A DNA stretch of 41,200 bases from a virus (Duplodnaviria > Caudoviricetes). This document shows positions 1 to 41,200 of the stretch, piece after piece. The position numbers and the translations under genes are program-made. Positions within the stretch are counted from its first letter, which is position 1; every line of letters starts with the position of its first letter. The notes below the pieces were generated by a model. The model saw only the letters and a program-made list of their open reading frames with translations, did not search any database and was not told the origin of the DNA. The stretch spans positions 1 to 41,200 of IMG/VR virus record IMGVR_UViG_3300036773_000196. The stretch is one strand, 5' to 3'.

Positions 1-1
1 C

Positions 2-253
2 GGCGGCGACGAGGCGAAGCTGCGCTATTGGGGCCTGCTCGAGGAACGCGACACGGTTCCGGAGGGCGGCGGCCGGACCTCCGGCGAATGGCGGCTCACG
101 GCGCGCGGCGTCTACTTCGTGCGAGACGCCCTCGTCGTGCCGCGCTATGCACTCATCTACAACGGCGAGTGCCTGAAGCTCGAGGAACCCCTGATCGGGA
201 TCCGGCAGGCGCTCGGGAAGAAGTTCAACTACGAGGAGTTGATGAAGCGATGA
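2..253 (+). CDS. 5'-truncated conserved phage hypothetical protein (AKLRYWGL...KFNYEELM); may continue from the ORF at 41068
   Basis: Open frame 2 from the window start to TGA at 251-253, with ATGA overlap into the next gene; not in the ORF track because it lacks a start. Confidence 0.7.
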   Translation, partial: GGDEAKLRYWGLLEERDTVPEGGGRTSGEWRLTARGVYFVRDALVVPRYALIYNGECLKLEEPLIGIRQALGKKFNYEELMKR

Positions 254-510
254 ACCCGTACGAACGAATCGCCCTCTGCGCGGAGCTACTGAACTGCGAG
301 TACCGCGCCGAACAACTGAAAGCGCGGCTCGGCCAGTCCGCCGCCGAACGCTCGGATCAGATGGGCCAGCCCGTGGAGGAAGAGGTCCCCGCCCACATGG
401 TCATCCCCGACGAGGCCCGGCCGCGGGCGGAAGCTCGCCTCGCCGCGCTCGAGGCCCGGTGCCAAGAGATCCTCCAAGCGCTGTGGCCGATCGATGAGGG
501 CCTCCTATGA
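250..510 (+). CDS. hypothetical protein (MNPYERIALC...)
   Basis: ATGA coupling at both ends; C-terminal part of ORF 28..510. Confidence 0.65.
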   Translation: MNPYERIALCAELLNCEYRAEQLKARLGQSAAERSDQMGQPVEEEVPAHMVIPDEARPRAEARLAALEARCQEILQALWPIDEGLL

Positions 511-821
511 CGGCGATGGGCGACAGGGATCGCCGGGCGTTCGGGCACCTGTTCGAGGTGGCGGTCGAGCAGGGCATACCGCCGGCGGCGATCCTCGCCT
601 ACGTCGCGGAGCTAACCCACGAGGCCGACCCGGTGCCGGATCCGACCGGGAAGCTCTGCATCTACGCGATGAACGAGGAGGAGGGCACGATCGAGAAAGC
701 GATGATGGGGCGGGACGGCGACTACGTCCTCCACCTGGGGCCGCGCTACGAACTCGCCCACACGAACGTGTTCCCCAAATCCGGAACTACGCAGTTGACG
801 GTGAAGCGACGGCCGACGTGA
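507..821 (+). CDS. hypothetical protein
   Basis: ATGA/GTGA-coupled ORF with ordinary protein composition. Confidence 0.65.
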   Translation: MTAMGDRDRRAFGHLFEVAVEQGIPPAAILAYVAELTHEADPVPDPTGKLCIYAMNEEEGTIEKAMMGRDGDYVLHLGPRYELAHTNVFPKSGTTQLTVKRRPT

Positions 822-1072
822 GCGCGTGGGTCGCCCAGCGCGCCGGTTGGGAAGTGCTGCCGATCGTCGACGCCCCGGTGACGGCGATCTCCGCCGGCGC
901 CCGGTGCCCGAAGTGCGGGGGCGACGGCTGGGAGATCGAGCCGGAATGCTGCGGCAACACCACCCCGTCGGGCGAATGCCGGGGCGACTGCGCCGTCCCG
1001 GTGCAGGTGCCGTGCTCGGCGTGTGGGGGGAGCGGCGAAGTACCCGAAGAGCAGACCGAGCTTCCGTTGTGA
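818..1072 (+). CDS. small zinc-finger protein with DnaJ-type CxxCxGxG repeats, ending QTELPL
   Basis: CPKCGGDG and CSACGGSG motifs; GTGA overlap with the upstream stop. Confidence 0.7.
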   Translation: MSAWVAQRAGWEVLPIVDAPVTAISAGARCPKCGGDGWEIEPECCGNTTPSGECRGDCAVPVQVPCSACGGSGEVPEEQTELPL

Positions 1073-1329
1073 AGGGCGCGCCCGACGTCGGCTCGCTCTG
1101 GCACTACCCGCCGTGGACGAACCCGTCGTGGTCGGGCCCGTGGCGGGTGATCGGGGTCGGCCGCCGAAAGACGCACGAGTGGGCCGAACGGGTCGTGTTC
1201 CTCGAGCGGGTGGACGGGCCGCCGGAAAGCTGGCAGACCGAGCCCTACGAGGCGTCGTTCGAACACGCGGATTGGCCGGGCCTCTGGGAGCCGTGGCCGT
1301 CGGTGCCCGACTTCCCTCCCAGTAGTTAG
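1069..1329 (+). CDS. Trp/Pro-rich hypothetical protein
   Basis: GTGA-coupled start; C-terminal part of ORF 826..1329. Confidence 0.55.
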   Translation: MKGAPDVGSLWHYPPWTNPSWSGPWRVIGVGRRKTHEWAERVVFLERVDGPPESWQTEPYEASFEHADWPGLWEPWPSVPDFPPSS

Positions 1330-1516
1330 TTACCTGTTTGAGAGTAGTAGGGCCTGTGGAGAAGTCGCGAGGCGGCGTGAATCCCCTGCTCGGTGCGGGG
1401 ATCGGGCCTGTGGAAAGCCCTGTGGACGAATGGGGACAACTCTCGATTTGCAAATTGCGATTCGCGAAATGCACACCGTCCACAGCCCGGCGTCCACAGG
1501 CTGTGGATAACTCACA
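1321..1516. promoter_or_regulatory. oriC-like origin: DnaA-box cluster with DnaA-trio unwinding element
   Basis: Perfect TGTGGATAA at 1502-1510; variants TGTGGAGAA 1355, TGTGGAAAG 1409, TGTGGACGA 1421, TGGGGACAA 1431, CCGTCCACA 1476, GCGTCCACA 1490; minus strand TTCTCCACA-GGCC-CTACTAC (1363-1344) beside AT-richer 1321-1340; intergenic. Confidence 0.8.
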
Positions 1517-1581
1517 GGTGATTTATGCCGACGCCGACCGGGTGTAGTCTCGCGCGGCACCCACCACACGAAGGAGAAGCG

Positions 1582-1989
1582 ATGGCCCAACCACGACGCA
1601 CCCCCAGCCGCGATCCGGAGGACGACCACGATGACGGCGGCCCGCAGGACCCACCGGCGAAGAGCTTCGCCGTCTTCATCCAAGATCAGCGCGCCGGCGC
1701 CCTGCACAACGAACTCAGCGAGGCCCTCGCCGAGGTCGTCCAGCGGGTCATCGACCTGAACAAAGCCGGGTCGCTGGCGCTCTCGATCAAGGTGTCGCCG
1801 GCGGGCAAAGGGCAGGCGGCGGTGTTCATCACCGACGAGGTGAAATCGAAACCGCCGGAGGACAAGCAGTCCTTCATGTACTTCAGCGACGGCCACGGGA
1901 ATATCTCGCGGTCGAACCCGAACCAGCCCGAGCTTCCGCTGCGCGAGGTGCCAGCGCCGGAGCCGCGCGATCTACCACCGAGGAGCTAG
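1582..1989 (+). CDS. YfdP-like phage protein (usual partner of DUF2303)
   Basis: RBS GAAGGAG before ATG 1582; G.LH.ELSEAL..VV..V....KAGSL.L.IKV and GNISRSNPNQPELPL pattern; directly upstream of DUF2303. Confidence 0.75.
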   Translation: MAQPRRTPSRDPEDDHDDGGPQDPPAKSFAVFIQDQRAGALHNELSEALAEVVQRVIDLNKAGSLALSIKVSPAGKGQAAVFITDEVKSKPPEDKQSFMYFSDGHGNISRSNPNQPELPLREVPAPEPRDLPPRS

Positions 1990-1992
1990 ACG

Positions 1993-2889
1993 ATGGGACG
2001 ACACGAAGAAGGAACCGAGATCGAGGGCCAGCCGTTGACGGCCTCCCTCGGCCACATGGGCGGCGATGCCGCCGTCATCCGCGACATAACCGAGGCGACG
2101 TTCGAGCCGGTCGAGATCTCGCCGGACAAGCTCTACGTGCTGCGGCAGGCCGACGGCACGCTGAAGCCGACCAGCCTCGAGCGCTACCGGCCGACGCCCG
2201 ACCGCATCCGCGGCACCTACGAGGCGGCGACGGTGGAATCCTTCACCGACTACGTCCGCGAGTGGGCGACCGACAAAACGACCGTGTGGGTCCACCCGAC
2301 GTCGGCCTCGGTCATCGCCGTGATCAACGACGGCGATATGGGCGCAGATGCGATCGGGTGGCGCGATCACCGGGTCGAGTTGAAGCTGCTTCCCACGCCG
2401 GAGTGGACCTTCTGGAAAGACGGCTCCGGCAAACCGATGAACCAGCAGCAGTTCGCCGAGCACATAGAGGACGGGATGTCTCAAATCGTGGACCCGTCGG
2501 CCGCGACGATGCTCGAACTCGCGCAGTCGCTCCACGTGAAGACGAACGTCCAGTTCCGCTCGCAGATCGAGTTGCAGGACGGGTCGGCCAAGTTGCAGTA
2601 CGACGAAGAGGTTGAAGGTTCGGCCGGGAACAAGGGTCAGATCGTCATCCCCGAAACGTTCGAACTCGCGCTCGCGCCCTACGTGGGCGAGGACTCGTTC
2701 AAGCTGAAGGCGCGGTTCAGGTACCGGCCGCAGGGCGGCAAGCTGACCCTCGGCTACAAGCTGATGGATATGGAGCTCGCCGAACGGACGATCCTCGAAG
2801 AGATCGCGAAGAACGTCCGGAGCGGCATCGGTGCACTCGGCAAGGTCTACCTGGGCGCCGCGCCGGCGCCGTTGTCGGCCCAGTCCTGA
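1993..2889 (+). CDS. DUF2303 / YfdQ-family protein
   Basis: SF.DYV, GWRDHR, TPEW..W, MNQQQFAEHIED, IPETFEL...PY, ARFRYR motifs; AGGAG RBS. Confidence 0.85.
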   Translation: MGRHEEGTEIEGQPLTASLGHMGGDAAVIRDITEATFEPVEISPDKLYVLRQADGTLKPTSLERYRPTPDRIRGTYEAATVESFTDYVREWATDKTTVWVHPTSASVIAVINDGDMGADAIGWRDHRVELKLLPTPEWTFWKDGSGKPMNQQQFAEHIEDGMSQIVDPSAATMLELAQSLHVKTNVQFRSQIELQDGSAKLQYDEEVEGSAGNKGQIVIPETFELALAPYVGEDSFKLKARFRYRPQGGKLTLGYKLMDMELAERTILEEIAKNVRSGIGALGKVYLGAAPAPLSAQS

Positions 2890-2899
2890 CCCTCGAGTT

Positions 2900-2947
2900 C
2901 AGGCTGAGCGGTTCCACGTGAAACGCTCGTGGCGACCGCTCAGCCTG
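2900..2947. repeat. 13-bp perfect inverted repeat overlapping and enclosing the parS site (possible terminator)
   Basis: CAGGCTGAGCGGT (2900-2912) / ACCGCTCAGCCTG (2935-2947). Confidence 0.8.
2911..2924. promoter_or_regulatory. parS: chromosomal-type parS site (ParB/Spo0J binding)
   Basis: GTTCCACGTGAAAC, 13/14 match to the palindrome GTTTCACGTGAAAC; intergenic; 1.4 kb from the DnaA-box cluster. Confidence 0.75.
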
Positions 2948-2960
2948 CAACCCTCGTCCG

Positions 2961-3122
2961 ATGCATTTCTTCCTGACCTTCCTCGGCGCCGTGATGTGGG
3001 TCGCCGGAGGCTTCGTCCTCTGGCGGGAAGCCAACGCGGCCGAGCCCACCTACGAGTTGACCGGCGGCGCGGTTGTGCTGGTCGCGCTCGGCGCGGCGGT
3101 GTTTGCGGATGGCCTCTCGTGA
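2961..3122 (+). CDS. small two-TM membrane protein
   Basis: MHFFLTFLGAVMWVAGGFVLW...GGAVVLVALGAAVFADGLS*, 53 aa, below the ORF-track cutoff. Confidence 0.55.
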   Translation: MHFFLTFLGAVMWVAGGFVLWREANAAEPTYELTGGAVVLVALGAAVFADGLS

Positions 3123-3178
3123 CGAGTTGCTCGCCGCCTACCCACTCCTCGCCGACCCCAGGATCGCGGCGCTGATCA

Positions 3179-3595
3179 ATGGGGAAGGGGACGCGGGAGA
3201 GGGCGCGGCGAGCGGGTCCGGCGAAGCTGATCCTGCCGCAGGAGAACGAACGGCGGGCGTACCGGGCGATGCAGCGCCGCCAGCGCGAGGCGGCGGCGCA
3301 GACGCTCGAGCCACCGAAGACGGAGAAGCCGGCGTGGATGTGCCGCGTGGTCGGCTGCCGGAACCTCTCGCTCGCCGGCCACGACGGGCCCGACGGCATC
3401 GTGTGGCTGTGCGGAAGCTGTAGCCGGATCGCCGTCCACAACCTCCGCCAGGCCGAGCTTGCCGAGCGCTTCACCGAGGCGATCGCCGAGCTCTACCGCC
3501 CCGCGCTCGAGGCCCACGAGCGCCGCCACGGGTGGAAGTCGCTCATCTACACGGAGTCGCACCTACCGGCGTTGCCGCGTCCCGCCCTGCGATGA
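3179..3595 (+). CDS. hypothetical protein with CxxxxC...CxxC, possibly Zn-binding
   Basis: WMCRVVGC and WLCGSC; ATGA-coupled to the next ORF. Confidence 0.55.
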   Translation: MGKGTRERARRAGPAKLILPQENERRAYRAMQRRQREAAAQTLEPPKTEKPAWMCRVVGCRNLSLAGHDGPDGIVWLCGSCSRIAVHNLRQAELAERFTEAIAELYRPALEAHERRHGWKSLIYTESHLPALPRPALR

Positions 3596-3849
3596 CGGGT
3601 GACGGCGGCTCTACGATCCCGGCATCGCTCCCGCCGGCTCCGCACTGCCACGTCTTCCACATCGACTTCGATCATCCCTCGGTCAGTCATTGCGCATGCG
3701 GGAAGGTCAAGCGCTACAAACCCGTGCCTTGGACGGACGGTGCTGATGCTGCTCCACGGGCACCGCGCGCCGCTGCCGCCCCGGTCCCTGCGGCCGAGCA
3801 ACCGGCGAGGCCGTCGGGCGTCACGTGGCGCCGCGGCCCGCGCGGGTAG
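3592..3849 (+). CDS. small His/Cys hypothetical protein
   Basis: HCHVF...HCACGK; ATGA overlap. Confidence 0.45.
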   Translation: MTGDGGSTIPASLPPAPHCHVFHIDFDHPSVSHCACGKVKRYKPVPWTDGADAAPRAPRAAAAPVPAAEQPARPSGVTWRRGPRG

Positions 3850-3885
3850 ACACCTCCTCGCCACGCTGCTGGAACCCGGGCGCGT

Positions 3886-4539
3886 GTGGCCGTGATCGTC
3901 ACCGCCCATCAGCCCACCTATCTGCCCGGCGTCTCGGTCATGGCGAAGATCGCTCGGGCCGACGCGGTCGTCTGGTTGGACGACGTCCGGTTCACCACGC
4001 CGGGTTTCGTCAATCGCAACCAGCTTCCGGACGGCACGTGGCTGACGGTGCCGGTCGAGCGCCGCGATCATCGGACCACCGTCCGCGAGGTCGTGCTCGC
4101 CGGCGAGAGTTGGAGGGCGGAGCACAGCAAGATCCTCCATGACCACTACTCGGAACTGGCCCACTTCGAGCCGCGCGTCCTCTACCTGCTGAACTCCGAG
4201 TGGGCCGACCCGGGCGGCCTGCTGGTCGATCTCAACTACAGGATGCTCGATCTGATCTTCGAGGGCCTCGGCTTCGCTCCCGTCCAGCAGCGGGAATCCA
4301 CTCTCGACTTCGGGCGCGGCGGTTCCCTGTCATCGCGGCTCGCGCGCATGGTGCGTGCGGTCGGCGGCACCGCCTACCTCGCCGCGCCGTCCCGACGCCT
4401 CGACCCCCACGCCTTCGCCGCCGAGGGCGTAGAGCTTCTCGCGTTCGACTTCGCCGGACCCAACCCGAGCGTCATCGACCCGCTGTTCCGAACCGGCCAG
4501 CTACCCACCGCCCCCCGCCAGGAGGTCACCGTCGCATGA
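3886..4539 (+). CDS. WbqC-like family protein
   Basis: AHQPTYLP...KIARAD..VWLDDV.F....FVNRN...WLTVPV, GGTAYL and SVIDPLF signatures. Confidence 0.8.
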   Translation: MAVIVTAHQPTYLPGVSVMAKIARADAVVWLDDVRFTTPGFVNRNQLPDGTWLTVPVERRDHRTTVREVVLAGESWRAEHSKILHDHYSELAHFEPRVLYLLNSEWADPGGLLVDLNYRMLDLIFEGLGFAPVQQRESTLDFGRGGSLSSRLARMVRAVGGTAYLAAPSRRLDPHAFAAEGVELLAFDFAGPNPSVIDPLFRTGQLPTAPRQEVTVA

Positions 4540-6683
4540 AGTCCCTGATCGCCCAACGGATCAAGGCGAGCGCCGCCGGCGCCGCCGAGCACGGGTACGG
4601 GATGACCGGCGCCTACGGCGAACGCTACGAGCCGGAGTCCCGGCAGGAGTTCGTGGACGCCTCGATCGACCGGGTGTGGACGGCGCGCTGCATCAGCCTG
4701 ATCAGCAAATCCATGACGCAGGTGGACATGCAGGTGAAAACGGGATCGACCGATGCCGACTGGCAGGACGAACACCCGCTGATCGACCTTCTCCGCCGCC
4801 CCCACTCGGCGGATCCGGCGCTGATGTTCTTCGAGTGGTCGGTCCGCTGGGCCGAGACGATCGGGGAATGGTATTGGGAGGTGGTGCCGTCCCGGCGCGG
4901 CGCGATCGCCGAACTCTTCCCGTTGCAGGGGCACAAAGTCCGGATCGAGCCCGACGAGGACACGGGCGAAACGAGGGGGTTCATCTACGACCCGAACATG
5001 AACGGGATCGACGTCGTGAAGTACAGCGCGCCGGTCGCCGGGGTCGCCGCCACCGACGGTCCGGAAGGGCGGCCGATCGCGGTCGCCGGGCGCTACGCGA
5101 ACCCGAAGGATGACTTCTACGGGCTGGCCCCGCTGCGCTCGGCGAAGGACCCGATCATCTCCGAGTACTACGGGGTCCGCTACGACCACCGTTTTTTCCG
5201 GAACTCCGCCCGCCCCGACGTCGTGATCGGCTTCAAAGGCAAGCGCGACAAAGAACAGAAGCTCGCGGACAAGAAGAACTGGAACGAGTTCAAGGGCGTG
5301 GACAACAGCCACCGCGCGATGGTGCTCGACAACGATCCCTCGGTCCACCTGCTCTCCCAGAACCCGAAAGACGTGGAGTATCTCGAGGGCCGCTACCTCT
5401 CCCGCGAGGAGCAGTGCGCGGCGTTCGGCGTGCCGCCGGTGCTGGTCGGCGATCTGCGCCGCGCCACCTACTCCAACTACGAGGTGGCCGAGTACATCTT
5501 TTGGAAGGACACGATGTTGGAGAAGCTCGAATTCTTCGCCACCTGGGCGAACTTCGTCCTGCTCCCCTACTTCCCCGACGTGCGCGAGCTCGGCTTCGAC
5601 GTGTCCGAAATCACCGCCTTGCAGAAAGCCGAGGGCTGGCGCTCCGAACGGGTGCAGGGCGAAGTGGCCGGCGGACTGCTCACCCCGAACGAGGGTCGCG
5701 AGCGCTTCGACCGCGAGCCGATGGACGAGGCCGGCGCCGATGATCTATGGATGCCGACGAAATCGCGGCCGATCTCGATCGCCAACAAACCGCCCGACCC
5801 GGCGCCGGGCGCGCCGACGCCTCCCTCACCGCCGGGGCCGGGCGAAACGCCGGCCGCCGAAGGCGACCCTGATCCTGTCGCCGCCGCGGCGAAGGCTGCC
5901 GGGCTGAGCGTGAAAGAGGCGTTCCGCGTCCTCGAGAAGACGACCGTCACGACGTGGATCCGCAACGCCTCCGAGGCCAAGGCCCGCTTCTCCGAGCGCG
6001 CGAAGGAAGAGATCGCCAAGCTCTTCACCGAGCAGGCGAAGGCGATCCGCGCGATCCTCGATCCGGACGCGAAGGCGGGCCCGTCGGTGGGGGAGATCGA
6101 ACGGCTGCTCTCCGAATACGACTGGGGCGAGGATGCGGTGAAGCTGCACTCGGTCGTCGACGCGATGCGGGCGGGCCTCGCCGCCGCCAGCTTCAAGCTC
6201 ACCGAACGGGCCACCGAGACGGAAGCCGGCTATGGCCTGACCGAGCGGGTGCTGAAGGCGCTGGCCAATCGTCCCGACGGGATCCAGTCGGTCGCCGGGC
6301 GGGTCAAGGCCGAGGTGCTCGACCAGGTGCGCAAGGGCATCGAACACGGCCTCACCTTCCGGCAGATCGCAGAAGGCGGGAAATTCAAATCCGCCACGGA
6401 AGCCGCCGAGGAAGTCGAGATCAAGGGCGTGCAGGGGGTCTACGACGAGTACACGACTTGGCAGGCCGAGCGGATCGCGCGCTCGGAGGCGGGCGTCACC
6501 TTCAACCGCTCGAGCGCCGCGCTGATGACGGAAGCGGGCCTCAGCGAGGTGGACATCATCGACGGCGAGGACGACGAACCCTGCAAGGCGTGGAACGGCT
6601 CGCGGAAATCGCTCGCGGAGTACGAAGCGAATCCGCTCGCCCACCCGAACTGCACGCGGATCGGGCTCCCGGTGATCGAGTGA
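4536..6683 (+). CDS. HK97-family portal protein fused to a MuF-like head morphogenesis domain
   Basis: YGLAPL, FFRNSARP, AAFGVPPVLVG, ATYSN, LTPNEGRE; Pro-rich linker; C-terminal AERIARSE...HPNC; ATG 4536 overlaps the WbqC stop. Confidence 0.9.
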   Translation: MKSLIAQRIKASAAGAAEHGYGMTGAYGERYEPESRQEFVDASIDRVWTARCISLISKSMTQVDMQVKTGSTDADWQDEHPLIDLLRRPHSADPALMFFEWSVRWAETIGEWYWEVVPSRRGAIAELFPLQGHKVRIEPDEDTGETRGFIYDPNMNGIDVVKYSAPVAGVAATDGPEGRPIAVAGRYANPKDDFYGLAPLRSAKDPIISEYYGVRYDHRFFRNSARPDVVIGFKGKRDKEQKLADKKNWNEFKGVDNSHRAMVLDNDPSVHLLSQNPKDVEYLEGRYLSREEQCAAFGVPPVLVGDLRRATYSNYEVAEYIFWKDTMLEKLEFFATWANFVLLPYFPDVRELGFDVSEITALQKAEGWRSERVQGEVAGGLLTPNEGRERFDREPMDEAGADDLWMPTKSRPISIANKPPDPAPGAPTPPSPPGPGETPAAEGDPDPVAAAAKAAGLSVKEAFRVLEKTTVTTWIRNASEAKARFSERAKEEIAKLFTEQAKAIRAILDPDAKAGPSVGEIERLLSEYDWGEDAVKLHSVVDAMRAGLAAASFKLTERATETEAGYGLTERVLKALANRPDGIQSVAGRVKAEVLDQVRKGIEHGLTFRQIAEGGKFKSATEAAEEVEIKGVQGVYDEYTTWQAERIARSEAGVTFNRSSAALMTEAGLSEVDIIDGEDDEPCKAWNGSRKSLAEYEANPLAHPNCTRIGLPVIE

Positions 6684-7021
6684 ATCAGCGCGCGAACCGT
6701 CTCGATCTCGCGATCGTCCGCGGCACCACGCTGTGGCGCGAAGTCGAATGGACCGACGAGGATCGCGTCAAGGTCCCCTTCGGCGCCGGCTGGTCGGGGG
6801 CCGCCCAGGTGCGCCACAAAAACGGGGACCTGATCATCGCCCTCGGCGTGACCCTCGAAGATCCCGGCATCATCCAGGTGCGCGCGACCCCCGTGCAGAC
6901 GGCGGCGATCGCCGATACGTGGCAGGTGGGCGAGTGGGATCTTCTGCTGACCGACCCCGCCACGAACGTCTGGCCGATCCTCTTCGGCGAGGTGGAGATC
7001 TTCACGGCGGTGACGAGGTGA
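6680..7021 (+). CDS. virion structural protein (BppU-N/Ig-like fibre adaptor)
   Basis: DL.IVRG.T...AAQVR...WDLLLTDP......G.V pattern; precedes the collagen gene. Confidence 0.6.
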   Translation: MNQRANRLDLAIVRGTTLWREVEWTDEDRVKVPFGAGWSGAAQVRHKNGDLIIALGVTLEDPGIIQVRATPVQTAAIADTWQVGEWDLLLTDPATNVWPILFGEVEIFTAVTR

Positions 7022-7680
7022 GCGAGGACCGGATCGTCATCGTCCGCGACCGGGTGGTCATCCGCGGCGCCGGCGCGATCGGCACGATCGGACCCCCCGG
7101 CCCTGCCGGTCCCGGCGGCGGTGGCGAAGAAGGCGCGAAAGGACCCACCGGGGACAAAGGGCCGACGGGCGACAAAGGCCCTACCGGCGATAAAGGCGCC
7201 GCGGGGGAAGCCGGGGCGAAAGGCGCGGCCGGAGACAAAGGTCCCGCGGGGGACAAAGGAGCGGAAGGGTCCAAAGGCCCCGAAGGCGCGAAAGGGCCTG
7301 AAGGTGATCAGGGGCCGCCCGGGGAAGCCGGCGAAGGCGGAGCCGCCGCGCTGACGTGGCTCGAATTCCCGCGTGCGGCCGGGGTCGAAGAGTTCGGCGA
7401 ACCGTACGGCCCGGTCGAGTATGCCTTCGACGCGGATCACATCTACTTCCGCGGGCTGCCGGAGATCGCGGCGATGGAAAACGGGAAGGTGCTCGGCACC
7501 CTCCCGCCCGAAGCGCGGCCCGCCTTCCAACGGCCGAGCCGCATCGGTGGTGCCAACTCGGACACCGAACAGTTCCTCATCGTCGTGAAGAAAAACGGGG
7601 AAGTCGTCGCCGTGGCCGCCATCGTCGCGGGCGCCGGTCCGGCGCTCCCGATGTTCGATGAACTGACGATCCCGAAGTAG
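7018..7680 (+). CDS. collagen-like fibre protein (probable head fibre)
   Basis: About 22 consecutive Gly-X-Y triplets (GPTGDK repeats) plus a C-terminal LGTLPPEARP domain. Confidence 0.8.
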   Translation: MSEDRIVIVRDRVVIRGAGAIGTIGPPGPAGPGGGGEEGAKGPTGDKGPTGDKGPTGDKGAAGEAGAKGAAGDKGPAGDKGAEGSKGPEGAKGPEGDQGPPGEAGEGGAAALTWLEFPRAAGVEEFGEPYGPVEYAFDADHIYFRGLPEIAAMENGKVLGTLPPEARPAFQRPSRIGGANSDTEQFLIVVKKNGEVVAVAAIVAGAGPALPMFDELTIPK

Positions 7681-7733
7681 CCCCACGAATCCCCCACGAA
7701 GCAACGTCCACACCACCTAGGAGGATTTGACAG

Positions 7734-8507
7734 ATGGAGGGCAGCGTCAAAGATCGCGAGCACGAGGACCGCGCCGAGCACAAACGCCGCAAGGCGATCT
7801 TCCCGATGTCCCGGCTGAAGCTCGAGGAACCGCAGGCCGACGGGCGCCGGCGGATCGAGGGCTACGCCGCGGTGTTCGGCAACCGCGACTCCTACGGGGA
7901 CATCATCGTGCCGGGCGCGTTCGAGAAGACGCTGACCGAGAAACCGGACGTCAAGGTGCTGTGGCAGCACGACACCGACCAGGCGATCGGCAAGCAGGAG
8001 TCCGCCTACGAGGACGAGTTCGGCCTTGCCGTGGTCGGCGTGCTGACCCCGACCGATCTCGTCAAGGGGACGGTCGTCCCGCTGCTGAAGGACGAAGTGA
8101 TCACGGGCCTCTCGATCGGTTACGAAACCGTCGTGGAGGAGTACAACTCCGACCTGGGCGTCTGGTTCCTGAAGGAGATCCGCCTCTGGGAGTGGTCGCC
8201 CGTCACCTTCCCCGCGAACGAACTCGCGACGGTCACCGAAGTGAAGACGCTCGGCGATCGCTCCGACGCCCACACGGCGAGGGCCGACCGCCACGCGAAG
8301 GCCCTGATCCACGAGTTGGAGGGCTACTTCAAAAAGTCCGACCGGCGAGACGCGCTACCCTCCGAATCGCTGACTGAGCTTCGCACCCTGTTGGAAGGTC
8401 AACTTCCCGGTGATGGAGCGCTCTCCTCGGTAGACGAGAAGCGGATTCAGGCGGCCTATCTGAAGGGCGCGGACGACACGCTCGCCGGCCTCGCAGAGAT
8501 CTTGTAG
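7734..8507 (+). CDS. HK97-family prohead protease
   Basis: IEGYAAVFGNRDSYGDII.PGAF, LWQHD, GLSIGY, L.EWSPVTFPAN. Confidence 0.93.
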   Translation: MEGSVKDREHEDRAEHKRRKAIFPMSRLKLEEPQADGRRRIEGYAAVFGNRDSYGDIIVPGAFEKTLTEKPDVKVLWQHDTDQAIGKQESAYEDEFGLAVVGVLTPTDLVKGTVVPLLKDEVITGLSIGYETVVEEYNSDLGVWFLKEIRLWEWSPVTFPANELATVTEVKTLGDRSDAHTARADRHAKALIHELEGYFKKSDRRDALPSESLTELRTLLEGQLPGDGALSSVDEKRIQAAYLKGADDTLAGLAEIL

Positions 8508-8541
8508 TTCCCCTCCATCCGACCAAAGGAGAGTCACCCCG

Positions 8542-10092
8542 ATGCACGCCCTGATGCTGTTGGCGGCCGTCGCCGTCGCCCTGCTCGCCGTCTGGCTTGC
8601 GCTCGAACCTCGCGTGGCCCGCTCACCCGTCTTCCTTCGCCTGCGCCGGTGGTCCGCGCGTCGGGTGATGAAGCTGCGTCTGCCCGACCGCCTCGCCATC
8701 GCCCTACTGCCGCCGATGTGCGGCGCCGACGGGGCGACGGACATCGACCTGACCGAGGGCGAGAAACAGGAGGCCGAGCGCCTCGGCAAGGCCGTGGAAA
8801 AATTGCAGGGTGATCTGAAATCGCGGTTGGACGAGATCAAGGGTGAACACAGCGGCGATAAGGAGGAGGTCCAGAAACGAGAGGCCGAGCTTGCCAAGCA
8901 GGTAGACAAACTGCTCGGCCTCGAGGAGAAGCGCAAATCAGACGCCGTCGAAGCCTTCGAGGCCGAACTGAAGGAGCGCTTCGAGAAGCTCGAGAAGGAA
9001 GTCGGGGAGGTCGCCAACGCGCCCGTCCGGCGTCCGCTCGGCAAGCTCGGCGGCCCGCATCCGTCCGTGAAGGATCGCTACGAGGGGGAGAACTTCTTCC
9101 TCGACCTGAAGAACGGGATGCGGGACCCGAACGTCGCGGAGAAGATCCAGGCGTACGAAGCCAAGTTCCGCGAGGAAGCCCGCCAGAAGTCATGGGCGAT
9201 CGGTGACCTCGAAGACGCGGACCTCGTGCTGCCGGACATCCAGCAGGCGCTTCCGTTCCTGCGGGCCCGCACGGCGATCGTCAACCTCTGCCGCGAGATC
9301 CGCACCTCCTCACCCGCGGTCGAGTTCCCGGTCTACAAATCGGGGCTGACCGTCGGCCACGTCGAACCGGGCGAACCCAAGCCCGAAAGCACGCCGGAAT
9401 TCGATCTCGAGGTCGCGCGGGTCTTCACGATCGCCGGGATCACCGACGTGCCGAACCAGACGCTCGAAGACTTCCCGGCCGCCCGCGGCTGGATCTCGAC
9501 CGAGCTCGGCGCGGCCACCGGGGCGCAGGAGGAGAAAGACGTCCTCAGCGGGGACGGCACGGGCGAACCGCTCGGCTTCTTCGCCAACGAAGAAATCCCG
9601 ACGCGGAAACTCGACACGACCGAAGGCGCCGGCGTCGGCCGGAACCTGATCACGTCGATCTTCCGCGCCGCCCAGGATGTCCGCGCCAAAGGGCTGACCG
9701 AGCCGACCGGCGTCGGCCTCAACCCGGCCGCGTGGACCGACGTCGTCCTCTCCTTCGAGGGGAACATCGGCTTCCTGTACGGACCGCCGGTGATGGGCGG
9801 CGACCAGGGCGCGCCGCTCGACAACCCGCCCGCCCGGGTGATGGGCCTGCCGGTCACGTGGTCGGCCTACGTGCCCACCGCGTGGGGCAAAGAAAACAAA
9901 AAATCCCCGATCCTCGTCGGCAACTTCAACGACGCGATCGTGCTGCGGCGGGCGCCGTTCAGGATCGACATCGATACGTCGATCGGGTTCAAGAAAAACA
10001 TGACCACCTTCCGTGGTGAGGAGCGGATGGGCTTCATCGTCGTGCGGCCCAAATCGTTCGAGATCATCACGGAATACGCGGTCACCCCGTAA
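8542..10092 (+). CDS. HK97-fold major capsid protein with delta domain and hydrophobic N-terminal extension
   Basis: Coiled-coil N-region, EPKPES.P.F, GDGTGEPLG, MGLPV, GNF, FRGEERMG.IV.RP. Confidence 0.92.
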   Translation: MHALMLLAAVAVALLAVWLALEPRVARSPVFLRLRRWSARRVMKLRLPDRLAIALLPPMCGADGATDIDLTEGEKQEAERLGKAVEKLQGDLKSRLDEIKGEHSGDKEEVQKREAELAKQVDKLLGLEEKRKSDAVEAFEAELKERFEKLEKEVGEVANAPVRRPLGKLGGPHPSVKDRYEGENFFLDLKNGMRDPNVAEKIQAYEAKFREEARQKSWAIGDLEDADLVLPDIQQALPFLRARTAIVNLCREIRTSSPAVEFPVYKSGLTVGHVEPGEPKPESTPEFDLEVARVFTIAGITDVPNQTLEDFPAARGWISTELGAATGAQEEKDVLSGDGTGEPLGFFANEEIPTRKLDTTEGAGVGRNLITSIFRAAQDVRAKGLTEPTGVGLNPAAWTDVVLSFEGNIGFLYGPPVMGGDQGAPLDNPPARVMGLPVTWSAYVPTAWGKENKKSPILVGNFNDAIVLRRAPFRIDIDTSIGFKKNMTTFRGEERMGFIVVRPKSFEIITEYAVTP

Positions 10093-10106
10093 GGGCGCTG
10101 ATCCCG

Positions 10107-10358
10107 ATGGCCGAGTCGAAGAGCAAAGCCAAGAAAGCCCCCGAGTCCGACGACTCGGGGGCGCGGTCGGGTTTCCCCGCCCACGAGCCGCGCAGCGGGC
10201 ACGTCAAGCGCCACGATCGCCTCCTCACCGCCTCCGAGCGGCGGGAGCGCGAATCCAAGCGCGCCGCGGCCCGCGAGACGGAAGTCAAGGCTCAGGAAGC
10301 CGCGGCCGACGATCGCGAGCGCAAAGGCTGGGCGGCGAGGCGCCACGAGCGGAACTAG
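10107..10358 (+). CDS. small charged hypothetical protein
   Basis: Fills the gap between capsid and connector genes. Confidence 0.55.
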   Translation: MAESKSKAKKAPESDDSGARSGFPAHEPRSGHVKRHDRLLTASERRERESKRAAARETEVKAQEAAADDRERKGWAARRHERN

Positions 10359-10361
10359 CCC

Positions 10362-11108
10362 GTGACGCTCGCCCGATCCGCACTGGTCACCGTCGATGAG
10401 GCCCGCACCTTCCTAGGTGCGGAGCCTCACGACGACCCGTCCACCGAGTTGCTCGAACAGATCATCGAAGGTCTGAGCACGCGGATCTCCCAGAGGACGG
10501 GCGACCTCTACACCAACCCCGCCGGGGTGCTCGCCAAAGAGGGCGACCCGTGGCCCGACGAACTCTCCGAGCGGGTCTACGAATTCGACCCGACCGAGCG
10601 GATCGTCTCGATCGACTATGCCCGCGCCGTCGCGGCGATCGAGCTCAGCACCGCGCCCGGCGACGAAGACTCGTGGCAGGCGCTCGGTAGTAGCGATTAC
10701 TACCTCGAGCCGGTCGGCCGCCCCGTCACCACCTCGATCACCTTCCTGACCGCCGTCGATCTTCCCGCCCAGGGCGTCGGCTGGGACGCGCTGGCGATGC
10801 ACGCCCGGCAGAGCGGCGCCGGCGCCGACACGCAGTGGACCGAGTGGCCGCGCGCCGCGGCGGCGGCGGTCCACGTCCGCGCCTTCGCCCGCGTCAAAGC
10901 GAAGTTCGGCCTCGGCACCGACTCCGCAACCGTCCCGCAGAACGTGAAGCTCGCCCTGCTGATGTGGTTGCAGAACATCCACAAGCGCGACGTCGCGTTC
11001 ACCTCGGAGACGATCGGGGTCGCCTCGGCCACGATGAAGATGCCCGCCGACGTGGAAGAGCTACTCGAAGGCGAGGAGGACATCCAGTCCCTCGTCGGTG
11101 CGGTCTGA
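10362..11108 (+). CDS. head-tail connector (gp6-like adaptor)
   Basis: LVTVDEARTFL, VPQNVKLA.L, MPADVEELL; position after the capsid gene. Confidence 0.75.
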   Translation: MTLARSALVTVDEARTFLGAEPHDDPSTELLEQIIEGLSTRISQRTGDLYTNPAGVLAKEGDPWPDELSERVYEFDPTERIVSIDYARAVAAIELSTAPGDEDSWQALGSSDYYLEPVGRPVTTSITFLTAVDLPAQGVGWDALAMHARQSGAGADTQWTEWPRAAAAAVHVRAFARVKAKFGLGTDSATVPQNVKLALLMWLQNIHKRDVAFTSETIGVASATMKMPADVEELLEGEEDIQSLVGAV

Positions 11109-11557
11109 TGGCCGGCATCCGGATCGAGTCGCAGGGCAACGCCGTGGAGGGCAGCGAGCGCTTCAGCGCGGAGATCGGTCCCGCGCTCTACCGCGCGCTG
11201 CTGAAAGGCGCCCTCGCCCTCGGCCGCCGGATCGCCGAAAACGTGGAGGACTTCAAGGAGACGGTCGGCACCCGCCGGCTCAGCCGCTCCTTCCTGACGC
11301 CGGAGCCCGACGCCGGCGGGAACATGATCCTCGGTGGCGAGTCGCCCGTCTACGCCGCCATCCACGAGTACGGCGGGACGATCCGCCCGGTGACGGCCGA
11401 GTGGCTGCACTGGACCGACCCGCAGGGCGGCGCCCACTTCGCCAAAGAGGTTCACATCCGCGAGAAGCGCTACGCGCGATCGGCGATCGAGGAGTTCGAG
11501 GCGTCCGGCGAAATGACCTCGATCCTCGCCGCCGAGCTACACGGGGCACTGTCGTGA
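11108..11557 (+). CDS. neck / tail-completion protein (HK97 gp10-like)
   Basis: T.RLSRS...VYAAIHEYGGTI.P; TGATG coupling. Confidence 0.7.
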   Translation: MAGIRIESQGNAVEGSERFSAEIGPALYRALLKGALALGRRIAENVEDFKETVGTRRLSRSFLTPEPDAGGNMILGGESPVYAAIHEYGGTIRPVTAEWLHWTDPQGGAHFAKEVHIREKRYARSAIEEFEASGEMTSILAAELHGALS

Positions 11558-12030
11558 ACCCGGCGGTCGATCAGCGCATCCGCGACGTGAAGGCCGGGCT
11601 GCTCGAGCGCTGGGCGCCCGACGGCGAACCGATCGGTGAACTCGTCCGGGCGCTCGACCACGAGCCGCTGACGGCGCCGAAACTGCCGCTGCTGACGATG
11701 ATGTTCCGCGGCTTCACCCGGGCGCGCCTCGAGTCGCACGAGGTCCGCGCCCCGGTCGTCGACCCGATCGGTGGGCGCCGGTGGATTTGGAGCTTCTACG
11801 TGCGGACGTGGGTCGGGTTCAAGAACGATCCTGTCGCCGCGCAGGAGACGCTCGACGTGCTGACCCCTCAGGTGGTCGTCGCGCTCGAGGAGGACCGCAG
11901 CCTCGGCGGCATCGCCGTGGACGCGGCGATGGAGTCCGGCGACGTCGCGGTGAGTCGTCCGAAAGCGGGCAACCCGACCCTGATACTGACCTCGATCTGC
12001 GTCGTGGAGACCGAGGAATCTCTGACCTAG
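11554..12030 (+). CDS. putative tail terminator
   Basis: Position before the major tail gene; ALEEDRSLGG motif; GTGA coupling. Confidence 0.6.
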   Translation: MNPAVDQRIRDVKAGLLERWAPDGEPIGELVRALDHEPLTAPKLPLLTMMFRGFTRARLESHEVRAPVVDPIGGRRWIWSFYVRTWVGFKNDPVAAQETLDVLTPQVVVALEEDRSLGGIAVDAAMESGDVAVSRPKAGNPTLILTSICVVETEESLT

Positions 12031-12042
12031 AAGGAGTAGAAG

Positions 12043-13092
12043 ATGGCCAATGAACGCTACGCAGAGTTGATGCTCGAGACGACGCAGGGGAACGAGAACA
12101 CCGCGTCCGTCACCAAAACCAAAAAATGGTTCGTGCCCGCCGAGGAAATGGGCTTCGCCCCGACCCCGACGCTGCTCGACCGCTCCGACGAGATCCGCGC
12201 GCTCGACGGCCGGGTGATCCAGGCGCAGAACGAATACGCCCCCACGGGGTCGATCGGCCTGCGCGCCTACACCCGCTACCTGGGCTTCCTCTGCCTGCTG
12301 CTCTTCGGAGAAGTCACCACCGAAGAAGGCAACGGGACGACGGTGAAAGATCCGCTCGAAGTCCTCGTGCCCAAAAAAACGTTCAAGCACACGTTCAAAA
12401 AGAAAGGCGGCTCGATCCCGGCGACCGCGAAGGCGATCGTCGCCTACTACGACAAATGGATCGAAGCCCGCGGCGTGTCGCTCTCCTCGCTGGCCTTCAG
12501 CCTCGCCGATGACGGCGTCAAAGCTGCGGGCACGATGAACGCGAACTACCTCAAACGGCTGACGGTGGACCCGGCGGAAGCGCCCGAAGGGGACGCCTTC
12601 TCGGTGCTGCCGTTCCGGCGCCGCAACCTGAAAGTCGAAACGCCGAGCCTCGTCACCACCAAGGCGCTCGACTCGGTGGACTTCAGCCTCGAACAGTCCC
12701 TCGAAGCGGTCCGGCCGCTGGGGGTCGCGACGGGCTGGCCGCAGGTGCAGGAACGGGTGAACAGTCCGGAGGGCTTCCTGCGGATGCAGGGATCCTTCAG
12801 CCGGCGCGACTTCGACCCGGTGGACTGGGACGCCCTGATCTCGGCGGCCGTGTTCGGGATCAAATTCATCTTTGAATCCGAGCAGAACATCCCCGGGTCG
12901 GAAGGCGGCAACCACCCCTACGCGATGTACGTCATCACCAACGGCGCGCAGTACACCGGCGGTGGTCCGGAAAACCTCAAACAGCAGGCGCGCCACGAGG
13001 CGAACTACGACTGGCAGGCGGGGTCGTCGGAATCGGCGAAATCCGACGTCGAAGTCGTGATCGTCAACGACGTCAAAAGCTACACCGAATAG
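12043..13092 (+). CDS. major tail (tube) protein
   Basis: Strong RBS, 349 aa beta-rich protein with FKHTF, upstream of chaperone and tape measure genes. Confidence 0.8.
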   Translation: MANERYAELMLETTQGNENTASVTKTKKWFVPAEEMGFAPTPTLLDRSDEIRALDGRVIQAQNEYAPTGSIGLRAYTRYLGFLCLLLFGEVTTEEGNGTTVKDPLEVLVPKKTFKHTFKKKGGSIPATAKAIVAYYDKWIEARGVSLSSLAFSLADDGVKAAGTMNANYLKRLTVDPAEAPEGDAFSVLPFRRRNLKVETPSLVTTKALDSVDFSLEQSLEAVRPLGVATGWPQVQERVNSPEGFLRMQGSFSRRDFDPVDWDALISAAVFGIKFIFESEQNIPGSEGGNHPYAMYVITNGAQYTGGGPENLKQQARHEANYDWQAGSSESAKSDVEVVIVNDVKSYTE

Positions 13093-13098
13093 TCCGGA

Positions 13099-13129
13099 GC
13101 GCCCCGAATACGAACGGTATTCGGGGCGC
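13099..13129 (+). terminator. 13-bp hairpin after the major tail gene
   Basis: GCGCCCCGAATAC-gaacg-GTATTCGGGGCGC; no U-tract. Confidence 0.6.
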
Positions 13130-13164
13130 CCGGCATCACCCACGAAAACGAAGGAGCACCACGA

Positions 13165-13515
13165 ATGGCACGAGTCAAGGCACGCGCGGATTCACAGATC
13201 ACCCTCGACCTGAAATGGGACGGGGAGACGGTCACCTACAAATCCAAACGGCTGACGATCGACGTCGAAGAGGATCTCGCCGAGGTCGGCCGTCGGATCG
13301 AAGAGATCGAGTTGCGGGGGGACGCGCCGCCGCTCGAGCAGATCACGGTTCAGGTGGAACAGCTTGACGTGATGCTCGAGCGCAACGTCCCCGACGACAC
13401 GAAACCGGCGCTGCCGAGCGAAGTCATCCTCGAGCAGTACAAATCCGGCGAGCTGACCGGGCCTGAAGTGCGCAAGCTCGTAGGCGACGTCATCCGGGCC
13501 TCGCGCCCTACGTAG
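13165..13515 (+). CDS. tail assembly chaperone (gpG-like)
   Basis: Between tail tube and tape measure genes; GAAGGAG RBS; ends ...SRPT*. Confidence 0.75.
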   Translation: MARVKARADSQITLDLKWDGETVTYKSKRLTIDVEEDLAEVGRRIEEIELRGDAPPLEQITVQVEQLDVMLERNVPDDTKPALPSEVILEQYKSGELTGPEVRKLVGDVIRASRPT

Positions 13516-13853
13516 AACTCTGGGGAGGGGGGCCGGATCTTGACGAGGTCGTCTGGGAAGTGGAGCGCGGAGGGGACGCCGGCGACGGCGAACCCCTCGA
13601 TCGCGAGCCGTTGTGCTTCACCACCCGCGACCTCGTCATCCTCGCCCACCGTGCAGGGGTCGCGCTGCACGTCCTCAGAGGTGAGTACCCGGCGTGGGAG
13701 GCCCGCGCCCTGCTTCTCGACCAGGTGGCCCAACTCGAGCAGCGCCGGCGCGCGGCCGCCGAAGAAGACGATCGGGGCCCGGCGCCGCCGATCAACCCAC
13801 CCGACCAGCCCGCGCCGTCGTGGGTCGATGACCTCCCGAGCGACGAGGACTAG
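13506..13853 (+). CDS. tail assembly chaperone extension (gpT-like), probably reached by -1 frameshift
   Basis: -1 frame is open from CCC 13506 (PYVELWGGGPDLDEVVWEVERGG...) to TAG 13853. Confidence 0.6.
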   Translation, partial: PYVELWGGGPDLDEVVWEVERGGDAGDGEPLDREPLCFTTRDLVILAHRAGVALHVLRGEYPAWEARALLLDQVAQLEQRRRAAAEEDDRGPAPPINPPDQPAPSWVDDLPSDED

Positions 13854-13862
13854 GCGGCGCTG

Positions 13863-16800
13863 ATGGCCGACGAGAAATTCACGATCAAGGTTTCGATGCG
13901 CGGCGAGGGCGCCGTCGTAGCCGGGTCGAAAGTCGTCAAGGGCGCGGTGCGGGACATGTCGCGCGAGGTGGACACCGCCTCCCGCCACATGAATCAGAAC
14001 GTGAAGGCGACCGACGAGCTCGGTCGCTCCCACGAGCGGGCCGCCCGCTCCACCCACAACATGAGTTCGGCGCTGAAGGACACCAACGCCCGCTTCACCG
14101 GCCTGCGCAACATCATCGGCACGATCAAATGGCCGGCGCTGATCGCCGGGGCGGGCTATGCGGCGCAGGGCCTCGGCGCGCTCGGCGCCGCCTCGGTGGC
14201 CCTCGTGTCGGCACTGGCGCCGCTCGCCGGTGCCCTCGCCGCCGGGCCGAGCCTGTTCGCGTCCTTCGCGCAGGGCGCGGGTGTGGCGGCCCTTGCGCTC
14301 GGCGGGGTGATGAACGCCCTCGGCGCGATGGAAACGGCCTCGCTCGGTGCCGGGGAAACGGCCGCCTCGAGCGGCAAGGCGATCGAATCCGCGAACGAAG
14401 GGGTGATCTCGGCCGAACGCGCGCTCGCCTCCTCCCAGACGCAGGCGAAGCTCGCGCAGCAGTCGCTCACCGCCGCCCGCCACGAAGCGGTGGCCGAACT
14501 GAAAGATCTGAAGAACGCCTCGATCTCGGCGGCGCTCGGCGAGGAACGCGCGGTGCTCAGCCTGCGCGAAGCCAAGCAGTCCCTCCGTCAGGCCGAGCGC
14601 ACGCCCGGCACCACCGGCAACGAAATCGCGGACCTCGAGTTGGGCGTCCGCGAATCGCGGCAGTCCCTCCACGAATCGCGGCTCTCGGCCTCCCGCGCGC
14701 ACGGCGAGGCCGCTCGCGCGAGCACCCGCGGCGTCTCCCGCAACCCCCAGGTGGTCGAACAGAACCGCTCCCTGCACGAAGCTCAACTGAGCGTCCGCGA
14801 ATCGGCCGAAGGGCTGGCGAAAGCCGAGCGCTCCGTCGGTGAATCGATGACCGAATCCGGCGGCGCCGCCTCGACGCTGGCGCAGAAAATGGCCGCGCTC
14901 CCGCCCGCGGCGCAGACCTTCGCCAAGTTCCTCTACGGGCTGAAACCGAAACTGGACACCCTCCGCCAGACCGCGGCGAAGGGCCTTCTGCCGGGGGTCG
15001 AACGTGGGATCACCAAAGCGCTGCCGCTCTTCCCCAAGCTGAACAAGGCGACCGGCGAAACGGCGGTGACGATGGCCCACCTGACCGAACGCGCCGGGCA
15101 GATGGTCGGGAGCAAAGGGTTCGGCCACGATTTCGAATCGATCACCAAATCGAACACGAAGGTGATCGGCTCCCTCGGCGGCGCGGGCCTCAGCATGGCC
15201 GACGCCCTCCGTCAGGTGATGGTCGTGGCCGAGCCGCTGGTCGAATGGATGGCGACGTCGGTCAAGGTCGGTGCCGAACAGATCGACACGCTGACGAAAC
15301 AGGGCCGGGCCAGCGGCACCCTCGCGCACTTCTTCGGCGAAACGCGCGACGTGATGGAAAAAGTCTTCACGATCGGGTCGAACGTCGCCCACGCCTTCTG
15401 GGATATCGGCAAGGCGGCCAAGCCGCTCGGTGACGAAATCCTCGTCTCCTTCGTCCATAGCTCGGAATCGCTGGCGAAGTGGACCGACTCGCTGAAGGGG
15501 CAGAACGAGTTGAAGGAATACTTCGCGGAAGCCAAACCCGGCATCTTCGAATTCGGCCGGCTGATCCGCGACGTCACCGAGGACACGGTCGAACTCTCGA
15601 AAGGGAAAGGATTCTTCAACCTGACCCGGGCGCTGCGGACCGAACTGCTGCCGGTCCTCAAAGAAGTGATCGGCAACACGGCGGAAGCCTTCGGGCCGGT
15701 GCTGGTCAAGGCGTTGGTGCAGATCGGGAAGCTGCTCGGCACGCTCGCCGGCTCATCGGGGCCGCTGACGATGTTCGTCACCGACGTGACGTCGATGATC
15801 AAGATCCTGAACGGGGCCTTCGACAACATCCCCGGGCTGAAGACGTTCGCGGTGACGCTGATCGGGATCGCCACGGTGTCCAAAGCGATGAAGTTCGTCG
15901 GCATGATCACCGGCCTCGGCAGCGCGCTGAGCATCGCGAAAAAGATCCTCGTCACGATGGGCCTTATCGAGGCGACCCAGGTCGGGACCGGGGTCGTGGG
16001 CGGGGTCGAGACGGCAGCGTCGACGATCGGCACCACGGCGGCGGCGGGGAAGGTTCTCTACGGGCCGACCGGCGAGGTGATCTCCACGGTGGAGAACACC
16101 GCCGGCGGCGCCGCGGCAGGCGCGGGCGCCTCGCGCGGCGCCTCGATCGCCTCCAAGGCCGGGCTGATGAGCGAGGCGGGGATGATCACCTCCAAAGGGC
16201 TGATGCTCAGCGGCGTGGCGACGGTCGCCATCACCGCGGCGAACGCGCTGATCAACCCCGACAAGACGGGCGAAGATCCGGCCCACGAAAAAGAACTGCA
16301 CCTCAAAGGGCTGGAATTCAACGTCTCCGGCGGCAAGTCCGAAGTGCAGCTTCAGTCGCTCGCCCGCCACTTCGGTAAGACGATGGACAAGCTCCGCGTC
16401 GATGCCGCGGTCGGGATGGGCGCGATCGACAGGGCGCTCGAAACCGGCCTCGTGCAGGCGAACGAAACCTGGGAAAAAGGGACGCCGCGATGGCGCAAAC
16501 ACACCGCCGAGGCGATGCACGGCGCCGTCTCCGAGATCCGGCAGGGGATGCGGCTCGGGACGATCAGCACCGAAGAAGGGCGCGATCAGATCGGAAAGAT
16601 CCTCCGGCGCCTGCACCTGCTGACGGGGAAGGACCCGCTCGGCCTCTCCGAAGAAGTGACGCACGAGTTCAAGAAGACGGGGCAGATCACCGCCGCCGGC
16701 GTCTCCGACTTCGCGCGCCAGCTTCAGCAGATGCCGAAAGGCGCCCGCGAACAGACCCGCGCCGCCACCACGGCGATGCTCGCCGCGTGGGCCGACGGGC

Positions 16801-19625
16801 ACCCGAAGATCGAACGGCAGGTATCCGCGCTGACGCAGTTCATGGCGAACAAGTTCGGCCAGAGCGCGAGGGCCGCGAAAGAATCCCAGCGCGGGGCGAT
16901 GAAATCGATCATCGAACAGACGACCGGCGCCTCGTCCTCGGTCGCCCGGTCGCTGACCACGATCGGGGCAAACCTCACCTCGGCGCTGCGCGCGCTCGGT
17001 GCCCACGATCTCCCGCAATTCAAAATCCAGTCCGAACAGCGGGGGCACAACCTGACCCCCTCGGCCGGTGAATTCGCCGGCGGCGGCATCACGAAGGTGC
17101 CGGGGAAGGGCCTCCACGACAACGTGCCGCTGAGGGTGAACGGCGGCCTCTCGGCGATCGTCGCCCCCGGTGAGGACGTGATGGTCGTCAACCGCCATCA
17201 GCGGCCGAAACTCGATCGAGCGGTCGCCAACGAATACGGCGTGTCGGGGATGCAGGGCTTCTTCCGCGCGAACCCGACGAAGCACTTCATGGCGAGCGGC
17301 GGCTTCGCCTCCGATTCGATCCCGCTGCCGCGGATCACCGGCGGCTCTCGCTCCGAGCGCGAAGGCGATCAGCGCGGGGTGACGCAGGTGTGGCACGCGG
17401 CGAACGTCTTCCTCGATCGCCACAGCGGCGTGGCGAAAGTCATCCAGAACGGCAGCCGCATGGACGCCCTGCATCAGCCCTACCTCTGGGGCGGCGGCCA
17501 CGGCCCGACCGCCTCGCGGAACGGCCCGTGGGATTGCTCGGGCGGCACCTCCGAGCTCGCCGACGGATCGGGCCTGAAGGGCTCCGATTTCAACTTCCCG
17601 CCGATGGTGAGCGGCGGGTTCGGTTCCTGGGGCAAACCCGGCAAGGGCGACTTCACCGTCCTCTCGAACAATGAGCACGTCTATTCGGTGCTGAAGGATC
17701 ACGGCCGCTACCGCGCGATCGGCACCTCCGAAGAGAACCCCGGCGGGGGGTTCGGCTGGATCAACGGCTACACCTTCCGCGGTGGCTTCAACGTCCGCCA
17801 CGCCGACATCGGGGAAATGATGCGGTCCGGCGGCAACTCGGGCAAAGGGCAGGCTCCGGTGAAGGGCATGGCCGGCGGCGGCTTCGCCAAAGGCCCGTGG
17901 GCCGGGACCTCGATCGACAAGACGTACGCGCAGTCCGATGGCATCAGCACCGGGACGGTCCTCCCTCCCTACGTGATCGAGGCGCTCGCGGAGTGGGCGG
18001 GCCTGCCGGGGATCACGATGTTCCAGATCACCGAGGGCGAGTCATCCGGTCATCCCGGCATGGATATCTCCGACCCGCCGGGGCGCGGCCGGGGCCTCTA
18101 TGCGATGAACAGCGTCACGAGCGGGAACACGCAGTCGAGCAGCGAACTGCGCAATCCGATCCTGAACACCCTCGCCGCGAAGGGCCTCGTCGGAAGCGGG
18201 CTGCCGAACGCGAACATTTGGCACGGCTCGAGTCACGTCACCGGCTGGAACCTCCACTACAGCGGCGACCCCCAGAAGATCGCCGAACACCTGGGCGGAG
18301 GCAAGAAAGCGAAGACGTCCACGGCCAGCGCGGCGGTGGCGAAGACGCCCGCCTACGTGAAGGGCAGCCTCCACGCCGCCTCGAGCGCCGGCGGCGTCGG
18401 GCCCGGCGGCAAAGGCGGCGAAACCGTCCACGTGCAGTACCCGACGCAGACGATCTCGATCGATGCGGCCGTCCCGAAAACCCTTCACGACGTGCGCGCC
18501 GAGCTCGGCCAGCGCCGCCACGAACTCGGCATCCAGAAGCAGGGCCTCCGGCTCGCCAAACGGCAGAAGGACAAAGGCGCGGAAGCGAACTTCACCGCCA
18601 ACATCGAAAAGCTGAAAGCGCGGATCAAGCAGCTGCTCGACACGCAGTCCAAGATGGTGCAGCAGCGGGTCGAACGGAAAGTCGGGAACAAGATCGCCCG
18701 CCGCGGCCTCTTCCCGCCGCTCGAAGCGATCGTCGCCTCCGATGAAGCCGCGTTCCTGCGAGCGTCCGAAATCGCGGGCCAGACGGTGACGCTCGAGCCG
18801 AACGAACCGGACCTCGCCTACTTCGCGCGGGAGGGCGCCGGCTACACCGACGAACTCGCGATCGAGGCGGCGCAGCGGAACAACCTCCTGAACGCGGACC
18901 ACTCCGCGTGGCAACGCGAAATCGATCTCAGCTACCAGATCTCGAACATCGAACTGCTGAAGCAGAGCCACCCGAAAGCGTGGAACAAAAACAAGTACAA
19001 GATCCCCCTCCTGAAAGCGGCGCTCACGCAGGCCCAGGAAACCCGCACCAACTGGAAATCGAAGCTCGGCGAAGTGCAGGGACCCAACGGCCCGCTGGCC
19101 GAACAAGGCTCGCTGCCGAGCGAACCTCAGCCGGGCGTATACGGCGGGAACATCTTCGACACTCAGGTTGCGATCAAGGAACTCGGCCTCAAGGTGTCCG
19201 ACGCCGTGTCGGCGGCCGCCGATGCCAAACGCGAAGAAGAAGAAGCCACCGCGCAGGAAAAACGGGATGCCGAAAACGGCCTTCTCCGCGAACGGAACGA
19301 CGTCCTCGAACGGGAAAAACGCATCCACGACGCCCAACAGCCGGTGCTCGCGGACTACCTGGGGATGAAACTCGCCGGCGGCAAGCTGCCGCGCGACGGC
19401 TACTACTTCGGCCACCGTGATGAGACGGTGGTCCCGGCCGGGGAGTCCTCCGCGCCCGCGGGGGTCCACGTGCTCGAGCCGCACATCCACGTCTCCGATG
19501 ACCTCGCCCCCTACATCAGCGCGACGATCGAGCAGCGCTTCGAGAAGGGCGGCCGGAGGGTCGGCCAAGGTATGTCCACGCCGACGGCGCCGGGGCGCCG
19601 CGCCACCATGAAGGGAGGCCGGTAA
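13863..19625 (+). CDS. tape measure protein with NlpC/P60-like and lytic transglycosylase-like domains
   Basis: 1920 aa, Ala-rich and helical; PYLWGGGH...DCSG...HVY (~17440-17810); ESSG.P...GRGLY.MN...NPILN (~17950-18290). Confidence 0.9.
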   Translation: MADEKFTIKVSMRGEGAVVAGSKVVKGAVRDMSREVDTASRHMNQNVKATDELGRSHERAARSTHNMSSALKDTNARFTGLRNIIGTIKWPALIAGAGYAAQGLGALGAASVALVSALAPLAGALAAGPSLFASFAQGAGVAALALGGVMNALGAMETASLGAGETAASSGKAIESANEGVISAERALASSQTQAKLAQQSLTAARHEAVAELKDLKNASISAALGEERAVLSLREAKQSLRQAERTPGTTGNEIADLELGVRESRQSLHESRLSASRAHGEAARASTRGVSRNPQVVEQNRSLHEAQLSVRESAEGLAKAERSVGESMTESGGAASTLAQKMAALPPAAQTFAKFLYGLKPKLDTLRQTAAKGLLPGVERGITKALPLFPKLNKATGETAVTMAHLTERAGQMVGSKGFGHDFESITKSNTKVIGSLGGAGLSMADALRQVMVVAEPLVEWMATSVKVGAEQIDTLTKQGRASGTLAHFFGETRDVMEKVFTIGSNVAHAFWDIGKAAKPLGDEILVSFVHSSESLAKWTDSLKGQNELKEYFAEAKPGIFEFGRLIRDVTEDTVELSKGKGFFNLTRALRTELLPVLKEVIGNTAEAFGPVLVKALVQIGKLLGTLAGSSGPLTMFVTDVTSMIKILNGAFDNIPGLKTFAVTLIGIATVSKAMKFVGMITGLGSALSIAKKILVTMGLIEATQVGTGVVGGVETAASTIGTTAAAGKVLYGPTGEVISTVENTAGGAAAGAGASRGASIASKAGLMSEAGMITSKGLMLSGVATVAITAANALINPDKTGEDPAHEKELHLKGLEFNVSGGKSEVQLQSLARHFGKTMDKLRVDAAVGMGAIDRALETGLVQANETWEKGTPRWRKHTAEAMHGAVSEIRQGMRLGTISTEEGRDQIGKILRRLHLLTGKDPLGLSEEVTHEFKKTGQITAAGVSDFARQLQQMPKGAREQTRAATTAMLAAWADGHPKIERQVSALTQFMANKFGQSARAAKESQRGAMKSIIEQTTGASSSVARSLTTIGANLTSALRALGAHDLPQFKIQSEQRGHNLTPSAGEFAGGGITKVPGKGLHDNVPLRVNGGLSAIVAPGEDVMVVNRHQRPKLDRAVANEYGVSGMQGFFRANPTKHFMASGGFASDSIPLPRITGGSRSEREGDQRGVTQVWHAANVFLDRHSGVAKVIQNGSRMDALHQPYLWGGGHGPTASRNGPWDCSGGTSELADGSGLKGSDFNFPPMVSGGFGSWGKPGKGDFTVLSNNEHVYSVLKDHGRYRAIGTSEENPGGGFGWINGYTFRGGFNVRHADIGEMMRSGGNSGKGQAPVKGMAGGGFAKGPWAGTSIDKTYAQSDGISTGTVLPPYVIEALAEWAGLPGITMFQITEGESSGHPGMDISDPPGRGRGLYAMNSVTSGNTQSSSELRNPILNTLAAKGLVGSGLPNANIWHGSSHVTGWNLHYSGDPQKIAEHLGGGKKAKTSTASAAVAKTPAYVKGSLHAASSAGGVGPGGKGGETVHVQYPTQTISIDAAVPKTLHDVRAELGQRRHELGIQKQGLRLAKRQKDKGAEANFTANIEKLKARIKQLLDTQSKMVQQRVERKVGNKIARRGLFPPLEAIVASDEAAFLRASEIAGQTVTLEPNEPDLAYFAREGAGYTDELAIEAAQRNNLLNADHSAWQREIDLSYQISNIELLKQSHPKAWNKNKYKIPLLKAALTQAQETRTNWKSKLGEVQGPNGPLAEQGSLPSEPQPGVYGGNIFDTQVAIKELGLKVSDAVSAAADAKREEEEATAQEKRDAENGLLRERNDVLEREKRIHDAQQPVLADYLGMKLAGGKLPRDGYYFGHRDETVVPAGESSAPAGVHVLEPHIHVSDDLAPYISATIEQRFEKGGRRVGQGMSTPTAPGRRATMKGGR

Positions 19626-22223
19626 ATGTCGATCGTCGCTGAGCGTGTAGGGCTGAATCCGCCCGCTGAAGATCCGACCGTGCAGTCCCTCGACTTCGTC
19701 GGGCTGGACCCCTCGTGGGGGATCTACCTGATGGGCCACGACTACGCGCCGCCGAAACCGGAAGCGATCCGATCGGGGAGCGCGGACACCGACGGCGACC
19801 CGGTCGTCTCCACCAAGTACGGCAACCGGACGATCACCGCGAAAGTGCGGGTGGTCGAGCCGAGCGACCCGGCGGCGGTCAACAAGGTCGTCAACCCGAC
19901 CGCCGAGACGGATCTTGTTGGCATCACCAAAGCCGGAACGGCAACGCAGGTGCGGGTCGTCGACCCGCTGGCGACGCCTGTGGGCCTCAACCTCGATACC
20001 TACCTCAGTATGGAAACGAGCACCAGCGGCGCGCGCGGGGTCTGGAAAGCAACCCCGACGATCGGTGTGAAAGAAACCTTCTCGGTCTACGCCCGCGTGA
20101 CGGCCCTGACCGGCGCAGCCTTCGTGCAGGCTGTAGTCCGGACGCCCGCCGCCGCGACGCTGGCGACCTCAGCAAGGATCGAAGCCGTCTCGGCCGAAGG
20201 CGAATGGGTGCGCCTGACGGTGAGCTTCACCGCCACCGAAGCCGGCGAACACGAATTCGCGGTGTGGCAGGGGACCACCGGGACGGCGTCCTACCGCTAC
20301 ACCGCCGGGCAACTCGAGCTCGGAACGGTCGCCACCCACTATTTCGACGGCGACACGCCGGGCTGCGACTGGTCGGGCGCGCGCAACGGCTCGGCCTCCA
20401 CCCGCCCGGCCCCCGACGGGACCCGCTTCTCGAGGATCTGCCGCGACGTCACCCGGCAGATCGACCGGATCAAACGCACCCGGCAGGGCGTCTACCGGCG
20501 GATCTCCGCCCAGGGTGGCCCGATGTACTGGGACCTGCGCGTCGGCGAAATCGCGGAAGCACCGACGGCCTTGGACATCCAGCGCAAACGGGCCGAATAC
20601 GGCCTCAGCTTCGAGGCGCTCCCGGGCGGCCGGACGGCGGAGCAGTTGATCGCGACCAAAGAAGAGGCGGCGCTGCCGTACCTGTCGGTGCTGCTCGAAA
20701 ACGTGCCGGGCGAGTTGCCCGCGCTCGGCCGGGCGCAGATCACCGACAAACAGGGCGTCAACCAGAAGACGGCTTGGTGGGGCCTCGAGCAGACCTTCTA
20801 CAACGCCGCAGCCACGGCCGAACCGTTCTACCTTGCCGAAGGCCGGACGATCCTCTACGGCGCCAAAGCCGCCCTCGCCGGGTCGGCCGGTGCGAACGTC
20901 GTCAAATCCAACGCGCTGAGCGGCGCGGCACAGTCGGTGATCTCGACGCAGACGACGGGCGGCGGCGCCCAACTCTCCCACGCGGGGAACTTCAAGGTGC
21001 TCGCCCGGGTCCATTGTCCGGCCACGAATACGGGGTCGGTGAAGGTGACCTTCAACTACGCGCAGGGCGACTTCGTCGGGACCACCGAATCGGGCAACGC
21101 GACGATCACGAACACCGGCCACTTTCAGGTGGTCGAGCTCGGCATCCTGAACCTTCAGCAGGCGCCGGCGGGCACCGCGCAGCGGTGGGAGGGAAGGGTC
21201 AACGCGGCGATGGTGAGCGGCGCCGGCGTGGTCAACATCGATTACCTGCTCTTCATCCCGGTGAGCGATGGATGGGGGCGGGCTGACGCCCTCGCGATCG
21301 TCTCCGGCGTCCCGCAGCTTCTCGGCTACGACGAATTCACGGCGTCGGCGCTGGCGGCTCTGGCCGGGCAGGCGGCGGCGGTAGGAGGCAACTGGTCCGG
21401 CGCCGGTGCCGCGACGGACTTCACCGTCGCGGAATCGTTCGGCCGCAAGTATGCCCAGCGGACCGCAGTCAACGATGTGGCCGAAACGCCGCGCTATGAG
21501 TTGCTCGGCGCGGGTGAATACGAAGCGATCGAAGGGTCCTGCGAAATCAACCTCGCAGGCGCCAACAGCGCCCAGGGCATCCAAGGGATGATCTCCCGCT
21601 ACGTCGATCCGAACAACTGGTTCATGGTCGCCCTGCAACCGCAGAGCGTGGCGGCGGGGACGGCGCAGAAATGGAACCTGCGGGCCTATAAGAAGGTGGC
21701 CGGGGTGAAAACCACGCTGGCCGAAATCCAGACCAAAATCGGATCGAACACGAATATCTCGTGGCGGGTCCTCAACGATGGGTCATGGACCGCGACGGCG
21801 ACCACGATCGGCACCGGGGAAACGTTCACCATCACCGGCTCCGACGCCGTCCTCAACTCCGCGGGCGCGCTGAAAAAAGGCCGGATCGGGTTGCACGATC
21901 AGTACGTCGAAGCGCTGGCCGCGACCCGCCAGTACGACAACGTCAAATTCGTGGTGCCGCTGATCGACGCGGCGCCGTTCGCGAATCGCGCGCTCGAGAT
22001 CCGAAACGACCGGGCCCGGCGCGAATCCTCCGACGGCACCACCTGGGGGGCGATCGGCAGCTACGCGGGCGACTACCTGCTCGTGCCACCCGCGGGTCCC
22101 GAGAAGCGCGTCTCCCGACTGGTCACCAAGCTGACCCGCAACGCCGAATCCGACGATGGGATCGATGACCTCAAAGGGCAGCTTTGGGTCACGCCCCGCT
22201 ACCTGCACGCCGCCCCCTACTAG
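19626..22223 (+). CDS. distal tail / minor tail protein with inserted carbohydrate-binding-like domains
   Basis: Follows the tape measure gene; YGNRTIT; N...NP..E.D, W.RL.VSFTA, QLELG..AT.YFDG; GRIGL...YDN. Confidence 0.7.
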   Translation: MSIVAERVGLNPPAEDPTVQSLDFVGLDPSWGIYLMGHDYAPPKPEAIRSGSADTDGDPVVSTKYGNRTITAKVRVVEPSDPAAVNKVVNPTAETDLVGITKAGTATQVRVVDPLATPVGLNLDTYLSMETSTSGARGVWKATPTIGVKETFSVYARVTALTGAAFVQAVVRTPAAATLATSARIEAVSAEGEWVRLTVSFTATEAGEHEFAVWQGTTGTASYRYTAGQLELGTVATHYFDGDTPGCDWSGARNGSASTRPAPDGTRFSRICRDVTRQIDRIKRTRQGVYRRISAQGGPMYWDLRVGEIAEAPTALDIQRKRAEYGLSFEALPGGRTAEQLIATKEEAALPYLSVLLENVPGELPALGRAQITDKQGVNQKTAWWGLEQTFYNAAATAEPFYLAEGRTILYGAKAALAGSAGANVVKSNALSGAAQSVISTQTTGGGAQLSHAGNFKVLARVHCPATNTGSVKVTFNYAQGDFVGTTESGNATITNTGHFQVVELGILNLQQAPAGTAQRWEGRVNAAMVSGAGVVNIDYLLFIPVSDGWGRADALAIVSGVPQLLGYDEFTASALAALAGQAAAVGGNWSGAGAATDFTVAESFGRKYAQRTAVNDVAETPRYELLGAGEYEAIEGSCEINLAGANSAQGIQGMISRYVDPNNWFMVALQPQSVAAGTAQKWNLRAYKKVAGVKTTLAEIQTKIGSNTNISWRVLNDGSWTATATTIGTGETFTITGSDAVLNSAGALKKGRIGLHDQYVEALAATRQYDNVKFVVPLIDAAPFANRALEIRNDRARRESSDGTTWGAIGSYAGDYLLVPPAGPEKRVSRLVTKLTRNAESDDGIDDLKGQLWVTPRYLHAAPY

Positions 22224-22231
22224 GAGCCACC

Positions 22232-22450
22232 ATGACCGATTTCCTCGTGATGCACCGCGCAGGCACCGACGATTCCGAATGGCGGCCGGTCGGCACCTTC
22301 TCCGATCGCAAAGCCGCCGAAGTCGAGAACGTGCTCGAAGAGGCGGCGAACGCCGGGGCGGGGCAGTATCTCGCCGTGCCGCTCGGCTATTGCACCCTGC
22401 GCGATGCCTCGAGCAGCATCGTCCTGACCGACCCCGCCGAGTCGGAGTAG
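22232..22450 (+). CDS. small hypothetical tail-region protein
   Basis: AGGAG RBS then ATG 22232. Confidence 0.6.
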   Translation: MTDFLVMHRAGTDDSEWRPVGTFSDRKAAEVENVLEEAANAGAGQYLAVPLGYCTLRDASSSIVLTDPAESE

Positions 22451-22452
22451 TC

Positions 22453-24120
22453 GTGGCGGTCCTCTCGCCCGCCGAACAGGTGGCCGCCCGCGACGGCCGG
22501 CTCGCCGCATCGGTCGAACTGCCGACCGGCAAAGTGAAGCGGTGGGGGCCTGACGAGGCGTCCACCGACGACGTGCTCGCGGGCCTCAACTTCTCGACGT
22601 CGGACCCCGGCGGGTTCAAGGACACGAATTTCGGCCTCGCCCGGGACATCGATATCGAATGGCCCGATCTCCAACTCCTGCTGCCCCTGAACATCTACGG
22701 CGCCGGCGGCCGGATCGCGTGGGAGGGGCGCCTTCAGGAAAGGCCCGGGCGCCACGGGGCCGAGGACGGGATGTCCCCCGGCGCCGTCGGCTGGCAGTCC
22801 CACCTCGCCGATCGCCCGTTCCAAGAGATCTACATCGATGGCGACCTGAGTCAGTTCGACGTGCCGCCGATCAATCGCCAGCTTCAGCTACTCGCCGCGA
22901 GCGCGATCCAGGCCGGGTCCTTCGACGCGGCGAACGCGCCGGAACCGGCGATGGTGTTCAACATCGGCGGCTACACGGCCGCGAACAACGGCCTCTCCAA
23001 GGGGCAGGAGCGGTGGAAGTACGGCACCGGCGTGGACATCGGGGCGATGCGGTTCGACTTCATTGGTGACGGCTCGACCCCGTGGGGCGAGTATGGGCTG
23101 CTCTCGAAGGTGGACACGCAGACCGGCGAAACCGTCCTGACCGCCAACTTCAACGGCGCGAGCTCGGCGAACGTGACGCTGAACGCGCCCGGCGAAGGCT
23201 ACAAATACGCCGCCTTCTCGGCGCTCTACACGGGCACGTTCGCCGGGGTGATGACCAACCTCCACCGCTTCGCGAACGTGAAGATCCTCGGCCGCCACGG
23301 ACTCACGGTCCGCGGCGAATGGCCGAAGATCGGCCTCTACGCCTCCGACGTGGTGGCGGACATCGTCGGGCGGTTCGCACCGAAGTTGAAGTACACGACG
23401 GGGAACGCCGGCTCGATCCAGCCGACCAACTACGTGATTCCGCAGCTCGCCTTCACCGACTCGGTGAAACCGTCGGATGCGATCACGGCGGTGAACGCCT
23501 ACCACCAATTCTCGTGGGGGGTGGAGGACAACCGCAGCTTCTTCTTCCGCCCGACGACGACCTTCCGCAAGCGCTGGCGCATCCGGCGGAGCAAGGGCGA
23601 CTCGGTGGAACTGCTCGGCCCCCAGGCCGACGCCGCGGTCAACGGCGTGGTGGTCACCTTCACCGACGCCGGCGGCGTGACGCGGACGGTCGGGCCACCC
23701 GAATTCCTGACCGCCTACGCGACGTCGGAAGCGCTCCGCGATCTCTCCCCGACCAACCCCGTGAACATCGTCGGCGGCGGCCAGAAGTGGGGCGAACTCT
23801 CGCTCGGCTTCGTCACCGACGTGAGCGGGGCGATCCAGATCGGGGTCATGTGGATGGCCGCGCAACTGAACACCGTCAGTGCCCGCGGCAGCGTCACGGT
23901 GACCGGCGTGGTCGAAGACGAATATGGGGCCTACTGGCCCGCGTGGGCGATGCGCGCGGGCGACTCCGCGACGGTCGTCGACGGCGACAACGTGGAGCGG
24001 CGGATCATCGAAACGACCTACGCGGCCGACTCCCGGCAGGTGAATTGCAACCTCGACGCTACCCCCCACCGTCTCGAAGCGATCATGGAACGGATGGGGA
24101 TCGCGGTCGCCGGGCTGTGA
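22453..24120 (+). CDS. minor tail / baseplate hub-like protein
   Basis: GTG 22453; PGGF, IAWEGRL, MRAGD..TV, IIET.Y; position in the tail module. Confidence 0.7.
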   Translation: MAVLSPAEQVAARDGRLAASVELPTGKVKRWGPDEASTDDVLAGLNFSTSDPGGFKDTNFGLARDIDIEWPDLQLLLPLNIYGAGGRIAWEGRLQERPGRHGAEDGMSPGAVGWQSHLADRPFQEIYIDGDLSQFDVPPINRQLQLLAASAIQAGSFDAANAPEPAMVFNIGGYTAANNGLSKGQERWKYGTGVDIGAMRFDFIGDGSTPWGEYGLLSKVDTQTGETVLTANFNGASSANVTLNAPGEGYKYAAFSALYTGTFAGVMTNLHRFANVKILGRHGLTVRGEWPKIGLYASDVVADIVGRFAPKLKYTTGNAGSIQPTNYVIPQLAFTDSVKPSDAITAVNAYHQFSWGVEDNRSFFFRPTTTFRKRWRIRRSKGDSVELLGPQADAAVNGVVVTFTDAGGVTRTVGPPEFLTAYATSEALRDLSPTNPVNIVGGGQKWGELSLGFVTDVSGAIQIGVMWMAAQLNTVSARGSVTVTGVVEDEYGAYWPAWAMRAGDSATVVDGDNVERRIIETTYAADSRQVNCNLDATPHRLEAIMERMGIAVAGL

Positions 24121-24150
24121 CCGACGCCGCCCGTAGCCTGTCGAGCGTGA

Positions 24151-24351
24151 ATGGTGCCCCCGCTTCAATCACTGGAACGAGCGTGGCCCTTCCTTCGGGA
24201 TCTGATCCTCTTCATGGTGGGTATAGGGCTGCTGATACACGAGGCCCTAGTCGAAGCGCGGCCCCCGGTGATGGCGATCTTCCTAGTGGTCGCCGGAGCG
24301 CCGCTGCCGCTGAGGGCGGACGAACGACGGAAGAGGCGGGAGGACTCTTGA
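24151..24351 (+). CDS. two-TM membrane protein (lysis cassette)
   Basis: RDLILFMVGIGLLIHEAL...MAIFLVVAGAP. Confidence 0.65.
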   Translation: MVPPLQSLERAWPFLRDLILFMVGIGLLIHEALVEARPPVMAIFLVVAGAPLPLRADERRKRREDS

Positions 24352-24455
24352 GGCCCACGTGGTCACACCGGCACCCTTCACTCGCGGTCTACACCGCCAT
24401 CGGGGTGACGCTGATCCTCGTGCTGATGATCCTCGAACTCGCGGGCCTGCTGTGA
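24348..24455 (+). CDS. tiny single-TM protein
   Basis: TTGA-coupled start; LAVYTAIGVTLILVLMILELAGLL. Confidence 0.45.
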   Translation: MRPTWSHRHPSLAVYTAIGVTLILVLMILELAGLL

Positions 24456-24943
24456 GTCGGCCGGGGATCTTCTCGAGCGCGGTCGCGTGGCTGGACGGCC
24501 ACGTGCCGCATGACCCGCGCGTCCTTCGCCTGCTGGACTTCCTGCTGCCCACGCTGATCACCGCCCTGCTCGTGGTGAGCCTGCTTCAGATCGGGCGCGT
24601 GGGGACGATCGCCGAAGAAGCTCGCAACGCCGGGCAGGCTGCCCAGCAGGCGTCCCGCTCGACCCATCGGTTCGCCGCCAAGCTCCGCAGCGGGCTGGTC
24701 GAAAGCTGCCAGAGGAACGGCAACCCGCTTCGCGAAGTGCTGACCGAAGAACAGGAAGCGGCGATCACCGATCCCCACGATCCGCAGATCCGCGAACTGC
24801 TGCCGACCGCGCCACAGTCGGTGATCAACCGGATCATCGCCAAGGGCAACCGTGAACACCGCGAACGGATCCAGAAACTCGCGCCCGTGGAATGCGAGAA
24901 GCAGTACCCGCGATCTGCCGGGTCGTCCGGTCCGCGGCGCTAG
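24452..24943 (+). CDS. single-TM protein with C-terminal helical domain and two Cys
   Basis: GTGA-coupled; FLLPTLITALLVVSLLQI; ESCQR...VECEK. Confidence 0.6.
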   Translation: MSRPGIFSSAVAWLDGHVPHDPRVLRLLDFLLPTLITALLVVSLLQIGRVGTIAEEARNAGQAAQQASRSTHRFAAKLRSGLVESCQRNGNPLREVLTEEQEAAITDPHDPQIRELLPTAPQSVINRIIAKGNREHRERIQKLAPVECEKQYPRSAGSSGPRR

Positions 24944-24976
24944 CCTCCTCGGGTCCTACAACCACGAAGGAGAACG

Positions 24977-25843
24977 ATGTCACCTGCAACGAAACACCCG
25001 ACGAAGCCACGTCACGCGACGGACAAAGCGGTCCACCGCACCCTGCACCTCGTCTCGCCGGTGCTCGAGGGGCCGGACGTGAAGGAGCTTCAGGAAAGCC
25101 TCAACCACCTGCTGGCCCACTACCACTTCGATTGGCGGGTGGTCACCGAGGACGGCGAATACGGCAAGCGCACCGCTCGCGAAGCCGGGTTCGTCGCGGA
25201 CCTGATCGGCCTTGACGACCACATCGTCACCGCCGCCAAGCGCGGCGCGGGCCACCTGTCCGAGCAGACGCAACACATCCTCCGCAACCCGACCGACCGG
25301 ACCAAAGCCGATCGCGGCCGGGAAGAGCGGCGCCACACGCGGTTCCAGAAACTGCGCCGCGACCACAAAGAGGGCATGGCGGCGGCGGTGAAATTCATGC
25401 TCGACCACGTCGGGGTGAACGAGCAGCCGCCCGAATCCAACCGCGGCCCCTTCCCGATCGACGCGGCCGAGGAATGGTTCGGCCTCGGTGCGGTCCCGTG
25501 GTGCGGCTGCGAGGCCGGCTACTCGATCGAGAAAATCGGCGGCCTCGGCCACACCGGCACGTGGTGGCCTTACGCCGGGTCGATCCGCGAGGACGCCATC
25601 GCCGGGCGGAACGGGCTGACGGACATCAACCCGATCCACGCGGACATCGGAGTCGTCTTCACCTTCTTCTCGGGCGGGGACGACCACGTCGGCCTCTGCC
25701 GCGGGAAGACCGTCAACGGGATGATCAAGTCGGTGGAGGGGAACACCTCCTCGCTGACCCACGACTCCGACGGCGGCATCATCGAAACCAAGGAACGGTC
25801 GCTCAGCGAAGTGACGTGCGCGGCGCTGCTGACCGTCAACTAG
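24977..25843 (+). CDS. endolysin: peptidoglycan-binding domain plus CHAP amidase
   Basis: GPDVKELQ..LN...DGEYG.RT; E.P..SNRG, PWCG, DHVG, SVEGNTS. Confidence 0.88.
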   Translation: MSPATKHPTKPRHATDKAVHRTLHLVSPVLEGPDVKELQESLNHLLAHYHFDWRVVTEDGEYGKRTAREAGFVADLIGLDDHIVTAAKRGAGHLSEQTQHILRNPTDRTKADRGREERRHTRFQKLRRDHKEGMAAAVKFMLDHVGVNEQPPESNRGPFPIDAAEEWFGLGAVPWCGCEAGYSIEKIGGLGHTGTWWPYAGSIREDAIAGRNGLTDINPIHADIGVVFTFFSGGDDHVGLCRGKTVNGMIKSVEGNTSSLTHDSDGGIIETKERSLSEVTCAALLTVN

Positions 25844-25854
25844 AAGGAGGCTGC

Positions 25855-26073
25855 ATGACGGAGAAGATCAACCAGGCGCGGGCGAAGTTGACCCGCGCCG
25901 CTACGGACATCCACCCGAAGGTGAAGGTCCCGGCCATCATCGGGACGATCGCCACCCTCGCGCTCGGCATCGCCGCAGCCGTCGGAGCGGGTGTCCCGGC
26001 CGTGATCCCGATCACGAGCGCGGTCACCACCGGCGTGACTACCTTCATGGGCTACGTCACCACCGGGGATTAA
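25855..26073 (+). CDS. holin
   Basis: AGGAGG RBS; IHPKV followed by two hydrophobic segments ending GY; directly after the endolysin. Confidence 0.7.
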   Translation: MTEKINQARAKLTRAATDIHPKVKVPAIIGTIATLALGIAAAVGAGVPAVIPITSAVTTGVTTFMGYVTTGD

Positions 26074-26094
26074 TCCTGCGCGGCGCTGCTCGGC

Positions 26095-27465
26095 CTAGTC
26101 GCTGAGCAGCGCCGACAGGACGGCGTGGGCGAGCAGCGGCGGGACCGCGTTCCCCACCTGCTCGAATTGCTTCGTCTTCGATCCTTCGAACGGGTAGTCG
26201 GGGTGGAAGCTCTGAAGGACGGCCGCCTCCTCGAGGGAAACCCGGATCGCCCTCGCATCCTGGGCCGTCGGATCATTCAGATCCTTCTCGCCGCGATCCC
26301 ACACCGGCACGCCGAGCGACAAGCCTTTCGCCAGCATCGCCGGCGCGGGCTCATCGATCGGTCGTGATCGCGCCGGCGTCTGGCGCGGGTTGAGGTGCGT
26401 GATCCATCGGAGCCCGGCGGCGTCGTGCCCCACCTTCACGGTCGGTGCCGGCTCATCCTCGGCGCGGCGGGTCGCGTTGGACTCAGACCCCTGCACGATC
26501 TCCCTTTTCCACGCGCGGCCGACTTTGCCATCCAGCGTCGGTGCCGGGTCACTCAGCGGGCGCTCGTATGGGACCATGTCCTCGATCCGGCGGCTGTGCT
26601 TCATGGAGTTGGCGCCGGTGCGGAGCACGAGCCGGTCCCAGCTACGGGCCTTCTCCCCCAGCGTGAAGGACGGCTCGGTGGCGGGTCGACGATCGCGCTC
26701 GCGGTACTCACCCTCGTCGCCGTCGCTCGCCCGCGGGAAGCCGACCTCGTCCTCGGCCGCCCAGCCGAGGGCCTCGGCCATCGATACCCACGGCAGGATC
26801 TCGCCCTCCAAGGTCACCTCGTGCCGGGCCGGCTCGCCCTTGACGTAGCGCTGATGGGTCGGCCGCGGCGGGTGGGCGGGGCGGCCGTCGCGGCGAGCGA
26901 TGAGGATCGCCCGCTCCCGCGTCTGCGGCACGCCGTAGCGCTCGGCCTCGAGCACGCCGGTCCAGACCGACCACCCGTGGGCGCGGAGGATCGTCGCGCA
27001 GTGCTCCCAGAAGCCGAGCACCGGCGGCACCTGCTCCCACGCGATGTAGTCAGGGCGAAGGGCCAGCGCCCACCGGAGCGGCTCGACCACGAGCTCGGAG
27101 CGGATGTCCTGCCACGGCAGCCGCCCCGGCACGTAGGAGCCGTCCGCGACCGCCGCCGCAGCCTCGTACACCAAGGGCATATCCGCGATGCCCGCGCCCT
27201 TCCCCGCATTGGAGAACGTCGGGCAGGGCGGTGAGGCGATTGAAAGGGTGCTGTGCGTCCCCCACAGCCCCAGGAACGCGCTCTCGGCCACCGCCAAGGG
27301 GTCCAGCGCCGCAACGTCGGCCTGAAGGGTCCAGAGGCCCGCAGCCTCGCGGGTCTGACAGGCGGCGCCGTCCCACTCGATCCCGATCGGATGGATGCCG
27401 AGGGCCTCGGCGGCGACGTCCCAGCCGCCGGGACCCCCGAACTGGTCGATCGCGTGGACGATCAC
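26095..27465 (-). CDS. DNA (cytosine-5) methyltransferase
   Basis: DQFGGPGG, SPPCPTFS, WEQVPPV, YGVPQTRER, LQSF..DYPF.G, QVGNAVPP. Confidence 0.92.
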   Translation of the reverse strand: MIVHAIDQFGGPGGWDVAAEALGIHPIGIEWDGAACQTREAAGLWTLQADVAALDPLAVAESAFLGLWGTHSTLSIASPPCPTFSNAGKGAGIADMPLVYEAAAAVADGSYVPGRLPWQDIRSELVVEPLRWALALRPDYIAWEQVPPVLGFWEHCATILRAHGWSVWTGVLEAERYGVPQTRERAILIARRDGRPAHPPRPTHQRYVKGEPARHEVTLEGEILPWVSMAEALGWAAEDEVGFPRASDGDEGEYRERDRRPATEPSFTLGEKARSWDRLVLRTGANSMKHSRRIEDMVPYERPLSDPAPTLDGKVGRAWKREIVQGSESNATRRAEDEPAPTVKVGHDAAGLRWITHLNPRQTPARSRPIDEPAPAMLAKGLSLGVPVWDRGEKDLNDPTAQDARAIRVSLEEAAVLQSFHPDYPFEGSKTKQFEQVGNAVPPLLAHAVLSALLSD

Positions 27466-27698
27466 CGGCGGTCCTTATCTTCGTTGCGCCGCACCTGCCC
27501 GAATCCCTTCCCGAAGTATTCGGCATCCTGCCCGTCGCCCTCAACGGCGGATCGGCGTTTCGCATCCTCGGCGCTGTCGGCATAGACGAGGACCGTCGTC
27601 ACGCACCGGGAGATCCGCTCGACTTCATACGCCTTCTTCGGTTTCGGCTCGGGTGGCACCGTGCCTTGCGCCACCCGCGACCAGCGCTGCACCATCAC
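27462..27698 (-). CDS. hypothetical protein
   Basis: Overlap-coupled between the methylase and LAGLIDADG genes. Confidence 0.55.
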   Translation of the reverse strand: MMVQRWSRVAQGTVPPEPKPKKAYEVERISRCVTTVLVYADSAEDAKRRSAVEGDGQDAEYFGKGFGQVRRNEDKDRR

Positions 27699-28183
27699 GC
27701 GACCCGCTCGAGCGCGAGAAGCTCATCCTCGCGCCGCGCCGCCTCGCGGGCCTTGACCCGGAGGAAGGGCCGAAGGGCCGCGAGGAACTCGAGCACCTCT
27801 AGGCGGGCCAGCAGCCGCCAGCGATAGAGCGTCTGCCGGTTGCCGGGTGGATGCTCGATCCTGACCGTCCCACCGAGGCTGCCGAGATACTCGATCACCT
27901 CCCGATCGGTCATCCCCACCTGAACGATCGTCCTGCCGTTGGCGCGAGTGATGCAGCCCTCACCATCGAAAAGGCCGGCGATGTAGGCGAGATCCACGGG
28001 GTCGCGGGGCAGCGCCAACCGCGACTCCCGCACACCTCGCGGAAGCCGCGGAAGCGGCGGGAGTCCGTTCGCGTAGCGCCACTGCTGCTCACGGCGCCGA
28101 CAGACGAGGCATCCGGTCAGATCGCCGCAGTCGCAACTTCGCGGTGGACCCGATCGCCGCGCCGCCGTCGCCGGGCTGCTCAC
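27695..28183 (-). CDS. free-standing LAGLIDADG endonuclease-like protein
   Basis: DLAYIAGLFDGEGCI, V.MTDREVI, YRW, PFLRVK. Confidence 0.85.
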   Translation of the reverse strand: MSSPATAARRSGPPRSCDCGDLTGCLVCRRREQQWRYANGLPPLPRLPRGVRESRLALPRDPVDLAYIAGLFDGEGCITRANGRTIVQVGMTDREVIEYLGSLGGTVRIEHPPGNRQTLYRWRLLARLEVLEFLAALRPFLRVKAREAARREDELLALERVA

Positions 28184-29010
28184 TCGGTGTCCAGCGGCAG
28201 GCGCGACTTGGCGAGATCGGCGGCGATCGTCCGCAGGCCCGCACCGAGGAGGCGGGCGTCTTCCTGCGACACGTTCGCGCCGTCGCCATCGGGGCCGAGC
28301 AGTTTGGTGGCGACGTCCTCGATCGTCGGGGCGTGGTCGGAGATCACCTTGTGCATCCGCTGGCGCTGTTCCTCCATCGCAAACCCTTCTTCCTCGCTCC
28401 GTCCCCGCAGACGTTCCTCTGCGTCGGGGCCGTCATCGTCGGGCTGCGCTTCGCCGTCCTCGTGCTCGCGGGTGGGGAAGGCGGGTTCGGGCTTCTCCAT
28501 CGCGATCACGGCCGGCTCTTCGTAAGGCTCGATCCCCATCGCCCGGGCGAGCTCGGCCGCACCGAACCGGGCAGCGTCCAACACCTCGCCCATCTTCCCG
28601 GGATCCTCAAGGTCGGTCGTCATCGTCACATCCGCCTGATCGCCGCCCTTCGGCAGCAGCATGGTGGGCGCCAGCTTCCGGACCTGAATCGTGATTTTCG
28701 TTTGCATCGTCGTGTACTCCTTCGTGATCGGATTTATGAGCGGATTTGTGATCAGGAAATTGTCTGCATCGTGGTCCCAGAGGCCCCCGACGGCGAGGCC
28801 GGCGTCGTCCACCATGTGCCGGATGAAGCTCCCGGCGCTGATGCCGCCGGTCGGGTCCGGCCAATTCGGGGTGACGCGGCCACCGACCAGGTGGGCGGGC
28901 ACATCGAACGCGCTCGCGATGCGGGCCGTCATCCACTGGCCGCCCGTGATCGGTGGCGCCTCGCCGCCGCTGGCGAACCTGCTCGTGTCGAAGTCGTCGT
29001 AGCTAGCCAA
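28180..29010 (-). CDS. hypothetical protein; likely alternative in-frame start at 28707
   Basis: CACGAAGGAG RBS upstream of internal ATG 28707 (MQTKITIQV...). Confidence 0.55.
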   Translation of the reverse strand: MASYDDFDTSRFASGGEAPPITGGQWMTARIASAFDVPAHLVGGRVTPNWPDPTGGISAGSFIRHMVDDAGLAVGGLWDHDADNFLITNPLINPITKEYTTMQTKITIQVRKLAPTMLLPKGGDQADVTMTTDLEDPGKMGEVLDAARFGAAELARAMGIEPYEEPAVIAMEKPEPAFPTREHEDGEAQPDDDGPDAEERLRGRSEEEGFAMEEQRQRMHKVISDHAPTIEDVATKLLGPDGDGANVSQEDARLLGAGLRTIAADLAKSRLPLDTE

Positions 29011-29260
29011 TCTCCTCGCCTTCCTCTCCGCAGTTGGGGCAGTGAATCGTGTCGTGCCACTCGCCGGCGCGCGTCAGGGTCGAGTTGAACCAAAAGCTGT
29101 CCCATTCCGGCTCCGTCACCTCGCCCGCCTCGCAGTCCACCGAGCCGGGCCCGTCGTCCCGCAGGACGCGCATCGTCCCTTTGCAGGCGCAGTCGGGGCC
29201 GTGGTGTATCTCGCGACCGGGACAATCCTCGTTAGGGCAGGCCACCCTCACCCACGGCAT
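29003..29260 (-). CDS. Cys-rich putative zinc-binding protein
   Basis: CPNEDC, C.C.G, CPNCG. Confidence 0.6.
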   Translation of the reverse strand: MPWVRVACPNEDCPGREIHHGPDCACKGTMRVLRDDGPGSVDCEAGEVTEPEWDSFWFNSTLTRAGEWHDTIHCPNCGEEGEEIG

Positions 29261-29676
29261 CAGCGGATCCTCGCCGCGTTCGATTCACGCTGGCAGGTAC
29301 GGCAGTGACGCGAACCGCGTTTGTCCACACGGAGATTCTCGCCCGCGTACGGATGGCCCTTCGGGCAGTGTGTCTTTCGGGCGTGGGCGCCGCGCCGGTG
29401 ATTCTCGGCGTTGGTCACCGGCTCGAGGTGCCCCCAGTTGCAGCAGAGCGTGGTGGTGCATCCCCGATCGTGAACGTGGTCGATGTCCAGTCCATCGGCG
29501 ATCGGGCCGACGGCGAGTTCATAGGCGAGCCGGTGAGCGAGTACGAGCGTCTCGGGATCCACCCGAAAGATCCCGTAGCCGCGCGACTGGACCGCCCCCG
29601 TCCACGGCCAGCACTCGTCCGGCCCGCGGCGATCGACCTTCGCCCAGAAGCGCTCGGCTACCTCAACCCACGGCAT
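29260..29676 (-). CDS. HNH endonuclease with C-terminal Cys/His zinc-binding motif
   Basis: RFWAKVD...CWPWTG...GYG...AHR.AY...DH...C....CCN..HLEPVTNAEN; KTHCPKGH...CRTC. Confidence 0.9.
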   Translation of the reverse strand: MPWVEVAERFWAKVDRRGPDECWPWTGAVQSRGYGIFRVDPETLVLAHRLAYELAVGPIADGLDIDHVHDRGCTTTLCCNWGHLEPVTNAENHRRGAHARKTHCPKGHPYAGENLRVDKRGSRHCRTCQRESNAARIR

Positions 29677-29961
29677 CGTGGCCGTTCCTCCGGATCGCCG
29701 CCTCGGCGCGCTCGTGGATGTCCCGCAGGCGCTCGGCCAACTGCGCCACCGCGAGGTGGTCGGGGATCTCGGCGAACTGGCCTCGGCGCAGCAGCAGCGC
29801 CGCTTGGAACGTGGCCACCTGCTGAAGCGGATCACCGGCATCCTGGGCGAGCCTCCAAGCCCACGCGCGGAGATCGGGTCGGTGTGGAGACAGACGTCGG
29901 TGGCGGCGTCTATGAGGTGCTGATCCTCCTCGGAGAGGACACGCAGTCGTGGTGGGTGCAT
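29663..29961 (-). pseudogene. apparently frameshifted hypothetical gene
   Basis: ATG 29961 with RBS gives MHPPRLRVLSEEDQHLIDAATDVCLHTDP; protein-like sequence resumes in the -1 frame (DLRAWAWRLAQDAG...NGHDAVG*, stop at 29663). Confidence 0.5.
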
Positions 29962-30023
29962 CGGCTTCCTTCGTGGTCGTGGTGTGAGAGGCGGCGCCGC
30001 ATCACGCGGCGCCGCCGTGCTGC

Positions 30024-30398
30024 TCAGCCCTCGGCGCCGGCGACCTCGATCGTCGGCTCGCCGTCGGGTGCCTCGTCGCCCTCCACGAGGACCTTCTTCG
30101 AGAGAAGCTCCGAGAGGTGGCGCTTCACCTGCTCGACCGGCAGCGCCGGCCAGAGGTTGGCTTCGTGCAGGCCCTCGTACTGGGCCGCCAGTTCGTCGGC
30201 CGTCCGCGGGGCCGGGGAGATCGTCACGAGTTGCAGCACGGCCGTCTGCCCCTCGGTCAGGTTGTCGGCCTTCGCAGTCGATTTGCGGCTCGCGGATTTG
30301 CGCCGTTTGCGAGTGGTGGTTTTCGCTTTCGGGGCCGGCGTGACCTCGCGCGCCGTGGGCTCTTTGCCTTCCTCGGTGGGGGTGGTGCTCTCTGCCAT
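30024..30398 (-). CDS. putative winged-HTH DNA-binding protein with basic N-terminus
   Basis: LTEGQTAVL...RTADEL...VKRHLSELLSKK; AAGGAGG RBS. Confidence 0.6.
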   Translation of the reverse strand: MAESTTPTEEGKEPTAREVTPAPKAKTTTRKRRKSASRKSTAKADNLTEGQTAVLQLVTISPAPRTADELAAQYEGLHEANLWPALPVEQVKRHLSELLSKKVLVEGDEAPDGEPTIEVAGAEG

Positions 30399-30425
30399 CG
30401 GTTCCTCCTTCAGGATGTTGTCGGG

Positions 30426-30449
30426 ATGCTGTGGGCATCCTCACAGCAT
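30426..30449. promoter_or_regulatory. 8-bp inverted repeat upstream of the wHTH gene (candidate operator)
   Basis: ATGCTGTG-N8-CACAGCAT, intergenic. Confidence 0.4.
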
Positions 30450-30462
30450 GATCGGCGGGCGT

Positions 30463-30681
30463 TCAGGTAACGAGATTCACCCGAGCTTCCGCGGCCTCGC
30501 CGCGGCCGTCGACGATCCAGTTCGGGGGCGTGACGTGGAACGTCTTCCCCCTGATCTCCTCCGGCCAGACGTTCCCCTTCTCGTGCGGGCTGAAGGTGAC
30601 CCGCTCGTTCGCCACCGGCACCCGGTCGAGTGCCGCCTGACCCACGAGGATGCCGTCCACGAGCAGCGACACGCGCGGCAT
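30463..30681 (-). CDS. hypothetical protein
   Basis: TGATG-coupled to the upstream gene. Confidence 0.55.
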   Translation of the reverse strand: MPRVSLLVDGILVGQAALDRVPVANERVTFSPHEKGNVWPEEIRGKTFHVTPPNWIVDGRGEAAEARVNLVT

Positions 30682-31763
30682 CAGTCGGTCCCCGGCAGCG
30701 TGTCAGGCGCTTCCGGCGAAGGATCCTCGCCGGCGGGCGGGTCATCGTCGGGCGCCGGCGGGTCGCCCTCTTCGGCGGCGGCCTGCGCTGCCTCGGCAGC
30801 CTTCTTCGCGTCGGCCTTCTCTTTCCGCTCGCGCCGCCGTTTCTGCTCGGCCGTCTCCTTTTTCGCGGCCTCCTCGGCACCCTCCACCTTCCGTTTGCGG
30901 GCACCGAGCACGACGGTGATCCCGTCCGCGACGACCCCGGCGAGGGTCCCGGCGGTGACCTTCGAGGCGGCGTTGTAGGCGGCCTCGGCCGCTTTGTGAT
31001 CCTCCTCGAAGAGCCACGACAGAGCGCGGCTCAGAAGATCGGCCTGCTCTTTGGTCGCCGCGGCCACGGCCTGCGCCGGTGCTCCTTCCTCTTGGCCGCC
31101 GTTGGCCTTCACCTCCTCGGCGCCGGTCGTCTCATAGCCGGCCATGCCGACGATGAAGCCGAGGGCCTGCCGCAGGGCGCGGCTCTGGGCGCGCGTCTGG
31201 GCCATGCCCTTGACCGCCGATTCGCTCGAGTCGAACCAGTTCTCCTCCTCCCTCGAGCAGATCGCCTCGCCGCGACCGACGAGGCGGCCGTCCATCGTGC
31301 GGACCTCTGCGACCGCCTCCCACGACCAACCTTCGACCGCGTACTCGAACTCGGTTTCCTCGGTGACTTCGCGCTTGCCGTTGACCCACCCGTACTTCTT
31401 CCGCTTGGCTTTCGCGACGTAGGACGTCATCGGGTGGACGCGGGCGGTCGAGACGGTCATCGCCTGCAACCCGAGCAGCGTCCCGGCGGTCTGCCAGCCC
31501 TCGATTTCGACGTGCTTTTTCTTCCCGCCGAGGGCGACCGACAACTCCTGTTTGTCGATCACGTCTTTCAGCGCGGTGGCGACACTGCCCACCTGCTTGA
31601 TGATCTCGCCGGGGTCGCGGGTGTTCCAGAGCGTGGCGAGCTCGCCACCCTGGGCGGGGGGCGGCGCCGGCGCCAGGCCCGGCGCGCTCGGCACCACATC
31701 GCTACCGGGGGTGACCTCCTCGACCAATTCAGTCTCCGCGACCTCGTCGTGCTGATCGGACAT
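30681..31763 (-). CDS. putative single-strand annealing / recombination protein
   Basis: KKHVEIEGW, GRGEA.CS..E, GMAQTRAQSRALR......GY..T.AEE; charged tail. Confidence 0.55.
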   Translation of the reverse strand: MSDQHDEVAETELVEEVTPGSDVVPSAPGLAPAPPPAQGGELATLWNTRDPGEIIKQVGSVATALKDVIDKQELSVALGGKKKHVEIEGWQTAGTLLGLQAMTVSTARVHPMTSYVAKAKRKKYGWVNGKREVTEETEFEYAVEGWSWEAVAEVRTMDGRLVGRGEAICSREEENWFDSSESAVKGMAQTRAQSRALRQALGFIVGMAGYETTGAEEVKANGGQEEGAPAQAVAAATKEQADLLSRALSWLFEEDHKAAEAAYNAASKVTAGTLAGVVADGITVVLGARKRKVEGAEEAAKKETAEQKRRRERKEKADAKKAAEAAQAAAEEGDPPAPDDDPPAGEDPSPEAPDTLPGTD

Positions 31764-31787
31764 TCGTGCTCCTTCGTCGTGGTGTGG

Positions 31788-31813
31788 ACTTCCTACTTCG
31801 TGAAGTAGGAAGT
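31788..31813. promoter_or_regulatory. perfect 12-bp inverted repeat (candidate operator)
   Basis: ACTTCCTACTTC-gt-GAAGTAGGAAGT, next to minus-strand -10-like TAGTTT (31821-31816). Confidence 0.65.
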
Positions 31814-31901
31814 AGAAACTAGATTCCGTAGACCGCCCAATCGTAGGGGCGGCGTGGCCGCCACAGCGTGCGCCGTGGCGGCCAGTTCCATGCCGAGTGC
31901 A

Positions 31902-32282
31902 TCAGCCGTCCTCGTCGGGCGCCCCTTCCGCCGCACGCTGCACGAGGCAGAAGAAGCAGTTGCAGGGAGGCTCGTCCTCCGAGCGGGTGGACTCCACCGG
32001 GGGAAGCCGCATCGCGCCGAGTTGCAGGCCGAGGATCATCCCGGCCATCGCCGCGTCCATCCTCCCCTCTCCGCTCGGCACCATCGCGGCGAGCGCCCGC
32101 GTCACGCGGGCGACGTTCAGGCCGTGGCCGGCGAAAAATTCGTCGCGCCTGACGGTGCCGTCCGAAATGTGATCGTAGGTGTCCAGCATCATGTCGGTGC
32201 TGGGCGCCTTGGAGCGATCTAGCTTCTCGCCCCCCCCCTCAGGGGTCACCGGATCATTCATGCTCGCGTTCCTTTCTGACAT
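31902..32282 (-). CDS. hypothetical protein (C-terminal CxCxxC)
   Basis: TGATG-coupled ORF. Confidence 0.55.
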   Translation of the reverse strand: MSERNASMNDPVTPEGGGEKLDRSKAPSTDMMLDTYDHISDGTVRRDEFFAGHGLNVARVTRALAAMVPSGEGRMDAAMAGMILGLQLGAMRLPPVESTRSEDEPPCNCFFCLVQRAAEGAPDEDG

Positions 32283-32572
32283 CAGGTTCCCAATCCCTCG
32301 GGCGGGTCGTACTGCTCCCGGTGATCTCGCATCCCCGTGATCAGGATGCCGATCGCGTGGTCGTCCAGTTTGCCGTCGGACTTCAGGAAGCGGATCAGCC
32401 CCGCATCGCGCTCGGCCTCGATCGCCGCCGAGATCGCACGGATGCCGAGGGCCACGGCCTCCTTCGGGCTGAGTTGCCCGAACGGCCGATCATCGACGTA
32501 GGTCGCGACGAAGGGTTTCCCCTCCTTCGTCACCTGCCCGTGGGTCGAGAAGACGCCGCCGATGCCGGTCAT
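32282..32572 (-). CDS. hypothetical protein
   Basis: ATGA-coupled ATG at 32572. Confidence 0.6.
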   Translation of the reverse strand: MTGIGGVFSTHGQVTKEGKPFVATYVDDRPFGQLSPKEAVALGIRAISAAIEAERDAGLIRFLKSDGKLDDHAIGILITGMRDHREQYDPPEGLGT

Positions 32573-32775
32573 CGTCCCCACCCGAGATTCTTACTCGCGG
32601 CGACATAGGCGCCATTGTCGCGCCCCCGCAGCACCGACAGGCGGGCGATGACCGCATCGATCACAGCGACCTGATCATCGTTGGCCGGACCCGGCAGAAA
32701 GCGGTTCCACCGGAGACACGTTTCGACGTTTTCGCAGGCTTCCACCTCGGCGATCGTCGGCCATGCCGGACTCAT
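32569..32775 (-). CDS. hypothetical protein (MSPAWPTIAEVE...)
   Basis: ATGA-coupled; C-terminal part of ORF 32569..33411. Confidence 0.6.
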   Translation of the reverse strand: MSPAWPTIAEVEACENVETCLRWNRFLPGPANDDQVAVIDAVIARLSVLRGRDNGAYVAASKNLGWGR

Positions 32776-33446
32776 CGGGTCGCCACCTGCGGCTCTTTCC
32801 AGATCCGGACGCCGGGGATGACGAGGCCCGCCTTGGCCGACGCCGCCACTTTGCCTTTGTTCAGTACCCGGTCGAAATACTCGTCGGGGATGCGGCTCTC
32901 GTCCTGCACTTCGTACTTCGTCACTTCCTTGACGACGGTCTGGGCGAAGCCGCCGCTGGCCTTTTTCGGCGGCGGCGCCGGCCGGGTGGACGGTTTGACC
33001 GCCCTCGAGCGCCGCTGCTCTTCTTCGGCTTTTTTGTCCTCGCGGGCCTGCCGCTCGCGTTCGGAGCGCTCGGCTTTCTTGCGCTCTTCGTCGGCCTTCT
33101 TTTTCTGGGCGGCCGTGTATTTGGTGACCCGATCTTTGATCGAGTCCTCGGCCGCATCGTTGGTCGAGCCAAGCTCGCGGAAGCTGGCGAGCACTTCGCG
33201 GCCGTACTGGTCGTAGGGACCTTTCACCGCTTTGCTCAGCGCCGTGACGTCCTCGCGGGCGTGCCGCAATTCTTTGAGGGCGTCGGCGGCTTCGCCGAAC
33301 GTCTCCTGATCGGCGATCTCGGCCGGGAGCGTGTCGGCCAGTTCGCGGGCCTTGCGAAGCTTCTCCTGGGCCTCGGTGAACTCGGGCAGATCGCGGGGCG
33401 GAACGCCCCATTTCACGTCCGGCGTGGTCGTGGTGTCATCGCTCAT
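32772..33446 (-). CDS. coiled-coil protein with siphovirus Gp157-like C-terminus
   Basis: YEVQDESRIPDEY...NKGKV....KAG..IPGVRI. Confidence 0.65.
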   Translation of the reverse strand: MSDDTTTTPDVKWGVPPRDLPEFTEAQEKLRKARELADTLPAEIADQETFGEAADALKELRHAREDVTALSKAVKGPYDQYGREVLASFRELGSTNDAAEDSIKDRVTKYTAAQKKKADEERKKAERSERERQAREDKKAEEEQRRSRAVKPSTRPAPPPKKASGGFAQTVVKEVTKYEVQDESRIPDEYFDRVLNKGKVAASAKAGLVIPGVRIWKEPQVATR

Positions 33447-33636
33447 TCGTGGTGTCTCCTTCTTCCTTTTCCTTCGCCTGCTGGATCTCGATCTTCAGAC
33501 CGGCCCGCACCAACTCGTGCGCGCGTTTGGGCGATACGCCCAACTCTTCAGCCGTGCGCCGATACGTTTTCTTCCGCCTGTAGACGCTGAGCGCGTGCAG
33601 GCGGCGTTGCTCCGGCGTGGCCTCGTACTTCGGCAT
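33436..33636 (-). CDS. small HTH DNA-binding protein
   Basis: TYRRTAEELGVSPKRAHELVRAG; GAGGAGG RBS. Confidence 0.7.
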   Translation of the reverse strand: MPKYEATPEQRRLHALSVYRRKKTYRRTAEELGVSPKRAHELVRAGLKIEIQQAKEKEEGDTTNER

Positions 33637-33681
33637 CGAACCTCCTCGTCGTGGTGTGTCACCTAAACAGGTTGCGGCAGC

Positions 33682-34098
33682 CTACACCTCGTAGCCGGCC
33701 TCGCTGAGTTCGTGACCGATCGTCTGCAAGGTGGCGATGGCGATCCTTCCTCGCTGCGTCGGCTTCTCCTTCGCCTTGTCCTCGGCCGTGCGCATCCGGT
33801 CGATCACCTTCCGGAGCAGGCCGTCGACGTCGTCCGGCAGCAGCACCTTCCCGGTCGCCTTGTAGAAGTGCTCGACCGCGCCGCGGACCGGCCTCTCGTC
33901 CACGAGCACCACCGCGCCGAGTTTGAGCAGCGTCCGCATGTGGTAGCCGACGTGCCCGATCTCGAGCGTGTGCGCGGTGGCGATCTCCACCGGCGACCGC
34001 ACGGCGCCGCCCTTCAGTTCGGTGAGGATGATCCGCCGGGTCGGATGGTTCAGGGCTTGCAGGATCTCGGACTCTTCGCGGGTCGTCCTCGTGCTCAT
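33682..34098 (-). CDS. ArsR-like winged-HTH regulator
   Basis: ALNHPTRRIIL...SPVEIA...VGYHMRTL...RPVRGAVEHFY. Confidence 0.85.
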   Translation of the reverse strand: MSTRTTREESEILQALNHPTRRIILTELKGGAVRSPVEIATAHTLEIGHVGYHMRTLLKLGAVVLVDERPVRGAVEHFYKATGKVLLPDDVDGLLRKVIDRMRTAEDKAKEKPTQRGRIAIATLQTIGHELSEAGYEV

Positions 34099-34265
34099 CG
34101 TTCCTCCTTCGTCGGGGCCGTGGTCGGCCGCGTCTGCGATTCCTTGTCAAAGCCCCCGGCCACCGCCGCCGCCAGCAGCAGCGCGATGATCAGCGCGACC
34201 GTGACGATCGTCTCCACCCGTCGGATAGGCTGTGGCTTGGGCCTGTTGCTCTGTCGTGGTGTCAA
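34095..34265 (-). CDS. small single-TM protein
   Basis: GAGGAG RBS with TTG start; IVTVALIIALLLAAAVAGG; ATGA-coupled to the ArsR-like gene. Confidence 0.5.
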   Translation of the reverse strand: MTPRQSNRPKPQPIRRVETIVTVALIIALLLAAAVAGGFDKESQTRPTTAPTKEER

Positions 34266-34320
34266 TGGGTCTTCTCCTCGTGTGACGTAGGTGTCTGGGG
34301 CCGGGGCGCGCCGTAGGGCG

Positions 34321-34935
34321 CTAACCCCGGCCTCGGATACGTGCGGGGGCCGGGATGTCCTGCCCCCGCCAGAAGCTCCGGTGCCTGCGCGGGTGGTGCC
34401 ACGGGTGCGCGTGGGGCATCCGCCGCTCTCCGCCGGGCAGGGTGATCACGTTGACGCCGCTCGGCGGCGGTTCCACGACCGGGGGTGCCGCGACCGTGAC
34501 CGGCGCCCCCGGTTCCGCACAGACCGGCGCCATCACCGCGACGGGGGTCGCCCACGGGTCCGCCTGCATCACGGAGGTGGGATTGGTCGAGTGGCCGAGG
34601 CCGTGAAGGTGGCCCTCCTCATGGATGACGATCACGCAGGCGATCTCAGGGGTGATCACGCGCCCGGTGGCGGTCACCGTCCCGACTTCCGAAAGCTGCA
34701 TTTCGCAGGGTCCCGACCAACCGGGCGCCGGCTGAGTCGCATCGCCGCCCGCGCCGGGTATCGGCGCGAAGCCGATCGCCAGGGAGGTGCATTGGGTGGG
34801 CGGGCCGCCCCAGAATTCTTCGGCGATCGCCACGTCGCCAAGCGCCGTCGGGGCCGGTGCGGCGTGCGCGTGCCCGCCGTGGAGGACGAGGGCGAGCACC
34901 GCCGCCACCACCAGCCGCAGTGCCCGGCGCCTCAC
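34321..34935 (-). CDS. secreted metzincin (matrixin-like) zinc metallopeptidase
   Basis: Signal peptide ending AHA; HEEGHLHGLGH (HExxHxxGxxH) and Met-turn SVM. Confidence 0.8.
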   Translation of the reverse strand: MRRRALRLVVAAVLALVLHGGHAHAAPAPTALGDVAIAEEFWGGPPTQCTSLAIGFAPIPGAGGDATQPAPGWSGPCEMQLSEVGTVTATGRVITPEIACVIVIHEEGHLHGLGHSTNPTSVMQADPWATPVAVMAPVCAEPGAPVTVAAPPVVEPPPSGVNVITLPGGERRMPHAHPWHHPRRHRSFWRGQDIPAPARIRGRG

Positions 34936-35150
34936 GATCCCGCCTCCGCCCGCCGCGCGATCTCATCCTCGGCGCAGCGTTTGGCGGGGCGAAGGTCGGG
35001 CAGCCCGAAACCGACGTCGCGGTCACCGAGGATCGAGAAGTGCTCGTGCTCGCACGTCCAGAGGATGCGGGCCGGACTCTCCGCGTCATCCACGATGACG
35101 CCTCGGTAGCGGCCGTTGTCGAGCACTTCCCACCGTGCGCGGAGCATCAT
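34932..35150 (-). CDS. hypothetical protein
   Basis: Overlap-coupled; W.C.H.H motif. Confidence 0.55.
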   Translation of the reverse strand: MMLRARWEVLDNGRYRGVIVDDAESPARILWTCEHEHFSILGDRDVGFGLPDLRPAKRCAEDEIARRAEAGS

Positions 35151-35344
35151 CGACCGTCCTCTATCCGCTTGTCGATGATCGCCAACCGCACCTCATCGCG
35201 GGTGCGGGCGCCGGCACAGATCGCCTCCGGCAGCCCGACCCGTTTCGCCTCGCGGCGCAGATCGGCCCAGCCCATCGCCTTCAACTTCGCCACCTCATCC
35301 ATCACGTTCAGCGGCGTGACGATCTCCCTCTCCCCCGGCCTCAT
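35147..35344 (-). CDS. small hypothetical protein
   Basis: ATGA-coupled; LKAMGWADLRREAKRVGL resembles a helix-extension-helix. Confidence 0.55.
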   Translation of the reverse strand: MRPGEREIVTPLNVMDEVAKLKAMGWADLRREAKRVGLPEAICAGARTRDEVRLAIIDKRIEDGR

Positions 35345-36042
35345 TCGATGATCTCGCAGTCAAGGAAGAAGTCGCTGTGCTGGTCGCCCTGCCAGACGAT
35401 CTCGTTGTCCCACGGCTCGGCGCCGGGGAGGAGATCATCCATCTTGACGCTGATCCCGCCCTCGTAGTCCACCTGCGTGACCACGCCGTGGCGACCGTCC
35501 TCGGCCGAGAAGTGCGGGTAGCGCTGCACCACCTGACGGAGCCGCACGCGCTGACCCACCACCGGCGCGGAGCCGCCGTCGATCGCCTGATCGGGGAAGC
35601 GGCGTGAGGTGATGAAGTCGGAGCGGCGGCCGGGATTGCCCTTCGCGTCCCAGACCGCCAGCCGATCCGCGATCCACTTCTCGGCCGAGTCCACATCCTC
35701 GGCCGTGGCCCAGCCGCCGTCCCACTCGATCAGGACGCTCTCGTGCTCCGGCGCCTCGCCGGGGCCGAAGACCGCCTTCGCTTCCTCTTGGTAGTCGGCC
35801 TCGCTGTGCGTCTCGATCCGACCGTTCTCCCGGTAGACCTTCGACTCCCCGATCAGCGCGACCACCCGGTCCGGCGCCAGCGCGGCGCCGAGATCGGTGA
35901 AGCCCTTTTCAGCGTGGGCGAGGGAGCGGAACCCGGCCATCACGCCGAGCTTCTCGTCGCCGCTCTTCAGCGCGAAGGCGAAGAGGCCGTAGCCGTCTTC
36001 GTGGAACTCGAGGTGGACCGTCTGCTGCGTCGTGGTGCTCAT
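35341..36042 (-). CDS. hypothetical protein, first gene of the leftward operon
   Basis: GGAGG RBS and leader motif; acidic 233 aa protein. Confidence 0.65.
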   Translation of the reverse strand: MSTTTQQTVHLEFHEDGYGLFAFALKSGDEKLGVMAGFRSLAHAEKGFTDLGAALAPDRVVALIGESKVYRENGRIETHSEADYQEEAKAVFGPGEAPEHESVLIEWDGGWATAEDVDSAEKWIADRLAVWDAKGNPGRRSDFITSRRFPDQAIDGGSAPVVGQRVRLRQVVQRYPHFSAEDGRHGVVTQVDYEGGISVKMDDLLPGAEPWDNEIVWQGDQHSDFFLDCEIIE

Positions 36043-36085
36043 TCGTGTGACCCTCCGTCGTGGTGTGGAGAAGCGTTACCTAAAC

Positions 36086-36115
36086 AGCATAGAGCAGAAC
36101 GCTCGACCGCGTCAA
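36086..36115 (-). promoter_or_regulatory. sigma-A-like promoter for the leftward operon
   Basis: TTGACG-18 nt-TATGCT on the minus strand in the AT-rich divergent gap. Confidence 0.65.
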
Positions 36116-36193
36116 CCCTTAATCCAGTAAAACTAGTTTTAAGCAAACATGCGGTGGCGCCGCCTACCCCCGGCGCTAGCCTTGCTTCCTAGA

Positions 36194-36895
36194 ATGGCTG
36201 CCCGCAAGCCGACCACGAAAAAGCCGCGGCCGAAGTCCAAACCCGGCAAGGCCCCCGCATCGCCTCGGCGATCGCCTCAGCGCAAACAGCCCGCGCCCCC
36301 GCAGAGGAAGGGCAGCGCGAAAGCCAAGGCGAAGCCGAAGAGCGCCCCCGCCAAACCGGCCACGCCTCGCAAACGCAAACCGAAAGCGATCGGGCGCCCC
36401 TCCAAGATCTCGCAGATCGTCCGCGTGATGGTGCCGGAGAAGAACGGCAAGCTGCGCGCCCACTACATCACCGTGGCCGCGGCCTTCGTGAAGGTGCTCG
36501 CCACGGGCTGCTCGTTCGAGACGGCGGCGACCACCGTCGGCGTCTCCAAGGTGACCGCCTACGACTGGATCTCCCGCGGGGAGGAGGTCCGCGATATGGA
36601 GCCGGTGCCTGCCGATGCCGAACCGTTCTTGAACTTTGCGAACGACGTCGCGCGTGCGCGCGAGCAGGTGGTGACCTTGGCCCTCGCCGGCGTGCTCGAG
36701 GCGGGCAAGGCCGACTGGCGCGCCTTCGCGTGGTTCCTCGAGCGCAGTCGCCCGCAGGAGTTCGGGCGCCAGACCCGCATCGACCACGGCGCGATCGGGG
36801 CCGACGGTGGACGCCTGTCGATGGCCGAGCTCATGGCCGCCGCGGTAGCCGACCCGTCCACGGCAAGCGACGATGACGATCCCGACCTTTCCTGA
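36194..36895 (+). CDS. terS: terminase small subunit
   Basis: Lys/Pro-rich N-terminus, GRPSK, HTH (AATTVGVSKVTAYDW), DWRAFAWFLER..P.EFG; upstream of TerL. Confidence 0.75.
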   Translation: MAARKPTTKKPRPKSKPGKAPASPRRSPQRKQPAPPQRKGSAKAKAKPKSAPAKPATPRKRKPKAIGRPSKISQIVRVMVPEKNGKLRAHYITVAAAFVKVLATGCSFETAATTVGVSKVTAYDWISRGEEVRDMEPVPADAEPFLNFANDVARAREQVVTLALAGVLEAGKADWRAFAWFLERSRPQEFGRQTRIDHGAIGADGGRLSMAELMAAAVADPSTASDDDDPDLS

Positions 36896-37097
36896 AGGCG
36901 TTGTGATCGAGCACGACGAGGACGGCGCCCTCGTGGCGACCGGACCCGGCTTCACGCGGTGTGTCCGCTGGCCGGCGACGTGCGCCGAGGTGCGGGCGGC
37001 TCAGCTGACCTACTCGGCGCCGTGCGACTTCTGCTCTGGCCGGTGGGACGAAGGCGACCGCCCACGGCGGCGGCTCAGTGGCGACGCGAGCAGCTAG
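36873..37097 (+). CDS. small hypothetical protein between terS and terL
   Basis: Fills the gap and overlaps both neighbours; CDFC. Confidence 0.4.
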   Translation: MTIPTFPEGVVIEHDEDGALVATGPGFTRCVRWPATCAEVRAAQLTYSAPCDFCSGRWDEGDRPRRRLSGDASS

Positions 37098-38472
37098 GCG
37101 CGCTCGAGAGGACGGCGCCGCGGCGCTGATCCGTCGCAGCCGGGAGGACCCGGTGTGGTGGATCGAAAAGGTGCTCGGGATCGAGCTATGGTCGAAACAG
37201 CGGCAGATCGCCCGCGCCGTGCGCGACAACCGGCAGGTGGCGGTGCGCTCCTGCCACGGCCCGGGGAAGACGAAGATCGCCTCGTGCATCGTGATGTGGT
37301 TCCTCTACTGCCTCCCTGAATCGCGGGTGGTCACGACGGCGACGAAGTGGTCCCAGGTGAAGGCCCTGCTCTGGCACGAGGTGAATCAGAACTTCAACGG
37401 CGCGCAGATCGCCGGCGGCCTCGGCGGCACGTGCCTTCAGACCGAACTCAAGTTGCCCGACGGCCGCTACGCGCTCGGCCTCTCGACGCGGCCGGGGCAG
37501 GAGGAGTCCTTCCAAGGGCACCACGCGCCGCACATCCTCCTGCTCTACGACGAGGCGTCGGGGGTGCCGGGCCCGGTGTACGAGGCGGGCGAGGGCTACA
37601 TGACCACGACCGGCGCCCGCAAACTGATGATCGGCAACCCGACCCGGGCCGAGGGCGAGTTCTACAAGGCGTTCAACGCCGACCGGGCGAAATACAAGAC
37701 GATCCACATCAGCGCCTTCGACACGCCCGCCTTCACCGGCGAGGCGGTGAGCGACAACCTGCTCCGCCACCTCGTCTCGAAACAGTGGGTGGAGGAGAGG
37801 CGCTCGTGGGAGGGGACGCCGCTGTGGGACATCAAAGTCCTCGGCAACTTCTCGAAGACTTCCGACGACAACGTGATCGCCCTCTACATCGTGGAGGAGG
37901 CGCAGGCCGAGGAAGATCACCCGGTGCGGCCGGACCGCAAGGCGGTGATCGGGGTGGACGTGGCCCGGTTCGGCTCCGACGAGACGGTGATCTCGATCCG
38001 CGAGGAACGGAACGTCCGCATCCACTCGATCTACCACGGGCAGGACACGACGGCGACGATCGGCGAGACGATCCGCGCCTACAAAGAGGCGAGCGACGGA
38101 CCCGGCTCGGCGCGGGTGGTGGTCGATGACGTCGGGGTAGGCGGCGGCGTCACCGACGGGCTGCGCGCCCAGGGGGTGCCGGTGACCGGGCACAACGGCG
38201 GCGAGTCGCCCTACGAGCCGGAAGAGTTCCCCAACCGTCGCTCCGAGCTCTGGTTCGAAGTGGCCGAGGAGTTGAAGACGTGCTCGCTCGACCCCGACGA
38301 ACAGTTGGCCGCCGACCTGGTCGCGCCGAAATACAAAGTGGACGGTCAGGGGCGCCGCGTGGTCGAGCCGAAGGACATCACCAAGAAACGCCTCGGCCGC
38401 TCCCCCGATCGTGCGGACTCGGTGCTGCTCACCTTCGTTCCCGAAGAGGACGAAGGGTCGGAAGTCTGGTAG
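37078..38472 (+). CDS. terL: terminase large subunit
   Basis: Walker A SCHGPGKT, Walker B LLYDEASG, IGNPT, nuclease motifs GVDVARFGSDET and SPDRADS. Confidence 0.92.
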   Translation: MATRAARRAREDGAAALIRRSREDPVWWIEKVLGIELWSKQRQIARAVRDNRQVAVRSCHGPGKTKIASCIVMWFLYCLPESRVVTTATKWSQVKALLWHEVNQNFNGAQIAGGLGGTCLQTELKLPDGRYALGLSTRPGQEESFQGHHAPHILLLYDEASGVPGPVYEAGEGYMTTTGARKLMIGNPTRAEGEFYKAFNADRAKYKTIHISAFDTPAFTGEAVSDNLLRHLVSKQWVEERRSWEGTPLWDIKVLGNFSKTSDDNVIALYIVEEAQAEEDHPVRPDRKAVIGVDVARFGSDETVISIREERNVRIHSIYHGQDTTATIGETIRAYKEASDGPGSARVVVDDVGVGGGVTDGLRAQGVPVTGHNGGESPYEPEEFPNRRSELWFEVAEELKTCSLDPDEQLAADLVAPKYKVDGQGRRVVEPKDITKKRLGRSPDRADSVLLTFVPEEDEGSEVW

Positions 38473-38669
38473 ACACCCCGCTCGCGGTCCGTCTCCCATG
38501 CGCCGCTGTGCGCGGACCGCAAACGTCGCCGGGTGGGGCGACGTTCCTCCCCCAGGAGCACGGGGCCGTCGCGATCGTCAGGGCTGGCGCGCGCGGCGGC
38601 CCCGCCCTATGCTCGCGAGCGCCGCCCCGTGTCCGGCGGGGCGGTGTCAACCACACGAAGGAGGACACG

Positions 38670-38930
38670 ATGGGCTTCGAGGTCTACCCGATGCACGAGG
38701 ACGCCGAGCCGAACAACCCGACCGGCGAGTACGGCTGGCGCCGCCGTGGCCGGGACGGCGAGATCACGGCGACCGGCCACGAGGGTTTCACCCGCGAGGA
38801 GGACGCCGAACGCGCGATCCGCGAACACGGCGCCGCGGTCTACACCGAATTGTTCCCGACGCTGAACAACCCCGAAATGTCGGGAAAGGCGGCGGCGGAG
38901 AACCTCGAGATCAAGCGAGTAGCCGCCTAG
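38670..38930 (+). CDS. DUF1508/YegP-like protein
   Basis: FEVY...GEYGWR....GEI.ATG.EGFTR..DAERAI; GAAGGAGG RBS. Confidence 0.7.
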   Translation: MGFEVYPMHEDAEPNNPTGEYGWRRRGRDGEITATGHEGFTREEDAERAIREHGAAVYTELFPTLNNPEMSGKAAAENLEIKRVAA

Positions 38931-38958
38931 CGCGCTACCCTCGCGGCGGACGAGACAC

Positions 38959-38999
38959 GGCCCCGGCGGCTCTGCTGAACACCGCCGTCGGGGCCTTTT
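38959..38999 (+). terminator. intrinsic terminator-like hairpin
   Basis: GGCCCCGGCGGC...GCCGTCGGGGCC followed by TTTT. Confidence 0.6.
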
Positions 39000-39022
39000 C
39001 ACACCACGACGAAGGGAGCACG

Positions 39023-39673
39023 ATGAACCTCTCCACCATCGAAATGCCACCGGAGCAGGCGCGCCAGCAGTTCGAGGCTTACCGCCGCGCCGCCCGCGAT
39101 CGGCACAGCGCCGAGGACAAGGCAATCGCCGCCGGCTACAAGGCGATCGCCGAGGGGCGCGCCGTCCTTCAACTCACCCCGACGATGATCGCCGGCGGGG
39201 TCGCCGTCCTCGAGCGCACGACCGCCGGGGGCACGCGCCAGGCGGTCACCGTCCCGCGGCTGGCCGTCGCGCCGGCGAACCGGAAATTCGCGTGGACCCA
39301 CGGCGTGCAGCAGAATGGCTCGCTCGAGATCGTCGGCCGCCAGCCGATCGCGCCGAACAACAAACGTGACCGCATGGCCTTCGACCCCGGCACCTTCGGG
39401 ATGCTCGCCGGCACCGGCGCACTCAGCTGGGGCGACTGGAACCGTCGGATCAATGCCCTGATCCCGCCCGTGCCGCCGGCGCTCCGGCCGCGCGACAACA
39501 TCGCCAACTACCACGTGCTGTGGGAGGCGGAGTGGTCGTTCGCGCCGGGCCCGCCGCCCGGTGACCCGGCCCTGCTGAAGCACATCGGCGGCGACCTGTA
39601 CGCGGTCCACGCCGTGTGGGATCTGACCCCGCTCGAGCAGGCCGTCCTCAGCGGTCGCGCCTTTGAAGACTGA
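39023..39673 (+). CDS. conserved phage hypothetical protein
   Basis: P.PP..RP...YHVLWEAEW...P.DPALLKHIGGDLY.V...WDLT.LE; RBS. Confidence 0.7.
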   Translation: MNLSTIEMPPEQARQQFEAYRRAARDRHSAEDKAIAAGYKAIAEGRAVLQLTPTMIAGGVAVLERTTAGGTRQAVTVPRLAVAPANRKFAWTHGVQQNGSLEIVGRQPIAPNNKRDRMAFDPGTFGMLAGTGALSWGDWNRRINALIPPVPPALRPRDNIANYHVLWEAEWSFAPGPPPGDPALLKHIGGDLYAVHAVWDLTPLEQAVLSGRAFED

Positions 39674-39849
39674 TGAAGGCTGCTACCGCGTGGGCGATCC
39701 TGTTCGGGATCGTCACGGCCGTGATCGTGCTTGTCTGCTGCTGGATCGCGCCGGGGGTGACCTTCGCCGGTCGCCTCGGCGCGACGGCCTGCGTCTTCGG
39801 CGTCATCGCCTGCATCTTCGCGCTCGTGTCGCTTGGAGATCACGACTGA
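39673..39849 (+). CDS. small two-TM membrane protein
   Basis: TGATG-coupled at both ends; MKAATAWAILFGIVTAVIVLVCCWIA... Confidence 0.6.
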   Translation: MKAATAWAILFGIVTAVIVLVCCWIAPGVTFAGRLGATACVFGVIACIFALVSLGDHD

Positions 39850-40139
39850 TGGCCCGCTACGAACCGGACCCGCGCTACGACCCCGATCTCGTGGCCGCGC
39901 TCGAGGCCGGCGGCGAGCAGGGTCTAGCCGACGCGATGGCCGCCACCTGCCGCACCTGCGGTCACACCCGCGCGGACCACGCCGGTGCGACCGGGGCGCT
40001 CGCGAGCTTTGGAGGCTCGGCCTGCGAACGATGCTGGGACTGTGGGGCGTTCCTCCACTCGAGCTACCCCGCCGAGCCACCGTTCCCGTTCGGGGCCAAG
40101 CACGAAAAGGACTGGCCGAAAGTGGAGGCGACACGATGA
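39849..40139 (+). CDS. putative zinc-finger protein
   Basis: CRTCGH...H...CERCWDC. Confidence 0.6.
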   Translation: MARYEPDPRYDPDLVAALEAGGEQGLADAMAATCRTCGHTRADHAGATGALASFGGSACERCWDCGAFLHSSYPAEPPFPFGAKHEKDWPKVEATR

Positions 40140-40372
40140 CGTACATGGTCGAGATCCACCCCCTCTACGGCGGCTGGTCGCAGCGGATCGAGCCGATCGC
40201 CGCGACCCTCAACCCGCGGATGCAGGCCGATCAGGTGGTCGTGTCGGTAGCCATCGGCCGCGAGTACTTCGCCAGCGACGGGACCTCGCTCAGCGAGGAG
40301 GCCCGCGCCCAGGTGGCCGACGCGGTCGAAGAGGCGATGCGTGCCCTGAAGGCAGCTGGTCCGAATGCCTAG
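40136..40372 (+). CDS. hypothetical protein
   Basis: GGAGG RBS, ATGA coupling. Confidence 0.55.
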   Translation: MTYMVEIHPLYGGWSQRIEPIAATLNPRMQADQVVVSVAIGREYFASDGTSLSEEARAQVADAVEEAMRALKAAGPNA

Positions 40373-40787
40373 GCGGAAAGCGACCGGCCCGCTGCGTGAG
40401 CGGGCCGAGAGGGAAGCCAAGCAGCGGGCGGATATGGCGCAGGCCGAGGAAGAGCGCGCCGAGGCCGAGCGGAACGAGCTACGCGCGGCCCGGGTCGCAC
40501 CGACCGTCGCCCACCTGGGGAAGTGGTGTGGCACGACGGATATCGCGGCGGCCGACCTGAAGCCCTACTCCAACAGCCGCGGCGTCTCCGTCTGGGACGT
40601 GGACGTCGACGGCTTCCACCTGCGGGTGAGCGCGAACGACCACAGCAGCCCGGTGAAGATCACGCTCGAGCAGGTGTCCGATGACGGGAAGGACGCCCGC
40701 TACGTGGAACGGCCGTGGCAGTTGCTCGAGCCGTGGGAGAAGAGCCACGATGCCGAGCCCACCAACCCGGGGAAGGGGACGACATGA
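40365..40787 (+). CDS. hypothetical protein
   Basis: Overlap-coupled ORF. Confidence 0.6.
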   Translation: MPRRKATGPLRERAEREAKQRADMAQAEEERAEAERNELRAARVAPTVAHLGKWCGTTDIAAADLKPYSNSRGVSVWDVDVDGFHLRVSANDHSSPVKITLEQVSDDGKDARYVERPWQLLEPWEKSHDAEPTNPGKGTT

Positions 40788-41071
40788 CGCAGCAGCTACG
40801 GGTGGATGCCCCGGCCCTCACCTGCGTATCGAACTCGCCGGCGTGGCTCGAGGAAATGGCGCGGGCCTACAGCGGTGAGCGCGCCGCGCTGGTCGAGCGG
40901 CGCATCCTCGAAGGCGAGAATCGGATCGAACTCGACTACCTGCCGGACGTGGTCGGTGGCCGCGAACCGCCGCGGCGGGTGCTCTACCTCGTGCCCTCGT
41001 GGACGCGCCATCCGGAAGGGCGGTTCAAGGTCGAGCTCGCCCGCTGGCGCTGGCGGCGGCGGCGACCGTGA
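40784..41071 (+). CDS. hypothetical protein
   Basis: ATGA coupling at 40784. Confidence 0.55.
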   Translation: MTQQLRVDAPALTCVSNSPAWLEEMARAYSGERAALVERRILEGENRIELDYLPDVVGGREPPRRVLYLVPSWTRHPEGRFKVELARWRWRRRRP

Positions 41072-41200
41072 ACGGCGAACTCTTCTGGGCGGCCATCCAC
41101 GCGCAGGGCGTCCGGATGTGCGCGGCCGGGATCGGGACCTTCGACGGGTTGCAGCGCCAGCGTCAGGCCCGGGTCCAACTGGTCGGCGGCGGCGGCGACG
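41068..41200 (+). CDS. 3'-truncated ORF, in frame with ORF 2..253 if the ends are joined
   Basis: GTGA-coupled start; open to the window end. Confidence 0.45.
   Translation, partial: MNGELFWAAIHAQGVRMCAAGIGTFDGLQRQRQARVQLVGGGGD
41190..41200 (+). repeat. 11-nt terminal direct repeat of positions 1-11
   Basis: CGGCGGCGACG at both ends. Confidence 0.6.

What the first reader, a model, noticed from the sequence alone, without database searches (positions are those of the whole stretch)
1321..2947. Candidate chromosome-mimic replicon: oriC-like origin, YfdPQ-like pair and parS in a phage with no recognisable replication, partition or integration genes
Seen: a DnaA-box cluster with an unwinding module and a chromosomal-type parS bracket a two-gene cassette within 1.6 kb. 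I recognised no initiator, helicase, primase, polymerase, ParA/B or integrase in the window. Known: bacterial chromosomes place parS near oriC, and these sites are read by host DnaA and ParB. Inference: the phage may replicate and segregate as a mini-chromosome (phage-plasmid) using only cis-sites, or may use the sites as decoys that titrate DnaA and ParB to stall the host cell cycle.
Basis: partly seen in the sequence, partly recalled or inferred. Interest (0 to 1): 0.92.

Follow-up and report, generated by a model that had tools for sequence, protein, structure and literature searches.

The report
Phage with a miniature bacterial origin
A group of soil phages in which we found no replication-starter, partition or integration genes carries a conserved small copy of the bacterial chromosome origin plus a host centromere site, so these phages likely let the host's own DnaA protein start copying their DNA.

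Summary
Positions 1311-1510 carry an oriC-type unwinding module (TAG trios, GGCC spacer, DnaA box) with six further boxes, followed by yfdP, yfdQ and a chromosomal parS (2911-2924). None of 300 simulated genomes reached this box cluster, trio score or parS. Four related phages keep the same layout. Two of them are complete circles, and seven replication, partition and integration families were not found in them. The same motif marks dnaA-dnaN origins in bacteria and lies in or beside initiator genes in unrelated phages. Best reading (0.6): a host-DnaA-driven phage origin, with parS recruiting host ParB. Three corrections: the window probably lacks about 1.55 kb; YfdP/YfdQ look like passengers (yfdQ is split in one relative, and 85 other viral yfdQ contigs lack the layout); and nothing shows a plasmid lifestyle. 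Strand skew gave no support, the strict three-trio rule is met in only two of five copies, and an unrecognised small initiator is not excluded. I found no such phage in print (nine searches). This scan has noted oriC-like modules in other phages before.

The parts
1311..1320 (+). Pyrimidine (CT) tract just beyond the AT-rich segment
   Evidence: Sequence; a similar tract precedes the trios in all four relatives and in six Streptomyces-like origins
1321..1350 (+). AT-rich segment ending in DnaA-trios (GAG TAG TAG at 1342-1350); predicted unwinding site
   Evidence: 63% AT; top-ranked candidate of the window under the published rule
1351..1363 (-). GGCC spacer and proximal DnaA box (TTCTCCACA on the minus strand)
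1409..1439 (-). Three co-oriented distal DnaA boxes, +54, +66 and +76 bp from the proximal box
   Evidence: relatives have +54/+66/(+76) or +45/+57/(+68)
1476..1498 (+). Two weaker DnaA boxes in the opposite orientation (2 mismatches each)
   Evidence: a pair at this place in all five phages
1502..1510 (-). Perfect DnaA box TTATCCACA next to the putative yfdP promoter
   Evidence: perfect in 4 of 5 phages, 1 mismatch in the fifth
1545..1550 (+). Putative -10 hexamer TAGTCT of the yfdPQ promoter
   Evidence: TAGGGT/TAGGTT at the same place in four relatives; that it is an actinobacterial -10 is recalled; the sigma-70 scan found no promoter
1582..1989 (+). yfdP-like gene, 135 aa
   Evidence: phrog_204, E 9e-23
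1993..2889 (+). yfdQ (DUF2303) gene, 298 aa; no ATPase or winged-helix fold match
   Evidence: Pfam E 2e-47; PDB 9O7M 'YfdQ Protein', 36 chains, E 3e-6; model pLDDT 85 without a clear fold match
2900..2947 (.). Hairpin (13-bp perfect arms 2900-2912 and 2935-2947) enclosing the parS site
2911..2924 (.). Chromosomal-type parS core GTTCCACGTGAAAC, the only one in the genome
   Evidence: identical core next to dnaA in 5 of 61 genomes of the likely host order

Best explanation
The 200-bp segment at 1311-1510 is a conserved miniature bacterial-type origin that likely lets host DnaA open the phage circle without a phage initiator, and the parS site likely recruits host ParB. Shown: the sequence anatomy, its non-randomness, its conservation in five phages, its match to bacterial dnaA-dnaN origins and to origin-proximal parS, and the failure to find replication, partition or integration genes in two complete relatives. 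Inferred from the Bacillus subtilis unwinding system: DnaA binds the distal boxes, is delivered by a loop to the proximal box, polymerises onto the trios and melts the AT-rich 30-mer, after which host helicase, primase and polymerase would be loaded. Inferred: ParB at parS would position or separate the copies (and may load SMC, recalled). The Gam-like and probable single-strand-annealing genes (32772-33446, 30681-31763) would then supply concatemers for packaging. YfdP/YfdQ are probably early accessory proteins whose promoter shares the last DnaA box, not parts of the replicon. Whether this serves lytic growth only or also a plasmid-like dormant state is open.
For: (a) Not chance: 0 of 300 simulations reach the box cluster, trio score or parS. 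(b) Layout trios - box - distal boxes - inverted pair - box - yfdP - yfdQ - parS is kept in G001, G002, G003/G008 and G004, whose YfdQ is only 43-60% identical, while the spacers diverge. (c) Distal boxes start at +45 or +54 and step by 10-12 bp; B. subtilis needs a distal box at 44 bp or more, in helical phase (PMC6669920 section 6). (d) Positive control: the pattern TAGNAGNAGGGCYTGTGGA occurs once each in 7 of 301 Actinomycetota genomes; 6 lie between dnaA and dnaN and the seventh directly after the dnaA stop. (e) In unrelated phages the same module lies inside an initiator gene (G009) or directly after initiator and DnaB-like helicase genes (L284, L303), the usual places of a phage origin. 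(f) Six-frame searches for seven families (PF00589, phrog_270, PF07508, PF13614, PF03796, PF09250, PF02195) found 0 of 4 clade genomes each, with controls ringing; G001 and G002 have terminal repeats and 100% completeness. The same kind of profile scan found an initiator, primase or replicative helicase within 6.5 kb downstream in 16 of 30 other yfdQ loci. (g) In the likely host order parS lies 1.7-3.7 kb upstream of the dnaA 3' end in 9 of 9 genomes where both were placed, the same order parS - genes - boxes - trios as on the phage minus strand (1.56 kb).
Against: (a) No function was tested. (b) GC skew at fourfold-degenerate sites does not switch at the site in the window, G001 or G002. (c) The published rule of three consecutive NAN trios is met at the aligned place in the window and G003, not in G001 or G002, nor by inspection in G004. 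(d) Profile searches can miss initiators: a 226-aa ORF that contains the module in G006, in initiator position, has no Pfam or PHROGs hit. A 124-aa winged-helix gene (30024-30398) is shared by all four clade genomes compared. (e) About 1.55 kb of this genome was not seen. (f) Phages that keep their own initiator also carry the module, so it can be an aid to an initiator rather than a replacement. (g) A clade member (L222, portal 53%) has a parS-like site at the same place but no boxes or yfdPQ in the 3.8 kb upstream that its fragment holds. (h) A strict trio-box pattern matched 0 of 121 genomes of the likely host order; their origins are more degenerate than the phage's.
Confidence: 0.6

Rival explanations
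1. It is the origin, but it needs an unrecognised phage initiator or loader (for example the conserved 124-aa winged-helix protein, or a gene in the missing 1.55 kb), with DnaA as helper as in iteron plasmids.
For: The module coexists with initiator genes in G009, L284 and L303; a likely initiator in G006 escapes both profile libraries; the winged-helix gene is shared across the clade.
Against: No iteron-like direct repeats other than DnaA boxes near the site; the winged-helix protein is a single small domain 12 kb away and its family (phrog_1123) also occurs in G006; proteins shared by the window and both complete relatives include nothing else of initiator type; the complete relatives have no gap.
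Confidence: 0.15
2. The sites are decoys: as the phage amplifies by another route (for example recombination-primed), the boxes titrate DnaA and parS titrates ParB, stalling the host cell cycle.
For: Phage boxes are closer to consensus than those of the likely host order; E. coli yfdQRST overexpression inhibits initiation (PMC4776307); Gam-like and probable annealing genes are conserved.
Against: A sink needs boxes only, yet trios, spacer, AT-rich segment and phasing are conserved; there is one parS per genome; the DnaA-binding protein in that paper is YfdR, which was not found here; no other origin or initiator was found.
Confidence: 0.1
3. The boxes are a DnaA-controlled promoter for yfdPQ, and the parS hairpin is its terminator or the control region of the downstream head genes.
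For: The last box lies 22-54 bp from a conserved -10-like hexamer in all five phages; parS overlaps a strong hairpin in the 4 layout-bearing phages folded and in L222.
Against: Does not explain the trios and AT-rich segment 200 bp away, nor the lack of replication genes; the region is intact in G003/G008 where yfdQ is split; the parS core is conserved while the hairpins differ in sequence and register. This role can coexist with origin function.
Confidence: 0.1
4. The segment is a captured, non-functional piece of a host origin region.
For: Order and distance of parS and origin resemble the host chromosome.
Against: Motifs are conserved while spacers diverge across five phages; no dnaA, dnaN or parAB remnant.
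Confidence: 0.03

Closest known systems
Basal unwinding system (BUS) of bacterial oriC, defined in Bacillus subtilis incC (PMC8287927, PMC6669920)
   Same: Proximal DnaA box, 4-bp GC spacer, three trios, distal boxes 44 bp or more away in helical phase, AT-rich segment.
   Different: On a phage, with no dnaA or dnaN beside it; single proximal box in the window (tandem in G004); trios minimal here and degenerate in three relatives; untested.
Host-type parS sites of Bacillus phage phi29 (PMC2731898)
   Same: A phage without ParB carries chromosomal parS read by the host protein.
   Different: phi29 has five sites, used for entrapment in spores, and its own protein-primed replication; here there is one site beside an oriC mimic.
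Extrachromosomal cluster A mycobacteriophage prophages without RepA (PMC7157519)
   Same: Actinobacterial phages lacking integrase and initiator that replicate from a non-coding origin.
   Different: They encode their own ParA/ParB and use an RNA-based origin; the paper never mentions DnaA (0 occurrences). Here no ParA/B is encoded and plasmid life is not shown.
DnaA-box pairs in the injection-stop region of T5-like phages (bioRxiv 10.1101/866236)
   Same: Conserved arrays of host DnaA boxes on a phage.
   Different: The author argues they are not origins, and T5 has its own replication genes; no trios or parS appear in the passages I read.
yfdP-yfdQ(-yfdR) of E. coli prophage CPS-53 and lambdoid phages (PMC4776307, PMC12315714)
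   Same: Same two gene families in the same order.
   Different: No yfdR/S/T here; there YfdR, not YfdQ, binds DnaA; elsewhere the pair sits in the early operon, often next to replication genes, without these sites.

Membership tests
BUS-type DnaA origin | DnaA box (at most 2 mismatches) 0-16 bp from at least three NAN trios | tested here: met
   Window: GAG TAG TAG, spacer 4, box TGTGGAGAA; best of 2 candidates in the window. Also met in G003; not met at the aligned place in G001 and G002.
BUS-type DnaA origin | Distal DnaA box at least 44 bp from the proximal one, in helical phase | tested here: met
   +54/+66/+76 here; +45 to +76 in relatives
BUS-type DnaA origin | DnaA-ATP-dependent strand opening and autonomous replication | not testable with these tools
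   Needs a strand-separation assay and a replication test
BUS-type DnaA origin | Replication-associated strand skew switching at the site | tested here: inconclusive
   No switch at fourfold-degenerate sites in three genomes; mixed replication modes of phages could hide it
Chromosomal parS | 14-bp palindromic core GTTNCACGTGAAAC (consensus recalled) | tested here: met
   2911-2924; same core beside dnaA in genomes of the likely host order
Chromosomal parS | Bound by host ParB | not testable with these tools
   No binding data
Phage-plasmid | Virion genes and no integrase | tested here: met
   Head and tail genes; no tyrosine or serine integrase in 4 clade genomes; 1.55 kb of this genome unseen
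Phage-plasmid | Own initiator and partition genes (P1/N15 type) | tested here: not met
   0 of 4 genomes for phrog_270, ParA (PF13614), ParB (PF02195)
Phage-plasmid | Seen as a stable extrachromosomal element in a host | tested here: inconclusive
   No close relative among plasmids (best capsid identity about 32%) or genome contigs (YfdQ at most 41%); the host group is mostly uncultured
YfdQ / DUF2303 | Match over the Pfam cut-off | tested here: met
   162 bits against cut-off 26.6
CPS-53 yfdQRST initiation-inhibiting cluster | yfdR (the DnaA-binding member) with yfdS or yfdT | tested here: not met
   No such gene follows yfdQ; no matching family among the window's proteins

The most novel reading that the evidence does not exclude
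A phage family that has given up all its own replication, partition and integration genes and lives as a viral mini-chromosome: host DnaA fires its oriC copy in step with the cell cycle, host ParB segregates it from a single parS, and it persists as a plasmid-like prophage built from cis-sites alone.
Probability: 0.3. Interest if true: 0.92.

Novelty: new variant of a known kind. Interest (0 to 1): 0.76.

Why it matters
Phages are expected to bring their own initiator or polymerase so that they escape the once-per-cycle control of host DnaA. A natural phage that replicates from an oriC copy alone would be a replication strategy I did not find described, would explain some of the many uncultured phages with no recognisable replication genes, and would offer naturally evolved 200-bp minimal DnaA origins (with a parS) for testing how general the basal unwinding system is and for building vectors in little-studied soil actinobacteria.

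Tried and rejected
Completeness of the window: I first read the 11-nt terminal repeat and open frame as proof of a closed genome; withdrawn after searches showed a second 1,605-nt contig entering at position 1 and the missing 5' third of the first gene. Whether that contig also joins the window's other end remains open. YfdQ as initiator or helicase: model gave no Foldseek match at E 0.001 and best Z 6.6 over 67 residues; PDB 9O7M did not appear in either structure search. YfdPQ as an obligate part of the origin: rejected (85 other viral contigs, and 84 genome or metagenome loci, lack boxes plus parS beside it; yfdQ split in G003/G008). GC skew: no signal. dif site: no XerD-arm match in the window and none at a shared non-coding place in relatives (motif recalled). 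Rfam: nothing. A tandem-box viral pattern found 0 contigs; a promoter-side pattern found 117 loci but no new clade member (37 of them had short flanks). Single-sequence locus search found nothing. Searching 121 genomes with P0257 rang nowhere. No RNA holder listed. Two contigs whose lengths matched the window or its inferred full length (L310, L280) are unrelated. No complex prediction was run, since the report claims no protein-protein binding.

Full report
What the window is. The window is the whole contig: a 68% GC tailed phage with terminase (36194-38472), portal, protease, capsid, tape measure and lysis genes on the + strand, and an early block on the minus strand (26095-36042) with a cytosine methylase, HNH and LAGLIDADG nucleases, three small helix-turn-helix genes, a Gam-like gene and a probable single-strand annealing gene (the last two assignments rest on weak hits). 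Named homologues point to an actinobacterial host, probably Solirubrobacterales (one named hit each); this is inference. One public run, a soil metagenome that may be the source, holds it.

The observation. The total number of boxes in the window is ordinary (13 against 10.0 +/- 3.6). The cluster is not: 5 boxes in 200 bp against at most 3 in 300 simulations, and neither a two-TAG unwinding candidate nor the parS arose in any of the 300. The module meets the published search rule (PMC8287927; I read passages and the methods section).

Conservation. Alignment-based scans gave 89 distinct viral contigs with yfdQ. Four of them (G001, G002, G003, G004; YfdQ 43-60% identical) have the same layout, and none of the other 85 has boxes and parS together beside the gene; one has a box cluster 6.6 kb away and one a parS 5.4 kb away. 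None of 84 genome or metagenome loci has a parS, and none has more than 3 boxes in 200 bp. In the five phages the motifs are kept while the spacers diverge. Distal boxes lie at +54/+66/(+76) or +45/+57/(+68); in B. subtilis a distal box must be at least 44 bp away and in helical phase (PMC6669920; passages and section 6). Against this, the strict three-trio rule is met at the aligned place only in the window and G003; G001, G002 and G004 have TAG-rich but interrupted trios.

Comparison with real origins. A pattern drawn from the phage junction matched 7 of 301 Actinomycetota genomes, once each, six between dnaA and dnaN and one directly after dnaA. In that order 10 of 61 genomes have an exact parS, 5 with the phage's own core, and in 9 of 9 where dnaA was also placed it lies 1.7-3.7 kb upstream of the dnaA 3' end. 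The phage minus strand shows the same order at 1.56 kb.

Absence of replication genes. No initiator, helicase, primase, polymerase, ParA/B or integrase was found among 78 (Pfam) and 66 (PHROGs) frames of the window or among 104 further six-frame stretches outside the structural block. G001 and G002 are complete circles; 96 non-structural proteins of G001-G003 gave nothing of this kind (a subset also). Six-frame searches for seven families gave 0 of 4 clade genomes each, with controls ringing. By contrast 16 of 30 other yfdQ loci (30 chosen from the 85 by identity; only ORFs of 215 aa or more; three had none) carry an initiator, primase or replicative helicase within 6.5 kb downstream, as does the annotated phage Bridgette. 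Two caveats. First, a 226-aa ORF in initiator position in G006 has no family hit, so such negatives can miss an initiator; a 124-aa winged-helix gene shared by the clade is the remaining candidate. Second, the window itself is probably incomplete: two contigs enter at position 1, one of 49 nt that fits direct closure over the 11-nt repeat and one of 1,605 nt, and the first 54 codons of the first gene are not at the window's end. About 1.55 kb was therefore not seen, and the argument rests on the complete relatives.

The module in other phages. An exact 18-mer of the junction occurs in 11 viral contigs, 9 unrelated to this clade. It lies inside an initiator gene in G009, inside the unnamed ORF in G006, and in non-coding DNA in others in which the proteins I scanned showed no initiator (called genes of 110-800 aa, part of them for G007, G011, G012 and G013; G010 and G014 not scanned whole). 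In L284 and L303 a variant follows initiator and helicase genes. This places the module where phage origins are, which supports origin function, but shows that it can work beside an initiator. Four of these phages encode a tyrosine or serine recombinase, so the module does not imply plasmid life.

YfdP and YfdQ. YfdQ matches DUF2303 and a 36-chain PDB entry; its model shows no ATPase or winged-helix match. In E. coli, yfdQRST overexpression inhibits initiation, but YfdR is the DnaA binder and YfdQ, S and T showed no high affinity for DnaA (PMC4776307; abstract and Discussion); no yfdR is present here. Another paper says the pair has no known function (PMC12315714; one passage). In G003/G008 (one virus, 99.99% identical) an inversion splits yfdQ and alters the end of yfdP while origin and parS stay intact. 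L222 has a parS-like site at the same place without yfdPQ or boxes in the 3.8 kb it holds. The pair is most likely a passenger whose promoter lies next to the last DnaA box.

Mechanism and odds. Most likely (0.6) host DnaA opens the phage circle at the trios and host enzymes do the rest, with ParB bound at parS; these steps are inferred from the B. subtilis system and untested. Rivals are a DnaA-assisted origin with an unrecognised phage initiator (0.15), decoy sites (0.1), a DnaA-controlled promoter only (0.1) and a dead capture (0.03). Strand skew gave no support for any origin. Nothing shows a plasmid state: no close relative is among plasmids or genome contigs; I put the full mini-chromosome reading at 0.3.

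Known work and novelty. Closest are the bacterial basal unwinding system, host-type parS on phi29 (PMC2731898; abstract and passages), RepA-less plasmid prophages of mycobacteria (PMC7157519; passages) and the DnaA boxes of T5 (10.1101/866236; passages). Nine full-text searches listed no paper describing a phage that replicates from a trio-bearing oriC copy without an initiator; I judged most from listings only, the library lacks most subscription papers, I read no supplements, and the paper behind PDB 9O7M was not found. Earlier notes of this scan report similar modules in other phages; they are unchecked and not independent support. What this case adds is clade-wide conservation with parS in host order, two complete genomes without replication or integration genes, and controls.

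Noticed in passing
window 1-30 and 41171-41200: 11-nt terminal repeat; in run X1 a 49-nt contig (depth 25) and a 1,605-nt contig (depth 20) both enter at position 1, suggesting a population with and without about 1.55 kb, possibly a deletion between short repeats.
   Followed up: partly
L021 5945-6740 (G003/G008): About 0.8-kb inversion splits yfdQ and alters the yfdP 3' end, with no inverted repeat of 8 nt or more at the breakpoints; seen in two near-identical assemblies.
   Followed up: partly
L097-L107, L284, L303: oriC-type unwinding modules in at least ten unrelated viral contigs, inside initiator genes, after initiator-helicase genes, or in non-coding DNA of phages with no initiator seen.
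   Followed up: partly
L099 3790-4470 (minus strand): 226-aa ORF in initiator position that contains the module but has no Pfam or PHROGs hit; possibly an unclassified initiator family.
   Followed up: partly
L002 9314-9345 (G001): A second box faces the AT-rich segment from the far side with its own TAG trios on the other strand, a mirror-image arrangement.
   Followed up: no
window 36064-36072 and 29321-29329: Two isolated perfect DnaA boxes; the first lies in the divergent early/terminase control region but is not conserved in G001-G003.
   Followed up: yes
window 3886-4539: WbqC-like gene directly before the portal gene in all clade members, with terminase about 6.5 kb away across the contig ends.
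   Followed up: no
window 30681-31763: 360-aa protein that looks like a Rad52/Sak-type annealing protein only by weak language-model hits (0.88-0.89); the same slot in G001 and G003 holds a different family (phrog_10048).
   Followed up: partly
L316 (viral contig): Dense DnaA-box array with a parS 775 bp away, in front of terminase genes of an unrelated phage.
   Followed up: no
PDB 9O7M: A YfdQ structure with 36 identical chains exists, suggesting a large oligomer; no paper found.
   Followed up: partly
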